DNA of 64,000 bases from contig JALHMI010000004.1 in assembly GCA_022844125.1 (NCBI GenBank), forward strand, positions 226,777 to 290,776, written 5' to 3'. This DNA comes from Pirellulales bacterium. Lineage in GTDB: Bacteria; Planctomycetota; Planctomycetia; Pirellulales; PALSA-1355. The notes beneath the pieces were generated by a model. The model did no database searches. It saw only the letters and a program-made list of their open reading frames with translations, and had not been told where the DNA came from. The translations under genes were made by a program, and so were the position numbers. Shown one piece after another: positions 1 to 64,000 of this stretch. The stretch's first letter is position 1. The number at the start of each line of letters is the position of its first letter.

Positions 1-258
1 GTCCGGCTCAAGCGTGTGTGGTCGGGCCTGCGACCGGGGAGCCCAGACGAGTTGCCGATTCTCGGTCCGGTGACAGGGCTAAATGGCTACTTAAATGCCT
101 GCGGGCATTTCCGGACTGGCATCCTGAACGCCCCGCTCACCGGTCTGCTTATCGCCGAGATGGCAAGTGGCGATCAGCCGTCGTTCCCCGTCGAACCCTT
201 TCTCCTAGCGCGTTTTGCTTCTGGCGCAGACGAACGCCAGATGGTAACGACGGGCTAG
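1..258 (+). CDS. FAD-dependent oxidoreductase, C-terminal fragment (glycine oxidase ThiO / D-amino-acid oxidase family); the 5-prime end lies outside the window
   Basis: Frame 1 is open from nt 1. The translation ...WSGLRPGSPDELPILGPV...LNACGHFRTGILNAPLTGLLIAEM... looks like the conserved C-terminal segment of ThiO/DAO flavoenzymes. Confidence 0.6.
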   Translation, partial: VRLKRVWSGLRPGSPDELPILGPVTGLNGYLNACGHFRTGILNAPLTGLLIAEMASGDQPSFPVEPFLLARFASGADERQMVTTG

Positions 259-491
259 GGGTGGCAATGGCGAACGACGGGCTCCTGTGCTGAGGCCATC
301 GTCACGCTTCCCATGAATTCGGACATGTCATACAGGGCCGGTTCCGATACGTCTGCCAAAAGCGAACATTTGAACCGCGGAAAGGCCAGCGTGGAAACGT
401 GGTTACGACGAATGCCGAAAAGAACTCCGGCAGCGGGCGACGCAATTTTGAACCAGATGGATGTTGCCAGAATCGCCTTAATCTCAAGTAA

Positions 492-525
492 AAAAGCCCA
501 TCGCCGGAAACGACGATGAGCTTTT
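492..525. terminator. Bidirectional intrinsic-terminator-like hairpin between convergent genes
   Basis: The arms aaaagcccatcg (492-503) and cgatgagctttt (514-525) form a 12-bp stem with one mismatch. An A-run on one side and a T-run on the other sit between the oxidase 3-prime end and the PIWI gene 3-prime end. Confidence 0.45.
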
Positions 526-694
526 CTGCAATCATGTCGGGGCGACAGGACGGCTATTGAACTTTTCTTGGCTGGCCTAAAGGCTTGGACGAAATCGCAG
601 CTTGGCTTGTTGTAACGAGTTACGGCGAGTTGTGCGTGCCTTCAAGCGAGGCTCGGCGGATTAAAAGCGGTCGAACTTGGCATCGCATGGCCTG

Positions 695-3600
695 CTAGAC
701 AAACCACGGTGTTCGCTCCAATACCGGATGCAACTGAAACGGCTCTCGCTGCCGTAGGAACGCCGCCGTAAGGTACGCGATGTTCCTAGCGTACTTTGTC
801 GTGATCGGTTCTGCGGTGAATGAATCTGTCGAAGCCCAATTCAATTTCGTGAGATTCAGCACCTGTAAGGCTAAAGTCCGCGCTTCGCACGGCAGCGGAT
901 CAGTGGCGCCAGCCCGGTAATGGTCCGCAGATACTTCTAACGGTTGCGGCGTGCCAAGAGCTTTGCGGTAAGCGTTGTACCCGGTGGTCGACAACAACAG
1001 TCGCCGACGAGAAATTGCCACGAAGCTGCCTCGCTGAACGCTGCCATCAGTCTCGGGGCGCGAATCGAACAGTCTAAAATTGTTGTGCTCGTTGATCCAG
1101 ACGAAAAACACGGAGGCATCTGGCGCAATGCTCCGAACGCCCGACAAGATCGCCATGTAGTCATCCTTCGAGATTCGCACCGCATGATGAAACACCAGAT
1201 TCGGCGCTGCGGGCAGGGAATGGTCACGCTTCAGGCGTTCCAGGGCTGATCGTGACAGCGTCGCCAGATTCTCGCTGCGTTTCGTGAAGTCAAACGCTGT
1301 TGTGTTTCCCGCGTAGAACTCCCACTTTCCGTAGCTATTGAAGACGTTCGCAAAACCGAGGATTCGTTGCCCGTCCCTGGATTGCGTATACGACAAACCC
1401 ACAAAGAAATCGGCATCAGGGATGTTCTCAGGCAGCACCCAGGGGGTTACACCGCACTTCGCGATGATGTTAAGCGACAGGTTAAGATCCTTCCAATCTG
1501 GATTGCGGAGCGTACCAGTATCGATCATTTGGCAAGGGACTCCTGCCTCCAGAAGCCGACGTTTGACGACGAAGTAAGGGGAGGAAGCGTCGTCCATCGA
1601 GTATCCCGCCTCCGGCGTGTAAGCCAGAAACAGTCTGTTCAGTTTGTCGTTCCCGCACCATTCGGGATGCTCCGCGAGGAGCCGCTCGACCTCCCTATCG
1701 ACATGCTCGACGCCCTCCGTGGTCACGATCGTCGAGTAGATGAACCGAGTAGCGAAAGTGCGTTCGGCGCCGCGGTACTTGAACTTGCCGGCCTTGAGAC
1801 GCTCGATCAGCGATTCCATCTCCTGTCGCTGATTGCTCAGGCAGATAGGAACCAGTTCGATCCTGTGCTGGGCGCTATCGTAAGAGCCATACTTGGTGAT
1901 GCCTTCTCGCACGTCAGGCAGTTTTTGATGGTCTCGAAATTCGACAGCCGGTTCGTTGAGGTGCTCGACGTGGAAGGTTGCCTCTGACCTCGCCTCGAAT
2001 TCAGATAGCGCGACGGGGGTCTTCGTCATCGTCGCCTTGTACTCGCCGAAGATTACCGGGAAGATTGTGTCCGCCAACTCGTCGGCTGTCGTCTGGATTT
2101 TCTCCGCACGCTTTCGAGCCGCCCCGGTTTCCGAGGCGAGGCTGTGCTTCTTGATCGACCCGTGAAGGTCGAATGAGATACCTTCGGCCCGCACCACCGC
2201 TTCGATTTGACCAAGGGAGAGGTTCGGGATCACCCGATTCACCTGGATCCGCTTCTCCTCCTCATTGTCGAAGAAATGGATCGTTGCCCATTCCGAATCC
2301 GAAGCGACGATCCTGCCAGCTCGCCAAGCGTCGGCCTTGGCGACACAGCTTCGCCCCACGAACTCGTCAGACGTTAGTTGACGACAGGCTTCGTTCAACC
2401 TGAGAATGCTCAATACCTGGCAAGTGTAGTCCAGCACGACGTAGGCACGCCCGAACAACTCCTGAACCTGTATGCAGTATGCCGGGAAGAGTCGGATCAG
2501 CTTTTGTGCCGCTGTGGAGATCGGCAGATCAGCGCCCTTTCGATGAGCGATGATTCGGCTGAACGAGAATCGGTCGATGTACCAACCGTGAGCAGTGAGC
2601 GAGTCCCGAAGCGCCTTCGTCAACTCACCCAGCCGTAGGTGAACTTCGTCGCCGGTCGCCCTGCCAGACGCTTTTTGGACGGTGAGCAGGTAGGCGTTCA
2701 GAAACGCCGTCTTTGGAGCCTGGATACTGGCAAGGAATGCTGCCTTGCGCCCTTCGGCCTTACTCTCCAACTTGAGGATTGTCTCGTTATCCAGCAGCAC
2801 GACTGAGGGTGGAGGCAGCCGAAGCGCCACCATCTCTCTAGTCATCCGTTTAGTCCCCTCACTGAGCGCCTGGACGAACGCATTGCCCTCCGGGTCTCTC
2901 ATAAGCCTTAGCCACTCAAGCAGCTTGCGGTTGTGTGGCATAGAGGCCAGCGGCGTCGTGCCAAGGTCGAAGCGATTGGGCAGATCGACGTTCTGCTGCC
3001 GAATTCGCCCTGGATTCTTGACGATGAACGCGTCAGTATAGTGTTCGCAGTGGACTGGGTTCTTCGTTTGATAGTCGCGGTGAGCCACGGCGTTCACGAT
3101 GGCTTCGTCGACCGCAATGGTCGGAAGCTCGGGTTCCTCGGCAAAGCCGCCATCGGGTTTCCGGTGTTGCAGCCGCTCGAAGAACGAGGTTTCTCGGAGG
3201 AAAGTGCGAGCGGCCCGAATCTGCTTCGTCACCGGCCCCCGAAAGTCCTTGTCAAACGAGGGCGTGCCACGATTCTGGTAGTGGCTCGAAGGCACGACGA
3301 ACTTCAACAACCGCAGGTAGGCGTGGGAGAGAACGCGCTGCGGGTTGGATGCGAAGAAAAGGAGCCCCGGTAGCGTAAACCACTCCTCACCATTGTTGGT
3401 GACGACCGCACCGGCTTCTCGCAAGAGCCGCTCATCTGAGAAGTCTCCCGTGGCTTCCGGGTGAAACACACGCCTGAATTCGGTAACGACTTCGGCATCG
3501 AGTGCATCGGATGAGTACGAACACCAGGGCACACTGTCAAGGTCGATTAGCCCCTTGCGTAGCCGCACTTGCTCCCGGACTTCCTGACTCATGGGCAAGG

Positions 3601-4075
3601 ACTGATGCCCGTTGCGCACCCACGCCTTCGACGTCGCATCTGGAGTCTCGCAGATTGCGTTCGGCAAATAAGCCGAGTAGATAAGGCACAGTGTCCTGTC
3701 GGCTCCGCTGGCGTCCTGGCAGTGATGGCACTTCACCTCGGCGGCGTGCGTGCGGAGGAGCGTGTTGAGGTTGGTGAACGAGTTACGCTGCTCCTCACCG
3801 AGGTGGTCAATGCCGACCACCTCCCCCGTCGAGGAGATCCCGAGGACGAGCAATCCGCCCTCGACGTTGCTGTTGGCGAACGCCGAGACGGTCTTGATGA
3901 CCAGCTCTTTGACACCATCGAGAGCGCTTCGTGTGATGGGCCCATTACTGACCGGCCGACCTGCTTCTTTGCGGTCGAAGTGTTGTCCCTCGAACTCATC
4001 GTCATTTGGCTGAGTCAAAAAGCTCCACGCCGACGGCGGATCGTCAAACACTCGGCGTGGTGAGGGTCGTGACAT
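695..4075 (-). CDS. AlbA_2 (Schlafen-type) + HATPase_c_4-like N-terminal module fused to a PAZ-less MID-PIWI (prokaryotic Argonaute-like) module, apparently catalytically inactive
   Basis: This is an 1126-aa ORF. Residues about 25-130 (FEGQHFDRKE...AFANSNVEGGLLVLGISSTGEVVGI) carry an AlbA_2-type signature. Residues about 315-400 (VDEAIVNAVAHRDYQ...IVKNPGRI) look HATPase_c_4-like. Residues about 735-860 look like a Rossmann-type MID domain (SPYFVVK, VPCQMI, NIIAKCGVTPWVL). Residues about 860-1126 look PIWI-like (FFVGLSYT, LVFHHAVRIS, FFVWINEH, PITTKYARNIAYL). It starts 43 nt downstream of the helicase gene on the same strand. Confidence 0.75.
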   Translation of the reverse strand: MSRPSPRRVFDDPPSAWSFLTQPNDDEFEGQHFDRKEAGRPVSNGPITRSALDGVKELVIKTVSAFANSNVEGGLLVLGISSTGEVVGIDHLGEEQRNSFTNLNTLLRTHAAEVKCHHCQDASGADRTLCLIYSAYLPNAICETPDATSKAWVRNGHQSLPMSQEVREQVRLRKGLIDLDSVPWCSYSSDALDAEVVTEFRRVFHPEATGDFSDERLLREAGAVVTNNGEEWFTLPGLLFFASNPQRVLSHAYLRLLKFVVPSSHYQNRGTPSFDKDFRGPVTKQIRAARTFLRETSFFERLQHRKPDGGFAEEPELPTIAVDEAIVNAVAHRDYQTKNPVHCEHYTDAFIVKNPGRIRQQNVDLPNRFDLGTTPLASMPHNRKLLEWLRLMRDPEGNAFVQALSEGTKRMTREMVALRLPPPSVVLLDNETILKLESKAEGRKAAFLASIQAPKTAFLNAYLLTVQKASGRATGDEVHLRLGELTKALRDSLTAHGWYIDRFSFSRIIAHRKGADLPISTAAQKLIRLFPAYCIQVQELFGRAYVVLDYTCQVLSILRLNEACRQLTSDEFVGRSCVAKADAWRAGRIVASDSEWATIHFFDNEEEKRIQVNRVIPNLSLGQIEAVVRAEGISFDLHGSIKKHSLASETGAARKRAEKIQTTADELADTIFPVIFGEYKATMTKTPVALSEFEARSEATFHVEHLNEPAVEFRDHQKLPDVREGITKYGSYDSAQHRIELVPICLSNQRQEMESLIERLKAGKFKYRGAERTFATRFIYSTIVTTEGVEHVDREVERLLAEHPEWCGNDKLNRLFLAYTPEAGYSMDDASSPYFVVKRRLLEAGVPCQMIDTGTLRNPDWKDLNLSLNIIAKCGVTPWVLPENIPDADFFVGLSYTQSRDGQRILGFANVFNSYGKWEFYAGNTTAFDFTKRSENLATLSRSALERLKRDHSLPAAPNLVFHHAVRISKDDYMAILSGVRSIAPDASVFFVWINEHNNFRLFDSRPETDGSVQRGSFVAISRRRLLLSTTGYNAYRKALGTPQPLEVSADHYRAGATDPLPCEARTLALQVLNLTKLNWASTDSFTAEPITTKYARNIAYLTAAFLRQREPFQLHPVLERTPWFV

Positions 4076-4118
4076 ATCTCTGCATTAGCAGCGAACTGGC
4101 TGCGTTACTATGGCACTG

Positions 4119-6674
4119 TTAGGTCGGATTGAACGGGACCAGGTACTCGTCAGCCAATGAACTTGGAATCAACCGCGTTTTCGCGAGTTGCTTTTCGCAT
4201 CGGACAACCAATTGCGTAGCTTCGAGCTGCGATCGGCACAGCTCCTCAAGCAACGCTCTCGTGTCGGCAACAAGCCGTTTCAAATTGTCAAAGGTTAAAG
4301 CTTTTGTGTCGCTTGCCACTGTGCTCCGCGTAACCGTCGCGTTTGGATGCACAGAAACGCGCACGCATTTCAATTTAGGATACGTGCTTCTAAACCATTC
4401 GGCAGCATGTAAAAGCTGGCCGTGCTCTTCGCGCGTGAGGGCATTATCGGCCTTCTTTCTGCTCTTTGCTTCAATTACTAGCCCGTAAGCATCATTCAGC
4501 AGCCACAGCACGTCGGGCCCCTTCGGGTCCGTCTGCTCGGGACGCTCTCCAATGAATCCAAGGAATCCAGCGACATCCGCGAGTGCCTGTTCGAATTGAT
4601 TGGCAGATGCTTCTGCGACAAGATGCGACGTGATTTCGTCAAACTCAGCAAGCACGCCCCGGCGGTTCGCGAACTCACAAATCCGTTGAACAATCGCTTC
4701 CGATTGGCGGCCAGGCAAGGTCAATGGTTCGTATGGCGCAACTACCTTCGGTCGAGGCAATCCACGGTTCGCTGCAAAGGCACTCTGCTGCAGTTTTAAT
4801 GCAAGATCCGACTGACCCCAATGGTGGGCCGCCGATGCCGCCATTTGCAACAGCCAGCCCTTCGTCTTGCGGTCTAAAGCTGGGCGCTCGTCACAATAAC
4901 TCTTGAGCTTTTCGATTGCCTTCTCGAAATAACCGTCACGGAGTAGATTAAAGGCCCGTCGTTCCAATGCAGCTTGCCTCAATGTGTCGTCGTCGGTAGT
5001 CGGGCCGGCGACCGTGTCGGCGAGTGTTTCTGCGTGGAACTGAGTCCACTCTCTATCTCGATCGAGACATCGCTGCATTGTCTCGGCCAGATCTTTGCGA
5101 CTGACGACACTGCGGCTGATCTCAGCCCCCATTTCCAGTTGCGCTCGCGTGCTGTTGGTCAGGAGCTTTAGGTTGCTCGACCGACTGATCCAAGCGATGA
5201 GGTCTTTGCCTGTCATTGCAACGATGCAGTAATCATTGGAGCCGCGGGCGCCTCGTCCGATGCCTTGCTCGATCCGCTGGGCAAGTTCGCTATTGAGCGA
5301 AGTCCCGCCGAGAAAGACATTCGCACGGTACAGGTCATATTCGCTAGCTCCTCGCGGCAGTCCAGACATGATGAGCAAGCGGCAAGCGTCGCCAGGGAGG
5401 TCGATGCCGTCATAGCGGTTGGCGAAAACAAATGGTCCCAGTGACTCGCCCGACTGGAGTTTCTCGACGGCCTCTGAGACTTGCTCGGTCTTGTTTGGGA
5501 ACGTGGCGATAGCCTTCCACGCTTCGGCAGCGTGTTGTGAGGGCACCAATACGACTGCTCCCTTTTTCTTTTTCTCGACTACCCACGTTGCAAGTCTCCG
5601 AACGGTATCGTCCACATCAGCTTCCAGGGTCATCAACTCGGGCGCGAGAATCATGCGTTCACTTACGCCGGCGAGGGAAGTCGAATATATAGGCTTGGCG
5701 ATAGAGTCGGGTCGCGCGTCGAAGGTGCGGACAAGCGTACTATCATCACCAATCGTGGCTGACATGTAGATGCGCCGGGGACACTCCGCGAACGTGGGAA
5801 TCGCATCGACTAGCGGGAAGACGGGCGTAATCACGAATGCCTGCCGGCTGATGAGGCATTGGCAATAGCCCAGCGCATCACGCAGAAACATCCAGGGAAA
5901 CTTGTACTGTGTTTGGGCTCCTTTTAGGTATTCCTGTACCTGCAGGAGCCTCTGTGTCCAGGCCCAGTAGGGCACTTCTAGCACCGACCAATCGCCGCCG
6001 GTTACTACATCGTCAAAGGTTCCCAGTCGGTCGATCTCTTTAAAATCGTTCCGGAACGTGTTCGTAAGGAACGCATATCCTTCGTTGTCTTTGTCCTTCC
6101 GCACGGAAAGCGTAAACTGCTCGCGCACGATAGAGAACGACGCGTGCGCATCATCGAGAATCATCGCTGCCGCATGTACAATTTCGCGCGTCCCATCCCG
6201 CGTGCCGAAACGGCTCAGACCGTTGAACAGCGCATGATAGCTGCAAATGAGGATGCTGCGTCCAGAAAGGAACTCGTCCGGAAAATCAGCATTTGACTCG
6301 TAAGGTACGGCACGAATGCCATACTCCTGCGCCTTGGCAACGGTTTGAGCTACGAGCTGATTAGTAGGGGAAAGGTAGATGACCGGCTCGTTCTTCTCAT
6401 TCAGCGTCGACTGGCCGACCAGCAGGCCGACGAGCGTCTTTCCACCTCCAGTGTGCAGCTTTACCACAAGGTCATTTTCGTCTCGGCGGGCAAACCAGTC
6501 CGACAGCACCTGCGCCTGGCTTGTGTAAAGATCGTTGATGCCTGGAGGCTTAGGCAACCTTCGGAAGATCTCTACAGGATCAATGACGGCGCTGCCGGCT
6601 TTCCGGGCGCGCAGCTTTTTGAAATCGACCATCGGAACATCTCCGCTCAATGCCAAGCCTAACCATTTGCGCAT
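4119..6674 (-). CDS. SF2 helicase (DinG/Rad3-like) with a C-terminal PD-(D/E)xK nuclease-like domain
   Basis: This is an 851-aa ORF. It has a Walker A motif HTGGGKT (aa 75-80), a DEAH variant ILDDAH (aa 172-177) and a motif VI-like RIEQGIGRGARGSNDY. The C-terminus reads GPDVLWLLNDAYGLVIEAKSRKK, giving a D721...E735-x-K737 restriction-endonuclease-fold signature. The start could instead be the internal MVDFKK at 6632. Confidence 0.75.
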   Translation of the reverse strand: MRKWLGLALSGDVPMVDFKKLRARKAGSAVIDPVEIFRRLPKPPGINDLYTSQAQVLSDWFARRDENDLVVKLHTGGGKTLVGLLVGQSTLNEKNEPVIYLSPTNQLVAQTVAKAQEYGIRAVPYESNADFPDEFLSGRSILICSYHALFNGLSRFGTRDGTREIVHAAAMILDDAHASFSIVREQFTLSVRKDKDNEGYAFLTNTFRNDFKEIDRLGTFDDVVTGGDWSVLEVPYWAWTQRLLQVQEYLKGAQTQYKFPWMFLRDALGYCQCLISRQAFVITPVFPLVDAIPTFAECPRRIYMSATIGDDSTLVRTFDARPDSIAKPIYSTSLAGVSERMILAPELMTLEADVDDTVRRLATWVVEKKKKGAVVLVPSQHAAEAWKAIATFPNKTEQVSEAVEKLQSGESLGPFVFANRYDGIDLPGDACRLLIMSGLPRGASEYDLYRANVFLGGTSLNSELAQRIEQGIGRGARGSNDYCIVAMTGKDLIAWISRSSNLKLLTNSTRAQLEMGAEISRSVVSRKDLAETMQRCLDRDREWTQFHAETLADTVAGPTTDDDTLRQAALERRAFNLLRDGYFEKAIEKLKSYCDERPALDRKTKGWLLQMAASAAHHWGQSDLALKLQQSAFAANRGLPRPKVVAPYEPLTLPGRQSEAIVQRICEFANRRGVLAEFDEITSHLVAEASANQFEQALADVAGFLGFIGERPEQTDPKGPDVLWLLNDAYGLVIEAKSRKKADNALTREEHGQLLHAAEWFRSTYPKLKCVRVSVHPNATVTRSTVASDTKALTFDNLKRLVADTRALLEELCRSQLEATQLVVRCEKQLAKTRLIPSSLADEYLVPFNPT

Positions 6675-7057
6675 TCCCTCCCGCGGCGCCGACGGTCGGC
6701 CCAGGGAACGACACAGCAGGGGGGCCGAAAGTTCGGGCGCTACGCGTGCCTTCGGTGCTGTGCGTGTGTCGATTGTCCTTATCTTAGCGTCTGACTTGCG
6801 ACACTCCAGGCGGGATCCGTGAGATCACCGTTCGTGTCAGATTGCCTCTCCGAATCGGATCAACAAAGGGAGAGCGCGTAGGGCGGAGTGGCTGCCTGCC
6901 CACGGTCGCAAGGCATAGCTTGATCGACATTTTGCTGGTAACCGTGCCTTCGTCGCCGCCCTGCCCTCCTTGACGTCGATGAAAATCATCCGGCAAGTCG
7001 TGTTCGCAGATCCATTCCTTGCGGATCAATCCAGTCAACGGCCAGGTCCACAATGAG

Positions 7058-7591
7058 TCACCCCATAGCCGCTCTAATGTTGTTCAAGAGAAAGAACAGG
7101 CAACCATTCGGAAATGGACTTCGGTAACCAGCCTCGCTGTCCAGAATGAACGCCGCGATACACGTCATCTCCCAACCCGCGATCTCATCGCCTGGCCATT
7201 TTGGATTCGTCAGCGCCGCGATATCGTGCTCATTCCCGTATTCTCTTACCCGCTCGATATCGGGTGAGCAAAAGGCATCAAACTGCGGGTTCGCCCAAGA
7301 CCACAGCCAAGTCCCTGAGGCGCCAGAAACCGAACCGACGACTATGCAGTCGGCCTCGATTTTCCGAATGCCATTGTCCGACCACCAGAATCGGCTGCTC
7401 GGAATGTCGTAATCGTAGTCCTGGAACTTGTCGAGGCCGAACTGTTCGCTCGCCGTTCTATTTCGCTCCCGCAGGAATTCAGTTGCTTCTTCGGCGAGCT
7501 TTCGAAACTCGGAGCCGTTCATAGAATAGTCCCCTGTGCATTCTCCGCGTCGAGTGATCTCCGCACCGCGCTCCAGTATCCCACCGGCCAA
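7058..7591 (-). CDS. Conserved hypothetical protein (resembles the DUF6882 family from memory)
   Basis: This is a 177-aa ORF. A more likely start is MNGSEFRKLAEE at 7522. The motif GTWLWSWANP is typical of a widespread uncharacterised family. No function is inferred. Confidence 0.5.
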   Translation of the reverse strand: MAGGILERGAEITRRGECTGDYSMNGSEFRKLAEEATEFLRERNRTASEQFGLDKFQDYDYDIPSSRFWWSDNGIRKIEADCIVVGSVSGASGTWLWSWANPQFDAFCSPDIERVREYGNEHDIAALTNPKWPGDEIAGWEMTCIAAFILDSEAGYRSPFPNGCLFFLLNNIRAAMG

Positions 7592-8097
7592 TTTGATTTC
7601 TGCTGAAGCAATCTCACGAACCGAGCTCGAAACTCAACGAACCCGATTATATCTAGCGAATAAGTATAAGAGACACGACACAACTGAGAGCACACGCTCC
7701 ATGCGACGAGCTCAGCGAGTCCGGCCAAATTACGGCCTTCCTGTCTCCGACAATGTGCGGGAGACCTAACCAGCACAACTAATTGGCCACGTACGCATCG
7801 CCCAAGACAGCGCGATCTGCTTCGCCCAACAAGGCTCACCCCATGAGACGTTGGACGGCCGCCCTGCTGATGATCCGGCAAACTGGGAAGGGCATTCCGC
7901 CCAGGATAGGCGATAATTGAGCGTTGCAGGCGGTCAAGCACGGCCGACACGCCCAAAAAGCGCCGAAATGCCCTCAAAATCTGGCTCTTGTGTCCCGGAC
8001 CAGTTAGCTTGAACGGATTGCGGCGTCAGCATGTTTTGCTGGCTACTGCCGAGGGGCAGCCTGCCGGTTTCGAGTCCTCGTGCGCGTAGATTGCGCA

Positions 8098-9546
8098 ATG
8101 CACCTTGCCGAACTGCGGACATTCTTTGAAACTTCGCCGGCAGTCAGGCTGCTCCGCTCACAGAACGCGCCATTCGTCATCGACTTTTTAGAGCAGCAGT
8201 TCAAACGCGCCGGCCGTTTGTCCGTGCCGCATTCCGATTTGCACGCCTCGCTGGCCTCCTACCGCGAAGAGCTTCACAAGACCTACCCTGACGCCCTGCG
8301 GGAACGCCCCGAGGTGTACCTAGCGGCCTGGTGTGGCGCGGATACCCGGTGGCTGCACCGCTTCTTGGAAGCTGGCCGAGATGAGCCGGTTTACGAGCTG
8401 ACGCCACACTCCGAGAACGTGTTGGCCTTCCTGGATCAGGTGATCGACAACGAACTAGGCTTTGTGGGGACTGAATCACGGTTGAGGATCGTCATCGACA
8501 CGTTGGCCGATCTGGTCGTCCATGCGTTCGATGACCCCACTCGCCGGCTAGCACACCTTCGACAAGAGAAGGCCCGCATCGAGGAGGAGATCGAACGAAT
8601 CGAGAACCAAGGACAGGTCACCCGCTACCAGCCCGCCCAGATTCGCGAACGCTTCGCCACCGCGGTCACGACTCTTAAGCAACTTCAAGGGGACTTCCGG
8701 GCGGTCGAGGAGAAGTTCCGAGCCATCACGCTCCAGGTTCAGCGGCAGCAGGCAGAAGGTCTCGACACGCGCGGTGGAATCCTGGGTTTTGCCCTCGAAG
8801 CGGAGGACGTACTGAAGCGAGAAGACCAAGGAGTGAGCTTCTACGAATTCGTACGCTTCATCTTGTCCCCTGCGCAGCAGGAAAAGCTTCAGGCAATCAT
8901 CGATGAGCTTGGACGAATCGAGGAACTTCTGGAGCAGCGAGAGGGTTTTGAAACCGTGCAGCGCATGGTCCCGCTCTTACTCGAAGAGGCCGAGAAAGTC
9001 ATGCGGACCAACCAGAGGTTATCCTCGACGCTGCGCCGGCTGTTGGATCGGCGTGCCTATCAGGATCGGCAACGCGTCTCGACGCTGCTCCGCGAGATAA
9101 AGCAGGTGGCTGCGTCTCTGTGTGACGATCCGCCAACCAAAGTCGGAGCCGAGCTCGAAACGCACCTGGCCATCGCTTCGCCGCTCTCGCGCATTCTTTG
9201 GAGCGAGCCGCAGTCATTTGCTCCTCTAACGCTGGTCGAACACGTGAGCGACGAAGCTTCGCGCGTGGATGCATTCCGCAACCTGGCAACGTTCCAGCGG
9301 CTCGACTGGCGCGGCATGCGACAGCGTATCGATCGCGTTTTGATGGAGCGTGATGCGATTTCGTTGCGCGATTTCCTCACCGAACACCCGCCAAGTGGCG
9401 TCGTCGAAGTGATCGGCTATGTGCAGATCGCACGTGATGACGGTCATTTGGTCGATCCGGACGCCCCGGACCAAATCATCGTCTCTGGCGAGCATGGAAG
9501 ATGTCTCCAACTCACGGTCCCGCAAGTTCGGTTCATTGCGTCGTAA
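8098..9546 (+). CDS. jetA: Wadjet JetA (DUF3375, MksB-like kleisin component)
   Basis: The N-terminus MHLAELRTFFETSPAVRLLRSQNAPFVIDFLEQQF is typical of DUF3375. It is the first gene of a 4-gene operon with the canonical Wadjet order and sizes. I prefer the ATG at 8098 over the GTG at 8080. Confidence 0.8.
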   Translation: MHLAELRTFFETSPAVRLLRSQNAPFVIDFLEQQFKRAGRLSVPHSDLHASLASYREELHKTYPDALRERPEVYLAAWCGADTRWLHRFLEAGRDEPVYELTPHSENVLAFLDQVIDNELGFVGTESRLRIVIDTLADLVVHAFDDPTRRLAHLRQEKARIEEEIERIENQGQVTRYQPAQIRERFATAVTTLKQLQGDFRAVEEKFRAITLQVQRQQAEGLDTRGGILGFALEAEDVLKREDQGVSFYEFVRFILSPAQQEKLQAIIDELGRIEELLEQREGFETVQRMVPLLLEEAEKVMRTNQRLSSTLRRLLDRRAYQDRQRVSTLLREIKQVAASLCDDPPTKVGAELETHLAIASPLSRILWSEPQSFAPLTLVEHVSDEASRVDAFRNLATFQRLDWRGMRQRIDRVLMERDAISLRDFLTEHPPSGVVEVIGYVQIARDDGHLVDPDAPDQIIVSGEHGRCLQLTVPQVRFIAS

Positions 9547-9557
9547 AAGGAGCCTCG

Positions 9558-10181
9558 ATGTCTCACATTGCCGTCCCGGAATTTCGTGACTGGAGCATTG
9601 CGGCGGTTCGGCTTTTGCAAGGCGTCGTGTATTCCGACGACGAGAAGGCATGGAACGCAGTCTTGAGCGCTCGCTCTCAACTGGAGTCCTATGTCGCCCG
9701 ACTAGGTCTCCTCTTGGTTGTGGACGAGGCGGAGGGACTGTCCTACGTCCGACAAGCTGAACAGGACGAGCTTCCTGAGGGCTATGAGCGCTTGCCCAAG
9801 CTGTTTCACCGATCACGACTGGGCTACTGGACCACGCTGCTATGCGTCCTGCTTCGCGAGGAACTTCGCCGCTTCGAAGAAGAGGATCTGCACAACGAAC
9901 GTTGCGTGGTCGAGGTCAGCAACTTGTTCGATCAGTGGAAAGCCTTCTTCCCCACAACCTATGACGAGGTACGTCAGCGCCGCGAGCTCGATTCGGCGAT
10001 ATCGAAACTCTCCGATTTGGGCTTCGTGCGAAGATTCGGCGAGGAGCCGGAAGCGTGGGAGATTCGGCGGATCCTGAAGGCACGGCTACCGGCCAGCGAG
10101 CTAGAGAATCTGAAATCGCAGTTGCTTGCCGCCAGTGAGCGCCGAGCCACGACCGAAAAGCAGGGGGATGACTCGGCATGA
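9558..10181 (+). CDS. jetB: Wadjet JetB (DUF4194, MksE-like)
   Basis: An ATG at 9558 is preceded by aaaaggag. The sequence AAVRLLQGVVYSDDEKAWNAVL...LGLLLVVDEAEGLSYVRQ is DUF4194-like. Its stop overlaps the jetC start (ATGA at 10178-10181). Confidence 0.8.
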   Translation: MSHIAVPEFRDWSIAAVRLLQGVVYSDDEKAWNAVLSARSQLESYVARLGLLLVVDEAEGLSYVRQAEQDELPEGYERLPKLFHRSRLGYWTTLLCVLLREELRRFEEEDLHNERCVVEVSNLFDQWKAFFPTTYDEVRQRRELDSAISKLSDLGFVRRFGEEPEAWEIRRILKARLPASELENLKSQLLAASERRATTEKQGDDSA

Positions 10182-13100
10182 GCGAGCGACTGACCAACAA
10201 CGGCAAGCCATTGCCTGGCTATCGCCTAACGCGCGTGGAGCTTCTCAATTGGGGCACTTTTGACAGCACTCGTGGGCAGGTCCATGTTCTGCCGGTCCAA
10301 GGCGAGACTGCTCTCGTCATCGGCCAGAATGGCTCTGGAAAGTCCACGCTGGTCGACGCACTGTTGACGCTCCTCGTTCGTCCCGTGGTGCGAAACTACA
10401 ACGTTGCCGCTGGCGCCCACAAGCAAGAACGAGACGAGCGAAGCTACATCAAAGGTGCATTTGGTCGCTTCAGTCGAGATGAGGACAACCGGGCTGCCGT
10501 CCAGTTTCTACGCCCCCGAGCCTCCCAGCCGTCCGTGCTCCTGGCCTGTTTCTCGAACCAGCAGTCAGGCAAAACCTTCACGGTCGCGCAACTGCTCTAT
10601 CTTGACTCAGAAGGTGGCACGAAGCGGGTTTACTGCTTCGCCAGCAACGAGCGCTCCATCGCCGGGGATTTTGGCGATTTGAAAGGCGAGGAGCGAATCC
10701 GAGAACAGCTCCGACGCCGTGGGCTGCGAACGACAACAAGCTACACAGAATACCATTCGTGGTTCGCCAAGGAAACGGGTGTCCAAGCCAAAGCTATGGA
10801 CATGTTCAACCAAACCGTGGCCGTGAAAGACATCCAGAGGCTGAATGCCTTTATCCGCGACCACATGTTGGAGTCGAAGCCTTGGGGCAAGCGAGTCGAA
10901 GATCTCTTGAACCACTTCACGCAGTTGAGCGAAGCTCACAAGAGCCTCGTGGAGGCACGCAGGCAACGTGCGCTACTCGATCCGCTGGCCGAAGCAGGCG
11001 ATGCTTATCGCGAGCACGAAATGGAACTCTCGCGGCAGCAGCGGTTTCTCGACGCGACCGATTCACTCTTTCGCACTAAAACGGTTGAACTGTTCGTACC
11101 CGAGTGCCTCGAACGCCGCGCTGAACTGGATCAAGTCAAAGACCGCATTAAGCAGGCAGATCAGGATCTCGCGAAGGTCCACGAGGAGTGCCGGCGACTC
11201 AAGAATGAGATCGAACACGCCGGCGGCGAGCGACTAAAGCAGATACCGCTCCTGATCGAGAGTCACGAAGCCCAATACCTAGTGAAGCATGCTGAACGGC
11301 AGCGGTATCACGCGACGCTTCGCGATCTGGGTGTCAATGATTCGATCACCGATCAGCAGAAGCTAGATTCTGCCCGCACCAAGCTCTCGTCGCTCCTTGG
11401 AGAGTGCGATAGCCAAATCCGCGCTGCCGACGCGCGCCGCAATGACTCGGTAATCGCACGAGCCGACTCGATCGGGCGACTGACTGACGACGAACGGGAG
11501 CTTGAGGCACTATCGAAGCGGCGCGAGAACCTTCCGGAGTCGTTCGCGGAACTCAGGCGACGCATGTGTGAAGCTCTCAGGCTTCCACCGTCCGAACTTC
11601 CCTTTGCGTCGGAGCTGATTGCAGTCAGACCCGAAGAACGAACCTGGGAGTCCTCCATCGAAATGGTGTTGCATGGATTCGCTTTGAGCCTTCTGGTCCC
11701 GGAGCGGCACTATCAAGTCATCAGTCGCTACGTGGACGCCAACAAGATCACCAGCAACGGAAAGGGACAAAAGCTCGTTTATCTTCGGGTCGGTCAACGC
11801 CAGGCTCGCTCGGCTAGCAATCCGCGCCGCGACTGCTCCTTGCTGGACAAACTGACGTTTCGCGAGGGTCACGCGCTCCTGCCGTGGGTCAAAGCGGAGA
11901 TCGCGGATCGATTCGACTACCAGTGCTGTGAGACGATCGAGGAATTCCAGGCCGCGGAAGGCAGGGCACTCACCCGAGAACGGCACCTGAAGACCGGGAC
12001 TGTGCGGCACGAAAAAGATGACCGTGACCGGTCGAGCGATCCGCGGTATTTCGTGCTCGGCTGGGATAATCGCGAAAAGCGACGACTACTGGCCGAATCG
12101 GTTACACGACTTCGCAGTGAGGTGGCTGAGTTCGAGCGTGCTGTCGAGAAGCTGGACAACACACTTGCCACGCTTCGCAGTCGACAAGCCTCGGCACGCC
12201 GGGCACTGGAAATGACCGACTTCGAGTCGATCAATGCCGCGCGGCACGAGCTCGCCATCAAGGCGTTGCGAAAGGAACGCCATGCAATTGAAGAGGGAAG
12301 CGATGCCATTCGGATCCTCAATCGACGGCTAAAGGAAGAGGAATCGCGGCAATTGTCAATCACGAGGAAGCGTGACGATGCGGTCGCACGTCAACGGGAC
12401 CTTGCCAGAGACATTGAAACCGGCGAGAAAGCTGTCGCCAACGCGAAGTCCATCCTCAAATCGCGCTCTTCGCAGGGGGTGCTTGCTAAGCATAAGGAGC
12501 ACTTCTCAAGTCTAGAGGCGGAGCTTGCGCAGGAGCCCTTGACTGTCGTCAATCTGTTTGACCGCGAACGCTCTTCACTTGAAGAGCGACGTCGACTCGT
12601 CGACCGCCTCCGTGAAGAGTCCGTGCCGTTGGTCACAACGCTGCAAAAGACCATGAGCCGCTTCTTGATTGAGTTCCCGTCGGAAAAAGCCGACCTGCAA
12701 CCAGACGCTGCCTATCTGGACAGTTTCCTTGATCTCCGCGCTCATCTGGTTCGCGAGGACCTGCCGCGGCACGAGCAGCGTTTCAAGGAACGCTTGAACG
12801 AGAAGGTTACGCACGAGATCGGGCTGTTCAACGGGGCGCTCCAGACCGAGTGCGGTGAAATCAAGAAGAAGATTGAGATCCTCAATTCTTCCCTCCGTCA
12901 ACTGGAATATCGCCAGGGCACCTACATGCGGCTTGAGCCTCGGCCGGTCCATGACCGTGAAATCGACGACTTTCAGCAAGCAATGAAGGAATGTCTGGCC
13001 GGAACTTTTGAAGGCACCCTCGAAGCGGACGAGGCACGCTATCTGCGGATCGAAAAGTTGATCGTCCGGCTGCGTGAGGAACCACGGTGGAGAGACAAAG

Positions 13101-13594
13101 TCGCCGACGTGCGGCGCTGGTTTGACTTTGCCGCGCGCGAGATCGACGCCGAAAGCGGTCAGGAGCGTGCCTACTACGAAGACAGCACGGGGCAGTCGGG
13201 AGGCGAGAAGGCGAAACTGGCGTTTACGATTCTTGTCGCGGCGATCGCCTATCAGTACGACCTCGTACCCGGCCAGCCTGCCAAGGACCGGTTTCATTTC
13301 GTCGTTGTCGATGAAATGTTCTCCAAAGTCGATGACCAGTACGCCGAGTACGCGCTGGAGCTATTTCGGAAATTCGGACTGCAACTGCTGATCGTTGCTC
13401 CACTCGACGCCAAGGCACGCGTGACGGAACCTTATGTTGGTTGCTATCTCCATATCGTCAAGGACGAAAAGACGAGTCACTCCGAGATCCTCAGCATGAC
13501 GGCACACGAGTTCAAGCAGGTCGTGGAAGGGACGAACGGGCACGCCACCGCTCCATCACGAACTCGCACGGCATCGGCCGCGGCGCCGAGCTGA
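10178..13594 (+). CDS. jetC: Wadjet JetC (SMC-like ABC ATPase, MksF-like)
   Basis: This is an 1138-aa ORF. It has an N-terminal Walker A motif GQNGSGKSTLVDAL, long coiled-coil-like Glu/Arg/Leu-rich arms, a C-terminal signature QSGGEKAKLAF and a Walker B motif FVVVDEMF. Confidence 0.85.
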   Translation: MSERLTNNGKPLPGYRLTRVELLNWGTFDSTRGQVHVLPVQGETALVIGQNGSGKSTLVDALLTLLVRPVVRNYNVAAGAHKQERDERSYIKGAFGRFSRDEDNRAAVQFLRPRASQPSVLLACFSNQQSGKTFTVAQLLYLDSEGGTKRVYCFASNERSIAGDFGDLKGEERIREQLRRRGLRTTTSYTEYHSWFAKETGVQAKAMDMFNQTVAVKDIQRLNAFIRDHMLESKPWGKRVEDLLNHFTQLSEAHKSLVEARRQRALLDPLAEAGDAYREHEMELSRQQRFLDATDSLFRTKTVELFVPECLERRAELDQVKDRIKQADQDLAKVHEECRRLKNEIEHAGGERLKQIPLLIESHEAQYLVKHAERQRYHATLRDLGVNDSITDQQKLDSARTKLSSLLGECDSQIRAADARRNDSVIARADSIGRLTDDERELEALSKRRENLPESFAELRRRMCEALRLPPSELPFASELIAVRPEERTWESSIEMVLHGFALSLLVPERHYQVISRYVDANKITSNGKGQKLVYLRVGQRQARSASNPRRDCSLLDKLTFREGHALLPWVKAEIADRFDYQCCETIEEFQAAEGRALTRERHLKTGTVRHEKDDRDRSSDPRYFVLGWDNREKRRLLAESVTRLRSEVAEFERAVEKLDNTLATLRSRQASARRALEMTDFESINAARHELAIKALRKERHAIEEGSDAIRILNRRLKEEESRQLSITRKRDDAVARQRDLARDIETGEKAVANAKSILKSRSSQGVLAKHKEHFSSLEAELAQEPLTVVNLFDRERSSLEERRRLVDRLREESVPLVTTLQKTMSRFLIEFPSEKADLQPDAAYLDSFLDLRAHLVREDLPRHEQRFKERLNEKVTHEIGLFNGALQTECGEIKKKIEILNSSLRQLEYRQGTYMRLEPRPVHDREIDDFQQAMKECLAGTFEGTLEADEARYLRIEKLIVRLREEPRWRDKVADVRRWFDFAAREIDAESGQERAYYEDSTGQSGGEKAKLAFTILVAAIAYQYDLVPGQPAKDRFHFVVVDEMFSKVDDQYAEYALELFRKFGLQLLIVAPLDAKARVTEPYVGCYLHIVKDEKTSHSEILSMTAHEFKQVVEGTNGHATAPSRTRTASAAAPS

Positions 13595-13639
13595 CCGGCA
13601 AGAGACAGACTGCCAAGCATTTGCCGAAGGCCATCAGCC

Positions 13640-14833
13640 ATGATTGATCCGGTGGAGATTCGCCGCAAAGCCGAGTCCCTCTATCGCGAGTACGTGCAGG
13701 CGTGGCTTGCTGCCGAGGACGAGAGTTTTTTCCCGCGAGAAATCCGCTGTCGAAAGAAGCCGGCTTCCAACGATCTGGCTGAGGCGAGCCGCGCGGTTCG
13801 TGTGCTACGCGCCGGATCGAAAGAGTCTACGGGCTTCGGCTATTCGGTCCAGTGGCGAGAAGTCCGCAGCCGCACATTCGGCCGAAACGAGTTTCCGGAA
13901 CGTGTCTTGTTTCACACGGCAGAGGATCTTTTGCGCTTCTTGGAGCGCTGCGACGAATTTGCCACGCTTGTCGCTGCTGCCACGAAACTGCGAAGTCGCC
14001 TACCTGTTCTAGAGCAATGGTTGCGGGCCAACCCGGAAACTCTTCTCGCACTCGCACCAGATCTGGATGGTCTCTTGGAAGTCGTGTCGTGGTTCGTGCA
14101 GCACCCGCGACCGGGGATCTTCGCTCGCGAGCTACCACTCGCCGTCGACACGAAGTTCATCGAGCGCCACGAGCGAATTCTTCGCAAGTGGCTGGATATC
14201 GTGCTCCCTCCCCATACGATTCGTTCCGACGAGGAATACTTTGAACGGCGCTTCGGGCTGCGTTATGCCGAACCGCATTTGATGTTGCGGTTTCTGGATG
14301 CTGGATTACAGGCCGCCGCCGGCATTCCCTTCGATGAGCTCTCATTGCCGCTTCGAACTCTCGATCAGCTATCCTGCCCGGTAACGACGGTCTTCATCGT
14401 CGAGAATAAGGTGAATCTGCTGACACTGCCGCCTATCGAGGGGGCGATTGCCTTGGGCGGGCTCGGGAATGGAGTGTCGCTCCTCCGATATGTCGCATGG
14501 CTGCAAACTGTCCAAATCACGTATTGGGGGGACATCGACGTTGAGGGACTCGCGATTCTTTCGATGCTGCGAGCTTCGTTTCCCCACGTCCAAAGCGTCA
14601 TGATGGACCAATCCACCATCGACCGCTACGAACGGCTCCTGGTGCCTGGGACCGCGCGCATTCTGGACGTGCCACCGTATCTCAATGCGGCGGAACACGA
14701 GCTCTTCCTTGCATGCCGAAGCAGGAATATTCGCCTGGAGCAGGAGCGTATTCCGCAGGCGGATGTTGTGGCGAAATTGTCGGAAAGCGCCCGGCCCCCT
14801 TCGACTCCATCCCCCGTGCCATCAGCTTCCTAA
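13640..14833 (+). CDS. jetD: Wadjet JetD (DUF3322/DUF2220, Toprim-like nuclease subunit)
   Basis: This is a 397-aa ORF. The motifs FIVENKVNLLTLPP and YWGDIDVEGLAIL match the Toprim-like core of JetD. Confidence 0.8.
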   Translation: MIDPVEIRRKAESLYREYVQAWLAAEDESFFPREIRCRKKPASNDLAEASRAVRVLRAGSKESTGFGYSVQWREVRSRTFGRNEFPERVLFHTAEDLLRFLERCDEFATLVAAATKLRSRLPVLEQWLRANPETLLALAPDLDGLLEVVSWFVQHPRPGIFARELPLAVDTKFIERHERILRKWLDIVLPPHTIRSDEEYFERRFGLRYAEPHLMLRFLDAGLQAAAGIPFDELSLPLRTLDQLSCPVTTVFIVENKVNLLTLPPIEGAIALGGLGNGVSLLRYVAWLQTVQITYWGDIDVEGLAILSMLRASFPHVQSVMMDQSTIDRYERLLVPGTARILDVPPYLNAAEHELFLACRSRNIRLEQERIPQADVVAKLSESARPPSTPSPVPSAS

Positions 14834-15497
14834 GCTATCGCGACACACGAGTCCGCGATGCGCGGATGTCTTCAGCAAACATGGATTCGTAGCGGCTCGT
14901 TGCCCGCCGTGATCCAGATTTTGCGACCTCACCGCAATCCGGAACTCTGAGGCGATCGCGCACGCGTTGAAATCTCGACAATACGTCTCATCACGCCATG
15001 AACAGCTGGAAATAACTTCGGCTTGAAACGTCGCTCTGAGCCCTGCACTTGCGACGAGCCCCTCGGAGTCGGACCAACAAAGGCTTGGCGGGCTGGCGCG
15101 ATTGCTTGTCTGAATTGAGCAGCGACTATGGGAGTCGACGACCTCGCCTTCGTCGCCCCATCATCGCCGGGGCCAAGGGCCTGGCGGCCTCGGCGGGGCG
15201 AGCCCCGACGATGACAGGCCGACGAAGGCAGGCGATATGCAGCTTCGCAGTTGTCGTGACGAACGACCGTTCTGCACACGTCACCTTTGTACGGGAAACC
15301 CGTATATCACTTGGTAAGTGATTGATGTTTGACAGCTTTGGTGTGGGTAGATGAACGGCAACCGGGCTCTCGCTGGGAAGTTGGTCCTTTCCTTCCGAGC
15401 GAGAGGTCGGTGGTGCAAAAGGTTGAATCCATGTGGTTTTTACTCAGTGCCGATGGTCGGCCTGGCCATGGGTTCCAAACAGAAAGGACTTTAGATC

Positions 15498-16526
15498 GTG
15501 CAGAATCTAACGCGTGCGAGTGCGGAGCTCTTCCGCAGGACAGAAGACGAGTGTTTCGAGTCGCTCTCGGCACTCTCTGTCCATCTGCGGGCAAAAAAGG
15601 AGCGGTCCGAGGATCGTTGGCAGCCGCCAACGCAGTTGGAGGCCTCGCCGATTGACGGCGGGCTACTTCTCAACGCCGGAAGCGACGGTGCGTTCCTAAT
15701 GAACGACTGGAGCTTTGGCCAGCTATGCAAGCTGGCCGGGGTGGGGAAGGAGACCGTCAATCGACTGTCTCCCGAGACGGCATCGCAAGTCTTCGCGGAA
15801 ACGCTTCCACGCGGCCAGAAGCCGCTTCAGCTTTTTACCGAGGGAGAGGATCTACGTTCCATCCACGGGACGAGCTACACGCGGCTCTACGATGCAGATC
15901 TTGTCGCCATGCTCCAGGAGTTCGCGGTGGACTTTGAGCCGCCGCAAAAGGGCTTTAACGGAGCGACCGGGCTTTATGCGGGAGAGCAGGACTTGTTCTG
16001 CTTTCTCATCGACCCGGCCGGCTGGACCGAAATCGGCGGAGAAGCTTTCGCTCCCGGATTCTTTATCTGGAATTCGGAAGTGGGGCGCCGCTCGCTGGGC
16101 ATCCAAACATTCTGGTTTCAGGCCGTATGCCAGAACCATATTGTCTGGGATGCTGTGGATGTCTTCGAGTTCACTCGAAAACACACAGCGAATGTCCATG
16201 AGTCACTCCGCGAGATCCGCCGGATCATTGAGGCATTGGTCGCCAAACGCGACGAACGTCGAGACGGCTTTGCGAAGGTGATCCAACGGGCGATGGAAGA
16301 GAAGCTTGGCGACGACGCCGAGGAAGTGATGAAGGTTCTTCAAAAGAACGGCATCACCCGAAGCGCCGCGAAGCAAGCCTTGGAAATCGCCGCGCGGCAG
16401 GGGAGGTTCACCATCTTTACGCTGGTGGACTCCCTGACTCGCATCGCTCGCGAAACCAATAACGCGGGCGATCGCACGGATGCGGACGAGAAAGCTTCAA
16501 AGCTTCTCTCGCTCGCGGCAGCGTAG
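15498..16526 (+). CDS. DUF932-family protein (typical plasmid/ICE/phage cargo)
   Basis: This is a 342-aa ORF. The motif FIWNSEVGRRSLGIQTFWFQAVCQNHIVW matches the NS..G / VC.N core I associate with DUF932. Confidence 0.65.
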   Translation: MQNLTRASAELFRRTEDECFESLSALSVHLRAKKERSEDRWQPPTQLEASPIDGGLLLNAGSDGAFLMNDWSFGQLCKLAGVGKETVNRLSPETASQVFAETLPRGQKPLQLFTEGEDLRSIHGTSYTRLYDADLVAMLQEFAVDFEPPQKGFNGATGLYAGEQDLFCFLIDPAGWTEIGGEAFAPGFFIWNSEVGRRSLGIQTFWFQAVCQNHIVWDAVDVFEFTRKHTANVHESLREIRRIIEALVAKRDERRDGFAKVIQRAMEEKLGDDAEEVMKVLQKNGITRSAAKQALEIAARQGRFTIFTLVDSLTRIARETNNAGDRTDADEKASKLLSLAAA

Positions 16527-16541
16527 GGGAGGCAATCTGCT

Positions 16542-16730
16542 ATGTCATGGAAGATTCCCTCTCATGTCGCCTTCTCGCTAGTCTGCGAGAGTTGCGACGC
16601 AGGTATGGAGATCGAGACCTATGAGGACGCGCTGAATTTCGGCTGGTCGGCGATCAGCTATGAGCCTGATTGTCCGATGGCAAATTTCATCGGCCTCTGT
16701 CCCGATTGTCGCCAGCGGGAAGAAGCCTAG
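16542..16730 (+). CDS. Small zinc-ribbon protein (CxxC...CxxC)
   Basis: This is a 62-aa ORF with CESCDAG...CPDCRQ. It starts 15 nt after the DUF932 gene. Confidence 0.4.
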   Translation: MSWKIPSHVAFSLVCESCDAGMEIETYEDALNFGWSAISYEPDCPMANFIGLCPDCRQREEA

Positions 16731-16810
16731 CTTCTTTCCGAGGCGATTGCTTTGTGCGTCTGGCCATGTTGGTCAGCGCGATTCGTAATGTCCTTTATGG
16801 AGAACTTGTA

Positions 16811-17068
16811 ATGGCAGCCAACAGACCAGTCCACGAAGTCCGCTTTGGACACGTAAAGGCCGCGATCTGGGCCAACGAGGTTGACGGCTTCGTTCGTCAC
16901 AACGTCACCCTACAGCGGCTTTACAAGGACGGCGACGATTGGAAGACCACGCAGAGCTTCGGACGCGACGACCTGGCCCTCGTAGCCAAGGTCGCGGATG
17001 AGGCCCACACGTGGATCTTCCAGCATGGACAGGAAGGGAACGGCAGTGATCGGAACGAGAAGTTCTGA
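16811..17068 (+). CDS. Small hypothetical protein, possibly a PC4/YdbC-like ssDNA-binding fold
   Basis: An ATG at 16811 lies 8 nt after ggaga. The 85-aa sequence ...VTLQRLYKDGDDWKTTQSFGRDDLALVAKVADEAHTWI resembles the pattern of bacterial PC4-like proteins. This is a weak, by-eye call. Confidence 0.4.
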   Translation: MAANRPVHEVRFGHVKAAIWANEVDGFVRHNVTLQRLYKDGDDWKTTQSFGRDDLALVAKVADEAHTWIFQHGQEGNGSDRNEKF

Positions 17069-17086
17069 GCCTGCCGTTCGCAAGCA

Positions 17087-17118
17087 AGAGAGGTTCAAAC
17101 GCACCACCGAACCTCTCT
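17087..17118. terminator. Hairpin between convergent genes
   Basis: The arms agagaggttc (17087-17096) and gaacctctct (17109-17118) form a 10-bp perfect stem with a 12-nt loop. There is no clear U-run. Confidence 0.35.
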
Positions 17119-17132
17119 CCTTCGTTAGTGTC

Positions 17133-18551
17133 TCAACGGTCTCGCTTAAGCAACACGGTCTGCCCGGATTCCATGTATATCGGAAGAAACTCCTCGCCGA
17201 GCGGAGTAGCAAGGAACTGAGTCAATGCCACACGGGCTCCAATCAAGGCGGGCGTATGGCCGCAGTCCTCGACGATGATCACGCCCCCTGGCACGATCCT
17301 CGGGCCGAGCTTGCCGAGTCCCGCAGCCACGGCTTCGTACATGTCGACGTCGAGATTCGCGATCGCAATCTGTTGAATCGTGTCAGGGAGCGGCTCGCTG
17401 ATGATGTTGGCCTTGACGACATGTACCGTCGACGGATCTGCGCTGCGGCTCTGCAAATGACGCTCGACAAATTCGCGGCCCGGCGTCGCGTGGCTGCCAA
17501 CCCACATTTGATCCGCACTCGCATGTGCCTCGGGATAGTTGAATCCGTCAAATACGTCAAAGTAGAAGCCTCGTCTCTGCATACCACTGTTCCGCATATA
17601 GCTGATTGCTACGGCCGCACTGCTGCCGTAGTAGGTGCCAACTTCGACATAGTCGCCGGGCAGATGCGCAGTCAAGTCGATCCACTGGACAATGTTCAGG
17701 AAGTCGGCCTCGTCCCACTTGCAGATTCCTTCCGCACTTTGCCGGAAGAACTCCTCGCGCAGCACCTCCCAAACCGTAGGCGTTACGTGCCAGTACTTGG
17801 CGCGTCGCTCGGTCGATGACACCGAGACAAACTCGCCACCGTTGGCAATGACGTGCGCGATGTACCGTTCGCCAATGTGGTCCATTTCACAGGCGTAAAA
17901 GAAAACGCAGTGCTTCAGGTCAAAGCCTTGGAACGCTTCCTCGATATTCCGGCCATCGCACAATATCCCCTCACCGATCGCATCGAGATGCTCGCTACGA
18001 TCGGATAGAAGCACGACTTGCTTGTCCGTTTTGCGGGCTTGCAGCAGGACAAATCCATCACGCACTTCGGTGCTGTCGCATCGTGGCCGAAAGAAGGCAG
18101 TGGCGGTGGCCAGGTAGCCATTCAGTTCGCGAAGATGGTAGTCAGTCAACGCCTTTCTGCCAGAGTCGAGAAACGCCGCGATCTCAAACGCATATCGAGA
18201 GGCCTGAGTCGCGCAAGACGCTTTCGAATGTGCATCCATAGCAAGTGGCTGTTGCACATGGAATTCCACCCTGGCTTGCGCAAAAAGGCGAATTCCCAAA
18301 TTATCGTACAGTTCCGCACCCGCCCACGCGGAGCCAACGTGATCAGCGATGGAACGTGCAATCGACTCCCAATTATCGCAGGGGTAGACGGCCAGCGACC
18401 ACGCGAGACGCTGTTTTGCATCTGTTGGCAGGCAAGAGAACGCCGTCACCGACTGACTGGCGTCAATGCGTTGCAGCAGGTTGAGGAGTTCGTCGAGGTA
18501 GACTTGCGGAGCCATAGAATGTTCTTGAACGACGTCGTCTTTTGTAGGCAT
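17133..18551 (-). CDS. Class I SAM-dependent methyltransferase (TylF/macrocin-O-MT-like C-terminal domain) with an uncharacterised N-terminal domain of about 230 aa
   Basis: This is a 472-aa ORF. The C-terminal half reads VEVGTYYGSSAAVAISYM...IANLDVDMYEAVAAGLGKLGPRIVPGGVIIVEDCGHTP, which is TylF-like. Confidence 0.6.
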   Translation of the reverse strand: MPTKDDVVQEHSMAPQVYLDELLNLLQRIDASQSVTAFSCLPTDAKQRLAWSLAVYPCDNWESIARSIADHVGSAWAGAELYDNLGIRLFAQARVEFHVQQPLAMDAHSKASCATQASRYAFEIAAFLDSGRKALTDYHLRELNGYLATATAFFRPRCDSTEVRDGFVLLQARKTDKQVVLLSDRSEHLDAIGEGILCDGRNIEEAFQGFDLKHCVFFYACEMDHIGERYIAHVIANGGEFVSVSSTERRAKYWHVTPTVWEVLREEFFRQSAEGICKWDEADFLNIVQWIDLTAHLPGDYVEVGTYYGSSAAVAISYMRNSGMQRRGFYFDVFDGFNYPEAHASADQMWVGSHATPGREFVERHLQSRSADPSTVHVVKANIISEPLPDTIQQIAIANLDVDMYEAVAAGLGKLGPRIVPGGVIIVEDCGHTPALIGARVALTQFLATPLGEEFLPIYMESGQTVLLKRDR

Positions 18552-18620
18552 ACTACTGCCACTTTGTCGTTGTCTACTGTTTTAGTGACGTCTAACAACT
18601 ATTTATTCAGGAGATGATTT

Positions 18621-19139
18621 ATGAAACTACTGTATGGGTATCTCATGGCTGTCACCGTCTTTCTAGCCGGTGGAGGCACTGCAAGTGCCCAGTCGACCTA
18701 CGGAGACATGTGGACGCAACAGGCCGAGAAGTCAGGTTTGTTTTCTCCGCACGTCAACAACTGCGACAGCAGCACGGAGGTATTTATTGCAGTCGACGCT
18801 GGATCGACTTTGGGTTACTGCATCGAGAAGAATGAACGGAGTGCTGCAATCTGGGTCAACGCGAAGGCAACCTGTGCCTCGGTAGGGAAGCGACTTCCCG
18901 AGCCGGCAGAGTTCTCGTACGCGTGCAAGAATCCTCCAGGAGGCCTGAGCAATATGACTGGCAATGGTGAATGGGTATCCAACAATGCCATTCCACTGTA
19001 CGGGGCGTCCGCCGCAGACTACATCGCTGTCCCTCACATGGGCTACGACGGCTGCGCGCGAGGTGGCTATGGCGCAGTAGCAACTAACTTTCACCCCAAC
19101 GGCTCTGAGGATTCTCTGGCGTTTCGGTGTGTGAGATAG
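18621..19139 (+). CDS. Secreted Cys-containing hypothetical protein
   Basis: It has an N-terminal signal peptide MKLLYGYLMAVTVFLAGGGTASAQS and six Cys in the mature part. No family is recognised. Confidence 0.55.
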   Translation: MKLLYGYLMAVTVFLAGGGTASAQSTYGDMWTQQAEKSGLFSPHVNNCDSSTEVFIAVDAGSTLGYCIEKNERSAAIWVNAKATCASVGKRLPEPAEFSYACKNPPGGLSNMTGNGEWVSNNAIPLYGASAADYIAVPHMGYDGCARGGYGAVATNFHPNGSEDSLAFRCVR

Positions 19140-19159
19140 AGCATCACGACACTCGTCAA

Positions 19160-19186
19160 GGGAAGGGCAAATAAATTGCCCTTCCC
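19160..19186 (+). terminator. Strong hairpin downstream of 18621..19139
   Basis: The arms gggaagggcaa and ttgcccttccc form an 11-bp perfect stem with a 5-nt loop (ataaa), 20 nt after the stop codon. No U-run follows. Confidence 0.45.
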
Positions 19187-19568
19187 ACAATGCCGCAAAT
19201 GAGCCAGATGAGCATTGCAGTGTGACGACGGAAGTCTGAGGTGGCTCCCAGCACCTGTTCAGTGATTGGAGTCACCAAAGTCGGTCGAGCCTGCCTCAAG
19301 CGAGACGTTGTGAGACATCGCCCCCTACTTCCCGAGAATTAGAATTCTCAGGCCGCAACATACCGGAATCATTGAGCGTTTTAGTACATAGTTTGGATTG
19401 GCGCTGTCGCGCAGGCCATCGGCGCGACTGAACTCGGAACCGTTCCGAGGTTGCGGCACTCGCACGTAGACCCAGATTCCCGAAAAGACCGGTTACGAGG
19501 CAGCCTGTCGGACGTAAGGTAGCCCGCACTCGGCGTTCGACCAACTATGCATCGGTGCTCAGAATCGC

Positions 19569-19880
19569 TTACCAGCTCTGCCTCGCATTGAGGATGCGGA
19601 GCACCTCAATGCGCTCAGAAGACACGCGGTAGAAAACAAGCACCGCCGGAAAGCCGCTGACGAGTCGCCGGAGCCATCATTCAGTCAGGTTGGTCGCGTC
19701 CTAGGAATTGTTTGCTGGGCGGGGCTAGGGCTTCATCCGCCATGCATGGCCGCACGCAGGATGATGTCATCCAGCAGGTCAAAATAGCCGTGCTTCCTTG
19801 CGACGTCGTCGCAGAAATCGCTTCTTGCAATCGGCCTACTCCCGACTGGTATAATCCGAGCAATTTGGCGTCACAGCGAC
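19569..19880 (-). pseudogene. Decayed ParE/RelE-family toxin gene
   Basis: An in-frame 35-codon C-terminal piece with no start codon (19569-19676) reads WLRRLVSGFPAVLVFYRVSSERIEVLRILNARQSW. This is the typical ParE/RelE C-terminus. Upstream pieces that plausibly belong to it (ARSDFCDDVARKHGYFDLLDDII, ALAPPSKQFLGRD) lie in two other frames. Confidence 0.4.
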
Positions 19881-19939
19881 GGCCAGGGCGAGGGAGGCTG
19901 GTCGGACGATTCCCCAACGATTAGATCACGGGGGCGACA

Positions 19940-21508
19940 ATGCACGCGACGAACGGTGCTATCACGGTTGTTGGCGGCGGTATCGCTGGACTCTACTGCT
20001 GCTACCGGCTCGCGCAGCAGGGCCGAAGGGTCGCGCTCTATGAGCATTTGGACCGTCTCGGAGGACGCATCGAGTCCTGGAAGATCGACCACGAACTCTA
20101 CGCAGATTTCGGCCCGATGAGGATCGAGCCCGACTGCCAGCCTCTCTTGGGTCGACTATTGCATGATCTCGAATTCCAGTACAAGCCTTTGGCGGAGGCG
20201 CAGAATGGCGATGTTATCGATTTCAGTGAGTACAGGGCCGCCGAATCGGTTGGAACAACGCCGCGTTTAAGGGAACTCGATGCACAATATACCAATGCGC
20301 TTGCTACCCTGCGCGATGGACTGCTCGCCGTGTGCATGTCAACGAAACGCTCCCTCTGGGGTTCCGCTGCTCGGCGCGAGCTACGACTGATGGCGGATGC
20401 ACATCCGGATATCAGTCGAAAGCCCCAACGATTCGAAGATTTCCTGGCTACGCTAACCACCGACGATTTCGACAGCCTTCGACGACACGGAGAGTTCCGC
20501 GGCACCCCCCTGTGGGACATGGGCTTCTGGAACCTGCTGAGTGATGTCCTGCCCCATGAGGCAATCACGCGAATGCGCGACTACGGTACCTTCTATCACT
20601 TGCTCGGTGATAATCCAAATGCCGTCGAGTGGACCATCTTTTGGCTACGAGCACTCGCCACGAGTCCGCATTTGCGCGGCTTGAAGGGCGGTATGGCGCA
20701 GATCGTAGACCGCTTGGCGCACCGCTTGCAGACGCCGCCGCTAAGCAAGTATGTCAGTATCAAGTCGCGCATGAAGCTCGTGCATGTTGCTCCGGCGCCT
20801 CGTCATCGGCTCCGACTCCGATTTGAAGACGCTGACAAGAAGATCGTCAACGTCACAACAGACCGAGTGATTCTCGCCCTGCCGAAACGCCCGCTTGAAC
20901 ATCTTAGCCAATGCCTGCATGCAATTGAGGGGGACATCGACGCCGTCTTCGGATTCCCGCTGATCAAGTGCTTTTTTGTTATTGACGACCCGTGGTGGAC
21001 CGAGAATCGAGAAGCGAATGAATTCGCCACTGTTGCACCAACCCGCGAATTGCATTGGTGGCTACGCAGCGACGGCAAGAGAGGCGTCGTCATGATCTAC
21101 GCCGATCGACCTGCGGCCCACTTCTGGGCCGATTACTTGCCACGGAACCGTGAGCAGCTGAAGCCGCTGTTTTGGCGCGGTGCTAAGAGCAACAAGCGCC
21201 TCGCGCAGAAGTTCAAGCAATATGTGCTCGCTAACCTCGTGCAGCCCGATGAGTATTCTGATCGGAACCTGCGCGAATGTGGAATTCGCGATTGGAGTCG
21301 CGAGCCCTTTGGCGGAGGTGCCCACGCGTGGCGGCCAGGCAGGAAGTCCTGGGAGGTAATGAGACGACTGGAACAGTTCGCGCTCGTTCCGGGTGGTCCC
21401 CGCAATGTTCATGTTTGTGGCGAGGCCTATTCCGACTACCAAGGCTTTATCGAGGGGGCGCTTCGTTCTGCGGCATCGGTACTCCGCCGGATCGGCGTGA
21501 AGCCCTAG
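19940..21508 (+). CDS. Flavin-dependent amine oxidase family protein
   Basis: It has an N-terminal dinucleotide-binding motif VVGGGIAGLYCCYRLAQQGRRVALYEHLDRLGGRI and a C-terminal VHVCGEAYSDYQGFIEGALRSA. Confidence 0.75.
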   Translation: MHATNGAITVVGGGIAGLYCCYRLAQQGRRVALYEHLDRLGGRIESWKIDHELYADFGPMRIEPDCQPLLGRLLHDLEFQYKPLAEAQNGDVIDFSEYRAAESVGTTPRLRELDAQYTNALATLRDGLLAVCMSTKRSLWGSAARRELRLMADAHPDISRKPQRFEDFLATLTTDDFDSLRRHGEFRGTPLWDMGFWNLLSDVLPHEAITRMRDYGTFYHLLGDNPNAVEWTIFWLRALATSPHLRGLKGGMAQIVDRLAHRLQTPPLSKYVSIKSRMKLVHVAPAPRHRLRLRFEDADKKIVNVTTDRVILALPKRPLEHLSQCLHAIEGDIDAVFGFPLIKCFFVIDDPWWTENREANEFATVAPTRELHWWLRSDGKRGVVMIYADRPAAHFWADYLPRNREQLKPLFWRGAKSNKRLAQKFKQYVLANLVQPDEYSDRNLRECGIRDWSREPFGGGAHAWRPGRKSWEVMRRLEQFALVPGGPRNVHVCGEAYSDYQGFIEGALRSAASVLRRIGVKP

Positions 21509-21532
21509 CATGACTGCGAAACGTAGTGGGGG

Positions 21533-21838
21533 CTAACGGCGCTTACTCCTCGGCACGGCGAGCTGACCCAAATCGCTTGGGCACTCAATGCAAATCATCT
21601 GACCTCGGTACCCAAATACACTCAAGCCTCGCTGGCCGTCCTCCCGCGCTCCTGCAGCAAGAAGCGCACTTCTTGCCGCGTCAAAGTCCTGCGAATCGCG
21701 AAGGTGAAACAGAACAATTTGATATCCATTCTGCTTGCGGTAGATCTGCCCTTCACCAAGGTGGCCTGCCGCATCCGTAACAATTTGGAGAACGTGAACG
21801 ATCGGTTCGGGCGTAAACCCGTATTGACTCAAGTGCAT
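21533..21838 (-). CDS. Hypothetical protein (weak call)
   Basis: About 101 aa counted from MHLSQYG. No motif is recognised, and it overlaps the region of integrase decay. Confidence 0.25.
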   Translation of the reverse strand: MHLSQYGFTPEPIVHVLQIVTDAAGHLGEGQIYRKQNGYQIVLFHLRDSQDFDAARSALLAAGAREDGQRGLSVFGYRGQMICIECPSDLGQLAVPRSKRR

Positions 21839-21849
21839 AGGCCTCCGTG

Positions 21850-22455
21850 AAAGCAAACATAGACGACGCAGATCCATATATCACAGAGGATGCTGGCATT
21901 GCAACCGGAACACGGCGCATGATCACATGTGGCCGCCGCGTCGTGGCGATCCCGGCCGCGGGCTCGCGGCGGCGAGCCGGTCGGTCGAGCGCATCTTTGG
22001 TGGCTGCGATAGCTCGCCGCCTCCGCATACGCAGGGACAAACGCCCGCATCGATAACGAGCTTCTCCATCTCGCCGCTGCAGTCATCTTTCACCGAAACT
22101 ACTGATTCGGGTTTTGTCCGTAGGCTCTTACCTTGACGGCGCCATCCAAGCCACGCGGATCGGAGACGCGAATGAGTCTTCCCTATTCCGCACGATCAGC
22201 AACCAAGGGCGAATTACCGAGTTACTGACCGCAGTATGACCAGGAGTGATGCCATTCGCATCGTGAAGCGTCGGGCGCAGCCCGAAGGTCTCCCCAGGTC
22301 AATCTGCTGCCACACCTTTCGAGCTACGGGATCACTGATTACCTGCAGTAAGGCGGAATGATTGAAAACGCCCAGTTAAGCGTCGCTCGCGAGTCACCGC
22401 AGACGACCGAGCGAATGACAAGATCACATGGATGAGGTCTAGCGGATTCTTATTT
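21850..22455 (+). pseudogene. Decayed tyrosine recombinase (phage-type integrase), C-terminal catalytic region broken by stops and frameshifts
   Basis: Pieces lie in three frames. They read ...SYLDGAIQATRIGDANESSLFRTISNQGRITELLTAV*, then MTRSDAIRIVKRRAQPEGLPRSICCHTFRATG, then ITDYLQ*GGMIENAQ...ESPQTTE, then DKIT..DEV*RI. Together they follow the LFRTI...CHTFRATGIT.YL.NGG.LE.AQ...H.S.RTT.LYDR...DEVERI pattern of a widespread integrase family. Confidence 0.55.
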
Positions 22456-22457
22456 GG

Positions 22458-25313
22458 CTACTGGGTTGTCGGGCAACGACGCCGTTGTCGCCAGAATACG
22501 ATCGCTACGATCGCTCCCCCACAGGCGGCCAGCAGCCATGTCGAGGGCTCAGGCACCTGAGTAACGAACACACCCTGATAACCGTCTGTGAACAGCGCAT
22601 AGTACGCGACTTGACCGGCGTCGTTGAAGCCGCTGCGTCTGCCGTCGCCACCGCCGGCATTCCCCAGGAAGTCGAGCGCGGCGACCGTTCGGAATACTCC
22701 ATCGGAGGTCTCCAGAACATCGCCTTCGGCAACGACGAGGTTGAGTTGATTCGGAGTGGTTGCCACCCACAGGCTGTCACGATAGTCGTCGCCGCTCGAC
22801 AGATCCGCCATGAATGCCACGTGCCCAAGTGCATTAAGTGCTGGAAAACGAGATGGAAAAAGAAACCCCTCTGGGTCTGCATGGCCACCGAATCCCCCGA
22901 AGTTAGAGTCCGTTCCCGGCGCGGCCATGCCCTCGAATGCAATAACCTCTAGTCCGCCGAGCGAATCGGCGATCCATAGTCCGCTCAGCGATTCCGATGG
23001 GCTCGAACCGACTTCTCCAACAAATGCATTGTGCCCACCATCACCAAGAAGTGGGCCGTTCACACCGAATCCGATAAATGGCAGGTCACCTGCCAATCCA
23101 GGTGCTGCCATGCCGGCCGCGGCGATTAGCTGCAACTGGCCACTGCTGTCGGACCAGATGCCTTGCTTGAGTTCCAATTCGCCAGGGCTTTCCACGAGAG
23201 ATTGGAACGACACCTGCCCTTGACCATTGATGACTGAGTCTCTCGAAAACCCTTGATAGGACGCGCCCTCAGGAAATCCAGTTGCTTGCTCCCCCGCTCG
23301 CGCGACAACCCGCAGCAACCCTCCAGCGTTCGTCAGAACTGATGCAACATCGTCAACAGACGCAGTGAACGCGATTTCGCCTCCACTGTTGACGCTTGGT
23401 CGTAAGAGTCGACTGATCAACCCGTCACCGGGATCATTCGGCACGTGATCGTCTGGGCTGACAATACTATGCAAGCCGCCGGCATCGGTTCGGATCGCTC
23501 CCCCACCGGTGTTATTGAAGTAAAGGTGTCCTGCACCATCAAGGACAGGATAGAGAGGCAGCCTCGACACAGGGTCAGGTAGGTTGCCAGTGGGTAATGC
23601 AAGGCTCGATACGACCATCGACAAATCTTGGCCACCGTGATCGGACCAGATTGCGCTGAATCCGGACGACAAACGCGCAAACAGGGCCGTGGTGCCCGCA
23701 TCGCTAATCAGAGGCTCGGAGTCATAGCTGACGCTCGTGGGATTGAGAAGAAAGGGGCCGAAATTCGACGTAGTTCCCGGTGCCGGTGTATTTTGGCGCG
23801 CGAGCAACCTGAGGCCAGTTCCGCCGCCTTCGGTGATGATCCCTACATTCGAGCCAAGAACATCGCTCCAACCAGCCGACGCACGAAATGCGGTTTGACC
23901 TAGCTCGTTGATTACCGGTGCTCCCCACTCGTAGCTGCGAAATGACCCGCCATTCTGGAACAACGCATTCCCTAGCTCACCTGACGCATCAAGAGGCGCC
24001 TGCTGACCAGTGATTGCCACGACGCGAAGATTGCCCCGCTCCGCGAGCGAAGGAACTTCGCTTGCATAAGACTGGTTGGATATGCACGCGGCGAACAGCA
24101 AGGCGGACGCCGTCGCGCGCCCTCGGCGGATCGACCGCATTCGACGCCATAGAAGGACCGCGGGGGCTCCGAGGATCGCCAAAAAGAGGCTTGAAGGTTC
24201 CGGCACAGTGGCCACCCACGCTTCGGTTTGACCAGCAGGATTGAAGCCCCATCCAACGATCGTTCTACCGTCGGCCGAAATGTCTGTCGCCTCGCTGATA
24301 GTCCAGCCATCCAAACCCGGCACGTGATGGTTGATCAATAGCTCATGCAGACCGACCATGCCGGTAGTCTCTGTCCAATAGTAAGGCTGAAAGCCAGACG
24401 GTGAGTCGGTTTGGCCGATCACCGTCATTCCGTTTGCTGACATAGCCGCGACACCACTTTGCATCGTGCCGCCCAGCGCGCCGAGCAGCACCAGGTCGCC
24501 TTCGGAAGTGACAAGAAATGCCTCATCGGGGCCGTTGGTGAGGTCTTGCCGGCCCAAACCGCCGATGATTGACCCGTCAGCGGACATTGCTGTTGCAAAT
24601 CGTGGGACGAAACCATCGGAACTTGAGTTGATGAGCTGCTGAATTCCCGATGCACTTTCCCACAGGAAGGCGCGAAGTCCCCCACCGTTGCTGGCCCCGA
24701 CGATAACATCTCCATTGGCGGAGATCGCATAAGCGTCGCTGTACACACCTCCGCCGGGCAGGTCGCCAAGTGCGACGAATCCGTTCGTCTCGTCCCAACG
24801 AAATGCCATGGGGAAGTACTGGCTGGGAGGCCATCCACCACCAAAAGTTGCAGTCCCCGCAATCACCGACCCGTCTGCCGACACGTCCCGGACTTGAAAT
24901 CCATTGCTTCCCGGAATGAATCCGAGATCGACCATCCCTTCTTCTATGGACCATCGAAACGGTCTTGTGCCCGAGACCCCAACGACAACCGCGCCATCCT
25001 GCGAAACTCCGTTCGCACCGCTTGCGCCATCCGAGCCGGACAGAACTCCCAGGCCAACCATACCCTCGTCGGCAGACCAGCGAAACGCTTCAAAGCCGCC
25101 GACTTCTGACCAACTCTCTCCTACGATCACCTTCCCGTCCGCGGAAATACGCTGGGCAAGGCTTGCAAACCCGCCACCGGGCAGGTCTCCCAATGGAGTG
25201 AATGAGAATGTTGCGGCGTGCAGCGGAGTTGTTATCAACAACATTGCGACGATGAGGAGCCAGGTCGACCTGGATAATCCGCAGGTGCTTATCGTGTTCC
25301 GAGTGGAGTTCAT
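22458..25313 (-). CDS. Surface protein made of two in-frame PEP-CTERM modules (HAF-repeat module + NxxGxxAF-repeat module)
   Basis: The likely start MNSTRNTISTCGLSRSTWLLIVAMLLITTPLHA at 25313 is a signal peptide. HAF-like repeats follow (GDLPGGGFASLAQRISADGKVIVG and others). An internal PEP-CTERM signal VPEPSSLFLAILGAPAVLLWRRMR sits at aa 467-490 of the track ORF. It is followed directly by a second signal-peptide-like segment MRSIRRGRATASALLFAACISNQSYA, whose Met codon is at 24138-24140. Six N-x2-G-x2-AF-type repeats come next, and a terminal PEP-CTERM signal VPEPSTWLLAACGGAIVAIVFWRQRRR ends the ORF. Confidence 0.7.
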   Translation of the reverse strand: MNSTRNTISTCGLSRSTWLLIVAMLLITTPLHAATFSFTPLGDLPGGGFASLAQRISADGKVIVGESWSEVGGFEAFRWSADEGMVGLGVLSGSDGASGANGVSQDGAVVVGVSGTRPFRWSIEEGMVDLGFIPGSNGFQVRDVSADGSVIAGTATFGGGWPPSQYFPMAFRWDETNGFVALGDLPGGGVYSDAYAISANGDVIVGASNGGGLRAFLWESASGIQQLINSSSDGFVPRFATAMSADGSIIGGLGRQDLTNGPDEAFLVTSEGDLVLLGALGGTMQSGVAAMSANGMTVIGQTDSPSGFQPYYWTETTGMVGLHELLINHHVPGLDGWTISEATDISADGRTIVGWGFNPAGQTEAWVATVPEPSSLFLAILGAPAVLLWRRMRSIRRGRATASALLFAACISNQSYASEVPSLAERGNLRVVAITGQQAPLDASGELGNALFQNGGSFRSYEWGAPVINELGQTAFRASAGWSDVLGSNVGIITEGGGTGLRLLARQNTPAPGTTSNFGPFLLNPTSVSYDSEPLISDAGTTALFARLSSGFSAIWSDHGGQDLSMVVSSLALPTGNLPDPVSRLPLYPVLDGAGHLYFNNTGGGAIRTDAGGLHSIVSPDDHVPNDPGDGLISRLLRPSVNSGGEIAFTASVDDVASVLTNAGGLLRVVARAGEQATGFPEGASYQGFSRDSVINGQGQVSFQSLVESPGELELKQGIWSDSSGQLQLIAAAGMAAPGLAGDLPFIGFGVNGPLLGDGGHNAFVGEVGSSPSESLSGLWIADSLGGLEVIAFEGMAAPGTDSNFGGFGGHADPEGFLFPSRFPALNALGHVAFMADLSSGDDYRDSLWVATTPNQLNLVVAEGDVLETSDGVFRTVAALDFLGNAGGGDGRRSGFNDAGQVAYYALFTDGYQGVFVTQVPEPSTWLLAACGGAIVAIVFWRQRRRCPTTQ

Positions 25314-25554
25314 TTGTGGAGGTTCCCAAAAAAGGAATTGGCGGCGGTCAGAGTGCACCGCTCCGGTGGAAAGAGGGCGCGGAATCGAGTCGGGGCCAGC
25401 GAAACTGGATCTACCCTGCGCACCAAAAGGGCACAGGTGCGCTACGAATGCGGGGTCGCTCAGTTGACAAGTCGCGGCAATCGGTCCCTTGGCCGCGGTG
25501 GCGCGACAGAGAGAAGGGACACGGAGGTCACTAGCGACTCCAGAAGGAACCAGT

Positions 25555-26664
25555 TCAGCGCGATTGGATGCGCCGTGTGCCTCGCACTCGGCGGGAAACG
25601 ACAATGACGCCTAGGGCGCCGGCTATTGCCAACGCCCAGGAAGTCGGCTCTGGCACGACAGTGGCCACGCGAAATCCGATCCGACCATCCTCTGCAATCG
25701 CGAAATCTGCGTTGCGAGCAGACGCTTGGAGAACTACGTGGGTTCCATCGCCCCACGATCCTCCTCGAATGCCACGGAAATCCGACCCAGAGAAATTGAT
25801 CAGCGCTTCATTCCACTCCCAAACATTCCCGCCCTGGTCGAACGTGCCATAAGGGCTCTGGGAAAGACTGTATGCACCCACCTCTGTAAGGTAATTCTGG
25901 CTCGCGGATGAACTGGGAATACCGGACGCAGCGAACCCATCATCGTATCCGTTTGCGATGCTGTCGTTCTTGAAGAAGTTTCCCGTGTTCGACTGGGAAG
26001 GTGCATCTGCGCCAGGGGGCTGGTCGCTATATGGAGTTGCGTCGGTCGAAGTTGGATAGTCCCAGTAGTTTGCCGTCACGCCGTCATTTTTGTGATAGGC
26101 GGCCTTATACCACTCGTCTTCGGTCGGCAGGAACCACTGAGCTCCAACGCTTCGCGTTACAGCATTCAGCCCTGTGTTCGTGACTGCACCGTTAAGCGAG
26201 TACGCACCTTGTTCTGTGGTACTGGCGTCTTGAGCGCCGGTCGGCTGGCCATTGTGAAGCCAATTTGCAAACCGGGCGGAGTCGCCCCAGCTCACGTAAG
26301 TGACAGGCTTGGACGTGGATCCGATAACGCTATACGAGTAACTGCCCGCTGTGCCACTCCGTGTGATACCGGCCACATTTAGATTGGTCGCCATGGACTC
26401 GTTGTAGAGGCCGTGCGGATCACTGGCGGCAATTGCGTTGAGAAACGCCGTATACTGACCCACCGTTACCTCGTAAGTCCCGATGCGGTACTCGTATGTC
26501 ACACCGCCGGACATGACAACGGGCAGGAAACCTCCTGACAGTTCGCCACCATTCCCGGCGTTCCCGATGACCACCGTATCGATGCTGATAGGTGCAGCAC
26601 TCGCCGCCGTTGGCAAAAGCGCGATCACTCCCAACAACAGGCATTTGGCGTAGCTGCGTTGCAT
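25555..26664 (-). CDS. FGE-sulfatase (SUMF1) domain protein with signal peptide and PEP-CTERM anchor
   Basis: Motifs YRIGTYEVTVGQYTAFLNA, VTYVSWGDSARFANWL and FRGIRGGSW support the domain call. The C-terminus is VPEPTSWALAIAGALGVIVVSRRVRGTRR. Confidence 0.75.
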   Translation of the reverse strand: MQRSYAKCLLLGVIALLPTAASAAPISIDTVVIGNAGNGGELSGGFLPVVMSGGVTYEYRIGTYEVTVGQYTAFLNAIAASDPHGLYNESMATNLNVAGITRSGTAGSYSYSVIGSTSKPVTYVSWGDSARFANWLHNGQPTGAQDASTTEQGAYSLNGAVTNTGLNAVTRSVGAQWFLPTEDEWYKAAYHKNDGVTANYWDYPTSTDATPYSDQPPGADAPSQSNTGNFFKNDSIANGYDDGFAASGIPSSSASQNYLTEVGAYSLSQSPYGTFDQGGNVWEWNEALINFSGSDFRGIRGGSWGDGTHVVLQASARNADFAIAEDGRIGFRVATVVPEPTSWALAIAGALGVIVVSRRVRGTRRIQSR

Positions 26665-26851
26665 TGGCGCGTTCCTGTGTGCGACTTCGAATTAGGGAAT
26701 CTGGGAGAAATACGCCAATTCCCGCTATACCCAGGAAGCGACGTCCATTCCGGAACCGAACAAAGAATTCCAGGAATTGATCCCCGTCGTGCAGGTGGCT
26801 ATTCTTGCTCCTGCCTAACCCACAAGCGTCCAAGAGGTTCGGACAACGGCC

Positions 26852-27520
26852 GTGATGGGAGCGGGGGGCACTATGCGAAAACCCGGCCAGCTCCAATCGA
26901 CCCGAGTGGGGCGGTTTCCGATCCTCTTGCAGGCAGCGCGTAAAGGGTCAGAGGAGGCGCTCGGCCAGTTGCTCGATGCCTATCGATCCTTTCTGCTGTC
27001 CGTCGCCACGTCTCATTTTGACTCCGATCTCAAGGCGAAAGCAGGGCCTTCGGATGTTGTGCAAGAGACGTTCCTGGACGCTTACAAGGACTTCGCCCGC
27101 TTCAAGTCGAACACAGACGAAGAGCTTCGGATATGGCTTCACACGCTCTTGATGAACAACCTGGCCGACCTTCGAAAACGGTACCTGAAGTCAGCCAGCC
27201 GTCAGGTCAAGCGCGAGCGCCCCATCGCCACAAGTGAGTCCAAAGAGTTTGCACGACAGATTATCGACCGCGACGGACACACCCCCAATACCGAAGCTGT
27301 TTCGAAGGAGATGGCCGCGCGCGTCGAAGCGGCACTTCAAGAGTTATCGCCTGCATACCGTATGGTCATTGTGATGCGAAATCACGATCGGCGGTCCTTC
27401 GCCGATATCGGTAAGGCGATGAACAAATCAGCGGATGCCGCCCGGATGCTTTGGAAACGTGCTGTATTGAGGCTCAGACAGCAATTGGGGGAAATCGATG
27501 ACAACCGCAGAGCCACATGA
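26852..27520 (+). CDS. ECF-type RNA polymerase sigma-70 family factor
   Basis: It has a region 2 (DVVQETFLDAYKDFARF) and a region 4 HTH (SFADIGKAMNKSADAARMLWKRAVLRLRQ). The exact start is uncertain. Confidence 0.8.
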   Translation: MMGAGGTMRKPGQLQSTRVGRFPILLQAARKGSEEALGQLLDAYRSFLLSVATSHFDSDLKAKAGPSDVVQETFLDAYKDFARFKSNTDEELRIWLHTLLMNNLADLRKRYLKSASRQVKRERPIATSESKEFARQIIDRDGHTPNTEAVSKEMAARVEAALQELSPAYRMVIVMRNHDRRSFADIGKAMNKSADAARMLWKRAVLRLRQQLGEIDDNRRAT

Positions 27521-30170
27521 CCGCCGGGTCGATGGCGTGGCAACTACCGATGTCGCGTCGTGGCTTGCGACAGAAATGCGGGCCGCTTGCGAGGAGCCCT
27601 TGGACTCAAGCCTCTCCAATGATTCCGCGGTCAAGGCAATCAAGGAATGTGCCCAATTGCTAAGCCGCGTTTGGCCTCTTGGCGGTGCTTCAGGCGAGCA
27701 ACTTCGCTCCGACCGCCCCGCGGAAGGCGTCGATTCTCAGACGATATCGCCCAACTTGTGCGCTGATCTCAGAGGCGATGAGCGCCTCGGACGTTTTGAG
27801 ATTCGCAAACAACTCGGGTATGGCGGCTTCGGCGTTGTGTTTCTCGCCTTCGATCCGCACCTTGGCCGCGAGGCCGCGCTGAAGATTCCAAGGCCCGAAA
27901 TACTCGTGTCATCGCAGTTGCGTCAACGGTTCCTTCGCGAAGCGCACGCCGCCGCACTGCTTGATCACCCAGGCATCGTGCCGATTTATGAGACAGGTGA
28001 GATTGGTCCCATCACCTATATCCTCAGCGCCTACTGCAAAGGACCGACGCTGGCCGCGTGGCTAAAGGAGCGTACCGACCCTGCTACCGCCTTGATCGCC
28101 GCAAGAGTCACTGCGTGTTTGGCCGACGCTGTGCAACATGCACACGACCGAGGTGTCTTGCACCGTGACCTCAAGCCGGCAAATGTCCTTTTGGAGCCGG
28201 GTGAAGGCCTGACTGCGGACTTTCCTTTCTATCCGCGCTTGAGTGACTTTGGGCTGGCGAAGCGCATTGAGTCGACCAACGACTTAACACAGGCGGGTGC
28301 ACTTCTGGGCACGCCTCGGTACATGGCCCCAGAGCAGGCGAGAGGAGATGAACGAAGCGTCGGTGTCCAGACGGACGTCTACTCGCTGGGGATCATCCTC
28401 TATGAGCTTCTGGCCGGAGCGCCGCCAATCATCGGAGGAACAGACCTAGAGACTCTTCGAAAGATTGAGGAAGAGGGGCCATCGGTAGGCCCTCTAAGGA
28501 ACCGATCAGTTCCCGCTGACTTGGAAACGATCTGCCTCAAGTGCCTGGAGAAGCAACCAGCCGGCCGCTATCAGTCCGCTCGCGAATTGGCAGACGATCT
28601 ACGCCGTTTTCTGGCCGGCGATCCCGTACATGCAAGACCGATTGGAGTTCGGGAGCGTCTTGTGCGGTGGTGTTACCGAAAACCTGTGGTAGCGGCCCTT
28701 ACGGTAGGGCTAGCAGCAGCGATCACTGCCGGCGGCATTGCAGCGTCAACACAGTGGCTGCGGGCCGAGCGTAATCTGGTAGCCGCCCGAGAGTCTGAAC
28801 AGCAAGAACAACTTCACCTCGACCAAGCTGAAAAGGCGCTTTTCGAGTTTGCCTGGATCATTGAGGAAAGCTCGCTGTGGAGTGACACGTCCACGTCGGT
28901 TCGAGCCGAGATCGAGGGGCGCCTCAACAAGTACTACAACAGCCACATAGAAACAACTGAAGCTACTCCCCTTTCCGCAGCTATTGAATCATTCTCTGCC
29001 CGATCCGGAGCGCTCAGTGGACAGAATCCCACGCTTGTTGCCGACCAATTTGAGCGCGCCCTGAAGGCATGGTCCGTGGTGTTGTCCGCAAATCCCACGT
29101 CGGCTGAATACCCCCGTGCATATGGCTTGTGCATTTTCAATTACGCACAGTTTCTTTCGCGCGAGGCCGAAAAGGCTGGCGAGGCAGATACGATGACGCC
29201 AATACGTCAACTCATTGCGAGAACCGCAAAAGAGTCTGCACAGGGCGGCCGCGTCCTCTCCACTTTAGCAACTGTGTTGCTGGAGCGAGGAGATATGCAT
29301 TACAACGACCGCGAAGAGCGTCAAGCCCGACAGGCACACGCCGTCGGACTGCTGGCTGCCGAGGAGCTTATACGTCTCTCTTCTAGTCCCGAATACTCGC
29401 TTCTCGCCGCGCGGCTCTATCGAGCCGTGGGCAGCGATCTACGCCGAGCTAATGACGTGCCCGGAGCTTTGCAGTCGGTGCATCGGTCGCGCGAGTTGTT
29501 AGAGCAACTGCCTGCTGAGGATCCGCCCAATCAACATCGGATGGAGGAGCAAGCTGAAGTATATCGACTAATTGGCTTTATGGAGCGAGGTCAAAAGCGC
29601 TACCCGATCGCCCTGGACTGGCTAGGCCAAGCAGTGCGCCTGAACGAGCAACTCGTTGCCGCCAATCGGAACCAATCGTCTTTAATGCGTCTCGCTTCAT
29701 CCCTCGACAACATCGCATCGGTTCATGCTGCCCTCGGACGGAACGACGATGAGTTCAAGGCATTGCGCCAATGCAGGGAAACCATGCGCGAAGCCCTCGC
29801 AATGGGCGACTCTCTGAATCCGCAGGCAAAACGATTCGGCCAGGTTTGTCATCGGCTTGGCAAGCTGGCGAACGAGTTGGGAGATAGTGAGACAGCACGT
29901 TCGGCCTTTGAAGAAGGTGCAGCAGCTTTCGAGAAACTCGCGACTGAGAGAGATCTAACCGCGGACGGGACGCTCAATCGGGCAGAGTGCCACGCGTTTC
30001 TCGCGGCGCACTTGGCAGCGGCTGGCGAAAGGGAGGCAGCAATCGCCTCATATGAGTTAGCCGTGAATTTGCTTAAGCGGACCGGAACCCCTTCTGATGC
30101 CGATCCGAGGCACAAAGATCGATATCGCAAGACGTTGGCATCATTGAATGCGCTGAAGGCGCAGCCCTGA
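27498..30170 (+). CDS. Ser/Thr protein kinase with a TM segment and a TPR-like C-terminal region
   Basis: Kinase motifs are LGYGGFGVVFLA, ALKIPR, HRDLKPANVLL, DFGLAK and GTPRYMAPE. A hydrophobic segment VVAALTVGLAAAITAGGIAA follows, and then long helical repeats. It overlaps the sigma factor gene by 23 nt. Confidence 0.85.
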   Translation: MTTAEPHDRRVDGVATTDVASWLATEMRAACEEPLDSSLSNDSAVKAIKECAQLLSRVWPLGGASGEQLRSDRPAEGVDSQTISPNLCADLRGDERLGRFEIRKQLGYGGFGVVFLAFDPHLGREAALKIPRPEILVSSQLRQRFLREAHAAALLDHPGIVPIYETGEIGPITYILSAYCKGPTLAAWLKERTDPATALIAARVTACLADAVQHAHDRGVLHRDLKPANVLLEPGEGLTADFPFYPRLSDFGLAKRIESTNDLTQAGALLGTPRYMAPEQARGDERSVGVQTDVYSLGIILYELLAGAPPIIGGTDLETLRKIEEEGPSVGPLRNRSVPADLETICLKCLEKQPAGRYQSARELADDLRRFLAGDPVHARPIGVRERLVRWCYRKPVVAALTVGLAAAITAGGIAASTQWLRAERNLVAARESEQQEQLHLDQAEKALFEFAWIIEESSLWSDTSTSVRAEIEGRLNKYYNSHIETTEATPLSAAIESFSARSGALSGQNPTLVADQFERALKAWSVVLSANPTSAEYPRAYGLCIFNYAQFLSREAEKAGEADTMTPIRQLIARTAKESAQGGRVLSTLATVLLERGDMHYNDREERQARQAHAVGLLAAEELIRLSSSPEYSLLAARLYRAVGSDLRRANDVPGALQSVHRSRELLEQLPAEDPPNQHRMEEQAEVYRLIGFMERGQKRYPIALDWLGQAVRLNEQLVAANRNQSSLMRLASSLDNIASVHAALGRNDDEFKALRQCRETMREALAMGDSLNPQAKRFGQVCHRLGKLANELGDSETARSAFEEGAAAFEKLATERDLTADGTLNRAECHAFLAAHLAAAGEREAAIASYELAVNLLKRTGTPSDADPRHKDRYRKTLASLNALKAQP

Positions 30171-30505
30171 CCATGTTACTTTGAGTGCGGATCAGCCCAC
30201 CGCCGTTCCAGTCAACCAACCCGCAGCGAAGTGTTGTAACCTAGGCAGCGCCCGGCCCGCGGCGAACCTTGGGACTATCGCCTGATCTCGTCTCCCCAAG
30301 ACGCCACCTCGTCCAAGGCGCATCCGCACCCCGTTGTCCACGTTAGGTACTTTAGCGACTACCGAGCTTGCGGCCGAGAGGTCTTCCTTGCCGGCCACCT
30401 CAGCATCCGGTCGTCGGAGTTGGGAGTCCACGTCTTCAGCAAATACTAGTCTAGCCCTTTGGGCCGTCGCCCTACCGGCCGCAACAAGGCTCGCGACAGC
30501 CCCCT

Positions 30506-33500
30506 CTACGAACTCGCGACTACCGAGAATCCCACTTTGAATGTCTCCATCAGGTAGTTTTCGGTGACTGCCAGCAGTTGCAGCTGTTCTGATGAGATGG
30601 CCGCCTTGGACACACCTGGTTGAACGATGACGATGCCAAGAGTAACGGGGCAAAGGCGGCTTTTTTCGATGATTCGGTCGAGATCGTCTTCAGTGCCGAC
30701 CTCGAAGCGTGACTGCTTACGGGCTTTTTCTCTGCGCATCAGATGCAAGAAGAGTTCCGTCGGTTGCTGCATCCAACGTACGCTTCGCTGTGCTTGTCCG
30801 CAGAGTTCGTAAAGGTCCTTGACCCTTGCACCCGCCTGCGGACCACCAGAGAACTTGCAATGCCAGAACTCAACATCAATGGATGACTCTGTTTCCCGGA
30901 TCCCGACGACATCGGCGGCCTCGCCGCTTCCATCGTCGTCCAAGATTGCTGTAAAGTCTCTGGCCTTTAGCTCTTCGATCACTCGAAACTGGATTGTGCC
31001 CGATTTTCGCGTTGGGCCTTGCGACTCCCGCCGAATGTCGACGCCCGTCCAATTCCACACTTCGATGCGGCTTTTGGGAAACGGTGGAGGCAGATGGCGC
31101 AACTCGACCAGCTCGTTTCCGCGCAGCGATGAGCCATCAGCAAACCAGATTGCAGGCGGCGTCGCCGTTAGAAACTCAGCGAGCGTCGTCTCATGTCCAC
31201 CATGCGTAATCTTTGCATCGCCTGCGCTTCGCTGCGTGAACACAAAATCGACTTCCTCCCCGCTCCCAGTGAGCTCAAGTTCGAAAACGGCACGATGCTT
31301 GTCACCTGCAATGGCAACGCGTAACGGCCCCTCCTCTGAAGGATCCTCTATCTCAATGTCCACTTCGTGGAGATAGAATGACTCTGCGCCCAACTGGAAC
31401 TGGACTGCGGTTTCGCTCTCGGTGTAGAACGCTTCTGGCCATTCCGCCGCGATGGGCATGCCTGCCGGGCGCGTGGAAACCATTCTAGGTTGCAGTGTCC
31501 CACGAAGGACCTGTTCGGGATCAAGCGACTCGTCTAAAAGCTTGGTTCCTATAGACCTGCACCATCGAGTGAATTCACGAAGGTTGGTGGTTTGGCGCGA
31601 CCAGATACGACCCTTGTAGGAGCAGCCGATGCTCGTTCGGTGTCCGTCTTCAAAACCCGTTCCGAAGAGATTCGATTTGATCGCCTTGCGTTTCTGTGCC
31701 TCAGAGAGGCCTCCTTCCACGTCGGAGCCGGCCCGCATCGTAAAACGTATGAGCCGACCGAGCGTTTCTATCAGCCCAACATTCTGAAGTCTTAGGCGGT
31801 TCACAGTGGCAAGGCAGCGAAAGATCTCGGCGCCGCGAATAGGGGTCGCCTTTCCTGCAACCGCCTTCGCCAGATCGCGAAAAAACCCCTTGTTGCTCGA
31901 ATTGTGGATAAAGAGGAGCTGTCGTTCCTGATGCCAGAACAGAATGTAGAGCTGCCAGTCCCACGAATAGATCTCGTCAACTCGTGCCCATTCAATCGGC
32001 GCGCGCCTGGCAGTTAAGATGACCAGCGTATTCTCCGCTGGATTCACGTCATGATAGACGCGATCCAGTGTGTCGAACCCGGGAATGCCCTTTGAGAACT
32101 CCTCCGGATTCCAGTTTTCGCATTCGGTTCTGTAGGCGACCGTGCTCATCGCTGGGCGAACGTTATGAAGCGACACATCGTCAGGGAAGCTCTTGAATCC
32201 CGCGATGAATTCGCCAAGCTCGATCTCGCCCTTAATCGCCTTATCGCTGAAGTGCGGAAGCAGTGCATTCCAATCGCCATCACGCCTGTAGAGTTTGCGT
32301 AGTTCGTCCCCTACTTCTACGTCGGCAATATTTGCGATAACTGTCGCGTTACCCAGGCCAGGCTTTGCTCGCGTGAATCGGCCTGCAAGCTGCAATGTCA
32401 CTGGCAAGCTGCGTCGAACGTCGTGAAACGCTGCGATCTTGAGTTCAGGAAGGTCGAACCCTTCGCCAAGCATGTCAACGCATATGACGATCCTCGACTT
32501 ACCGGACAAAATCTGCTCCCGTATCCGAGCCCGCTCGTGCATTGACTTGATGCCGGTGTGGATCTGGACCGGCTTGAATTCTGTGTGCTTGCTATAAAGT
32601 CTGAATACCTCTTCGGCTCGCCGGACGCCACTAACTCGGGCCATTAGAATGTGCCCTTTCGAGAGATCGGCACGCAACTGCGCAACCGCCGCCTCAGCGA
32701 TAGCTGCATCACGTTTTTTTGGATCGAACTCTCGAACTGGCTTGAAATCGATCGGACGAAAATAGCCATCCTGTTGGGCCTGCCGCAGTGAATAGACGAA
32801 GATCACTTGCTCCCCAACCGGCCGCTCATCATTGCGGTAAGGAGTTGCGGTGAATTGTAGGATGCGTGTCTCGCTGAAGCATTTCTTGAAGGCCTCCCAG
32901 GTAGGCGCCCCAACGTGATGCGCTTCGTCGATGAAGAGGTGCGAGCAGTGCGCCGCCATCGCCTCCTGGAGATCCTCGGAACACTGACCGATACCGGCCA
33001 TTGTCGCGACGATCACGTTGCAACTTTCAAATAGTGCGTCAACGTCGCTCTTTGTTTTCGGCCGTCGTTTCAATATGCCGACAATCGGATTACGCGCCCC
33101 TGCCGCAATAACGCCGCATTGACGAAGAATGCCGAGCGATAAGAATTTGTCGGCGATCTGACTCCGCAGTGCATCGGTGGGAACCACGACTAGCAGCCGC
33201 TCGCATTGCGCCGCAACAAGAATCGCAAGCATCGCCTCCGTTTTTCCCGTTCCGGTTGGCATTACGATCGTTGCAGGGTTTTTATGAACCGAGAAATGTC
33301 CCAGGGCGGCATGAACTGCGCCAATTTGTGGAGGTCGCAGCCCAGGAATGTCCGCAGCCTGATCTTCCTTCTGGTACTCAAACCTCCCCGGCCAGGACTT
33401 GCGCGCTTCTGCCACCAACTCCTCCAACGACGGAGTCGCGGCCGGCAGGGATTCCAGAGCAGGATGCCGAACCCATGTGGCCGCGGAAAGTTCAATGCGG

Positions 33501-33775
33501 CGGTCTTGACTGCCGACATTAAAGCCACGGAGCTTTAGGAGATACCTGTCGCTGTATGGTTCACGTGCCGCATTGGTCATGACAACTACAGGATCGCCAA
33601 TCCCATCGCCGTCCAAGAGATATCCCTTGAGACGCCCATTCTCGTACTCGGCAATTCCGACACCACCTGTCCACTGAGGGACCAGCAACTGCTGAACGCC
33701 ATTCCCATCGCGGGAATCGTCGAGGGAGTAGAGCGCCGGAAGCGATGCCGTAATAGTGCTTGGTGCCTTGTTCAT
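30506..33775 (-). CDS. SF2 helicase (ResIII/DEAH-type) with a large C-terminal extension ending in a PD-(D/E)xK-like motif; a putative helicase-nuclease defence protein
   Basis: This is a 1089-aa ORF. Helicase motifs are VMPTGTGKTE (aa 171-180), LFIDEAHHVG, FTATPYRND, DMLGEGFDLPELK and QLAGRFTR. The C-terminal motif is GEAADVVGIRETESSIDVEFWHCKFS (D955, E969, K974 by my count), followed by LCGQAQRS. Confidence 0.75.
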   Translation of the reverse strand: MNKAPSTITASLPALYSLDDSRDGNGVQQLLVPQWTGGVGIAEYENGRLKGYLLDGDGIGDPVVVMTNAAREPYSDRYLLKLRGFNVGSQDRRIELSAATWVRHPALESLPAATPSLEELVAEARKSWPGRFEYQKEDQAADIPGLRPPQIGAVHAALGHFSVHKNPATIVMPTGTGKTEAMLAILVAAQCERLLVVVPTDALRSQIADKFLSLGILRQCGVIAAGARNPIVGILKRRPKTKSDVDALFESCNVIVATMAGIGQCSEDLQEAMAAHCSHLFIDEAHHVGAPTWEAFKKCFSETRILQFTATPYRNDERPVGEQVIFVYSLRQAQQDGYFRPIDFKPVREFDPKKRDAAIAEAAVAQLRADLSKGHILMARVSGVRRAEEVFRLYSKHTEFKPVQIHTGIKSMHERARIREQILSGKSRIVICVDMLGEGFDLPELKIAAFHDVRRSLPVTLQLAGRFTRAKPGLGNATVIANIADVEVGDELRKLYRRDGDWNALLPHFSDKAIKGEIELGEFIAGFKSFPDDVSLHNVRPAMSTVAYRTECENWNPEEFSKGIPGFDTLDRVYHDVNPAENTLVILTARRAPIEWARVDEIYSWDWQLYILFWHQERQLLFIHNSSNKGFFRDLAKAVAGKATPIRGAEIFRCLATVNRLRLQNVGLIETLGRLIRFTMRAGSDVEGGLSEAQKRKAIKSNLFGTGFEDGHRTSIGCSYKGRIWSRQTTNLREFTRWCRSIGTKLLDESLDPEQVLRGTLQPRMVSTRPAGMPIAAEWPEAFYTESETAVQFQLGAESFYLHEVDIEIEDPSEEGPLRVAIAGDKHRAVFELELTGSGEEVDFVFTQRSAGDAKITHGGHETTLAEFLTATPPAIWFADGSSLRGNELVELRHLPPPFPKSRIEVWNWTGVDIRRESQGPTRKSGTIQFRVIEELKARDFTAILDDDGSGEAADVVGIRETESSIDVEFWHCKFSGGPQAGARVKDLYELCGQAQRSVRWMQQPTELFLHLMRREKARKQSRFEVGTEDDLDRIIEKSRLCPVTLGIVIVQPGVSKAAISSEQLQLLAVTENYLMETFKVGFSVVASS

Positions 33776-33849
33776 GTCATGGCGTTCCCGACCGCTTGCA
33801 TAAGAAAAACCGCCCCCGTGATCATGAAACCGCGATGGAGCCCAACCGG

Positions 33850-34365
33850 TTATGGGTGCCGAGAAGTGCTCATTGCTAGCGGCACGAACTTCTCGCCGAC
33901 GCGGTGGAGCACCGCGCCTTCAGGCGGCCATGAATCGCAACAAGCCCTATCAAACGGCGAAGAAGCAGCCGGGCCCCAAAGGGAGGCGCAGTCGCCGCGG
34001 TCATTGTTCCAGACATAGTTGTCGTGGCCAGTGAAGAGATGGAAGTCCGCCCCTTGCAAGTCTTCCGCGCGGAGCACTGACGCCGGCCCCTTCCCGGTGT
34101 GGATTCGCATCGTTTGCGCCGCGCCAAGAGTTCCGCGAAAGCTCATCACCACCTGCCATGTACTTGATCGCCCATCGGCAGCATAGGCAATATGGCAGAG
34201 GCGAACTCCTTCCAGGTCTACCGGTCCTGTGCCCATGTTCTTGATATCTGCCCATTCGGCACCCAACTGTGTTTCGCTCGCACCATTGCGCGATCGATCT
34301 TTTCCGGCTGGGTTGGGCTTCATTCTGACCGTCTGCAGCGTCTTCATCCTTAGATCTCCCTGCAT
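33850..34365 (-). CDS. Small cytoplasmic lamin-tail-domain (LTD)-like protein
   Basis: The sequence VRMKPNPAGKDRSRNG...AEWADIKNMGTGPVDLEGVRLCH...VWNNDRGDCASLWGP fits the LTD pattern (NP.G.D ... EW+.+.N.G...VDL.G..L ... N..GD...L). No signal peptide is seen. It ends 74 nt upstream of the helicase gene on the same strand. The start could be MKTLQTV. Confidence 0.6.
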   Translation of the reverse strand: MQGDLRMKTLQTVRMKPNPAGKDRSRNGASETQLGAEWADIKNMGTGPVDLEGVRLCHIAYAADGRSSTWQVVMSFRGTLGAAQTMRIHTGKGPASVLRAEDLQGADFHLFTGHDNYVWNNDRGDCASLWGPAASSPFDRACCDSWPPEGAVLHRVGEKFVPLAMSTSRHP

Positions 34366-34470
34366 TGGGGTTGGGCCGGTGGACCACCATGGCCTCGGGC
34401 CAAGTGCCCGAATTATCGCGATTCAGATGTCCATGTCAAGTAAACGGTAAACATGCGGTCCAAAAAAATC

Positions 34471-35235
34471 TCAGGAGAAAAGGCTGCGCTCCCGCTTCGG
34501 CAGAATGAGCTTCAATTGCTGCAAACGTATCTGCATCGATACGGCCGAAACCTGAAAACGTTCCGCCAATGGCCGAGCCGCATGCTCCATGAGTCGGTCG
34601 TCCATAGCGGCATCGCCAAGGTTGATCCCGCCTCGACGGGCAAGTTCTTTGGCAAGGAATTCGTCTTGTCGAGTTCGCAACTCTTCTAGGTACATCGGCT
34701 CCATGCCGCCATGCTGCTCGTGCCACTCGCGTTTCACCATCTCACGTGGCATGAGGAGGCAGGCCGCGAAGCGATTGGCTTGGACCTCCTTTGGATCCGA
34801 CTGGCTCGACCGTAGAACGTGGTCTGGAACGGGATCTCCTGATGGCAGCAGTGGACGCTGGCCCCGACGACCAAGATAAAGGTGCCGGTGCAGCTGCCAA
34901 TGACCGAGCTCATGCGCAAGTGTGAAATGATACCGCCCGCGCATGGTGGGGAAATCTTCTGGTACAAGAGTGACGTCAACTGCGATTCGTTTTTCGTCAA
35001 ACCAGATCGCGCCGAGTACATCCCCTTCCGGGTATTCCGCTCGAAGATCTCGGTATTCCACCACGAGCTTGAAATGCTCCTGAACAATGTCATCGATCGG
35101 GACCGGCGGCACCGTTACCGGTTCGCGTGATTGGCCGTACTCAGCCAAGACGAGAGAGGCTTCGTCCTCGAACTCCTGATCGTGCATGAATCGTGGGCCG
35201 GATTTGTCGGCCGGCGAACGCCAGGTGGGCATCAT
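34471..35235 (-). CDS. ImmA/IrrE-family (COG2856) zinc metallopeptidase
   Basis: It has an HExxH motif in FTLAHELGHWQLH and the overall ImmA/IrrE layout. It overlaps the XRE gene by 4 nt. Confidence 0.8.
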   Translation of the reverse strand: MMPTWRSPADKSGPRFMHDQEFEDEASLVLAEYGQSREPVTVPPVPIDDIVQEHFKLVVEYRDLRAEYPEGDVLGAIWFDEKRIAVDVTLVPEDFPTMRGRYHFTLAHELGHWQLHRHLYLGRRGQRPLLPSGDPVPDHVLRSSQSDPKEVQANRFAACLLMPREMVKREWHEQHGGMEPMYLEELRTRQDEFLAKELARRGGINLGDAAMDDRLMEHAARPLAERFQVSAVSMQIRLQQLKLILPKRERSLFS

Positions 35236-35591
35236 GTCCCCTTTCGCTTCATTTGTTCCGCGTCTTCGCGCAATTTGCGAATCTGATCAGCGGTTAGGTT
35301 CTTCAGGGCGCGCAGAAGGTCCGGAACGTCTTTCTTCGATTGAATGATCTCTGGCAAATCCTCCGGCACACGTCCCGCTAGCGCGATCCATTCGTCTGGA
35401 TTCACGTCTAATAGCTCCGCCATCCGTTTCACCCGATCCGCAGTTGGTGGATCAACATTCATCTGCTCAACTTGTGACAAATACGTAGGACTGACCCCAA
35501 CCAACTCTGCAAACTTCCGAAGGCTGACTTCCTTTTCCATCCGTCTTGCACGGAGAGCCTCGCCAAACTTCATGCCACGATGCCTTGTCAT
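35232..35591 (-). CDS. XRE-family helix-turn-helix transcriptional regulator
   Basis: The sequence MKFGEALRARRMEKEVSLRKFAELVGVSPTYLSQVEQ is a classic XRE HTH. The track ORF starts at a GTG at 35651, which overlaps the upstream stop. The ATGs at 35591 or 35573 are more plausible starts. Confidence 0.8.
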   Translation of the reverse strand: MTRHRGMKFGEALRARRMEKEVSLRKFAELVGVSPTYLSQVEQMNVDPPTADRVKRMAELLDVNPDEWIALAGRVPEDLPEIIQSKKDVPDLLRALKNLTADQIRKLREDAEQMKRKGT

Positions 35592-35647
35592 TTTGTTCCG
35601 CAATCTACTTCGCTTGTTGCAATTCGAGTAAATCTCACGACTCACGA

Positions 35648-36682
35648 TCACCCGTCAGGCGAGTCGCCTTTTCGTGCGGACGACGCGAGGCCCTCGGCAA
35701 GCTTTCTGACCAGCTCGGCAAGTCGCACGACCGCGTTTTCTTTCACCACGAGTCGCTGTCCAATGCTGTACGTCCGGTCGGAGCACCGGTCCAAATAATC
35801 TTGGTCCACGATGCCTTCGCAATGGCTCAAAAGATGTCGTTGCTGGAAAAAGATAGTCAACTCGTCCAACTCTGACGGCGACAGGAAATCTTCGTACCTC
35901 TTGCCCGTCGCGGACCTCCAGACAGTCGTGGACTCTCCCAGATTCTGAAACAGATTGCGCCTTACCTTGACTGCCGACCTAGCCGCGAGCGGCTGAAACG
36001 TCGCTTCTGCAAATCGCTGGAAGGACGCAACAAGCTTAACCAACCCGTTCTCAAGAATCTGTCGGGCGGTGTCCGCGGCCGTATCCTTATCGGCGGCTGA
36101 TTCGACGGCGTTTTTTATCGCGGATAGATTTGCAACCGATGCTCGCACCGAATCGACGGCAGCAGCAAAGTTCGTAGGAGCGCTATTGTGGCCACAAGCT
36201 GGACAAAAGAAGGCGGCACCAACTGAACTATAGCGGCAAGCGCACGATTCGCACACGAATCGTTGCCGCATCTCTTCGGCGGCCTTCGGCGGAATTAGTA
36301 GCGTTGGACTTCCGGGCTTGACCGACATCGACATGGAAATCAGCCCACCTCGGGACTGTCGAGTATTGAATGATCGAGCATCCTCCTTCATGGCTCGATT
36401 GACGACGTTCTTCAGGTGCGCCATTGCCGTTTGCTGGATGTGCTCTTGCTGTGCCTCCGTGTTCCATTCGGTGGACACGGCCTCGTTACGACAAATCGGA
36501 CAATAGACAACTTCGTCTCGGACCTTGTCTTTCCAGTCATCAAAGACAACCTTGAATTCTGCCTGGCAGTCTTCTGACGGGCAGCGACGATCCATTTCGC
36601 CGTTCGAATCCAATGGAATCTGAATCGGCACCTTGACGCCCTTTTCAAGCTTTTTCAGTTCCTTGAGAAGCTTGTCGAACAT
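35648..36682 (-). CDS. Zinc-ribbon protein with a C-terminal HEPN-like domain (Rx4H), possibly DUF4145-like
   Basis: The N-terminal half contains Cys pairs (CPSEDC...CPICRNE; CESCAC...CPACGH). The C-terminal part contains FFQQRHLLSHCEGIVDQ, an R-x4-H motif. It sits 3 nt after hsdS and overlaps the XRE ORF. Confidence 0.5.
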   Translation of the reverse strand: MFDKLLKELKKLEKGVKVPIQIPLDSNGEMDRRCPSEDCQAEFKVVFDDWKDKVRDEVVYCPICRNEAVSTEWNTEAQQEHIQQTAMAHLKNVVNRAMKEDARSFNTRQSRGGLISMSMSVKPGSPTLLIPPKAAEEMRQRFVCESCACRYSSVGAAFFCPACGHNSAPTNFAAAVDSVRASVANLSAIKNAVESAADKDTAADTARQILENGLVKLVASFQRFAEATFQPLAARSAVKVRRNLFQNLGESTTVWRSATGKRYEDFLSPSELDELTIFFQQRHLLSHCEGIVDQDYLDRCSDRTYSIGQRLVVKENAVVRLAELVRKLAEGLASSARKGDSPDG

Positions 36683-36685
36683 GAG

Positions 36686-37840
36686 TTAGAGATCTCCTTT
36701 GAAAGCGCGATCTAGGATCGAGGGAAGCAAAGCCTCCTGAGATTTGGCGACTTTTGCCCGTATGTCCCGTGCCGAAGCTACTTTCAATATCAGATCGTCA
36801 AATCGCCGTTGTTCCTCAATTGGCGGCACAGGCACGTTGATATCCAGCATCTTTTTTGAGCTCAAGGTTCGATTCCGATCCGCGCTGCCCGGCGATGCCT
36901 CGCCAATGTGGTAGAGGCCCTCAGGGCTGAGCAAGTAAAAGCAAACGAAATGAGCCGTCGTCAAGCCGTCCACCGGCACAAAGGTTAGGTACCTGTGCGA
37001 ACCATAGCGGCCGTCGTCGTCCGAACCTGCAACGGCGATTGCACCCTCCCATGCTTTGATGTTGCTTACAAGAACGTCGCCGGATTTGACCAGATGTGGT
37101 TTCTGCCAAGTAATCTCACTGCCCCGCAATGGCGGATTATGAAAGGTACCCTTGCCGAATGAACGAACGGAGACTTGCGGGTACTCACGCGCCGGATCGA
37201 TTTCGGCTGGTCGCCGAATAAGCGGAGCAATATCGCCTAAGGGTCGACGTGGTGCCCCTTCTACGATCTTTCTAAATTGAGACATCAAGAGACTCTCGGA
37301 GATGATGTCGCATTCTCTACCCAAGCTTTGAGCGTCATAGACCTTGGCCACGAGGCGGTCGATTCGAGTCAAAATCCGTTGCTGTACGTTCACTGGTGGT
37401 AGAGAGATCGTCAATCGGAGAAATCGATCCTCTTTGAGGCGAACGCGATTTGTCGTGCCCTCGCTTGCACCTCGGCAGCCCTCCACAAATCCGGGGGTCT
37501 TACTGAGCCAGCCGAGAAACGCAGGTAGTAGCCGCGAACGATTCGCATCGAACGTGGGAAAGTCGCTCGTGACCACCGCCCCATCAAGTTCACTCGGAAC
37601 GATCCCCATCGCGCCGTTACGCGCATCGATACGGGATAAGATGAACTGATCGGCTGACACTTTGAAGCGGCGTCCAGATAGTCCAGCGCCAGTCACCTCT
37701 CGACGGAGCACAACCCCGTTTCCCCAAAGGCGGACCGTGACTTCGCGATACGTTTCCGCAGGAGACACACTCGCAACTTGCTCGTTGCGAGTTAGCAATT
37801 CGCCCAGAGGCACCAAGGGCCACCCGTTGTGGTTCGTCAT
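36686..37840 (-). CDS. hsdS: Type I restriction-modification specificity subunit HsdS
   Basis: This is a 384-aa ORF with two TRD-like halves and conserved spacer helices (N-terminal WPLVPLGELL...). It overlaps hsdM by 4 nt. Confidence 0.85.
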   Translation of the reverse strand: MTNHNGWPLVPLGELLTRNEQVASVSPAETYREVTVRLWGNGVVLRREVTGAGLSGRRFKVSADQFILSRIDARNGAMGIVPSELDGAVVTSDFPTFDANRSRLLPAFLGWLSKTPGFVEGCRGASEGTTNRVRLKEDRFLRLTISLPPVNVQQRILTRIDRLVAKVYDAQSLGRECDIISESLLMSQFRKIVEGAPRRPLGDIAPLIRRPAEIDPAREYPQVSVRSFGKGTFHNPPLRGSEITWQKPHLVKSGDVLVSNIKAWEGAIAVAGSDDDGRYGSHRYLTFVPVDGLTTAHFVCFYLLSPEGLYHIGEASPGSADRNRTLSSKKMLDINVPVPPIEEQRRFDDLILKVASARDIRAKVAKSQEALLPSILDRAFKGDL

Positions 37841-39444
37841 CGGCTTGCCCCGGCGAGTTCGGCCTTGATTTCCTCCATGATCTCCATGATGCGCCGTTCT
37901 TTAGCGAGTATGTCATTGGCCAGTTGCAGAGGCGGCAGGTGCTCCAGCGCCTCGGCGCTGTGTGGATTCTTGAGATCGAGATTGCAGGAGATGAGCGTTC
38001 CTGTTTCGTCATACTCAAGTACGTCATCGACTGACACGCGCCATGCATGATCAGACTCGCGTCGGCGCTTGAGCTGAAACCACTTTATGCAGTGGGTGAA
38101 TTCCTCGAATTGAAGTGGCTTCGTCTTCGTATAGCTTCGGCGACCCTCGGGGAGCGGCAGCTCGTAGTACCAAACGTCTTTGGTCGGCCCAGATCGATCA
38201 AAAAACAGAAGATTCGTGGGGATCGCGGTGTAGGGCGAGAACACGCCGTTCGGCAACCGCACGATTGTGTGCAAGTTGAACTCTTTTAAGAGTTCCTCCT
38301 TGATGCGGGCGCACACGCCATCGCCAAATAGCGTGCCGTTCGGTACGACTATCGCTGCTCGACCGCCATGCGGACCACCAGCACCCGGCCGCCTAAGCTT
38401 TCGCATGATGAGTTGAAGGAATAAGAGCGCCGTCTCGCTGGTTTGCTTATCGGCTGGGAAATTGTTTCGGATGCCGGCCTCTTCCTCACCACCGAATGGC
38501 GGGTTGGTGAGGATCACATCCACCCGATCTCGGTCACCGAGCTCTGTAAGCTTCACCGCGAGGCTGTTTCCGTACTCAATTGCGGGAGCATCGAGGCCGT
38601 GAAGCAAGAGGTTCAATTGCGAAAGCATATACGGCAGCGGCTTTGCCTCGCCGCCGCGAATCGATTTGTCTTGCAGGAGTTTTCGGTCTTGCACCGTCGT
38701 ACATTGCTTTTCCAGATGAGTGAAGGCCTCGGCGAGAAAGCCACCTGTCCCGCAGGCTGGGTCAAGAACGACCTCGCCAAGCTGTGGGTTCGTCACAGCA
38801 ACCATAAACTGGATTACCGGCCGCGGCGTGTAGAACTCACCGGAATCACCGGCGGCATCTCGCATTTCACGGAGCATCGACTCGTAAAGCCGGGCTAGAA
38901 CATGAATTTCCTCGGTCGAGTCGAAATGGATGCCGTTGATCAGATTAACGACATCACGCATCAGATACCCAGAAATCATCCGATTAGTAATGCCATCGAA
39001 CGCCGTCGCAATTACTTCGCGGCGACGGTCTCGACCCATCGCCCGGAGGCCGCGAAGGTATGCGAGAAGCCCGGCTCCGCGTTTTCCATTTGGCAGTGTC
39101 GCTTCCTCCTGATTCACGAATGCGATCAGTGCGTCGCCAGTGATGCCGTCTTTCTCCGCGGCCCAATCCCGCCAACGGTACGGAGCTTCGATCGCGGCCT
39201 TGTACTTCGTGCCGCCAATCCCCGCCCGAGCTTCGTCGAGCTTCTCGCGGTCATCCAGGAATTTCAGGAACATGATCCACGTAAGCAAGGGAAGGCGATC
39301 CAAGTCGCCGTTAAGGCCCTTGTCCTTCCGCATAATGTCCCTGGCGGATTTGATGAGCGCTGCCAATTGCTGTGCCGTTGTCTTAGGTTGATCGACCTTG
39401 TGGGGCTTTTTGTTCGCAGCCGTTGTGGCTTTCTTTTTGGCCAT
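37837..39444 (-). CDS. hsdM: Type I restriction-modification N6-adenine DNA methyltransferase HsdM
   Basis: It has an HsdM_N-like N-terminus, a SAM-binding motif VLDPACGTGGFL and a catalytic motif ILTNPPFGG. Confidence 0.9.
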   Translation of the reverse strand: MAKKKATTAANKKPHKVDQPKTTAQQLAALIKSARDIMRKDKGLNGDLDRLPLLTWIMFLKFLDDREKLDEARAGIGGTKYKAAIEAPYRWRDWAAEKDGITGDALIAFVNQEEATLPNGKRGAGLLAYLRGLRAMGRDRRREVIATAFDGITNRMISGYLMRDVVNLINGIHFDSTEEIHVLARLYESMLREMRDAAGDSGEFYTPRPVIQFMVAVTNPQLGEVVLDPACGTGGFLAEAFTHLEKQCTTVQDRKLLQDKSIRGGEAKPLPYMLSQLNLLLHGLDAPAIEYGNSLAVKLTELGDRDRVDVILTNPPFGGEEEAGIRNNFPADKQTSETALLFLQLIMRKLRRPGAGGPHGGRAAIVVPNGTLFGDGVCARIKEELLKEFNLHTIVRLPNGVFSPYTAIPTNLLFFDRSGPTKDVWYYELPLPEGRRSYTKTKPLQFEEFTHCIKWFQLKRRRESDHAWRVSVDDVLEYDETGTLISCNLDLKNPHSAEALEHLPPLQLANDILAKERRIMEIMEEIKAELAGASR

Positions 39445-39448
39445 GTAT

Positions 39449-40198
39449 TCAGTTCACCTTGCTATTCCAATAGGTCCAGAGCCCGTCATCGGGCTGTCCC
39501 GTTGACTTCTTGGGGCGGCGGCCGGCCCAAATCGCCTCAGCGAGTTTCTTGACCTCATTCGCGTCCTTCGGATCCCAACCCATACGAATCAACTGCTGAC
39601 ACATCGAATCGGGACTAGCGGGAGCGTGCTTGTGATACAGCGTCTCTAACGTGCGAATTGCACGCTCGCGATCGCTGGGATGAGTGATCCCTGTGTTGAG
39701 GTTTACTCCATGAGTCAGTGACTCAAGGGCGATAAATGTTGCGCCTGATGTCGGCTCAGACTGTTGGTGCGAGGCCGGTTGGCCAAGCTCGGTTGCTCCC
39801 CACGTTTGAAGCCATTGGTCGCAGTCGCCATCACCCCAAGGAATATAGAGAACGGAGGCACTACCCGAGATCCCGTCGATGGCATCAAGCAACTCTTGCC
39901 CACCGTAGATCGCAAGGATTGGACCGTCGAAGCTATAGATCTGCGTCCCCTTCAAGGTCATCAGCCTCAGCTGCACCCCTTGAACGGTCGCGGTTCCGTT
40001 TTGACGCAATTGGTTGAACAAACCCGCGAGCTGGCTCCAATTCGCAATGTTCTCCAGATTGCTCTTCGTCGAAACAGCAACAATGCCCGCGTTCCCTGAT
40101 TTCTTTGCCTCGGCCAAGAGCCATTGGACGCCTTGCACAATCGCTTGGTCCTGAGGACCGGTGGATGAGACAAAATGTGAAATCCCCTTGCGAGTCAT
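39449..40198 (-). CDS. Hypothetical protein embedded between hsdR and hsdM
   Basis: This is a 249-aa ORF. It lies 13 nt after hsdR and ends 4 nt before hsdM. I recognise no motif. It shows an alternating beta-alpha-like pattern (GIVAVSTKS, PILAIYGG, VLYIPWGDGD). Confidence 0.5.
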   Translation of the reverse strand: MTRKGISHFVSSTGPQDQAIVQGVQWLLAEAKKSGNAGIVAVSTKSNLENIANWSQLAGLFNQLRQNGTATVQGVQLRLMTLKGTQIYSFDGPILAIYGGQELLDAIDGISGSASVLYIPWGDGDCDQWLQTWGATELGQPASHQQSEPTSGATFIALESLTHGVNLNTGITHPSDRERAIRTLETLYHKHAPASPDSMCQQLIRMGWDPKDANEVKKLAEAIWAGRRPKKSTGQPDDGLWTYWNSKVN

Positions 40199-40211
40199 GC
40201 GAGCCTCCGAG

Positions 40212-42569
40212 CTATGCCGCCATGTACAAAAGCGTTTGAAGCTGGATCACTGCGTTTCGCAATTGCTCGACCCCGCCAAAGCGACTGGCGATCTCAATGA
40301 CATTGCCGTGGGCATTGATAGGCGGCACCTCGAGCACATCGGGAATTACGAATTGCGCAGTTCCGTGCTCCGTGTACTTGTCAAGCAACTCGTCGAGAAT
40401 CGCCTTGGCCTCAGGGCCGTACTGATCGAAGAAATCCTGTCGCTCAGAGCGGAGCCGCTGCGCTCGCTCCCGCCTGGTCCTGAGCGGCGCATTGAAGGCC
40501 AGGTGGCAAATGAGATCGAGTGGATCAGCGTCAGGCTGGTTCGCAGCCTCGGCTAAGTCATCGAAGTCGATCCCACGCTCAGCAAGGCGTTCGATAATAT
40601 CTCGGCGACGCTCGGGATCTGCCCATTCTCCTCGAAGCTCGGCTGCGTTCCGGAAGAGGCTCCGCACCTTGTCTGCCGTATAGTCCGTGAACTGCACAAC
40701 ACGAAGCTGATTCCCGTCTGGATCGAGTTCATATACGAGGTGCGCGGCGATTTCGACCTGTCCCTCGTCGAAGTAGTACTTTTGCCTTGGCTGGTCATGA
40801 TCGTCGTGCGGCAATTCGACCGCCTCGCCTCCACCTAGCTCCGGCTCTGGCACGACAACTTCTTCAGCACCAACTGGTTCACCTTCCTCGTCGATTGCCT
40901 GTTCGGTCTCGATAGAGGGATCCCCGTCAAACTCAGGATCGGCGAACATCCGAGTAGCCGTGCCGGTGTAGTCCAGGATGCTGAAAAAGAGCTTTCCGTA
41001 TTCGTCTCGCACCCGAGTGCCGCGCCCAATAATCTGCTTGAATTCGGTCATTGAGCCGATGACCCGAAGAAGCACGATGTTCTTCACAGTCGGGGCATCA
41101 ACGCCTGTCGTTAGAAGTTGCGATGTGGTCAAAATGACCGGCGTCCGACGCTCCACGTCTTGGAAGTGACTTAGATGGCCGCGGCCTACTTCGCCTTCGT
41201 CGGCCGTAACGCGACAAACGTAGTCTGGGTTCTCCTGAACGAAGTCGCTGTTTAGGTTGTTGAGCGCTTGCCGCATCTCCGATGCATGCTCTTGGTCAAC
41301 GCAAAAGATGATGGTCTTTGCGAACGGATCTGTACGGCGTAGATAGTCGGTCAAGTGACGGGCCACCGCTTCCGTTCTAGCCCTAAGCGAGACGACGCGC
41401 TCAAAGTCGTTGGTGTGGTATTCCTCGTCCGGGATTTCTCGTCCGAAGCGATCCAGATCACCTTGATTAGGGCGCCATCCGGCTGCATCCCAGGTAGTCA
41501 CGATGCGATGCACTCGATACGGAGCGAGAAAGCCGTCGTCGATTCCTTGACGAAGGCTATAGGTATAGATTGGGTCCCCGAAATAATCGTAGCTGTCGGC
41601 ATTCTCTTGCCGCCGCGGCGTAGCCGTCATTCCGATTTGAAAGGCCGGACGAAAGTATTCGAGGATCTCTCGCCAATTGCTATCATCGCGGGCACTGCCC
41701 CGGTGGCACTCATCTACAATGATGAGATCAAAGAAGTCTGGGGCGTATTCGCGATACAGGCCCGGGCGCCGTTCATCGCGCGCAATCGCCTGGTACGTGG
41801 CGAAATACATCTCGCGTCCGTGTACCGCCTGCCCGCTAATCCGATGACGGGCATCGCCAAGCGGCGCGAAGGTTTTCGACATCGGATCTTCCACGAGGAT
41901 GTTCCGGTCCGCCAGGTAGAGAATCCGCGGTTTTCGATTCTGACCGATTCGGTTCCAGCCGGATGACCAGAGCTTCCAGCAAATTTGGAAGGCGACTTCT
42001 GTCTTTCCCGTCCCTGTTGCCATCGTGATCAAGACACGAGGCACGCGTTGGGCGATGGCCTGCACCGCTCGGCTAATCGCGATTTCTTGGTAGTACCGAG
42101 GGATCCTTCCGAGTTGGTGGTATGCCGGAGCGAGCACGAGCTCGGTCGCGCGTTCGCTGAGTTGCTCCCTTTGATTGAGCCGAGACCAGAGTTCATCCGG
42201 AGTCGGGAACGCTCCGATGTTTCGCTCCAGACCGGTCAGGTAATCGAACTCGACGATCCCCTCACCGTTCGTCGCGTACGCGAATTTCAGTCCCAGAATC
42301 TCGGCATAGTCCTTAGCCTGCTGGAGACCGTCTGCTGGTGTCGCATACGTGGGCTTCGCTTCAACAACGGCGATCGGAAAGTCCGCTCGGTAGCGAAGAA
42401 CATAATCCGCCCGCTTTCCAGGGCGCCTATGGCCTCGACGACCAGCTACGATGATTCGCCCATCCGTGAATGTGACCTGCTCATTGATGCGGTACGGATC
42501 GTTTTCCCAACCGGCGACTTGGAGCCGTGGAACTACGTACCGGCGACAGGTATCTGCTTCGTTGGGCAT
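40212..42569 (-). CDS. hsdR: Type I restriction endonuclease subunit HsdR
   Basis: It has an HSDR_N-type N-terminus MPNEADTCRRYVVPRLQVAGW, plus helicase motifs MATGTGKTEVAF, IIVDECHRGS and QIIGRGTR. Confidence 0.9.
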   Translation of the reverse strand: MPNEADTCRRYVVPRLQVAGWENDPYRINEQVTFTDGRIIVAGRRGHRRPGKRADYVLRYRADFPIAVVEAKPTYATPADGLQQAKDYAEILGLKFAYATNGEGIVEFDYLTGLERNIGAFPTPDELWSRLNQREQLSERATELVLAPAYHQLGRIPRYYQEIAISRAVQAIAQRVPRVLITMATGTGKTEVAFQICWKLWSSGWNRIGQNRKPRILYLADRNILVEDPMSKTFAPLGDARHRISGQAVHGREMYFATYQAIARDERRPGLYREYAPDFFDLIIVDECHRGSARDDSNWREILEYFRPAFQIGMTATPRRQENADSYDYFGDPIYTYSLRQGIDDGFLAPYRVHRIVTTWDAAGWRPNQGDLDRFGREIPDEEYHTNDFERVVSLRARTEAVARHLTDYLRRTDPFAKTIIFCVDQEHASEMRQALNNLNSDFVQENPDYVCRVTADEGEVGRGHLSHFQDVERRTPVILTTSQLLTTGVDAPTVKNIVLLRVIGSMTEFKQIIGRGTRVRDEYGKLFFSILDYTGTATRMFADPEFDGDPSIETEQAIDEEGEPVGAEEVVVPEPELGGGEAVELPHDDHDQPRQKYYFDEGQVEIAAHLVYELDPDGNQLRVVQFTDYTADKVRSLFRNAAELRGEWADPERRRDIIERLAERGIDFDDLAEAANQPDADPLDLICHLAFNAPLRTRRERAQRLRSERQDFFDQYGPEAKAILDELLDKYTEHGTAQFVIPDVLEVPPINAHGNVIEIASRFGGVEQLRNAVIQLQTLLYMAA

Positions 42570-42833
42570 CGGGGAGTGGCTATACGGCGCGCCAGGGAGG
42601 CCACCTTGCTTCCGTGCTGCGGGATTGTTCGGTGTTTACTAAACACCCGATTGTACAGGACGAGCCAAAGCGCGCCCATCTATTGACTTCAGGCTTTCGC
42701 GGTTTCTGAGTCGGAGGTTTGCGTGTCGCCTGTAAAGTATTATAAATAAAGTAGTTACGTCGAGTGGATGACCCAAGGCGACTTGCCAGTCGCCTAATCG
42801 TGCTGCATAATACTTCAAATAGTTTTAAGGTTT
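42570..42833. promoter_or_regulatory. Divergent intergenic region (hsdR operon / abiE) containing the most AT-rich patches of the window
   Basis: The patches are tgtaaagtattataaataaagtagtta (42731-42757) and tgcataatacttcaaatagttttaaggtttatg just upstream of abiEi. No specific -35/-10 pair is assigned. Confidence 0.35.
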
Positions 42834-43445
42834 ATGCAAATGACCTATCGCTCCACTAAAGCCGCTCGTCGTGAGCTTTCCGCTCTTGCCCAGGGCCAGG
42901 GCGGCTACTTTACCGCGAAGCAAGCAGCGGAGATTGGCTACGACTATCCGCATCTGGACTACCACGTCCAGGCCGGCAATTTCGAGCGAGCCGGCCACGG
43001 CCTCTATCGGCTGCCGGAGATTCCTCAGTCCGAGCACGACGATCTTGTGCGTCTCGCTTTTTGGAGCCGCAACCGCAGCGACCAACCACAGGCTGTCGTC
43101 TCCCATGCGACGGCACTTGCCCTGCATGGCCTTTCGGACCTTCTACCCAACAGGGTCCACATCACGGTTCCGCCGGGCTTCCGCAAACCCGCCCCGAAAG
43201 GCGCAGTAATTCGACGGGCTCGGCTGGCTCCTTCTGATATCCAAGAACGTGAAGGGTTCCTAGTCACCACGCCCCTTCGCAGCATCCACGATGCAGCGAG
43301 TGATCCCTCTATCTCCGAAGAGCACCTAGAGCGAGCAGTGGTCGATGCAATTCAACGAGGACTCGTGCGGCGCTCTAAGCTCGTCGCCCTGGCAAAGACA
43401 CAGTCCGAGAAAAGGCTTTCGCGAGCTCTTGATGCTGCGCGATAA
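42834..43445 (+). CDS. abiEi: AbiEi-family antitoxin/transcriptional regulator
   Basis: The N-terminus LSALAQGQGGYFTAKQAAEIGYDYPHLDYHVQAGNFERAGHGLYRL is AbiEi_4-like. It ends 8 nt upstream of an AbiEii gene. Confidence 0.75.
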   Translation: MQMTYRSTKAARRELSALAQGQGGYFTAKQAAEIGYDYPHLDYHVQAGNFERAGHGLYRLPEIPQSEHDDLVRLAFWSRNRSDQPQAVVSHATALALHGLSDLLPNRVHITVPPGFRKPAPKGAVIRRARLAPSDIQEREGFLVTTPLRSIHDAASDPSISEEHLERAVVDAIQRGLVRRSKLVALAKTQSEKRLSRALDAAR

Positions 43446-43453
43446 TCGGCTCA

Positions 43454-44317
43454 ATGGCAAAGTCATTCAATTCCGCAGCCGCGTTCCGGATGTCGCTCGA
43501 AGAGCGGCTACGACAAGCAGCCTCCCAGCGCGGCATGCCGATCAATTCGCTTCGGCTCAAAGTAGTCATGGAGCGACTCCTTGCACGTCTTTTCGCCGAC
43601 GATACATCGCCTTGGCTCCTCAAGGGCGGCTATGCAATGGAGCTCAGGTATCGCCCGAGAGCCCGCACGACAAGGGACATTGACCTCGCCATAAGGTCCG
43701 GTGAGTTTAAGGCTACTTCCCAAATTGAAGCAATTCGCGAAGAAATCCAACAGGCCGCCGACCAAGACCTTAGCGACTTTCTCGTGTTTCAGATCGGCAG
43801 TGCCAGCACGGAACTACAGGGTGCACCTGACGGTGGCGCTCGGTATCCGGTCATCGCGCTCCTCGCTGGAAAGCCATTTGCCAGATTTCACCTTGACGTG
43901 GGGATTGGAGATCCCGTACTCCCTTCCCCCGAAGCGTTGGTCGGCGAGGATTTTCTCGGCTTCGCAGGCCTTCCGCCGGCACGCGTACTTGCCATTTCAA
44001 GGGCTCAGCAGTTTGCCGAGAAGCTCCACGCCTACACATTCCCCTGGAATGACCGAGCCAATACGAGAACAAAGGACCTGGTCGACCTGGTTCTGCTCAT
44101 AACAAGCGGATCGCTTGATTCTGCAGCGGTCAGTTCAGCAATCGAGGCCACGTTCAAGGCACGTGATACGCACTCGCTCCCGACCAATCTTCCCGAACCG
44201 CCAATTTCTTGGTCCCCGTCGTTCCGCGAGATGGCGATAGAAGTTCAGCTTCCTTCTGTCGATCTAGGAGATGCGTTCGCAATAGTCGACGCTTATTGGC
44301 AGCAAAAATTGACGTGA
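43454..44317 (+). CDS. abiEii: AbiEii/AbiGii nucleotidyltransferase toxin (DUF1814)
   Basis: The sequence FRMSLEERLRQAA...RLKVVMERLLARLF...WLLKGGYAMELRY...RTTRDIDL is the characteristic DUF1814 N-terminal NTase motif. Confidence 0.8.
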   Translation: MAKSFNSAAAFRMSLEERLRQAASQRGMPINSLRLKVVMERLLARLFADDTSPWLLKGGYAMELRYRPRARTTRDIDLAIRSGEFKATSQIEAIREEIQQAADQDLSDFLVFQIGSASTELQGAPDGGARYPVIALLAGKPFARFHLDVGIGDPVLPSPEALVGEDFLGFAGLPPARVLAISRAQQFAEKLHAYTFPWNDRANTRTKDLVDLVLLITSGSLDSAAVSSAIEATFKARDTHSLPTNLPEPPISWSPSFREMAIEVQLPSVDLGDAFAIVDAYWQQKLT

Positions 44318-44391
44318 CCGCCCAAGTCGCGGCCGGTTTGCGGCGCCAACTAGCACCAGTACCACGACGAACGGAAGCACGAATCGAGTGA

Positions 44392-47300
44392 TCAATCTTT
44401 GCGGCCAGCATCGGTCAACTCGTTGATGGCCTTGCGACGAGCGAGCAGCGAATGCACGATCTCTCTCGCGTTATCCATCACGACGAACCAACGGCGCTTG
44501 TAGTGGACGATCTCTTCACTGAGTCCGTAGCCGAGAAGTTCTTCTCGGTTCGCCGGAATGCCATTTAAGACGAGTTCCACAACCTCGTCGCCGGCTATGC
44601 GGGCAGTCGTCAAACGCCACCCGTTGTCGAGCTCGATCAGCGAGCCGCCATTCAAGAGGCCGAGAATATCATCCGGCGAAGAATCTGCAAGCGGCGTTCC
44701 GATTCCAAGCCGCTGCTTGACGTTTGGGACATCGGTGGGACTCAAACTAAGACCAACCAGCGCCGTGCCATCGGAAAGAATAGCTCGCGCGATCTTGACG
44801 CTCTGAATCCCCGACGACCCCATCACCTTGTCGTAGATGGGAAAAATCGCACCACTCAGGATGTGGAACCGGCGAGGTTCCGTGGCTGGAGTTCTTGCAT
44901 ACTCGGCATCCCACCAGGCTCGAGCCTCCTCCACTTCGACTCTCTCGTACTTCTTTGCCAGTTCATGCAGTTCAAGCGATCGCCTCGCACCCTTGACCGC
45001 AGTCAAATGAAGCTCACTTCGTTCTGCATCCCAGTGTTCCGAAGCAGCATAGATGCGATGGCTCTGCCGGTTCCGATAAAACCCATGTTTTGCCCAACCC
45101 GTGACTGACTCGAAGGTGCGCCTGATAACATCGACCTCCCCTTCCAAGTCATGGAGCATCGTCTTTGCACCCGAGGGCGGATCGACAAAAAGCGTTTCCG
45201 GCTCAGCGATTCTTCTCAGGTTCTTGGCCCGAATCTCCTCCACGCCGAAATCGAAGGCACTTTGACGTTTAGCTGCTTCAACCATTTCCAGATACCGCTC
45301 GTAGAAGAGATCGAAGATTTGATTCTGGGTTTCGACGTGAAGAACCATGATGCGGTTCAAGAACTGCTCAACGTTGCTCACATAATTATCACGGACGGCA
45401 GTTCGCTCTTTATTCAAGACTCCCATCCGCTCCAGAGTTCGCATTCCAAGCCCGTCGTCACTGTGGCGTCCTGACTGAATCTCCCGGTAGAGCCTGGCAA
45501 GTGCTGCTTTGCCGTATTCGTCGGTGACGTCTTCCGGGCGAAAGAGATCACTTGAGAGCGAGTGCCGCTCGCCTTTTGTCAGAGCACCAAGCGCTGCCAG
45601 GCGCTTCGAGACTGCGTTGACGAGGCGCTTCTGGCCCGCCAAGTCGAGGAGCACGAGACGAATGACTGGAGCGGAGCTTTGGTTCGAGCGGTGAACTCGG
45701 CCAAAGGCTTGCATCTGCTGGTCCGCCGACCAGGATAACTGAAATGCATAGAAAACACGCCGGTCTTGATTCTTTACGGCGACGTCGGCATGAACGCTGA
45801 TTCCCGTGGAGCCTGCACCCGAGATGACGGCGAGGCGTTTTCGGCCTTGCTGAAACTGGCGAGTCTCGTATTCGTTCAGCTCTCGGCGCGAGATACCTTC
45901 AATCTTTCGACGGACGTACTTCCCGTTCTCAAAGCGGTGCATGCGTCCACTGATCTCAGCGACGTTTCCGGCACCGAATCGAGCAACGAGCGCATCGAGC
46001 GGATTCTGCGGAAAATCAAGGTCCGCGACCTTGCCTAGCAGTTCTTGTTGCCGTCTCTGGTTCTCGCGATTGATCTCTGGGTTTCCCGCGGCGTCTTCAA
46101 CGCGGACCCGAACCACGTTGCCGGTTACTGGGTCCGTCTGCTCTTGGTATTGAAAGAGCGGAAACTGTTTCTCGATTAGCTGGACAATCATCTCGCGCGG
46201 TGTTGCGTCAAGCTCGGACAACTCCAGCCCCTCAGCGCGAGCGTCGCGAACCTTTCGCTCAGTTTGGGCTTCGCCCGTATTAAAGAGACTCAAGACTACG
46301 GAACGCCCTTGATTGAGATCACTCTCAATTGCCGGAACAAGTTCCGGGAGGGTGTAGGCCATCATGAGCTGGAGAAAGAACCGCTGTTGGGCCGAATAGA
46401 ATTGAGCATAACGGTTCGCATTTCGCCCCTGGCAGACGTTTTGCTCCGCCGACTCAAAGGCAACCAGTAGATCTGACCAGAGATCGGCAATCTGGTCGTA
46501 TTGCCGCCTCTCGTCGGTAGTCAACCGATGAAGAAGAGGCTCGTATTCGACGGCACTATTTGGAACGATGCCGCCATCCGGTAGTCGAGTTGGGCCGTAG
46601 CTTATCGTGCGCGAAAGGTACGTGCCGACACTTTTGAGATCGCGGCAGAGCATCTCCATTGCAGCCACCCCTCCCCGCTCCATCGCCACCAAGAATGCTG
46701 GAAAATCTGCGAATGGGGCGCCGGCTCCCCAAAGCCCAAGCCGCTCGTAGGGGGCCATGTGCCTTGCTTCCGTGGCTCCGGTCGCACTGAAGTATCGCAC
46801 CCGAGCCTCTGGAAAAAGGCGTTGAAGTGCGATGCCCATATTTCCACGAAGAGTTCCGTGATCCACGGTGGCCCTTCCGCCGTGCGGGGTTGCGGCGGCA
46901 TTCTTCATAAGATGCGCCTCATCGAATGCTATTACGCCATCGAACGCCTCACCCAACCACTCCGTCAATTGTTTGAAGCGGGCACGGTTACCGGCGAAGT
47001 CCGTAGCGAGCATGGTGTAGGTCGTGAAGAGCACTCCTGAGCTACCTGCGATTGACTCATTGGGCTTAAATCTCGCCTGATGAAGGATGGGAAGCGGCAA
47101 GCCCACTGCGTCGCGGTCCCTTTCTGCATCGGCACAGAGTTGGTGTGACGCCGAGATGTGGACATGCTTCCTTCGGCCCTGCGAAAGCTCGTTATAGATG
47201 AATGCATAGATCTCGCGACCCTTCCCAATTCCTGTTCCGTCTCCGTTCCAGTGTCCCTTCCTGGCCCCATCGGGAAGCAGAGTGCTTGTGGCTTGCCCGG

Positions 47301-48915
47301 CGTAGATCACGTCCTCCAGTTGGAGGTTCGAGACTCGCCCTTCTGCGATTAGGTCGGATGGAAGACGATGACGGTAGGTCACGTCCGGCGGCTCGACGCA
47401 CGCCATCGCGGTCGACTCAACGACATTTGCCGGATGCGGCTGGGCGCCGCGGACGATTGCCTTTTGCACACGGTAAGCGGCAAAAACGGTCCCCTCTTCG
47501 ATATCAACCGCCTTTGGCATGGCAGCGGATTCTAGGTCGCCTACTCCATCTCCATCTGATCGAGCGTGGCCAGTAAGAGAGACGCTGCCCAAGTGCGCAT
47601 CGCATCCGCTGCCAAGGGGATATCTGTCTTCTCGCTTTCGAGGATCATCGTGATCGTCCGAACAAGCTCCGCCTTCCGCTCGATTACAAGTTCGTTCCAC
47701 GTCAGCCACTCGTCGATCGTCACCGGAACTTCCATCGGAGACCGAACTCCCCCGGCTCCGTCCTCCAGGAGACAACCGATCAGTTCCAGGATCGAATCCA
47801 TTCCCGCTGGCGGGTCCTGTTGGAACGCTTCGCGCAGCACCGTGCTGGCCCGCTCTTTCATCTTGTTTGCAAATTCGCCCATAAACGTCCTCCTTTGATA
47901 CGTCATGCAGTAAATCGAGTGCCGCGCGAACGGACAGCCCGTCTCCGCTTACGACGGATGCCCAGTCTCTTGTCGGCCCAGTGTTGTCGATCACGATGAT
48001 TTGGTTGTCGAAGGTCGTGCCGAACTTGGCGTACTCGCGACCATCCATCCCAACATTCGCCCGCACGTGGTAACGCTGACCAATCGATGTCCACCACTCA
48101 CGAAAGGCAGGCCTATCGAGCGCCATGCCGCGTCCCACGATGGCGACAAGCCTTCCGCCTGGTTGGAGTCTTAGAAGTGCCTGCTCAATGTGCCTTGCTC
48201 CAAACGCCGTCCGGTGTCCCGTCACTCTCCCGCCAGTTGCCGAAAACGGCGGGTTCATCACCACTGCGTCGTAGACCTTCTCGGCTGGGAGAAGATTGTT
48301 CAGTCGCTCCGCGTCGAATGAAGTCGGAGTGAATCCCAACAGCGTGAGAAGGCCTCGCCGTCGCTCGTCGATCTCGTTGGTATCGACCTCGGCCCCAAAC
48401 AGTCGTGCCAGAGTCGCGATATTCCCGGTGCCTGCACTTGGTTCGAGCACCTTCATCCCGGCACAAAGGGAGGCCGCCAGGGCGACGACCAAACCCTCAG
48501 CCGGCGGCGTACTGAACTGCTGGAACTCAATTTGCGTATGATCGCGTCTCGTCTGAAGCGGGAGCCGCTTTTGTTCCGTAAGGAGCTTTTCGACCGCGGC
48601 TTCCGGACTCATGAGGTCGAGTCCGTTTCTCTTCAAGTAGAGATTGAAGCCAGCCTCAGCCGCGTCGTACATATCGCGGGCGAATCCAGCCGAGCTTCCA
48701 AAAATATCGCGTGCCAATTGCGAGACTGCCGCATTGTCAAATCGGGCGGCGGAATCCGCTTCAAGCAGCGCAGCGAAGCGAAGGGCAAAACGACCTTGAG
48801 GTGTGTCCGTCGCGGACACGGCTGCGGTCGCGGAGGGCGTGGAGAGGTCCTCGAAATCAAATCGAAGTTGGACCGAGGAGTCCTGTGGAGGTGGCCGTCC
48901 ACGGACCTTCACCAT
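44392..48915 (-). CDS. Giant N6-DNA-methyltransferase + strawberry-notch-like SF2 helicase fusion protein (typical of conjugative elements)
   Basis: This is a 1507-aa ORF. The MTase motifs are VLEPSAGTGNIA and VVMNPPFS. A low-complexity Gly/Ser/Asp/Arg insert follows. The Sbno-type motifs are GDGTGIGKGREI and FDEAHLMKNA, with a C-terminal helicase lobe. Confidence 0.8.
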   Translation of the reverse strand: MVKVRGRPPPQDSSVQLRFDFEDLSTPSATAAVSATDTPQGRFALRFAALLEADSAARFDNAAVSQLARDIFGSSAGFARDMYDAAEAGFNLYLKRNGLDLMSPEAAVEKLLTEQKRLPLQTRRDHTQIEFQQFSTPPAEGLVVALAASLCAGMKVLEPSAGTGNIATLARLFGAEVDTNEIDERRRGLLTLLGFTPTSFDAERLNNLLPAEKVYDAVVMNPPFSATGGRVTGHRTAFGARHIEQALLRLQPGGRLVAIVGRGMALDRPAFREWWTSIGQRYHVRANVGMDGREYAKFGTTFDNQIIVIDNTGPTRDWASVVSGDGLSVRAALDLLHDVSKEDVYGRICKQDERAGQHGAARSVPTGPASGNGFDPGTDRLSPGGRSRGSSVSDGSSGDDRRVADVERTCNRAEGGACSDDHDDPRKREDRYPLGSGCDAHLGSVSLTGHARSDGDGVGDLESAAMPKAVDIEEGTVFAAYRVQKAIVRGAQPHPANVVESTAMACVEPPDVTYRHRLPSDLIAEGRVSNLQLEDVIYAGQATSTLLPDGARKGHWNGDGTGIGKGREIYAFIYNELSQGRRKHVHISASHQLCADAERDRDAVGLPLPILHQARFKPNESIAGSSGVLFTTYTMLATDFAGNRARFKQLTEWLGEAFDGVIAFDEAHLMKNAAATPHGGRATVDHGTLRGNMGIALQRLFPEARVRYFSATGATEARHMAPYERLGLWGAGAPFADFPAFLVAMERGGVAAMEMLCRDLKSVGTYLSRTISYGPTRLPDGGIVPNSAVEYEPLLHRLTTDERRQYDQIADLWSDLLVAFESAEQNVCQGRNANRYAQFYSAQQRFFLQLMMAYTLPELVPAIESDLNQGRSVVLSLFNTGEAQTERKVRDARAEGLELSELDATPREMIVQLIEKQFPLFQYQEQTDPVTGNVVRVRVEDAAGNPEINRENQRRQQELLGKVADLDFPQNPLDALVARFGAGNVAEISGRMHRFENGKYVRRKIEGISRRELNEYETRQFQQGRKRLAVISGAGSTGISVHADVAVKNQDRRVFYAFQLSWSADQQMQAFGRVHRSNQSSAPVIRLVLLDLAGQKRLVNAVSKRLAALGALTKGERHSLSSDLFRPEDVTDEYGKAALARLYREIQSGRHSDDGLGMRTLERMGVLNKERTAVRDNYVSNVEQFLNRIMVLHVETQNQIFDLFYERYLEMVEAAKRQSAFDFGVEEIRAKNLRRIAEPETLFVDPPSGAKTMLHDLEGEVDVIRRTFESVTGWAKHGFYRNRQSHRIYAASEHWDAERSELHLTAVKGARRSLELHELAKKYERVEVEEARAWWDAEYARTPATEPRRFHILSGAIFPIYDKVMGSSGIQSVKIARAILSDGTALVGLSLSPTDVPNVKQRLGIGTPLADSSPDDILGLLNGGSLIELDNGWRLTTARIAGDEVVELVLNGIPANREELLGYGLSEEIVHYKRRWFVVMDNAREIVHSLLARRKAINELTDAGRKD

Positions 48916-49580
48916 TTGGCCACCTTCCTCGGCTCTGGCCGATAGTTCAATTGCCCCAGCCCTTTCTCCGCGGCAGGTGTGTGTGTTGCCGCGTCCCGCG
49001 ACGGTTTACCGCGATGGCTGTGCGAGTGTGTGATTGCCTTCCGGCGATCACGCGATAGAGTCACCTCCTCAGTCCCAAGGAGATCAGTGACTCGTGCGTA
49101 ATGAGTTTTTAGCGTCCCTCGGGACACTCCAAGAAAAACCGCTTCCAAGACAAGGCAACCGACGATGGTGGGCCAGTCTTTCCACTCGCCTTGGGCAAGG
49201 CTTCGAGCGGCAACGGACGCCGGCAGTGCAATGCTCATGTGGGCGTAGAACTGGTAGAGGCAATAGTGGCTCTCGACCAATTGATTGAACGCCCAAAACT
49301 TGGCTTGAAACTCAGAGAAGTCCCACTCCGGCTTGGGGACCCCTGTGTGATGATGGAGCACATCAATTGTTACGGTGCGAATGGCGCCTAAGGTCAGGCC
49401 CGCCGTGAAGGCGGCCAGAGTCACGTAGAGAAAACCGGCTACGGTCGGCGACACCTCCTCGCGCGTCGTAAGCCACATACGAACCGTATCGGAGAAAAAG
49501 CTCACGCCCCAGAGCACGACGAGGCCAGGGAGCAGGTACGCGATCACGAGACCGAAGTTTTGCTTCGAGACTTCCTTCAT
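48909..49580 (-). CDS. Integral membrane protein, unknown function
   Basis: This is a 223-aa ORF with about 5 hydrophobic segments. It overlaps the upstream gene by 4 nt and the downstream gene by 7 nt. Confidence 0.5.
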   Translation of the reverse strand: MKEVSKQNFGLVIAYLLPGLVVLWGVSFFSDTVRMWLTTREEVSPTVAGFLYVTLAAFTAGLTLGAIRTVTIDVLHHHTGVPKPEWDFSEFQAKFWAFNQLVESHYCLYQFYAHMSIALPASVAARSLAQGEWKDWPTIVGCLVLEAVFLGVSRGTLKTHYARVTDLLGTEEVTLSRDRRKAITHSHSHRGKPSRDAATHTPAAEKGLGQLNYRPEPRKVAKW

Positions 49581-50398
49581 CCCGCCCCCTCTTCGCTCCG
49601 CTCATCGCCGACGGCGTCTTCCGCCGCCGACACTTTGACTTGCATGGCATTGAGGCGACGATCGACAGCAATGAGCCTTCTTGGCACCTCGGTTTCAAAG
49701 GGCTTCACGATTCGTCTTCTGTACCGAAGGACTTTGGGGGAGAGACTTGCAAGGCCGGCCGCCTTGCGTGCACGGTTCACAAGCCGGAGGATATTGAGCA
49801 TCTGCTGGCGGACCGGTGCATAAGGCTCAAAGGGGACCTTGTAGAGTTCGCGTCCCAACGCTTCCGCCGAGCGCCTGGTTGCCAATTCAAGGAACCAGGC
49901 CTTTAGCTCCCTGTAGACTTCCCGCCCAATTTGAACCCGGACTCTTAGCCTTGAATCTGAGACCGCTGGAAACCTGCGATCTTGTTTCCGAAGGTACCCG
50001 CCACGCTTCACGCTGATTGAGTAGTCGCGGAACTGAATCGGGATCTTCCTTGCGTCCCGGACGTTATTCCGCTCCCGCTCGAAGAACTCATGCGTTCCGT
50101 GGGTGGCAAGGAGCACCCAGTACCGGCCAAAGCGAAGATAGTGGAGGTTGGCGAGACCTGCTTGCTTCCTCCGCACGCGGCCCTGCCTGGAGATGGCGAC
50201 ACCGTATCTCTCGATCAACTTTTGATCGACGACTTCGGGATTCTTCCCCTCCGGCACGACGCCCGAGACGTAGAACCAGTAGCCGTGTGGCAGATAGTTG
50301 CAGGCTAGTACCTGCAAGAACCCCTCGACCGAAGCTGCCTGGCAGCGGTAGTAACTGCGGAACCTACTCATGCCCTCTTGTCCGGGAAACCCGTACAA
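49577..50398 (-). CDS. Hypothetical basic protein, first gene of the methyltransferase-Sbno operon
   Basis: This is a 273-aa ORF (HGYWFYVSGVVPEGKNPEVVDQKLIERYGVAISRQGRVRRKQAGLANLHYLRF...). I recognise no family. Confidence 0.5.
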   Translation of the reverse strand: MYGFPGQEGMSRFRSYYRCQAASVEGFLQVLACNYLPHGYWFYVSGVVPEGKNPEVVDQKLIERYGVAISRQGRVRRKQAGLANLHYLRFGRYWVLLATHGTHEFFERERNNVRDARKIPIQFRDYSISVKRGGYLRKQDRRFPAVSDSRLRVRVQIGREVYRELKAWFLELATRRSAEALGRELYKVPFEPYAPVRQQMLNILRLVNRARKAAGLASLSPKVLRYRRRIVKPFETEVPRRLIAVDRRLNAMQVKVSAAEDAVGDERSEEGAG

Positions 50399-50698
50399 GT
50401 GCTTCCACCAAAGGCGAAGAGCGAGTGTGTGTGTAGCGATTCTGCCGTGATTGCTCGACGCATCAAGCAGTTATGGGTCACACGGCTCACAGAGCGCTAA
50501 CGAAGAAGGGGTTATTTTGGTACGGCCAACCCCACGCCGTTCGATTGGGTCCCCGCAAACGTGGTTCTTCCGAGTGGGCTTGAATTTGGCATCGTGCCGC
50601 ATTCTCGCCATTCCTCGAGAGAACCGCGGAGGGACAAAAACCTCGTCCAAAAACCGCGGAACCTTCGTTGCGAACCTCGCTAGAAGTACGCCCCATCC

Positions 50699-51870
50699 GG
50701 CGGCGTGCGAACTACATTCCTAGTTCGCTGCCGCCAAATTTATAGGCGTCACACTTCAAAGAACCCCGTCGATAAAAACCGCCGTGTCGAAAGACACGAC
50801 ATTCGCGTACCGTCAATCCACTGCCCAAGAAGACCTGTCCGCCAGGACGGCTCTTCTCGGACCGCTTCAAGTCCAACCAAGGAAACCGGCAGCCCCCTGA
50901 GACCCTTCGTCCATGAAGGGGCTCTCGGGCTACCTTTCGAACTTCCAACCGGCTAAGAATGCCGGTCAACCCTTTCGTCGTGGCATATGTGTCCGGCACC
51001 ACCCGTTGACACGCCAGCGGGGCGCGACTGCCTTGCCGCGCGCACCGTCCGAAGGATCCTTGTGGAACATTCGTTCCACGGAGTCATTCGGCTCTCTACT
51101 TGGGCCACACTCCCAGACTCCAGTATTTCAAGCACTTAGCTGACAAAGCTAAGCACCGGGTAACCAACCCGGCTGCTAGAGTCCTTCCTGCGTTAGTCAT
51201 GACCTCCGCTCTCCGAGTCACGTGACTATCGGGTGTTATCCCGAGGGCTTACTGGTCCTATGTCCGCGATCCCTCCACGGCATAGTTTCCAAACGCTTGC
51301 CAAATGGCCTACGTTTGATTTCAGGGGGCAGAACGTAGAAGCTCCTCCCTTACCCATGGACCAGTGCTTTTCGCCGTCGCCCAAGGCCATATAGGCCGTT
51401 GGACCACCTTTTCGGCATCGTCTCTCGGAGAACTCACCGGCAAGCCCTTTCGGGCCTTTCGTAGTTGAGCTATTCGCGTCCCCGTTTTTTCGAGGTACCC
51501 GGACGAGTCATCGTCCGGCAGCCGTTGTCACCAACTAGCTGGCTCCCTACGCCGGCCTACGTTGAACGAACCCTTTCAGGTCCGAACCCCGTGGGTGGAT
51601 TACTGGCCACAGCGTGGCCATTCACCAACTTTGAGCCATGACGGCCCCGGCCTTACGGCCGAGGTTTTTCCGCATCGCCCTGTTCCGACAGGGGAATTAC
51701 CCCCATTGGATAGAACGCCAGGATTACTTCACTCCGAAACAAAGGGAGTGAGATTACTCTGACGAGCCTCCATCGAGCTGTGCGAGCGTATCTCTACGCA
51801 CACAGCTCTACCGACGCAGCACATGATGGTGGTTAAACCATCCCCTTAGCCTGGTTGGTAGCCAGGTTTA
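50699..51870 (-). ncRNA. Candidate large structured RNA or structured leader (hypothesis only); strand assigned from a GNRA-loop bias
   Basis: The gap is ORF-poor and packed with short perfect hairpins (listed in the findings). I recognise no known RNA family. Confidence 0.3.
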
Positions 51871-52005
51871 CCGGGCGTGCTGCCCTGTTGGAAGATCAAC
51901 ATCAAAGCGTTTGAAGCTTGACGACGACAGGACCTATCCACGCCCTGCTACCAACTGATATGGATACTGTGACGGCCTCCCGCCTCCCTTTGGCGAATCG
52001 CCGCT

Positions 52006-53262
52006 CTACCCAACCAACCGAAAGCGATCGGCGTTATCCGCTCGGTACCTTACGAGCGCACTTCGCGCCCGGTCCTCCTGGTGTTGCGTAATGTGCTGCC
52101 ACAGAGAGCGACGCACGATGCCCATAAAAATCTTGGCCGCATCGCCGTTGGCCTCCCGCGCTCTCACGGCAGCCGCCAAAAAACTCAATGCTGACGACTC
52201 AGTCGCTTTAATCAAACCCTTCCGACAAGCCTGAAAGTAAAGCTCCTCGACCCGCGAAAAGCATTGAAGGTCTTCGGCACGCACCTGCCGGATCGACGGT
52301 GGATGTCCCGGCTTCTCAATCGGTCGTCTCCAGACACCAGCATCCAGGGCGGCAGGCGCCGCAGTTGTCTGGTCTTTACTTCCGTAGGAAGTTAAATCTG
52401 TTTTATATGGAGGTGCATTCTCGGTGCGCTTTTGGGGCGCCGGGCCTGCATTCTCGGAGTCAGCCCTTGCGGCCCGCCAGGCGAAATTGAACTCGAAATA
52501 GGCGCCGTCGCGATTCAGCTTCCACTGCTGCGATCCGACATCTTTCGAGATGAGCCCGCCTGCGACAAGCGCCAGCCTCGCGTAGCGCGTCGCCCGCTCG
52601 CTCACACCGAACCACTTCGATATCCAGGTTGCCTTGACGGTCCCCTTCCCCCGCATCGTGTGCCTCTTCTTGTCGAGCGAGAGCCCACGGGCCGCGTAGC
52701 CGATCACCGTCAGGAACAGGGCCGGCCGATCGGTTCTGGCCAGGAACAACAACACCCTTCTGGGCATGGGAATCGGCCGCGCCGGACTTCGATGGCAGGC
52801 CAGGGCTTCTCGCAACTCCCCGCTTCCCTCGATCCCGGTCTCGGTGAATGCGATACGCCCCGAGTCGAAGCGGAGCACCCCCGCCCGCTTGAGTCGCCCT
52901 AGCTCCCTGGCCACGATTCGCCGCGAGAGGCCGGTCAGCTTCGCCAGTTCTATCTTGCTGAAATGAGGCAGCACCGCTCGCGCGCCGTTTTTCTTCGCGC
53001 GGCCGGCCGCCTCGCGGATCGCCGCCATTTCCGCCGCTCCGCAAAACACCCTCAGCCCCGCGAAGCCGATTTGCCCCGCACGATAAGCCCAAACGATGTT
53101 CGCCAACTGAATTGGCGTCAGAACTTTATACCCGCATGGTTGATGCACGCTCACTGTTCCCCCGTCGATGGAAGGGCACTGTCGAGGCCAAAAAAATCCG
53201 CTCCACTCGCTAAGAGTGACAGGTTGACAGAGTCGTTTGGGTAGGCGTACTCTCGAAGACAT
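52006..53262 (-). CDS. Winged-helix DNA-binding protein, putative plasmid-type replication initiator
   Basis: This is a 418-aa ORF with at least two wHTH-like segments (FSKIELAKLTGLSRRIVARELGRLKRAGVL; ATWISKWFGVSERATRYARLALVAGGLI). It faces away from parA across an iteron field. The function is inferred from context only. Confidence 0.4.
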   Translation of the reverse strand: MSSRVRLPKRLCQPVTLSEWSGFFWPRQCPSIDGGTVSVHQPCGYKVLTPIQLANIVWAYRAGQIGFAGLRVFCGAAEMAAIREAAGRAKKNGARAVLPHFSKIELAKLTGLSRRIVARELGRLKRAGVLRFDSGRIAFTETGIEGSGELREALACHRSPARPIPMPRRVLLFLARTDRPALFLTVIGYAARGLSLDKKRHTMRGKGTVKATWISKWFGVSERATRYARLALVAGGLISKDVGSQQWKLNRDGAYFEFNFAWRAARADSENAGPAPQKRTENAPPYKTDLTSYGSKDQTTAAPAALDAGVWRRPIEKPGHPPSIRQVRAEDLQCFSRVEELYFQACRKGLIKATESSALSFLAAAVRAREANGDAAKIFMGIVRRSLWQHITQHQEDRARSALVRYRADNADRFRLVG

Positions 53263-53439
53263 CTGACCTTCCTCGAGAAGACCCGCCGGCAGCCGCTCTG
53301 TCGCGCGGGCTTTCTTTTTTTGGGCTATTGGATCGTTACTCGATAGCAGTCCCCTTCCGGTTTCTAAACGTAATACTGCTCACTCAATCCCATATCGCGC
53401 ATGAATTGCTGGCGCAAGCCATTAATTTGACAGCGCTTT

Positions 53440-53790
53440 TGCAACACGTATCTACGCACCAACGTTGCAACGCTGCTGCGTTGGCAGCCACCCAAACTGC
53501 TCCGGATACGTAACAACGTAGCGACGCACTAACGCACATTTAGCCGAGCAACGTATCTACGTTCGTACGTCACTGCGTTCGTACGCCCGATTTGCCCTAA
53601 CGGCGCCACAGGACTGCAGTTGACGAACTTTGACCGACTGCGTCAGTACGTTCCAACATTTCTGCGTTACTGCGTTGGAACGTCGCTGCCTGCGGGCGGC
53701 CCAGTGGGCCGCCGATACGCACGAACGTTGGAACGCACCTACGTACAACAGCAACGACGTAGCGACGCAAGAAAGTATCTTGCGGCGATA
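53440..53790. repeat. Iteron / centromere-like field of short ACGT- and CGTTG-centred repeats
   Basis: The repeat acgtatctacg occurs at 53446-53456 and 53551-53561. The repeat acgtagcgacgca occurs at 53516-53528 and 53757-53769. The repeat cgttggaacg occurs at 53673-53682 and 53726-53735, with an inverted copy at 53649-53657. The repeat gttcgtacg occurs at 53561-53569 and 53577-53585. Confidence 0.55.
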
Positions 53791-53832
53791 CGGATCTTGC
53801 GCTATTGCTGTTCTCAGAGGGAGGGGTCAATC

Positions 53833-54693
53833 ATGAACACCAAGGTCATTGTCGTTGCAAACCAGAAAGGCGGAGTAGGGAAGACCACCAACACCATCCA
53901 TGTGGCACGGGCGCTTGCCGAACGTGGTAAGAAGTGTCTGATTGTCGATCTCGATTCGTCGGCCGGCGCGACGACCACGCTGGGCGTGCCAACCGTCGGC
54001 TGGCAAACCATCTTCGAGGTCATCTCGGGCGAGGTCGACGCCGAGGAAGCCATCATTACCGATCAAGATGTCGAAGTATCCCTTCCGCAAAACATCCATC
54101 TCATTCCCTCCTCGCCGCGGCTGAATGAACTCGACAGCTTTCTCAACCGCGACGAGAACCTCGGGATCGTCGCTCAGGACCTGCTGATGGCTCCCATCGC
54201 CGGGGTCCGCGGGCGCTATGACTACGTGCTGCTCGATTCGGCGCCACTGGTCACCAAGACCACGTTTCCGGCGTACAAGGTGGCCGACTATGCCATCCTG
54301 TCCACGCAGCTCGAAAAACTGAGCTTCGAACGTTTGGAGAGTGCGATGAAGCTCATCTCCAGCGCCCAGCGAAACGGGAACAATCGCCTGGCTCTTTTGG
54401 GCATCGTGGTCACGATGGCCCCGCAGCCCACGACGCGGCTGGCCATGCATTACCTGAACCTGATTGACAGCACCTATCTGTCGGAGGAGGGGACACCGGT
54501 CCGCTTCGAGGCACTCATTCATCGGAACGTTGCCATTCAGGAAGCCGCGACGGCCAAGCAGACGCTTTTTGAGTACCAGCCCGGTCATCGCGTCGTGAAT
54601 AGCTACCGGCACCTAGCCGGCGAGATGGAAGACCGAATCAAGCGGCGTGACCTGCGGTCGGCTGCGCAAACGCCGCAGGTGGCCAATGGGTAA
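53833..54693 (+). CDS. parA: ParA/Soj-family partition ATPase
   Basis: An ATG at 53833 follows gagggagggg. It has the deviant Walker A motif VANQKGGVGKTT. The track ORF start at 53620 is an upstream read-through of the iteron region. Confidence 0.9.
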   Translation: MNTKVIVVANQKGGVGKTTNTIHVARALAERGKKCLIVDLDSSAGATTTLGVPTVGWQTIFEVISGEVDAEEAIITDQDVEVSLPQNIHLIPSSPRLNELDSFLNRDENLGIVAQDLLMAPIAGVRGRYDYVLLDSAPLVTKTTFPAYKVADYAILSTQLEKLSFERLESAMKLISSAQRNGNNRLALLGIVVTMAPQPTTRLAMHYLNLIDSTYLSEEGTPVRFEALIHRNVAIQEAATAKQTLFEYQPGHRVVNSYRHLAGEMEDRIKRRDLRSAAQTPQVANG

Positions 54694-55216
54694 GAAGAAG
54701 TTCGAAGAAGTCGAATACGATCCCTTCGAGCAAGAGAGCCGTCGCAACCTGGCTCGGCGGCTCACCGCCCCCGCCGTGGAAGCTACCGGACGCTCCGAGG
54801 CACGGCCAGCCGACGTCTCGGGGAGTACTCATAACCAAGCCGCATCGCTGACAGACCCGCGGAGAGAAGTCAGTCGATCATTTCGTGACGTAGCGCCGAT
54901 CGCTCCTTCGCGCGGCCGGCCCATGCCCTTGAAGAGTCGCACTTTCAAGTGCGCAAGTGCGACCCAAGACAAGGAGCTCGATTCCTTTCTGCTCCGGCTC
55001 GCCGAAGCCTCCGGTACTAGCGTCCCCTTTCAGGTCGTCACGCGGGCCGCAATTGCGGCAACGATGCGGTCCGAAGAACAAATCCTGGAGCTCATCCGAC
55101 GCCGACCTCCCATGCGGCGACCGGCGAATGTCTCGGCCACGGAGTACGCCCAGTTCGAACAATACTGGATGGAGGTAGTCGCCGAGGCCCTAAGAAAGCT
55201 GCGACCTCATCAATAG
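54686..55216 (+). CDS. Putative centromere-binding partition adaptor (ParB/ParG-analogue by position)
   Basis: An ATG at 54686 overlaps the parA stop. The 176-aa protein has a charged, disordered-looking N-terminal half. The call rests on position only. Confidence 0.4.
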   Translation: MGKKKFEEVEYDPFEQESRRNLARRLTAPAVEATGRSEARPADVSGSTHNQAASLTDPRREVSRSFRDVAPIAPSRGRPMPLKSRTFKCASATQDKELDSFLLRLAEASGTSVPFQVVTRAAIAATMRSEEQILELIRRRPPMRRPANVSATEYAQFEQYWMEVVAEALRKLRPHQ

Positions 55217-55262
55217 TTTTTTAGGATGCGTCGTCTCTCTGCGAGCGGCCCATAACAGGAGT

Positions 55263-55727
55263 ATGGGCAGAATCAAACTGGCACGCTCGTTTCGACGCCC
55301 GTCCCACAAAAGGCGGCTAGCCCGTACGCTCCCCTATAAGCCCCGGCCCACCCTGTTGAGCCCCGGAGAGGCTGCATTTTACTTCGCCCTTTGCGCAGCG
55401 GTGAATGGGCGTTACCTCATCGCGTTCAAAGTCAGGCTGGCGGACCTCATCACCTGTAGCGAGGCCGCATGGAAGGCCGGGTTTGGCCACATGATCGCAC
55501 GACATCACCTGGATTTCGTGCTTTGCGATTGGCGAACCACGAGCATCTGCCTGGCCATCGAACTCGACGACCGCTCCCACGATTCGGCCGGCCGCAAGCG
55601 GCGCGACACCTTTGTGAACGAGGCTTTGGCCGCCGCCGAGATTCCGCTCCTACGAGTTCGAGCCGCCTCACGATACGACGCCAGGCAAATAAAAGAAGCG
55701 ATTGCCTTCGCCGTCGGCCGCCGCTGA
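55263..55727 (+). CDS. DUF2726-domain protein (nuclease-fold family)
   Basis: The sequence LLSPGEAAFYFAL...FKVRLADLI...HLDFVLCDWRTTSICLAIELDDRSHD...RRDTFVNEALAAAEIPLLRV fits the DUF2726 pattern. Confidence 0.65.
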   Translation: MGRIKLARSFRRPSHKRRLARTLPYKPRPTLLSPGEAAFYFALCAAVNGRYLIAFKVRLADLITCSEAAWKAGFGHMIARHHLDFVLCDWRTTSICLAIELDDRSHDSAGRKRRDTFVNEALAAAEIPLLRVRAASRYDARQIKEAIAFAVGRR

Positions 55728-55829
55728 AATGGTCGACGCAACACTGCCCATGTCAGCCGTCCGCTACATTCGCGACGACACGGAGACGCAGCAGTTCCAA
55801 ACAAATTCTTCAACGGGCGATCTTTTCTG

Positions 55830-55859
55830 TTGACACTATAGGGCAATTGCCCTATAGTG
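55830..55859 (+). promoter_or_regulatory. Near-consensus sigma-70-type promoter overlapped by a 26-bp perfect palindrome, upstream of ardA
   Basis: TTGACA (55830-55835) and TATAGT (55853-55858) are separated by a 17-nt spacer. The palindrome cactatagggcaattgccctatagtg spans 55834-55859. The ardA ATG is at 55914. Confidence 0.5.
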
Positions 55860-55913
55860 AATTCATCAGATGGGCTCGATTGGCGAGCCCTGCTAGGAAT
55901 CATCCAGAGGAAC

Positions 55914-56435
55914 ATGACCGAGACACTCAAACCCATGATCTACATCGCTTGTCTTGCCGCCTACAACGCCGGCAAGCTCCATGGCAAATGGATTTCTGCC
56001 GCTCAAGACGTGGAATCGATTCAAGACGAAGTGCGAGAGCTGCTTAAATTGTCGCCGGAGCCCTTTGCGGAAGAATGGGCAATCCATGACTTCGAGGGCT
56101 TCGGTAGAATCCGTCTCGGAGAGTACGAGTCACTCGAAGAGATATCGCGGCTCGGCCTCTTGATCGAACGCCACGGCGAGGCTTTTGCGGCCTACGCGGC
56201 ATATGTCGACACGGAGTCGGCCACGGAGGAGCGCTTCCTCGATACCTACCTCGGCCATTGGGATTCCGAGTTGGCCTTTGCTGCGAATGTTTTTGATGAG
56301 CTCTATGCCCATGAGGTGCCTGAGCACATTCGCGGCTATATCAATTATGATGCCTTCTGCTGCGACCTGTTTCTTGACGGTCATATTGGCGTTGAATCGT
56401 CGACTTTCGGGCTTCATGTCTTCTACGACATTTAG
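55914..56435 (+). CDS. ardA: Antirestriction protein ArdA
   Basis: The sequence MTETLKPMIYIACLAAYNAGKLHGKWISA...EEWAIHDFEGF...FLDTYLGHWDSELAFA is the typical acidic ArdA sequence. Confidence 0.8.
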   Translation: MTETLKPMIYIACLAAYNAGKLHGKWISAAQDVESIQDEVRELLKLSPEPFAEEWAIHDFEGFGRIRLGEYESLEEISRLGLLIERHGEAFAAYAAYVDTESATEERFLDTYLGHWDSELAFAANVFDELYAHEVPEHIRGYINYDAFCCDLFLDGHIGVESSTFGLHVFYDI

Positions 56436-56447
56436 CTCGCCGTCATT

Positions 56448-56477
56448 CCTCCGCCCTCAAGACTAAGGGGGCGGAGG
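56448..56477 (+). terminator. Hairpin downstream of ardA
   Basis: The arms cctccgccc (56448-56456) and gggcggagg (56469-56477) form a 9-bp GC-rich stem, 12 nt after the ardA stop. Confidence 0.4.
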
Positions 56478-56598
56478 CTTCCTCACCCAAGTCCGCGCCG
56501 ACATTCGCACGATTTGCTTGTGACGCCAAAGAGTGCTATTCCCCAAAGAGGGCGTCCACGTGACAGGTATCACACACGCCGGATAGGCAAAAGGCAAT

Positions 56599-56850
56599 AT
56601 GGGACCTTCCACGAAGCAAGAGGCCAATACACCGACCCTCGCCGCCATCCTGCGAGACGCAGTCCGCCGCAGCGGCCTTAGCGTCTACAAGATCGCCAAG
56701 GATTCGGGCGTTGATCAATCGACGCTTAACAAGTTCCTCAATGGCGGACGCGACAACTTACGACTCGATATTGCCGACCGCCTGTTTCGCTATTTTGGCC
56801 TCCGAGTCGTTACCGCTGCCAAATCGAAGTCCACTTCCCGCGATGCCTAA
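56599..56850 (+). CDS. Small helix-turn-helix (XRE-like) DNA-binding protein
   Basis: This is an 83-aa ORF. The sequence LAAILRDAVRRSGLSVYKIAKDSGVDQSTLNKFLNG is HTH-like. Confidence 0.6.
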   Translation: MGPSTKQEANTPTLAAILRDAVRRSGLSVYKIAKDSGVDQSTLNKFLNGGRDNLRLDIADRLFRYFGLRVVTAAKSKSTSRDA

Positions 56851-56950
56851 ACGGGCGTGCTGCGGGTGCCAGAGCCTGCATTGACCGTTGACGTGCTGCG
56901 ACCGGCGCGAGCACACCCTCACGCGAGTTGCTGTGCAGACTCCCGACATA

Positions 56951-57076
56951 CCCTCTCCCCAGCCCTCTCCCTTCCAGGGAGAGGGGGATGTTCCGTGCCA
57001 AGAGGCGACTTGTCCACAGGGACCCCCCAAGCTCAAGGGGGCGTTTTGAAGCCCCACCGCTTGGGTCCCCCCTGTG
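56951..57076. repeat. C-tract/G-tract hairpin element (REP-like)
   Basis: The sequence ccctctcccc occurs at 56951-56960, followed by a perfect 9-bp hairpin ccctctccc/gggagaggg (56963-56985). Next come ccacag...ccaagc (57014-57032) and gcttgg...ctgtgg (57058-57076), which flank a ggggc/gcccc hairpin. Confidence 0.4.
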
Positions 57077-57254
57077 GATAAGTCTCGTGGTCGGGGTATC
57101 AAGTCGCATCCGGCAGGCCGAGATGACGGTTAGCAGGTAGTCGCGAGTTGCGACGAGCGTCGTTGCCGGCTTCGTGTTTTTGGCTGCAGTGGCCGCTCAA
57201 CGGACGAGCTACCGTGCCGCTCCCCTCCAAAAGGCACCTGACTTGCACCCGCGG

Positions 57255-57350
57255 GCAAACAGGTGCAAACAGCCGTGGCAGGTGCTTTGAAAACAGAATG
57301 CAAACAGCCAGATCCTGCCTCAGGACGTGGCTGTGTTTGCGTGCAAACAC
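57255..57350. repeat. Cluster of five GCAAACA-core repeats, including an 8-bp inverted pair
   Basis: The copies are gcaaaca at 57255-57261, tgcaaacagcc at 57264-57274 and 57299-57309, an inverted ggctgtgtttgc at 57329-57340, and tgcaaacac at 57342-57350. The arms gtgtttgc and gcaaacac form a perfect inverted repeat with a 2-nt spacer. Confidence 0.45.
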
Positions 57351-57527
57351 TCGTTCGCCCAGCAAGGCACCCCGTGGCTTATGCTGTCTTTCGCACCGTT
57401 GGCCCTTGCTATGCTATGGCGATTGTGGACGCAAGGCCGTCCACGTTGCGCGCCCGATCCAGTCAGTCGACCGCACGTAGTCTGATCCTACTTTTGTCGA
57501 ACATATAGAACTGCCTTCCTTGGATCC

Positions 57528-58349
57528 ATGCCGCCAGCGAAGCGAGAAATCAGCCGAGTCGCACTTGCGCCGCTCTGGACGGAATGTCCCCGTTGCGGCC
57601 GAAGTATGCGCCGCGATTACAAGAATCGACGCACAGTTTTTTGGCCGAACCGCACGATTTCTTTGAGTCTTCAGGTCCTTCGTTGTCATACCGCCGATTG
57701 CCCCAGGCGAATGCGGCCCTACCGACCAGAACTTGAGTGGCACTTTGCCTTGCCGGGTAACAAGTTTGGATTGCCAACCTCCGGTGCAATATTCAGCGCG
57801 TACCTCCAAGGCAGAGCCAACCTGCAAATTCACGAGGAGATATCCCGACTTGGAGTCTCAATAGCCACCCGCAGCATTTCTAACGTCATTCTCTATTACG
57901 AACGCCTACGCAAGGAAGTAGCCGCGCCATGGCCCGCGGGCCTAGTCCGACAACTGAAGGAGCAAGGCTCGGCAGTTTTGAATCTCTTGGTTCTCTATGA
58001 GCGACCTCTTTACGTGTTAGTCCACGAGTGCGTTTCGAATTTCACTCTTATAGGAGGCGACGGAGAGTTGATCGAATTGTTCGGCTCGCTCATGAACCGA
58101 TTGCCCGTTCCCGTGGCGGAAATCTATTGTTCTCCGCATACCGCAGTTAGTGAGGCGGCGCGGCACATATGGCGGAGTGTGCCGGTTCTGCATGTGACCC
58201 CGAACGGTCGACTTCACGACCCGCGTCAGTACCTCCAGCACCTTCGAGTTAGCAATACCTCACTCCCTCAGCCGTCCTTTGAGGCAATCAAGCTAATTTT
58301 GCCTGATTCGTCGTCTGGTCGTCTTCGCTCTGAGAAGCGACGCAAGTAG
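57528..58349 (+). CDS. Degenerate transposase-like protein (N-terminal Zn-finger region; catalytic acidic residues not recognisable)
   Basis: The sequences CPRCGRSM...LRCHTADCPRRMRPYRPELEWHFALPGNKFG and later LPVPVAEIYCSPHTAVSEAARHIW follow the outline of a DDE transposase family known from Planctomycetes and cyanobacteria. The positions expected to hold D/D are L/C here. This is a by-eye call only. Confidence 0.3.
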   Translation: MPPAKREISRVALAPLWTECPRCGRSMRRDYKNRRTVFWPNRTISLSLQVLRCHTADCPRRMRPYRPELEWHFALPGNKFGLPTSGAIFSAYLQGRANLQIHEEISRLGVSIATRSISNVILYYERLRKEVAAPWPAGLVRQLKEQGSAVLNLLVLYERPLYVLVHECVSNFTLIGGDGELIELFGSLMNRLPVPVAEIYCSPHTAVSEAARHIWRSVPVLHVTPNGRLHDPRQYLQHLRVSNTSLPQPSFEAIKLILPDSSSGRLRSEKRRK

Positions 58350-58546
58350 CTAGTTCTCAGGTACTTGCACACTTTTGTTCGGCCCTGTTCCCCGGGCCTT
58401 CGTTGGAACTTGGTTCTCGCGCCTCTGAACCTTGAGGTGAGGGGGCAATCGATCGGCCTGGCCAGATTCCGTGCGCGGCGACCCGGTCATTTGCCATTCC
58501 TAAGCTGCTGCGGCTGTGTGTCAAGGCGTCAGCGAGAACAGCGCAA

Positions 58547-59053
58547 ATGCCAGTCAATCGCGGAATGCTATCGAGCCTCACTGATCAATGGGCAACTCCC
58601 CAGGAGGTGTTCGACCGCCTCGATGCTGAGTTCCACTTCGAGCTCGATGTTTGCGCGCTTCCGAACAATGCCAAATGCCGCCGCTTCTTCACGCCCAAGA
58701 CTAATGGTCTTACGCAACAGTGGTCGGGCGTCTGCTGGATGAATCCGCCCTACGGACGTGAGATTGGCAAGTGGATGAAGAAGGCGTACGAGTCGTCGCT
58801 TGAGGGGGCGACTGTCGTCTGTCTAGTTCCCGCACGCACCGACACTGCCTGGTGGCACGACTTCGCCGCCAAGGGCGAGATTCGCTTCGTCCGCGGGCGA
58901 CTCTACTTTGGCTCTGCCACATGTGCGGCGCCGTTCCCGTCAGCGATTGTCGTCTTCCGCGAACGCTGGTGGGAAAGATCTCATCAAGCCACGAAGCGAA
59001 GCGCAGAGCAGAACCGAAACGCCAATCGCTCTCGCAAGAGCAATGCAGCGTAG
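58547..59053 (+). CDS. Phage/plasmid-type N6-adenine DNA methyltransferase (Dam_MT family), orphan
   Basis: The motifs are DQWATPQEVFDRLDAEFHFELDVCA, NAKC, WMNPPYGREIGKWMKKA, LVPARTDTAWWH and RFVRGRLYF. Confidence 0.8.
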   Translation: MPVNRGMLSSLTDQWATPQEVFDRLDAEFHFELDVCALPNNAKCRRFFTPKTNGLTQQWSGVCWMNPPYGREIGKWMKKAYESSLEGATVVCLVPARTDTAWWHDFAAKGEIRFVRGRLYFGSATCAAPFPSAIVVFRERWWERSHQATKRSAEQNRNANRSRKSNAA

Positions 59054-59083
59054 CGGCACGCACAAGCGCAGGATGGAATACGA

Positions 59084-59569
59084 ATGTCCGAACCAACCCA
59101 AACGATTGCAGTCAGGGTCACGCAAGAAATCAAGGAAGAGATTAGCCAAATCGCTAAGGCCAAAGGTCAAACCAACAGCGACTGGATCCGCGATCAAATA
59201 ATGGCTGCACTCGTTGGCTCCACCGGCGAGGAGTCCAACGATGCGACTCCAGCCGCCACCACCGAGTCCATTCTTTCCGCGCTTAACGACCTCCAGGCAA
59301 GGCTTCAAGCAGTTGAGTCGATCGTTCAGCAGAACGTCGCAGTGATCAAGACGGCTATCGAAACAGCGACGGCACGACACCACCGGGAACTTTGCACGCT
59401 GGGGCGGTTGCTGCTCGAACTCGACGAGTTGAAGGATGAGGAGATCAGGGACAGTCGCAACGCCTTGCTAGACGCACTTGAACGCATCAAAGCGTCCCAA
59501 CGATCGCACAAAGAAACACTGCTTCAGGCAATCGCTCAAATGCGGGTGCCAGCGCCTCGGCGGTATTAG
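59084..59569 (+). CDS. Ribbon-helix-helix protein, putative relaxosome accessory factor
   Basis: The N-terminus TIAVRVTQEIKEEISQIAKAKGQTNSDWIRDQI is RHH-like. A coiled-coil tail follows. The gene ends 13 nt before the relaxase ATG. Confidence 0.5.
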   Translation: MSEPTQTIAVRVTQEIKEEISQIAKAKGQTNSDWIRDQIMAALVGSTGEESNDATPAATTESILSALNDLQARLQAVESIVQQNVAVIKTAIETATARHHRELCTLGRLLLELDELKDEEIRDSRNALLDALERIKASQRSHKETLLQAIAQMRVPAPRRY

Positions 59570-59582
59570 TCCAGGGATAGCC

Positions 59583-62500
59583 ATGCTCTCGATCAAGTGG
59601 GTCACGCTCATCGAATACTACTTGAGGAAGTGCCGTGGCCCAATCGGCGGCGTCTGGTGGGGACCTGGAACTAGCCCCCTCGGACTTCGTGGAACCATAA
59701 AGGAGCATCATCTTGAAGGTCTCTCTCGTGGATATGGCCCTAGTGGTAGGGCCCTAATTCAGAACGCGGGAGCCTGCGACCATCAGATCGGCTGGGACGG
59801 CACCTATGCGGCTGATAAGTCCGTAGCCGTCTTGGCCACTTGGCTGCCTTCGATCTTGGGACTGCACGCCCAGGCAGTCGACACTGCAAATTCCTACCTG
59901 ACGGAGGTAGCCGTCTTCACGCGTCGTGGTAAGGGAGGCAAGATCCTTGAGCACGCTCTCCCGATCGTTGCGAATTTTCAGGAGCTAGCGAGCAATGCAC
60001 TTGAGCCATTGCTCCACACTCATTCTGTGTTTCTCAATGTCGCGGGCCGCGCGGACGGAACGTTTGGCACAATTCTGTCGAAGCCGCTGTACGAGCATAA
60101 ACTCACCGCTGGTGATCTCTACAAAGCCGAACTTGCCTATTTTTTGAAGCACGGACTTGGCCTTGAAATTGAGGCGACCAAGCATGGATTTCGCATAGCC
60201 GGAGTGCCCCACGATTTGATTGCCCGTTATTCGACGCGACGCAAGCAAATCCTGGAACAGCTACAAGCAAAGGGGCTCTACACTCCCAAGGCAGCCGCGA
60301 TCGCTGCTCAAGGCACCCGAACAGAATCTGAGGAGCTACCGCCAATCGAAGAGCTTCTAAAACTGTGGCTGCCGTTAAACACCGACTTCGGCTTTACGGA
60401 AAAGGTAGCCCAGAGACTTCTTGGTAAAGCCCAAGTTTCAACGCAAACGCCGAACCTCTCGGCCAATATTGCTCAGGCGATTGAGGCTCTGCTGACAATT
60501 GAGAGCCACTTCTCGGAGCAGCAGCTACTTCGCCAAGTAGCAAAGGCCGTAGTTGCCGAAGGCGTTCGAGCGAAGGAGATTGTCGAACAGGTCAGAGCCG
60601 ATCTCGCGAACAACACCGAGATGGTCCCCCTCAAGCCGAAAGGCGTCGAGCCGCGGTACACGAGCCGGGAGATGCTGGCCCTAGAGAGCGAGCTCCTCTC
60701 AATCATCAAGAAAGGCAAGACAGACACTCATCACGTTGTAAAAGATCACATTGCCAAGCGCGAGCTTGATAAGCATCTCCCACTAGATCCGGGACTCACT
60801 GAGGACGAGCGCTTTCGAAATGAAGACCAGCGAAATGCCGGACTTCAGATAACGACTCAACCCGGGCAGTTCAAGGTCTTGAAGGGCGTGGCTGGCGCAG
60901 GAAAGTCCTACCTGTTAGGCGTAGCCAACAAGATCTGGTCACAAGCGGGCCTTCGCGTGACCGGCATGGCGATCTCTGGCGTGGTTGCCGCAAGGCTTCA
61001 GAGAGATACCGGGATCGAATGCGAGACGATTGCGATGCGTCTTAAGCAGCTCGACAGCAAGGACGATTTCGTCTTCCACCACAAACGCCAGTTAAAGCGG
61101 TTGCTGAAGGGCAAGAGGACTTATGCCTACGAGGGCCGCTCCTTTTCCCTCGGGAAAAAAGATGTGGTGGTTATTGATGAAGCCGGCATGGTTCCCACGA
61201 GGCAACTACTTCAAATCGTAAGAGCGTGCAAGAAGGCAGGAGCCAAGCTCGTCTTAGTCGGAGACTGGCAGCAGCTTCCGCCCATCGAGGCAGGTGGCCC
61301 ACTTCGCGTAGTAGCGTCGAGCACAGGCGAAGCCACGCTCGACCATGTCATCCGCCAGAAGCTTGAGCCCGATGACCCAGTGCCTGACTGGCACAGAAAT
61401 GCGGGCCAACTCATTGCGGCGGGTCACATTGCCGAAGCAGTCAAGCTTTTTCAAGAGCGTGGCCGAGTAAGCGTCCTTTCCAACCGCGAGGATGCGATGC
61501 ACTCCTTAGTGCAAGACTGGTCAGTACAAGGAATCGCAGATCCATCCAATCATATCATTTTGGCGAGCAGGAGAGACGAAGTCGAGGCTCTGAATAGCGC
61601 CTGTCAAGCAGCAAGGCTCTCTGCCGACGCGGTCCGGAGCGAACACGTCACTATCGCGCAGAAGAAATTCCACGTGGGTGACGTTGTGATGTTTACCAAG
61701 ATCTCACGGGTCTTTGGAGTCACCAACGGTGATCGAGGAGTCGTCACTGGCTTTAATCGGCTGCGGAAAACAGTCACTGTGATTCTGGAACGTACCCAGA
61801 AGCCAGTCCACCTCTCCTATCGAAGCTACACAGACATCGATCTCGCCTATGCGATGACGGTGCATAAGGCCCAGGGAATTTCGGTCTTGAGCGTCTATGT
61901 GCTGCTTGGCGGTTCTATGCAGGATCGCCACTTGAGCTACGTCCAGACGACGAGAGCTTCTGAGAGCACCCGTCTCTATGTTGATCGACAATCCGCTGGG
62001 TATGGACTAGGGCACCTCTTTAGAGACATGGCAAGGGAACGACCCAAGCTCCTCGCCCACGAGCTACTGGACACTCCTTCCTCCGTCGAGTCGTCTCCTC
62101 CGCCAACACCTGCATCAACCGACCCAGTCTCCACTCCAAGTGAGTCCTCAAGCGGGACGCTTGGCGGAACGCCGGGCCAAAACACCAAGAAACTTGTCGG
62201 CGAATTAAAGCTCACCAACAAGGAGACGTCCAGCAACCGGCAAGCAACTGTCCCGTCGGAAGGAGCAATTGCACCGATTCCGAACGTTGTGCCGAAAACC
62301 CTTCCTCCCAATCGCTCGTCGACTTCTAAGAAACCAGCACCCGCGTCGCCGTTTCCCGGCGTGGCCAACGTTACGATAACTCCATCCAAAAACGCATTAA
62401 GCCCCGTCGATGACCGTCGCGAGCGTCCGCAGCCGGCAAGCTCTCAATACCTCCCGATCGTCTCCTCGCAATCTGCGCCGCGCACTTCACCGCCACCTGA

Positions 62501-64000
62501 AACTGGCAACGCTAACTTCTCGCCAAACAAATTGGATCCGCCCTCGCGCCCGGTCCAGCTAGAGCTACCTGGCCTTCTAAGCGCTACGGCACTTCCTCCC
62601 ACCGTTGTACCACGGCCTTCGACGCCTATTCCTTCGATCGCGAGTACTAGCGGCTCAAGTGACCGCCAGTCGACGATAGTCGTTCCGACTACACAGCCCC
62701 ACTGGGATAGCGTGACACCAAAAGTGTCCTTTGCTCAGACCATCCGGTTCGGCAACACACACAACGTCGAAGCCGCCACATCGGCAATCAGCCGTTACGG
62801 CAAACTGCCAGGCGGCATTGTGGTGGAAGGAGAGGCCATCTGCGATCTCTCGTTCAAATCCATCGAGTTCGACCCGAAGAGGCCAGACCGGTTGCTGATC
62901 AACGGCTGCATTGCGTTCGACACGGGACTTGAACCAGAAGAGATCGCGTTACTTTGGCATGCGGTCTTGGAGACTGGACAGGCTGCAACCGACTTCGGAG
63001 TTCTCCTCCAACAGACCGTTGTCGGCATCGAAAGCGATTCACTTGTCGCCGCTGCGATGATGCGTGCGGATAACGCCCTCGGGGCCGTCGTCTATGGATA
63101 CGATACGCAGTTCCGGCTTGCACATCCCTCCTTACCTTCGTATCGAAATCCATTCCTCCAAGAAGCAGTGCACGCTTCGGACCCAAAGGTATTGCACCGT
63201 CGGTTCATCAACTATCTCTACGAGTTCTCTCCGAAGTTCTTTCTTGCGATCGGAGGTGTGAAGTGTGCCGTCACGGCGAATTCGGCGCTCGTCGTCACCT
63301 CGATGAACGTCAAAGGTACGCTCAGCGCCATTGACTCCAATGGAGTTGTTATGACGAGCCCCGGAGGCGGTTCTCTCGGTGCTCTGCAGTTTCCTTTCAT
63401 GCACGACGCCCTTCAGTTGCTTGCCTCGCACGTAGCGGACTATGCCAGTGCCGAACCCTACCTCGCTCGGACTCTCGCTTATGCGGCGGTGGTGACGCTT
63501 CTGAGACGGGCTAGATCAGAACGCGCCGCACGCCATGGCCGTGAGCACGTCTTTGCCCTGCTCAAGGACCGACAGCACATTCCACTTCCGCGCTTCGACT
63601 ACAGCCTTCGCTCGGACGATTACGCCAAGGTCGCCAGAGAAGCCGCTCAACGGCTCTCAGCCACAAACTCAAGTTGGTTCGATGGCCTCATGTCCCTTGT
63701 CGTTGGCCTCGACTACGCGGTGTTAGCAGGCGATCTCAGCTCATTCTTGGTTTGCAAGGAAAAGGCCCTCAGCTGCATCGCTGCACTGCGACGCGAACGG
63801 CACCTTACTCCGTTGCAGCAGGAATTGGCTTCCTCACTCCCCGACCTCGCGCGAAGAGTGAGGAATTCCTGCCACGACAAGGCAATTGACCGATGCCTCC
63901 AAGCAGCACAGCAACGCGGCCGGACCAAAGACGAGCGAGTTCTGTACTTGAGCGAAGCTTTGAGACGTTCGGACCTGGCAGGATCGACCAAGCCCGATTG
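59583..64000 (+). CDS. MobF-family conjugative relaxase-helicase (TrwC/TraI-type) with a Pro/Ser/Thr-rich linker and an extra C-terminal domain; the 3-prime end lies outside the window
   Basis: By hand translation, the frame starting at ATG 59583 has no stop to the window end, which explains its absence from the ORF track. The motifs are MLSIKWVTLIEYYL, LEPLLHTHSVFLNVA (His-triad region), P-loop LKGVAGAGKSYLL, VVVIDEAGMV, LVGDWQQLPPIEAGGP and YAMTVHKAQG. About 210 aa of P/S/T-rich sequence (about 62060-62700) follows, and then a domain of more than 430 aa of unknown function. Confidence 0.85.
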   Translation, partial: MLSIKWVTLIEYYLRKCRGPIGGVWWGPGTSPLGLRGTIKEHHLEGLSRGYGPSGRALIQNAGACDHQIGWDGTYAADKSVAVLATWLPSILGLHAQAVDTANSYLTEVAVFTRRGKGGKILEHALPIVANFQELASNALEPLLHTHSVFLNVAGRADGTFGTILSKPLYEHKLTAGDLYKAELAYFLKHGLGLEIEATKHGFRIAGVPHDLIARYSTRRKQILEQLQAKGLYTPKAAAIAAQGTRTESEELPPIEELLKLWLPLNTDFGFTEKVAQRLLGKAQVSTQTPNLSANIAQAIEALLTIESHFSEQQLLRQVAKAVVAEGVRAKEIVEQVRADLANNTEMVPLKPKGVEPRYTSREMLALESELLSIIKKGKTDTHHVVKDHIAKRELDKHLPLDPGLTEDERFRNEDQRNAGLQITTQPGQFKVLKGVAGAGKSYLLGVANKIWSQAGLRVTGMAISGVVAARLQRDTGIECETIAMRLKQLDSKDDFVFHHKRQLKRLLKGKRTYAYEGRSFSLGKKDVVVIDEAGMVPTRQLLQIVRACKKAGAKLVLVGDWQQLPPIEAGGPLRVVASSTGEATLDHVIRQKLEPDDPVPDWHRNAGQLIAAGHIAEAVKLFQERGRVSVLSNREDAMHSLVQDWSVQGIADPSNHIILASRRDEVEALNSACQAARLSADAVRSEHVTIAQKKFHVGDVVMFTKISRVFGVTNGDRGVVTGFNRLRKTVTVILERTQKPVHLSYRSYTDIDLAYAMTVHKAQGISVLSVYVLLGGSMQDRHLSYVQTTRASESTRLYVDRQSAGYGLGHLFRDMARERPKLLAHELLDTPSSVESSPPPTPASTDPVSTPSESSSGTLGGTPGQNTKKLVGELKLTNKETSSNRQATVPSEGAIAPIPNVVPKTLPPNRSSTSKKPAPASPFPGVANVTITPSKNALSPVDDRRERPQPASSQYLPIVSSQSAPRTSPPPETGNANFSPNKLDPPSRPVQLELPGLLSATALPPTVVPRPSTPIPSIASTSGSSDRQSTIVVPTTQPHWDSVTPKVSFAQTIRFGNTHNVEAATSAISRYGKLPGGIVVEGEAICDLSFKSIEFDPKRPDRLLINGCIAFDTGLEPEEIALLWHAVLETGQAATDFGVLLQQTVVGIESDSLVAAAMMRADNALGAVVYGYDTQFRLAHPSLPSYRNPFLQEAVHASDPKVLHRRFINYLYEFSPKFFLAIGGVKCAVTANSALVVTSMNVKGTLSAIDSNGVVMTSPGGGSLGALQFPFMHDALQLLASHVADYASAEPYLARTLAYAAVVTLLRRARSERAARHGREHVFALLKDRQHIPLPRFDYSLRSDDYAKVAREAAQRLSATNSSWFDGLMSLVVGLDYAVLAGDLSSFLVCKEKALSCIAALRRERHLTPLQQELASSLPDLARRVRNSCHDKAIDRCLQAAQQRGRTKDERVLYLSEALRRSDLAGSTKPD

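Follow-up and report, generated by a model that had tools for sequence, protein, structure and literature searches.

The two adjoining genes at the start of the window, by which we mean the whole stretch of 64,000 nucleotides of Pirellulales DNA that was analysed, are very probably two autonomous and already described single-gene anti-phage systems, the helicase-nuclease Hna and the Schlafen-Argonaute fusion SLFN-pAgo, that adjoin in a defence island. Judged from the sequence comparisons, the two came to adjoin through shuffling of the defence island within this lineage, and neither gene needs the other. Family membership by sequence, the intact motifs, the inactive PIWI and the lack of co-conservation were computed here, and the activities and triggers given below are drawn from the literature on the two families. 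The initial annotation had read the pair as a helicase-nuclease plus Argonaute system of the DdmDE/PIWI-RE class, with an architecture that was thought to be uncharacterised. The latter statement is outdated: the SLFN-GHKL-pAgo architecture has been characterised structurally and functionally (bioRxiv 10.64898/2026.05.29.728809), and the helicase-nuclease is Hna (PMC13381803). The locus carries little weight as a discovery because both genes belong to families with published structure and mechanism and the adjacency itself is not conserved. It shows clearly how two closely spaced genes on one strand of a defence island can imitate a two-component system.

Both open reading frames are on the minus strand, at positions 4119-6674 (851 aa) and 695-4075 (1126 aa), and the coordinates, lengths and 43-nt gap first noted for them were borne out. 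The intergenic spacer from the Hna stop codon to the SLFN-pAgo start codon (4076-4118, minus strand, 43 nt) was read directly, and a scan of it for promoter-like and terminator-like consensus sequences found none, the counts being those obtained in shuffled sequence, which makes the scan uninformative. Co-transcription of the two genes in the source organism is possible. Among the open reading frames of the window, no separate REase gene was present between or beside the pair. The window is a defence island that contains, in addition, a type I R-M system and Wadjet JetABCD, and a tRNA scan for an integration site gave no hit within it.

The upstream gene was assigned by matches in PDB and PADLOC and by a family profile. 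On these full-length alignments its 851-aa product is an orthologue of Hna, a DinG-like SF2 helicase joined to a PD-(D/E)XK nuclease. In a phmmer comparison, residues 1-801 aligned with residues 1-809 of the 845-aa Hna of S. meliloti (E = 1.3e-125), and the profile built from the Hna family matched S. meliloti Hna in PDB over the full length (residues 1-837 versus 1-843, E = 1.1e-163). The matched structures were 9YHN, 9YKJ and 10UJ (chain 10uj_A), which belong to the Hna paper (PMC13381803). The PADLOC model PDC-S28 also matched the 851-aa protein full-length (925 bits); this unnamed PADLOC candidate is the same family as Hna, and a literature search for 'PDC-S28' returned one census paper only. 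The gene is annotated here at positions 4119-6632 of the minus strand, the longest open reading frame extending to 6674, because the homologues are 835-840 aa long and begin at MVDFKK; translation thus probably starts at M15 (nt 6632), giving a protein of 837 aa.

The helicase core of this protein, HEL1 and HEL2 (5214-6530, minus strand), was delimited by Pfam matches (DEAD at residues 53-212, ResIII, and Helicase_C_2 at 366-487) and by conserved motifs. In the numbering of the 851-aa protein these are the Walker A GGGKT (K79), motif II DDAH (174-177) and motif VI QGIGRGAR (470-477), and among 120 homologues the residues of GGGKT, DDAH and QGxGRxxR were invariant or nearly so. The C-terminal PD-(D/E)XK nuclease core (4275-4607, minus strand) is defined by D721, E735 and K737, each of which was conserved in 120 of the 120 homologues; K737 aligned with K729 of S. 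meliloti Hna. All the strings first reported from this protein, HTGGGKT, ILDDAH, QGIGRGARG and D721...E735-A-K737, were recovered, and the calls of a DinG-like SF2 helicase and a C-terminal PD-(D/E)XK nuclease were upheld by Pfam, by the motifs and by the alignment to Hna.

Hna has been described as a single effector, a single-gene abortive-infection helicase/nuclease (PMC13381803). The S. meliloti protein, SmHna, is a 3'-5' ssDNA exonuclease that forms an ATP-auto-inhibited dimer and is activated by the phage SSB, and its K729A mutation abolishes exonuclease activity (PMC13381803). By homology, the Hna of the window would likewise degrade ssDNA as a 3'-5' exonuclease, kept auto-inhibited in an ATP-bound dimer until a phage single-stranded-DNA-binding protein released it, with abortive infection to follow.

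The downstream gene (695-4075, minus strand) encodes an SLFN-pAgo, that is, an extra-long long-B Argonaute of 1126 aa with a Schlafen-GHKL ('Schlatpase') head. The PADLOC pAgo model PDLC02394 aligned along its entire length of 1121 positions with residues 3-1126 (1667.5 bits). The SLFN-pAgo clade was characterised in a preprint of May 2026 through RzAgo of Runella zeae (WP_028663822.1) and comprises proteins of 1071-1187 aa, composed of SLFN, GHKL and a long-B core without the catalytic tetrad and carrying the motifs E(x)4(D/E)xK and SAFAN (bioRxiv 10.64898/2026.05.29.728809). The 1126-aa protein fits this clade, membership being assigned by architecture and motifs. At least 502 homologues were found in a metagenomic database, the best 120 being mostly about 1125 aa long, and the family is therewith several-fold larger than the 78 proteins of the founding preprint.

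The Schlafen (AlbA_2) nuclease domain (3590-3985, minus strand) was detected with Pfam SLFN_AlbA_2 (PF04326) at residues 31-162 (E = 6.6e-9), and both clade motifs are present, the first as E29-GQHF-D34-R-K36 and the second as S64-A-F-A-N68. Among 118 family members, E29 was conserved in 115, D or E at position 34 in 116, K36 in 115 and the SAFAN residues in 115 to 118. The GHKL (Bergerat-fold) ATPase domain (2786-3178, minus strand) was recognised by E324 and N328 in the string DEAIVN, both invariant in 118/118 members, and by a match to HATPase_c_4 (PF13749) at residues 340-427 that at 16.5 bits lies below the cutoff of 26; PF13749 is present in the precomputed annotation of several SLFN-pAgo homologues. 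The E-x3-N spacing equals that of E314 and N318 in RzAgo, which coordinate ATP and Mg (bioRxiv 10.64898/2026.05.29.728809). The middle region, residues about 450-702 (1970-2728, minus strand), was assigned to the N/L1/PAZ/L2 part of the long-B core with the PADLOC model PDLC02379 (pAgo_II, long-B), which aligned at its positions 77-723 of 724 with residues 485-1125 (E = 7.7e-38).

The C-terminal MID-PIWI module (695-1969, minus strand) was placed by alignment to AaAgo (1yvu) and by the family profile. The Pfam Piwi model gave no match on the 1126-aa protein. The fold sought in the C-terminal part was found all the same, by PADLOC pAgo models (e.g. PDLC02436, residues 703-1109, E = 4.6e-76) and by matches to solved Argonautes (AaAgo, E = 6e-11; RsAgo, E = 3e-11 with the family profile). 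In PDB the family profile matched AaAgo, the long-B RsAgo and short pAgos. The positions of D502, D571 and D683 of AaAgo are occupied in the window PIWI by S895, A965 and R1097, respectively, and among 118 homologues the first aspartate position held Ser 117 times and Ala once, and the second held Ser (109), Ala (8) or Pro (1). Y834, K838, Q849 and K873 align with the YKQK of the 5'-end pocket of AaAgo and were invariant in 118/118; this is the guide pocket altered in the RzAgo-YK mutant (bioRxiv 10.64898/2026.05.29.728809). By these alignments the PIWI of the window is catalytically dead and its MID 5'-end pocket intact. The description of an inactive MID-PIWI Argonaute with a Schlafen and GHKL-ATPase head has thus held in Pfam, PADLOC and PDB.

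RzAgo combines RNA-guided DNA sensing, an ATP-driven tetramer and tRNA cleavage, and by itself protects a heterologous host (bioRxiv 10.64898/2026.05.29.728809). By homology to it, the inactive long-B MID-PIWI of the window protein would bind a small guide RNA, whose 5' end would lie in the YKQK pocket, and would detect invader DNA complementary to it. Tetramerisation would be driven by the GHKL ATPase, and target recognition would free the N-terminal Schlafen nuclease to cut tRNA, with abortive infection as the outcome. That one or both genes are instead non-functional, decaying remnants in a degenerating island is hardly credible: defence islands do turn over fast, and a truncated Hna remnant was seen 8 kb from an SLFN-pAgo in one other locus (L006), but here both open reading frames align collinearly with their families over the full length, and all the catalytic and ligand-binding motifs examined are intact.

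The pairing of the two genes was surveyed in both directions. An intact Hna was found at none of 81 non-self SLFN-pAgo loci, in 74 of which the flank reached 2.6 kb or more on a side. Conversely, none of 81 non-self Hna loci had an SLFN-pAgo, the flank reaching 3.4 kb or more on a side in 51 of them. The arrangement of the window was present on four contigs, all within the same clusters of at least 90% identity. Relatives of the pAgo at 90, 89, 88, 84 and 83% identity adjoin other genes than Hna, among them a 316-aa ORF of unknown identity that may be accompanied by HNH, a pair resembling Gabija, and a reverse transcriptase together with a type I R-M system. The nearest relative of the Hna (75% identity) is followed by a transposase and has no pAgo. 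Co-conservation of the two genes, the absence of which had been set beforehand as grounds for abandoning the pairing, was thus lacking in both directions.

Neither gene had a general partner of another kind. Unbiased clustering of neighbouring ORFs in 80 loci gave no recurrent partner of Hna; its 127 nearest neighbour ORFs matched 397 PADLOC families, each of which occurred in at most 3 ORFs, and DUF6882, located upstream in the window, did not recur at other Hna loci. The same clustering found no general partner of SLFN-pAgo, and the preprint on the clade reports no conserved partner (bioRxiv 10.64898/2026.05.29.728809). At other SLFN-pAgo loci the closely spaced upstream position (about 45 nt) is taken by a type III-like methyltransferase, and some helicase, e.g. 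UvrD-like or GajB-like, often adjoins. One SLFN-pAgo subclade displayed the cassette GmrSD, type III-like MTase, pAgo and UvrD.

Similarity to DdmD or DdmE was sought for both proteins in PADLOC (E <= 1), and in PDB with the pAgo family profile (E <= 1) and the helicase profile (E <= 0.01), and none was detected. We take the PADLOC and PDB libraries searched to include DdmDE. In an obligate two-component system of the DdmDE/PIWI-RE class, the inactive Argonaute would find invader DNA and recruit or load the helicase-nuclease, which would then degrade it. Such a system would agree with the shared strand, the 43-nt gap and the lack of a terminator consensus between the genes, with a domain logic like that of DdmD (helicase and PD-(D/E)XK) and DdmE (inactive pAgo), and with the enrichment of DEAD-box helicase/PD-(D/E)XK orthogroups in the vicinity of pAgos (Ryazansky 2018). 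Against it stand the 81 and 81 loci and the differing neighbours of even the 83-90% relatives, the empty searches for DdmD and DdmE, the description of Hna as a single effector, the lack of a reported partner for SLFN-pAgo, and the fact that the pAgo has an effector of its own in the SLFN nuclease, RzAgo working alone. The central pairing inference of the initial annotation is accordingly unsupported, since the genes are not co-conserved (0/81 and 0/81), their relatives have different neighbours and the searches for resemblance to DdmD or DdmE came back empty; the two-component model was discarded, and we regard it as very improbable for this locus.

A looser association was also considered. 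Argonaute-type modules adjoin Hna in 3 of the 81 Hna loci: a long-B pAgo and REase pair on the same strand at a gap of 19 nt (L123), a Mrr-TIR-APAZ and short pAgo pair (L134), and a stand-alone Schlafen-GHKL protein (L156). In raw counts this rate is at the level of Septu/PARIS-type ATPases, Mokosh, Hachiman and MTases beside Hna. A specific enrichment of Argonaute modules was therefore rejected, the three cases being taken, on the same raw counts, as island background.

The two autonomous systems might still be co-transcribed and act in synergy in this lineage, in which case Hna would show a slight overall tendency to lie beside Argonaute-type genes. The Hna ssDNA exonuclease/translocase could, when acting on phage replication intermediates, expose or make DNA targets for the RNA-guided pAgo, or one and the same ssDNA/SSB stage of infection could trigger both proteins. 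Such facultative cooperation is unlikely. It would be in keeping with the 43-nt same-strand spacer that makes co-transcription possible, with the three other and different Ago/Schlatpase modules beside Hna, one of them at 19 nt on the same strand, with the Hna remnant of L006 and with the frequent helicases at other SLFN-pAgo loci; but the frequency of 3/81 is that of unrelated defence families, the pAgo types beside Hna are each complete known systems, and pAgos follow no particular subclade of Hna, the closest relative of the window Hna lacking one. Synergy between adjoining defence systems is, moreover, a general and non-specific phenomenon. No link between Hna and Argonaute was found reported in the literature.

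Somewhat less likely again is the wider proposition that the two genes are co-transcribed and cooperate in this lineage and that, more broadly, Hna-type ssDNA exonuclease/helicases repeatedly serve as accessory partners to Argonaute-type sensors of several kinds, namely SLFN-pAgo here, the long-B protein with REase in L123 and the TIR-APAZ with short pAgo in L134. Hna might then process invader DNA into a form that an Argonaute can sense, or might couple two abortive-infection triggers. Synergy of this kind, if true, would mean that a helicase-nuclease accessory layer had been added to Argonaute immunity. Two independent single-gene systems, brought together by island shuffling, remain the preferred reading.

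Compared with known systems, the locus is superficially like DdmDE, the plasmid elimination system of Vibrio cholerae, in that an SF2 helicase with a PD-(D/E)XK nuclease adjoins an inactive pAgo-like protein. It differs in that the two genes of the window are not co-conserved as an operon and display no detectable sequence similarity to DdmDE, and in that the window pAgo has its own intact Schlafen effector and GHKL ATPase, in a family of which one member, RzAgo, defends alone. The guides differ as well: DdmE recruits DdmD with the help of DNA guides, and RzAgo is guided by RNA and cleaves tRNA. The PIWI-RE family, reportedly described by Burroughs et al. in 2013 with DinG-type helicase and REase-fold neighbours, resembles the locus by an inactive PIWI-type protein near a DinG-like helicase. 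The window pAgo, however, has its best matches among long-B models and RsAgo and not in the distinct PIWI-RE clade, the linkage of the helicase is not conserved, and the nuclease is fused to the helicase and not encoded by a third gene.

[quoted passage not shown] Unlike in those long-B and short pAgo systems, of which examples were seen beside Hna in L123 and L134, the SLFN RNase and the ATPase switch are fused N-terminally to the pAgo and there is no partner gene.

The closest counterparts are the two single-gene systems themselves. The Hna of the window shares with that of S. meliloti a full-length collinearity (837 versus 845 aa), the order HEL1-HEL2-NUC, DinG-like SF2 motifs without an Fe-S cluster region, the PD-(D/E)XK signature D...ExK with its catalytic Lys (K729 = K737) and the lack of a conserved partner gene. 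It is a divergent orthologue from another host, with a Walker A of GGGKT and not GQGKT, and lies 43 nt upstream of an SLFN-pAgo. The SLFN-pAgo in turn agrees with the RzAgo clade in its length of 1126 aa (range 1071-1187), in the order SLFN(AlbA_2)-GHKL-long-B, in E(x)4(D/E)xK, SAFAN, the GHKL E-x3-N and the MID pocket, in a PIWI devoid of the catalytic tetrad, and in its location in a defence island.

Two ORFs on the minus strand, 43 nt apart when read from the window sequence, were located as reported in the initial annotation: one of 851 aa (4119-6674) and, downstream of it, one of 1126 aa (695-4075). The region very probably represents an orthologue of the helicase-nuclease Hna and a member of the SLFN-pAgo family, both new, brought next to each other by shuffling within a defence island. 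Both are further members of families that are already described. The domain calls of the initial annotation stood, and its model of a two-gene system and its view of the architecture as uncharacterised did not. The GC content is even over the gene pair, at approximately 0.54-0.60. The start of Hna is probably M15 of the 851-aa ORF (nt 6632), since the homologues are 835-840 aa long and begin with MVDFKK. A scan of the 43-nt spacer gave no promoter or terminator consensus, which makes co-transcription plausible; functional dependence would not follow even from co-transcription.

The upstream protein matched Pfam DEAD, ResIII and Helicase_C_2, and contained all the motifs previously claimed for it (HTGGGKT, ILDDAH, QGIGRGARG and D...EAK). 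A family profile of 12 members matched the PDB entries 10uj, 9yhn and 9ykj (845 aa) over their full length (E 1.1e-163), and the window helicase alone matched them with residues 1-801 (E 1.3e-125). Hna is described as an abortive-infection system that works through a single effector and occurs in about 2% of genomes, with an N-terminal SF2 helicase (DinG/XPD-like, without an Fe-S cluster) and a C-terminal PD-(D/E)XK nuclease (PMC13381803). The enzyme is an exonuclease on ssDNA (3'-5'), kept auto-inhibited in a dimer with bound ATP until a phage SSB releases it (PMC13381803). The DinG-like character noted initially is real, and Hna is termed ExoDinG-like in its own paper (PMC13381803). Among 120 homologues, the Walker A GKT, DDAH, motif VI and D721/E735/K737 were invariant or nearly so. 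K737, a residue already picked out in the initial annotation, aligned with K729 of S. meliloti Hna, where K729A abolishes the nuclease (PMC13381803). These sequence data identify the upstream gene as an orthologue of Hna. The unnamed PADLOC candidate PDC-S28 matched the protein end to end (925 bits), and is the same family as the named system Hna.

In the downstream protein, Pfam SLFN_AlbA_2 was significant (residues 31-162, E 6.6e-9) and HATPase_c_4 fell below threshold (residues 340-427), in line with the Schlafen-type and ATPase-like head proposed initially. The Pfam Piwi model gave no match in the 1126 aa. The MID-PIWI half was nevertheless recovered, as had been claimed, by PADLOC pAgo models (for example PDLC02436, residues 703-1109, E 4.6e-76) and by solved Argonautes: AaAgo at 6e-11 and, when the family profile was used, RsAgo and short pAgos with E values of about 1e-10 to 1e-11. 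The fused architecture was already present in a 2023 defence database, because the PADLOC pAgo model PDLC02394 (1121 positions) spans residues 3-1126 (1667 bits). Fusions of long-B pAgos with Schlafen AlbA_2 domains were recorded by Ryazansky et al. 2018, and a May 2026 preprint groups proteins of 1071-1187 aa as SLFN-pAgos, a monophyletic clade within long-B that carries a Schlafen domain and a GHKL ATPase ('Schlatpase') at the N-terminus and lacks the PIWI catalytic tetrad (bioRxiv 10.64898/2026.05.29.728809). According to the same preprint, RzAgo of Runella zeae uses small-RNA guides against DNA targets, forms inactive filaments on guide binding, and tetramerises in an ATP-driven manner via its GHKL domain (E314/N318). 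Its Schlafen domain, with the motifs E(x)4(D/E)xK and a SAFAN box, cuts tRNA upon target trigger (D32A is inactive), and the single gene protects a heterologous host from phage (bioRxiv 10.64898/2026.05.29.728809). The corresponding features of the window protein, E29-x4-D34-x-K36, the SAFAN box at 64-68, the GHKL pair E324/N328 and an intact MID pocket (Y834/K838/Q849/K873), were essentially invariant in 118 full-length homologues. The PIWI is catalytically inactive, since S895, A965 and R1097 replace the AaAgo catalytic D502, D571 and D683 in the alignment. By architecture and sequence features the downstream gene is assigned to the SLFN-pAgo family. The family is larger than the 78 members of the preprint (bioRxiv 10.64898/2026.05.29.728809), with at least 502 at E≤1e-10 in a set of 5.8 billion proteins. 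Many members carry the JGI label 'predicted HTH transcriptional regulator'.

Co-conservation was assessed from both sides. By family alignment, 76 SLFN-pAgo loci were retrieved from one-genome-per-species contigs of many phyla, each including as much as 10 kb of flanking sequence. When they were searched by tblastn with the window Hna, the sole match was a 152-aa fragment in one Binatia MAG. Five closer metagenomic pAgo relatives (90, 89, 88, 84 and 83% identity) also lacked Hna; their neighbours were an uncharacterised 316-aa ORF, in some cases together with HNH, BREX/Shedu-like genes, Gabija-like OLD and UvrD, or type I R-M and a reverse transcriptase. Intact Hna thus occurred in 0 of 81 SLFN-pAgo loci, 74 of which extended for 2.6 kb or more to one side. 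Conversely, no SLFN-pAgo was found in 80 metagenomic Hna loci or beside the nearest Hna relative (75% identity), which is followed by a transposase. The pair was seen again only on contigs within the window's own ≥90%-identity clusters. The identity profiles disagree, with many pAgo relatives at 80-90% but the next Hna at 75%. The initial proposal of one system, which was itself staked on the two genes being conserved together, fails in both directions (81 loci each). The close spacing is no argument for an operon, because the slot about 45 nt 5' of the pAgo is filled by a type III-like methyltransferase in a Planctomycetota/Binatia/Arenicellales subclade.

In that subclade a one-strand cassette of GmrSD-like (646 aa), type III-like methyltransferase (932-969 aa), SLFN-pAgo and UvrD-like helicase (691 aa) genes was observed in locus L004 (3525-15495), in L051 (identical), L012 and L006, and partly in L013 and L060. 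Its gaps are about 45 nt, and partner identities are 57-80% over Planctomycetota, Binatia and Arenicellales MAGs. The co-conservation of these genes is genuine and qualifies the preprint's statement of no conserved linkage (bioRxiv 10.64898/2026.05.29.728809). L006, the Binatia locus, also holds a truncated Hna remnant (1194-1721, minus strand of the locus) about 8 kb from the SLFN-pAgo and on the opposite strand, a 176-aa open stretch with MVDFKK and 49% tblastn identity to the first 156 Hna residues. The 316-aa ORF, without Pfam match, recurs in the pAgo relatives nearest to the window protein (88-90% identity), whether an HNH protein is present or not, and lies upstream on the same strand (L161 2217-3167, L079 8235-9185, L162 6246-7196), in the slot that Hna takes in the window. 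These relatives also have a divergent gene pair, which encodes a 136-aa HTH protein and a protein of 359-374 aa.

Three of 81 Hna loci adjoin other Argonaute-type modules, each a complete known system. In L123 (6408-12511) Hna comes 19 nt after a pair of long-B pAgo (764 aa) and Helical-REase (419 aa); in L134 (9962-16101) Hna precedes an Mrr-TIR-APAZ protein (630 aa) and a short pAgo; and L156 (7758-14767) has BrxL, Hna, a tRNA_edit protein and, two genes away from Hna, a stand-alone Schlafen-GHKL protein (520 aa). These three loci speak for facultative cooperation, to which we give a small probability. Argonaute modules are no commoner beside Hna than other defence families. When the 127 nearest ORFs of 70 Hna loci were scanned against PADLOC, 397 families were matched (Septu/PARIS-type ATPases 3, Mokosh 3, Hachiman 2, methyltransferases 2). 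Argonaute adjacency is at the ordinary defence-island level, because no family exceeded three of these ORFs.

The window is a multi-system defence island. A DUF6882 gene (7058-7591, minus strand; the ORF has 177 aa, against 154 aa in gene calls elsewhere) precedes Hna by about 430 nt, as it also does in L077 and L078, contigs of the same clusters, and was not seen again beside other Hna genes. Divergent from the pair is a complete anti-plasmid system, Wadjet JetABCD (8080-14833, plus strand), with DUF3375/JetA (488 aa), DUF4194/JetB (226 aa), SMC-like JetC (1138 aa) and JetD (397 aa). Beyond it lie other markers of defence or mobile elements: DUF932 (15498-16526, plus), an SNF2/ResIII helicase of 1089 aa (30506-33775, minus), and type I R-M (36686-42569, minus; region from 35648) with HsdS (36686-37840), HsdM (37837-39444) and HsdR (40212-42569). 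Further along are a Strawberry-notch-like helicase of 1507 aa with AAA_34 and Helicase_C_4 (44392-48915, minus) and ParA (53620-54693, plus). The tRNA scan found no tRNA genes in the window, and the window in its entirety may belong to an integrative or conjugative element.

The likeness to DdmDE and PIWI-RE is confined to gene content, a helicase-nuclease next to an inactive pAgo. Neither DdmD nor DdmE was among the PADLOC matches at E≤1, or was matched in PDB by the pAgo family profile (E≤1) or the helicase profile (E≤0.01). Both libraries presumably include DdmDE. A two-gene system of this type, the membership initially proposed, was rejected on these missing matches, on the failed co-conservation and on the window pAgo carrying its own effector. 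Members of the Hna and SLFN-pAgo families are each reported to defend as single genes (PMC13381803; bioRxiv 10.64898/2026.05.29.728809), and the best Argonaute relatives of the window pAgo are long-B (RsAgo, PADLOC pAgo_II) and not the separate PIWI-RE clade.

Follow-up and report, generated by a model that had tools for sequence, protein, structure and literature searches.

Introduction

Within the long-B pAgos, the SLFN-pAgos make up a clade of 78 proteins with lengths of 1071-1187 aa. Their prototype is RzAgo from Runella zeae (Kuzmenko et al., bioRxiv 10.64898/2026.05.29.728809, a preprint of May 2026). RzAgo binds RNA guides with a 5'-A and, on sensing DNA, turns on the tRNase of its own Schlafen domain. 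According to the same preprint, the D32A mutation abolishes tRNA cleavage and D72A gives stronger phage protection, E314 and N318 serve ATP hydrolysis and Mg, and Y1086 touches the 5'-adenine. Y828 and K832 line the 5' pocket by cryo-EM, and the double mutant does not bind guides. The family has no conserved partner gene and its neighbours vary (10.64898/2026.05.29.728809).

Fusions of AlbA_2 (PF04326) to long-B pAgos had been listed as early as 2018 (Ryazansky et al., 10.1101/366930), in a catalogue which differs from the present view in that it took the head for a DNA-binding domain and assigned it no function. A further publication (PMC10620215) describes long-B systems as conferring immunity by abortive infection through effectors. 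Another point of comparison is DdmDE of Vibrio cholerae (PDB 9EZY), in which a non-slicing Argonaute-like sensor adjoins a helicase-nuclease gene, an arrangement resembling that of the locus studied here.

This locus lies in a 64,000-nucleotide stretch of DNA from a Pirellulales bacterium, all of which we refer to as the window. A sequence-only reading of the window had proposed a guide-binding, non-slicing Argonaute which signals to a partner, either the neighbouring helicase-nuclease or its own Schlafen-type head.

Results

Layout of the gene and its neighbours

The relevant features, with coordinates in the window, are as follows.

695..4075, minus strand: SLFN-pAgo gene, intact, 1126 aa (Schlafen AlbA_2, GHKL ATPase, L1/PAZ/L2, MID and inactive PIWI)
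3581..4075, minus strand: Schlafen/AlbA_2 nuclease domain, predicted tRNase effector, about residues 1-165
3968..3991, minus strand: Schlafen nuclease motif E29-x4-D34-x-K36, with D34 equivalent to RzAgo D32
3872..3886, minus strand: Schlafen box SAFAN, residues 64-68
3830..3832, minus strand: S82, at the position of RzAgo D72
2741..3538, minus strand: GHKL-type ATPase region, about residues 180-445, 38% identical to RzAgo
3092-3106, minus strand: ATPase pair E324/N328 (RzAgo E314/N318), invariant in 71/71 family members
1871..2725, minus strand: L1/PAZ/L2 region, about residues 451-735, colinear with RzAgo at 26% identity
1436..1870, minus strand: MID domain with the guide 5'-phosphate pocket, 51% identical to the RzAgo MID
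1574-1576 (Y834), 1562-1564 (K838), 1529-1531 (Q849) and 1457-1459 (K873), minus strand: pocket codons
698..1435, minus strand: inactive PIWI domain
1391-1393 (S895), 1283-1285 (T931, uncertain), 1181-1183 (A965) and 785-787 (R1097), minus strand: codons at the PIWI tetrad positions
773-775, minus strand: Y1101 (RzAgo Y1086)
4119..6674, minus strand: SF2 helicase-nuclease of PADLOC candidate family PDC-S28, 851-aa ORF, E 1e-278
7058-7591, minus strand: DUF6882 gene, between the Wadjet operon and the helicase and pAgo genes

The length of the window protein falls inside the family range, and the PADLOC 2023 pAgo model PDLC02394 covers the product of ORF 695-4075(-) from end to end (1-1121/1121, 1667 bits). 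The segment 698-1873, on which the earlier reading had focused, encodes residues 735-1126. Pfam detects the Schlafen AlbA_2 domain (PF04326) at residues 31-162 with E 6.6e-9, above the gathering cut-off. The ATPase region matches PF13749 (HATPase_c_4) only weakly (E 0.0086, under the gathering cut-off), and is assigned to the GHKL type, despite this weak match, by its identity to the RzAgo region and the E324/N328 pair. Pfam did not detect a Piwi domain in the protein, which we attribute to limited sensitivity since PADLOC, PDB and fold searches all find an Argonaute. We found no second Argonaute in the protein's own genome, and no tRNA gene within the window.

Comparison with RzAgo

We located RzAgo among genomes of its family by a residue fingerprint taken from the preprint (11/11 residues), and an exact look-up returned WP_028663822.1. 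The two proteins align over their full length with 433/1142 identical positions (38%) and 51 gap columns, free of large insertions; RzAgo has no N domain, and by this colinearity the window protein may lack it too. Identity amounts to 39% in the Schlafen domain, 38% in the ATPase, 26% in L1/PAZ/L2, 51% in MID and 47% in PIWI. D32, K34, E314, N318, Y828, K832, Q843, K867 and Y1086 of RzAgo are all retained, with D32 corresponding to D34, K34 to K36, E314 to E324, N318 to N328, Y828/K832 to Y834/K838 and Y1086 to Y1101. Residues whose mutation abolished an activity in RzAgo (D32, E314 and Y828/K832) are thus all kept. The nuclease signature of the family, E(x)4(D/E)xK, is present as E29-D34-K36 together with SAFAN at 64-68, and the PAZ/MID/PIWI core lacks the catalytic tetrad as in other SLFN-pAgos. 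Overall, the window protein resembles RzAgo in domain order, length range, tetrad loss, YKQK pocket, the second 5'-A tyrosine and clade, as well as in the Schlafen D-x-K and SAFAN motifs, the GHKL E/N pair and the lack of a fixed partner gene.

The differences from RzAgo are small. His27 of RzAgo corresponds to the canonical Glu29 in the window protein, Asp72 to Ser82 and the basic patch K46/K47 to K56/E57. The host also belongs to another lineage, and the gene has Wadjet and a PDC-S28 helicase as neighbours. The E-x4-D-x-K motif opens with Glu in 66/71 family members, unlike the His of RzAgo, and Asp occupies the RzAgo-72 position in 8/66 members checked, with Ser or Lys in most relatives. 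Judged by these sampled sequences, it is the window protein that is typical of the family at positions 29 and 82, and RzAgo that is the outlier. The preprint calls Asp72 of RzAgo (locus L084, 1501-4836) conserved, yet few sampled relatives have Asp there. Ser82 may make the window protein, and most of the family with it, naturally 'hyperactive'.

Classification

A FastTree phylogeny of MID-PIWI segments places the window protein and RzAgo in a clade of 36 members (support 1.0), nested inside one of 47 members (0.996), and all 12 of the 12 full-length representatives sampled from the larger clade carry Schlafen and GHKL domains. The root of this tree was set at two distant representatives and no long-A outgroup was included, so the long-B assignment rests on the preprint and on RsAgo and EcAgo as the best solved matches. 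RsAgo (long-B; PDB 6D8P) is the top Foldseek match (E 3e-32) and EcAgo, of the BPAN system, the top profile match (E 7e-27). Both share the inactive PIWI and the intact Y-K-Q-K MID pocket with the window protein. They differ from it in their length of about 730-780 aa and in lacking the fused Schlafen-ATPase; EcAgo works with a separate nuclease. The N domain is missing from RzAgo-type proteins. The core has the Argonaute fold, with Z up to 35 (35.0 for CpAgo and 31.7 for RsAgo). VIA-align put active CpAgo and a eukaryotic PIWI first, and given that the top Z scores are close and reflect fold rather than clade, we did not use this ranking for classification. We also considered and rejected a short pAgo (SPARTA, SPARSA or SPARDA, with MID-PIWI only and an APAZ partner): the L1/PAZ/L2 region of RzAgo is present in the window protein, whose alignment with full-length RsAgo spans 790-860 columns.

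The PIWI tetrad and the MID pocket

In a phmmer search against solved structures, the PIWI/MID part aligns to Aquifex aeolicus Ago (1yvu) with E 6e-11. Counting residues along the printed alignment, D502, E541, D571 and D683 of AaAgo, its catalytic tetrad, fall on S895, T931, A965 and R1097, whereas Y439, K443, Q454 and K480, its guide 5' pocket, fall on Y834, K838, Q849 and K873. The phmmer alignment to CpAgo agrees with this register at the first and the last Asp. In AlphaFold2 models (pLDDT 86 at full length; pLDDT 88.7 and pTM 0.88 for the core), S895 lies in the first PIWI strand (890-898), A965 directly past the strand 959-964, while the last helix (1091-1109) contains R1097; these three residues occupy the RNase-H tetrad places in the predicted fold. 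R1097 is outside the X residues D, H or K accepted in the DEDX tetrad of active long-A pAgos, a tetrad that the window protein lacks. The glutamate-finger position, T931, is uncertain because the loop 927-935 is poorly anchored and contains D929 and E935; the other three positions are clearly non-catalytic.

The substitutions recur throughout the family. Across a diverse set of 71 members, one of them the window protein, 68 have Ser and 3 have Ala at position 895, position 965 is Ser in 63, Ala in 6 and Thr in 2, and position 1097 is never Asp (47 G, 9 R, 8 K, 3 S, 2 H and 2 L), while the pocket Y, K, Q and K are found in 71/71. In 100 close relatives the pocket residues Y834, K838, Q849 and K873 do not vary; 99 of these sequences have Ser at 895, and every one has either Ser or Ala at 965. 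Nearly all of 72 more distant representatives keep YKQK; two of them have Asp at one of the three anchored positions and none at two. By these alignments, tetrad loss is family-wide and not peculiar to the window copy. The assignment of Y834/K838 to the pocket follows from their alignment with RzAgo Y828/K832. The motifs quoted in the sequence-only reading are present in the ORF and its by-eye alignment was correct: the catalytic positions are substituted, with the reservation on 931, and the MID 5'-end pocket is retained as in AaAgo and RzAgo. This combination is the defining state of long-B pAgos and no oddity.

Genomic setting and loci of relatives

The SLFN-pAgo gene was not found in 60 kin genomes, and its GC content is 57.6% compared with 61.9% for the genome, the island being likewise lower than the genome. 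Absence from kin and low GC fit a mobile defence gene. A complete Wadjet type I operon, jetABCD (8080-14833, plus strand; 4/4 PADLOC models match), is divergent from the helicase and pAgo genes.

In relatives the neighbours vary. Type I RM is the commonest (14/94 loci), and Gabija-like OLD and UvrD, BREX, HNH and RT genes also occur; even relatives that are 84-89% identical adjoin Gabija-like, HNH, BREX, type I RM or reverse-transcriptase genes. At locus L089 (13424-17239), type I RM genes precede a close relative that is 83% identical, and a 1271-aa reverse-transcriptase protein (PF00078) follows 42 nt after it. Four loci (L004, L006, L012 and L056) have in common a DNA methylase (about 930-1100 aa) on the upstream side and a UvrD-type helicase (about 690 aa) on the downstream side, at about 3000-6000 and 9400-11500 (further downstream in L012), and this arrangement is a small conserved cassette within the family. 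The window ORF 15498-16526 (plus strand) has a 58%-identical homologue (L032:8014-9120) adjoining an SLFN-pAgo in another planctomycete locus; the two are probably shared mobile-element cargo.

The sister group of the SLFN-pAgos includes P0153, a protein of 1199 aa from a single contig (L109:1903-7480) that joins an ADP-ribosylglycohydrolase domain (PF03747, E 4e-41) to a long-B pAgo core. A DarT gene (PF14487) precedes the P0153 gene at a distance of 8 nt, and one for a 428-aa protein without PADLOC match comes after it. The pair looks like a DarT toxin with a putative antitoxin fused to Argonaute, and our literature search found no publication combining both terms.

The upstream helicase-nuclease

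The helicase ORF ends 43 nt upstream of the pAgo start and both genes are co-oriented; databases call an 837-aa start for a protein that the window ORF extends to 851 aa. tblastn (E <= 1e-3) found a helicase homologue in 0/94 SLFN-pAgo loci, including the relatives at 84-89% identity; 76 of these loci have at least 2.5 kb upstream and some are near-duplicates. Conversely, profile searches found no Argonaute beside helicase homologues in 8 loci (7 proteins; three loci with 1.5-kb flanks only). Three genomes that carry the helicase and are 87-94% complete gave no pAgo match at any position. The homologues adjoin a transposase, a type III RM-like operon, a DUF499/DUF1156 cluster or urease genes, and one sits inside a urease operon (L108). 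L090, the only locus with both genes, and L091 were discarded as a second instance of the pair because they are 100% identical to the window DNA and thus not independent. DdmE matches the core with Z of 11.1 and 8.9, compared with 31.7 for RsAgo and 35.0 for CpAgo, and is absent from the profile matches of the window protein. The locus therefore has neither a conserved pairing of pAgo and helicase-nuclease nor a divergent Argonaute of the DdmE kind. PDC-S28 helicase-nucleases are widespread, with at least 3340 homologues, and appear to be a stand-alone candidate defence gene, of which our search of the literature returned a single mention.

Discussion

We consider it very likely that the gene encodes a single-chain SLFN-pAgo acting against phages by abortive infection, with the dead PIWI as sensor, the effector on the same chain and the helicase-nuclease as a separate gene of the defence island. 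What we observed here is the order of domains, the loss of the tetrad, the preservation of the MID pocket and of the Schlafen and ATPase motifs, and the grouping with RzAgo in one clade; the activity would follow from homology to RzAgo. The missing tetrad points to a sensor role, and the effector would be the protein's own head. On the RzAgo model, the MID pocket would bind short 5'-A RNA guides and the guide-bound protein would assemble into inactive filaments. Pairing of the guide with complementary DNA, which would stay uncut, would break the filament, and ATP-driven tetramers would then bring the Schlafen domains into a tRNA-cutting cleft; cleavage of tRNA would halt the infected cell. This sequence of events is drawn from one preprint on one protein. 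Filament formation in particular might not transfer to the window protein, because L1/PAZ/L2 contributes to the filament interface and shares only 26% identity with RzAgo. The altered Schlafen positions (E29 for H27, S82 for D72, and K56/E57 for K46/K47) likewise count against a full equivalence.

These same differences could speak for a branch that shares the architecture and not the chemistry, with another type of guide or target, another RNA substrate (e.g. rRNA or mRNA) or regulation free of filaments; RzAgo itself is atypical at H27 and D72. Against this stand the identity of 51% in MID and 47% in PIWI, the conservation of both tyrosines contacting the 5'-A and of every loss-of-function site, and the use of an RNA guide and DNA target by RsAgo, the other characterised long-B pAgo among the top matches, too (PDB titles), and we regard such a departure as very unlikely. 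A two-gene system akin to DdmDE, in which the dead PIWI would tag target DNA for degradation by a recruited partner, the SF2 helicase-nuclease (4119-6674), could draw on the co-orientation and 43-nt spacing of the genes, on the candidate defence family of the helicase and on the four related loci with a different, UvrD-type helicase directly downstream. It appears very unlikely given that, in the loci compared, the pairing is confined to the window's own sequence and neither gene's relatives keep company with the other. In addition, DdmE is structurally distant, the window protein carries its own effector and the preprint found no conserved partner in the family (10.64898/2026.05.29.728809). 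The earlier proposal of a guide-binding, non-slicing Argonaute signalling to an effector appears right by homology, and of its two candidate effectors the own Schlafen head, demonstrated experimentally for RzAgo, is favoured over the helicase-nuclease. The latter is probably an unrelated neighbour outside the system, since it is missing from the 94 related loci and those of its own homologues that we checked have no Argonaute beside them; its closeness to the pAgo gene is best explained by clustering in a defence island, where a complete Wadjet operon stands alongside. That this lineage only has recently coupled its SLFN-pAgo to the PDC-S28 helicase-nuclease, one sensor with two outputs, strikes us as highly improbable; if true, the Schlafen head would cut tRNA and the recruited helicase-nuclease would degrade DNA.

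The single-chain reading also has to be set against a once-active Argonaute in decay, or an active enzyme whose catalytic site is non-canonical. The acidic D929 and E935 in the glutamate-finger loop could be cited in favour, as could the frequent Asp of relatives at 1098, one residue off the X position. The ORF is intact, however, and the window protein has Asn at 1098, while the substitutions are fixed in the 100 close and 71 diverse relatives, a single Asp at one of the three anchored positions occurs in only 2/72 distant ones, and the tetrad is missing from all long-B pAgos; the chance of either scenario is close to negligible.

The window protein adds one more, ordinary member to an anti-phage family that has recently been characterised. 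A dead PIWI with a live MID already defines long-B and short pAgos, and the SLFN-pAgo fusion family has already been solved structurally and functionally, so the pattern by itself carries little weight as a discovery. Given that the studied RzAgo is atypical at both Schlafen positions, the window protein, with the site commoner in the sampled family (Glu first and a residue other than Asp at the 72 position), provides a useful second test case for the family.

Follow-up and report, generated by a model that had tools for sequence, protein, structure and literature searches.

A lamin-tail-domain gene associated with M78 peptidase switches precedes a putative stand-alone helicase-nuclease in a Pirellulales defence island

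In the window analysed here, a 64,000-nucleotide stretch of a Pirellulales bacterium contig (JALHMI010000004.1), the gene for a small lamin-tail-domain (LTD) protein lies between a CapH/CapP-like regulator pair and the gene for a large helicase. Comparison of related loci suggests that the LTD family is tied to the M78 peptidase of the regulator, not to the helicase, and that the helicase is a widespread stand-alone defence-island protein, one of the interchangeable cargos of the LTD switch. We consider it probable that the CapH/CapP-like switch drives a strong promoter ahead of the LTD gene and an autonomous helicase-nuclease cargo, together forming a regulated slot at the edge of a defence island. 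The link of the LTD protein to M78 switches appears to be new to the literature; an LTD component of CapH/CapP-type switches finds no mention in the open-access papers searched. A novel LTD-helicase pair, as proposed by the sequence-only reading of this region, is misleading when taken at face value.

Gene order and predicted control elements

Both open reading frames described earlier are present on the same strand, one of 171 aa (33850-34365, minus strand) and one of 1089 aa (30506-33775, minus strand), spaced by 74 nt, and the strings quoted from the LTD protein (KPNPAGKD, EWADIKNMGTGPVDLEGVRL and NNDRGDCASLW) and from the helicase (VMPTGTGKTE, DEAHH, QLAGRFTR, GEAADVV...VEFWHCK and GQAQRS) are all found in the translations. 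Judging from their homologues, both are real genes: the helicase because it has more than 5000 homologues in bacteria and archaea, and the LTD protein because it has 56 homologue clusters at 37-89% identity. ATG 34347 is the most likely start of the LTD gene (MKTLQ..., 165 aa), in agreement with its homologues, whose family length is about 165 aa. The LTD gene and the features upstream of it are as follows.

33850..34365, minus strand: small cytoplasmic LTD protein (ORF, weak Pfam match, homologues)
34412..34439, minus strand: predicted near-consensus sigma-70-type promoter, TTGACA-16-GATAAT (11 of 12 consensus positions)
34440..34453, minus strand: TGTTTAC-C-GTTTAC, a tandem direct repeat immediately adjoining the -35 hexamer and a candidate operator
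34471..35235, minus strand: M78 (ImmA/IrrE/CapP-like) zinc peptidase, 254 aa (Pfam Peptidase_M78, E 6.9e-13)
35232..35651, minus strand: XRE-family HTH repressor, CapH-like (Pfam HTH_31/HTH_3; PADLOC capH, E 1.5e-11)
35648..42569, minus strand: tightly packed type I restriction-modification (R-M) context with two inserted ORFs (ORF coordinates; names via syntenic locus L081)
35648-36682, minus strand: inserted ORF, 344 aa, matching PDC-M14A
36686-37840, minus strand: hsdS (identity from the Pfam-annotated syntenic locus L081)
37837-39444, minus strand: hsdM (identity likewise from L081)
39449-40198, minus strand: inserted ORF, 249 aa
40212-42569, minus strand: hsdR (identity likewise from L081)

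The type I R-M operon is thus upstream of the XRE and M78 genes, which are directly upstream of the LTD gene. The XRE/ImmA switch placed ahead of the defence cluster by the earlier reading is borne out by the PADLOC capH and capP matches of the pair. The two regulator genes overlap by 4 nt, and the true start of the XRE gene is likely ATG 35573, giving a 113-aa protein of the length called at L081. The M78 protein matches capP with E 3.6e-22 over profile positions 19-126 of 242 only; the match is confined to the peptidase half, and about 80 residues lie C-terminal to the peptidase domain. Characterised CapP/ImmA-type M78 switches sense ssDNA. A CapP-type peptidase is expected to have a cysteine-switch loop and a C-terminal GAF-like domain that binds ssDNA; with a match limited to the peptidase half, sensing through such a domain cannot be assumed for the window M78. 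The window M78 shares 61% identity with the M78 upstream of the LTD gene at locus L105.

The M78 gene and the LTD ORF are 105 nt apart, and the predicted promoter falls within this gap. It is conserved in L081 and has the same architecture in L105 (TTGACA-16-AATAAT), where an equivalent repeat, TGTTTAG-T-GTTTAG, occupies the same place. Between the LTD gene and the helicase, no terminator-like site is found on this strand.

DdrO/IrrE and ImmR/ImmA are mechanistic relatives of CapH/CapP. By homology with these three pairs, the XRE repressor would silence the strong promoter between the M78 and LTD genes, and the M78 peptidase would cleave the repressor once DNA damage or infection yields an activating signal, which is ssDNA for CapP. 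The LTD protein, a regular companion of M78 switches in comparative genomics, would be encoded by the first gene under this promoter. The 1089-aa protein would then act as an autonomous single-polypeptide effector, moving along DNA and cutting it much like type III/ISP restriction enzymes, Hna or a fused Hachiman, under damage-inducible control like that of the CBASS and Bub operons at other loci.

The LTD family and M78 peptidase switches

As proposed earlier, the LTD protein bears no signal peptide, as judged from the lack of a visible hydrophobic N-terminal segment. The window copy matches PF00932 with 25.9 bits (E 1.3e-5), below the Pfam cut-off of 34.3, and 34 of 34 aligned family members match the same profile (E <= 0.01; best 1.9e-11); a PDB sequence search with the LTD protein returned no match. 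The invariant polar residues of the family are K22, D23, R24, H58, R87, H89, N120, D125 and D139.

An M78 peptidase of the CapP/ImmA type lies within 2.5 kb upstream of the LTD gene in 28 of the 36 informative LTD loci, defined as those with at least 2.5 kb of upstream sequence, many LTD loci being short contigs. The count rises to 30 of 36 with the addition of L149 and L151, in which the M78 was found by phmmer. Among the helicase-family loci an M78 gene occurs in only 3 of 80 (LTD versus helicase loci, Fisher p = 1.7e-16). Additionally, an operon of sigma factor, small protein and Peptidase_M78 adjoins the LTD gene in all four contexts looked up by protein. Two regulator layouts are found at LTD loci: a co-directional XRE repressor, as in the window, or a divergent sigma factor accompanied by a small acidic protein and CapP. 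At L088 the capP match of the peptidase spans the whole profile (E 1.3e-41), and an inverted motif between the sigma and LTD genes is conserved among sigma-type loci.

The cargo behind the LTD gene varies and comprises type II CBASS, Bub, Shedu, AbiE, ATPases or the helicase family of the window; the downstream families include CD-NTase, Cap2, Cap3, SAVED, patatin, TIR, DUF6791-ThiF, SduA, AriA/PtuA-like ATPase and AbiEii, and some LTD genes stand alone with DUF1883 or DUF2188. The LTD gene is kept with M78 switches across regulator layouts and cargos, and therefore seems to belong to the switch or to its output rather than to serve the helicase as a dedicated subunit. One guess is that damage induces the LTD protein as an accessory factor with affinity for nucleic acid or some other ligand.

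Going further, we tentatively raise a bolder reading that we hold to be possible, though short of probable. Here the LTD protein would be an unrecognised third component, or universal first output, of CapP/ImmA-type M78 immune switches, kept across at least two regulator layouts. Its action would be generic and not tied to a single effector: it might license, amplify or reset the damage signal, for instance, or stall the cell. As a separate point, the helicase would be the first member to be described of a very large defence family of stand-alone helicase-nucleases, which PADLOC lacks and which comes with a sister family of about 970 aa. To our knowledge, few transcription-level controls of bacterial immune operons are known, and protease switches that sense damage are among them. 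A conserved, cargo-independent extra gene at the junction of switch and cargo would offer a new way into the workings of these switches, or into the cell's first response once they fire.

The helicase family and its neighbourhoods

The 1089-aa protein appears to be an autonomous single-polypeptide effector from a very large, phylogenetically scattered family; its N-terminal domain is followed by an SF2 translocase, a beta-rich middle and, at the C-terminus, a putative degenerate domain of PD-(D/E)xK type.

33356..33775, minus strand: N-terminal region, aa 1-140, no recognised domain
32336..33340, minus strand: SF2 helicase/translocase core, aa 146-480, with motifs GTGKT (K178), DEAH and QLAGRFTR
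31034..32305, minus strand: central beta-rich region, aa 491-914 (AF2 model)
30509..31033, minus strand: putative PD-(D/E)xK-like C-terminal domain, aa 915-1089 (structure model, conservation)

The N-terminal region has no Pfam match; it is conserved across the family and missing from the sister family of about 970 aa. The earlier assignment to the SF2 helicases is upheld by Pfam ResIII (4.8e-23), DEAD and Helicase_C matches within aa 146-470. The best PDB sequence match of the core is RadD (6jde, E 8.6e-12), and its matches to PADLOC PbeA (1.6e-13) and NCBIfam dnd_restrict_1 (TIGR04095; 4.9e-10, 39 bits against a cut-off of 600) are weak. In the AF2 model of aa 491-1089 (pLDDT 82.9), the central beta-rich region has no recognisable fold match, and Foldseek against the PDB returned nothing significant for it.

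The C-terminal domain is modelled confidently (pLDDT 89), with its elements ordered as in the PD-(D/E)xK fold. The best PDB structural match is FokI (probability 0.96, TM 0.49, E 0.05), and the BFVD search, with a top E of 1.5e-3, gives a viral 'HamA C-terminal domain' protein as second-best match (probability 0.85); Shedu, XPF, Mus81 and T7 endonuclease I-like proteins are also among the structural matches, and PADLOC PDC-S71 matches weakly at aa 930-1009. The nuclease-like C-terminus proposed earlier is consistent with PD-(D/E)xK nucleases as the top structural matches, but in the PDB and BFVD searches none reaches E < 1e-3 and TM is at most 0.49. Likewise, two residues of the proposed D955/E969/K974 triad stand, since D955 and K974 are invariant in 253 of 253 family sequences, as are E952, H972 and Q994, but position 969 is variable (E in 152, D in 34, Q in 15 and K in 10). 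D955 is at the start of strand 2, and strand 3 carries the invariant H972-C-K974 where (D/E)xK is expected. The model thus suggests a degenerate PD-(D/E)xK-like domain whose motif is not the canonical (D/E)xK.

The helicase family sits in defence islands, not in housekeeping contexts, with R-M, DRT, pAgo, Hma, Gabija, Wadjet and Dnd genes as neighbours and no neighbour family common to more than 4 of 80 loci. The family has no named counterpart in the defence-profile library used (PADLOC). If the helicase proved to be a regulated, toxic DNA-targeting effector, the catalogue would gain a major single-gene system.

The helicase might instead form a dedicated two-protein defence system with the LTD protein, which would sense for the helicase-nuclease, serve as its adaptor or inhibit it. 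Four independent loci (the window with L081, L105, L138 and L160) have a helicase-family gene behind an LTD gene, with 74 nt between the two in the window, 6 nt at L105, 15 nt at L160 and 285 nt at L138, and the helicases of the LTD-linked loci are only 28-41% identical to that of the window; such tight same-strand spacing with divergent helicases suggests repeated selection for the pairing. However, an LTD profile search found none in 80 helicase-family genome loci, these being the closest 80 of at least 570 candidates, so sampled that LTD-linked members elsewhere are under-represented. The LTD gene is also missing from all five informative loci of close relatives or the sister family, with neither the relatives at 75%, 59% and 58% identity nor the three sister-family members carrying it. 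Conversely, of the 61 LTD loci whose downstream sequence extends for 600 nt or more, only 3 have a helicase, and LTD genes also precede CBASS, Bub, Shedu or AbiE or stand alone with DUF1883/DUF2188. The two genes are essentially not co-conserved, an outcome that the sequence-only reading itself named as refuting, and a dedicated pair is unlikely. The recurrence does not look random and is best explained by shared regulation; the four cases could reflect direct LTD-helicase interaction instead.

Repair rather than immunity would be the function if an IrrE/DdrO-like switch induced a RadD/XPB-like repair helicase together with a DNA-binding LTD protein. RadD, XPB and UvrB are indeed the best solved-structure and NCBIfam matches of the core, and this type of switch senses DNA damage (PMC10904395; 10.1101/2022.04.27.489752). 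These matches, however, cover only the generic SF2 core and score far below the family cut-offs (56 bits where 720 are required). The family has a patchy distribution, occurs among R-M, pAgo, DRT, Wadjet and Dnd genes and shows no synteny with housekeeping genes, and behind other LTD genes the cargos are abortive-infection systems, all of which makes a repair regulon improbable. The helicase-nuclease could also be the modification-reading restriction subunit of a neighbouring modification system (the type I R-M genes in the window, and Dnd, Hma or type III genes at other loci), with XRE, M78 and LTD as an unrelated insertion. At L003 the helicase has a close HsdR/M/S set (HsdM E 1e-227) upstream of it, the L049 helicase lies between an HsdM match and ORFs named HsdS and HsdR by size and position, and the helicase follows HmaC in L001 and L010; a sister-family member in L173 lies 83 nt after dndBCDE. 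In L057, L068 and L076 it abuts ORFs of type III Mod/Res size, with Pfam matches bearing out the methylase of L068 and the Res subunit of L076, the others being named by size and position. The weak PbeA and dnd_restrict_1 matches point the same way. Against this, most loci have no adjacent methyltransferase or Dnd genes, an HsdM-like gene lies within 6 kb in only 7 of 80 helicase loci, and R-M loci are general hot spots for defence genes; we regard a restriction subunit as quite improbable. An autonomous cargo under a CapH/CapP-like switch is the reading that we prefer.

Relation to known systems

Like Hna, the window protein unites an SF2 helicase, towards the N-terminus, and a putative PD-(D/E)xK-type domain, at the C-terminus, in one polypeptide, and its gene appears to be a stand-alone defence gene. 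Hna has 845 aa, a DinG/XPD-like helicase and a canonical nuclease active site with K729 (Sather et al. 2023; PMC13381803). The window protein differs in its 1089 aa, ResIII/RadD-like core, extra N-terminal domain, beta-rich insert of about 420 aa and E..D..HxK..Q motif. No sequence match to Hna extends beyond generic motifs, the only DinG-type match being a CRISPR type IV-associated DinG profile at aa 147-210. Identity with Hna is rejected on the ResIII/RadD/XPB matches of the core, the length and domain order, and the HxK motif.

Hachiman combines an SF2 helicase with a PD-(D/E)xK-fold nuclease, as the window protein is predicted to do, but consists of two separate proteins, the HamA nuclease and the HamB helicase, where the window has one. 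The HamB profile matches marginally (E 8.6e-4, aa 123-213, about 90 residues) and Pfam and PADLOC give no DUF1837/HamA match; Hachiman is rejected on this lack, the C-terminal likeness being at fold level only. With type III Res, type ISP, dnd_restrict_1 and PbeA proteins the window helicase shares a ResIII-type motor and a putative C-terminal endonuclease-like domain, and its family is often next to modification systems. It differs in that the C-terminal domain has no RE_endonuc (PF19778) match and a partner methyltransferase is usually absent; the PADLOC REase_III profile does not match either. A type III/Dnd-associated restriction helicase is rejected because TIGR04095 scores 39 bits against 600 and a modification partner is found in a minority of loci.

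The LTD protein shares with secreted and surface bacterial LTDs a probable PF00932-type domain with the NPxGxD...EW motif. It differs from them in being solitary, about 165 aa long, without a signal peptide and next to M78 switches, and its family has its own set of invariant polar residues.

CBASS is among the immune operons that CapH/CapP pairs regulate (Lau et al. 2022, 10.1101/2022.04.27.489752; Calloji et al. 2026, PMC13228613), and a sigma-70-family factor also accompanies 24 CapH/CapP systems (Lau et al. 2022, 10.1101/2022.04.27.489752). The window resembles them in that an M78 gene comes after an XRE-type HTH gene beside a defence operon, with PADLOC capH and capP matches, and at related LTD loci a peptidase with a full-profile capP match comes with a sigma factor ahead of CBASS, as in those 24 systems. 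It differs in three respects: the capP match of the window peptidase is limited to the N-terminal half of the profile, the window pair is co-directional with its cargo whereas canonical capH/capP is divergent from it, and in the window the LTD gene is interposed between regulator and cargo.

Gene row and surroundings

In the window, the small lamin tail domain (LTD) gene and the gene for the 1089-aa SF2 helicase share the minus strand with a type I restriction–modification (R–M) row. Every peptide string quoted in the sequence-only reading is found in the window translations, and its description of both open reading frames (ORFs) and their motifs is confirmed, with corrections.

Minus-strand gene row in the window
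40212–42569, minus: hsdR; type I R–M row, tightly packed with its neighbours
39449–40198, minus: 249-aa ORF between hsdR and hsdM; no family match
37837–39444, minus: hsdM; type I R–M row
36686–37840, minus: hsdS; type I R–M row
35648–36682, minus: 344-aa ORF after hsdS; CxxC zinc-ribbon motifs; matches PADLOC candidate PDC-M14A (E 8.5e-14)
35232–35651, minus: XRE gene; matches PADLOC capH
34471–35235, minus: M78 peptidase gene; matches PADLOC capP in its N-terminal half only
33850–34365, minus: LTD ORF; 105-nt gap from the M78 gene; sub-threshold Pfam LTD match
30506–33775, minus: 1089-aa ORF; 74-nt gap from the LTD ORF; Pfam ResIII, DEAD and Helicase_C

Two extra ORFs (344 and 249 aa) sit inside the type I R–M operon. 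The former is kept as a 342-aa gene in L081, a syntenic contig with a 92%-identical helicase; the hsdR–hsdM interval of that contig is a 50-nt gap without a gene call, whereas the window has the 249-aa ORF there. The defence island extends upstream of the R–M genes (42834–44317, plus; 44392–50398, minus). This upstream part (42834–50398) contains an AbiEi/AbiEii toxin–antitoxin pair and a 1507-aa Strawberry-notch-like helicase (AAA_34 + Helicase_C_4). Behind this helicase come two ORFs, of 223 and 273 aa, that have no Pfam match. On the other side, two genes (26852–30170, plus) are convergent with the 1089-aa helicase, one for an ECF-type sigma factor and one for a Ser/Thr kinase of 890 aa that carries TPR repeats. 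At another LTD locus (L088, 6718–9196, minus), the LTD gene is directly followed by a convergent kinase and a 204-aa gene, with no helicase between; the kinase at both sites may be a coincidence in kinase-rich Planctomycetes-like genomes. Just outside the island (22458–26664, minus), a 1048-aa repeat protein and a 369-aa FGE-sulfatase-domain protein, secreted or PEP-CTERM-type and both with a terminal VPEP...hydrophobic...RRR sorting signal, are ordinary host context.

The helicase family and its predicted nuclease-like domain

Pfam places ResIII, DEAD and Helicase_C at aa 146–470 of the 1089-aa protein and finds no match outside this region. The AF2 model of aa 491–1089 (pLDDT 83) contains a beta-rich middle region without a significant PDB match. 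Because a Foldseek search with the whole 599-aa C-terminal half returned noise and a weak FokI match, the isolated C-terminal domain was used instead. Its best PDB matches are FokI chains (2fok; probability 0.93–0.96, TM 0.48–0.49, E 0.05–0.06), with Shedu, XPF, Mus81, HerA-DUF, AF1548 and Exo5 ranked lower. In BFVD, an uncharacterised phage protein ranks first (E 1.5e-3) and a HamA C-terminal-domain protein second, ahead of several annotated PD-(D/E)xK or restriction endonucleases. The matches of this modelled domain are clearly enriched for one superfamily, though none is formally significant; together with the helicase Pfam domains, they support the proposal of a helicase-nuclease. In an exhaustive search of representative sequences with the C-terminal domain, the best 150 of 1193 matches all belong to this family or are fragments of its members, and among them no alternative architecture appears.

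Across 253 family members, E952, D955, H972, K974 and Q994 are invariant; D955 opens strand 2, and H972-x-K974 closes strand 3. Of the triad proposed earlier, D955/E969/K974, E969 is not invariant among these members. Since the motif is a non-canonical variant, catalytic competence of the predicted nuclease-like domain is plausible only.

Full-length homologues of the helicase number more than 5000; they are about 1090 aa long, with 40–92% identity, and come from Acidobacteriota, Planctomycetota, Bacteroidota, Proteobacteria, Bacillota, CPR bacteria and archaea. An alignment served as query for the genome scan (a single-sequence query returned no matches), and in the closest 80 of at least 570 candidate loci no gene family neighbours the helicase in more than 4. 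Their surroundings include type I HsdR, type III Mod/Res, HmaC/DUF499 with HEPN, UG5-type reverse transcriptases, GajB, PtuA, AbiEii, AIPR and integrases, and a 75%-identical relative adjoins pAgo and a DpnII-MboI-family (PF18742) protein. These neighbours support the defence context assigned to the helicase from the sequence; taken together with the lack of a recurrent neighbour, they make the family an autonomous defence-island gene. A sister family, with more than 4000 homologues, has proteins of ~970 aa that lack the first ~100 residues. Its members occur after dndBCDE, beside a reverse transcriptase and a large UvrD-like protein, and beside Wadjet genes; none of the three sister-family loci examined has an LTD gene.

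In L173 (1–7898), a sister-family helicase follows dndB-dndC-dndD-dndE by 83 nt on the same strand. It is 70% identical to the helicase of L105, an LTD locus, and may be the restriction partner of the phosphorothioate modification system, which fits the weak PbeA and dnd_restrict_1 matches of the window protein. In L001 (7–9273) and L010 (80–9279), the helicase comes immediately after two genes, one for a protein of ~820–840 aa and one for an HmaC/DUF499 ATPase whose N-terminus carries a HEPN_Swt1 domain (PADLOC HmaC, E = 0), and it occupies the slot expected for the helicase of an Hma-type system.

The LTD protein, its M78 companion and shared regulatory motifs

The window LTD protein scores 25.9 bits against the Pfam cut-off of 34.3; all 34 aligned relatives match PF00932, which makes the domain assignment reliable for the family as a whole. 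Homologues begin with MKTLQ, and thus the gene probably starts at ATG 34347, giving 165 aa. The family comprises 56 clusters of ~165 aa; PDB sequence searches with the protein and with the family profile found nothing meaningful.

In all four LTD contexts looked up by protein, the same divergent operon lies directly upstream, encoding a sigma-70 region-2 protein, a small acidic protein of ~130 aa and a Peptidase_M78; no helicase is present in these four. Scanning of JGI metagenome contigs, where tblastn confirmed 209 LTD-family matches, added 80 LTD loci. Where the sequence reaches 2.5 kb or more upstream of the LTD gene, an M78 gene lies within 2.5 kb in 28 of 36 loci by the strict profile, in 30 of 36 when L149 and L151 (M78 genes by phmmer) are included, and in 34 of 38 by BLAST clustering, which picks up the XRE partner too. 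M78 peptidases occur at 3 of the 80 helicase loci, adjacent in none (Fisher p = 1.7e-16 for LTD versus helicase loci). By the strict profile, 29 LTD loci are divergent and 7 co-directional M78–LTD as in the window, some of the 7 with an XRE gene detected upstream of the M78 gene. The L088 peptidase matches the capP profile over its full length (E 1.3e-41).

A near-consensus promoter (34439–34412, minus; 11/12 positions) precedes the window LTD gene, and a tandem direct repeat, TGTTTAC-C-GTTTAC (34440–34453, minus), abuts its –35 hexamer. In L105, whose M78 protein is 61% identical to that of the window, TGTTTAG-T-GTTTAG, ~80–95 nt upstream of the LTD start, abuts the –35 hexamer. Both share a T-run, two TGTTTAN repeats abutting TTGACA, a 16-nt spacer and (G/A)ATAAT. 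Other co-directional loci carry different tandem repeats at the same position, such as two copies of GCGGATTA in L132 and L154. The repeats are candidate repressor operators. No short-range inverted repeats were found in intergenic regions around the window promoters. In sigma-type loci, the sigma–LTD intergenic region carries an inverted pair, CTTAAC(N)G and C(N)GTTAAG around an A-rich spacer of ~30 nt, common to 14 otherwise diverged loci (L083–L100 and L117). CGTA lies beyond it, at a distance of 7 nt towards the sigma gene and of 7 or 17 nt towards the LTD gene. Owing to this spacing, GTTAAG...CGTA is rejected as ECF-type –35/–10 elements and is not callable as a promoter, only as a shared regulatory motif. 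The divergent sigma and LTD units evidently share regulation.

Variable cargo and comparison with known systems

The gene content after the LTD gene is variable.

Genes found after LTD genes
DUF1883 or DUF2188 mini-proteins
Type II CBASS: CD-NTase, Cap2, Cap3 with SAVED, patatin or TIR effectors
Bub-type DUF6791-ThiF operons
Shedu SduA
AriA/PtuA-like ATPase
AbiEii
Candidate families PDC-M36A and PDC-M48B
Helicase of L105: sister family, 28.5% identical, 6-nt gap to the LTD gene
Helicase of L160: 41% identical, 15-nt gap to the LTD gene
Helicase of L138: N-terminal fragment, divergent regulator layout

Besides the window, these three loci have a helicase-family gene behind the LTD gene. In Gemmata sp. 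IIL30 (L084, 6892–12504, minus), the LTD gene is convergent with a Bub-type operon (BubE, DUF6791-ThiF, Multi_ubiq) that includes a 1139-aa protein with a weak Peptidase_M78 match and UvrD-helicase and PDDEXK_1 domains, another helicase-nuclease, fused to an M78 peptidase.

The sequence-only reading took the LTD protein and the helicase for a dedicated two-gene defence module. Co-transcription of the two genes is likely, and no terminator-like site was found between them on the minus strand. The module fails the co-conservation test: the LTD profile has no match across the 80 helicase loci, loci of 75%-, 59%- and 58%-identical helicase relatives lack the LTD gene, and among close relatives only the 92%-identical one, in L081, has it. 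The window helicase is 50–58% identical to stand-alone helicases of other phyla, that of L105 being far more distant; LTD-linked helicases were therefore independently recruited. Such recruitment argues for a preference to place such effectors under switch control, and is no argument for an obligate LTD–helicase complex. An obligate pair has a low probability. A DNA repair regulon is similarly improbable; in its favour, the related CapH/CapP is a DNA-damage-activated switch, and against it, the helicase family sits among defence genes. That the helicase is a modification-linked restriction subunit is also unlikely; the dnd-linked relative speaks for it, and the lack of a neighbouring methyltransferase or Dnd gene at most loci speaks against it. 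The evidence better supports a model in which a CapH/CapP-like switch has the LTD protein as its regular companion and the autonomous helicase-nuclease among its many cargos. Two parts merit further study: the LTD–switch association and the unnamed helicase family.

A full-text search of open-access literature found no link of the lamin tail domain or PF00932 to anti-phage defence or CBASS, and nothing relevant on PDC-M14 or PDC-S71. CapH/CapP is a switch of CBASS, with an added sigma factor in 24 systems (Lau et al. 2022, 10.1101/2022.04.27.489752); neither that study nor the 2026 CapP mechanism paper (PMC13228613) mentions a lamin-tail protein. The helicase family is not a named PADLOC system, the window protein giving partial PbeA, DpdF and Cas3 matches in its motor and a weak PDC-S71 match at its C-terminus. 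Membership in Hachiman is rejected, as is membership in Hna, a protein that differs from the window helicase in its length of 845 aa, its DinG-like motor and its canonical active site (PMC13381803).
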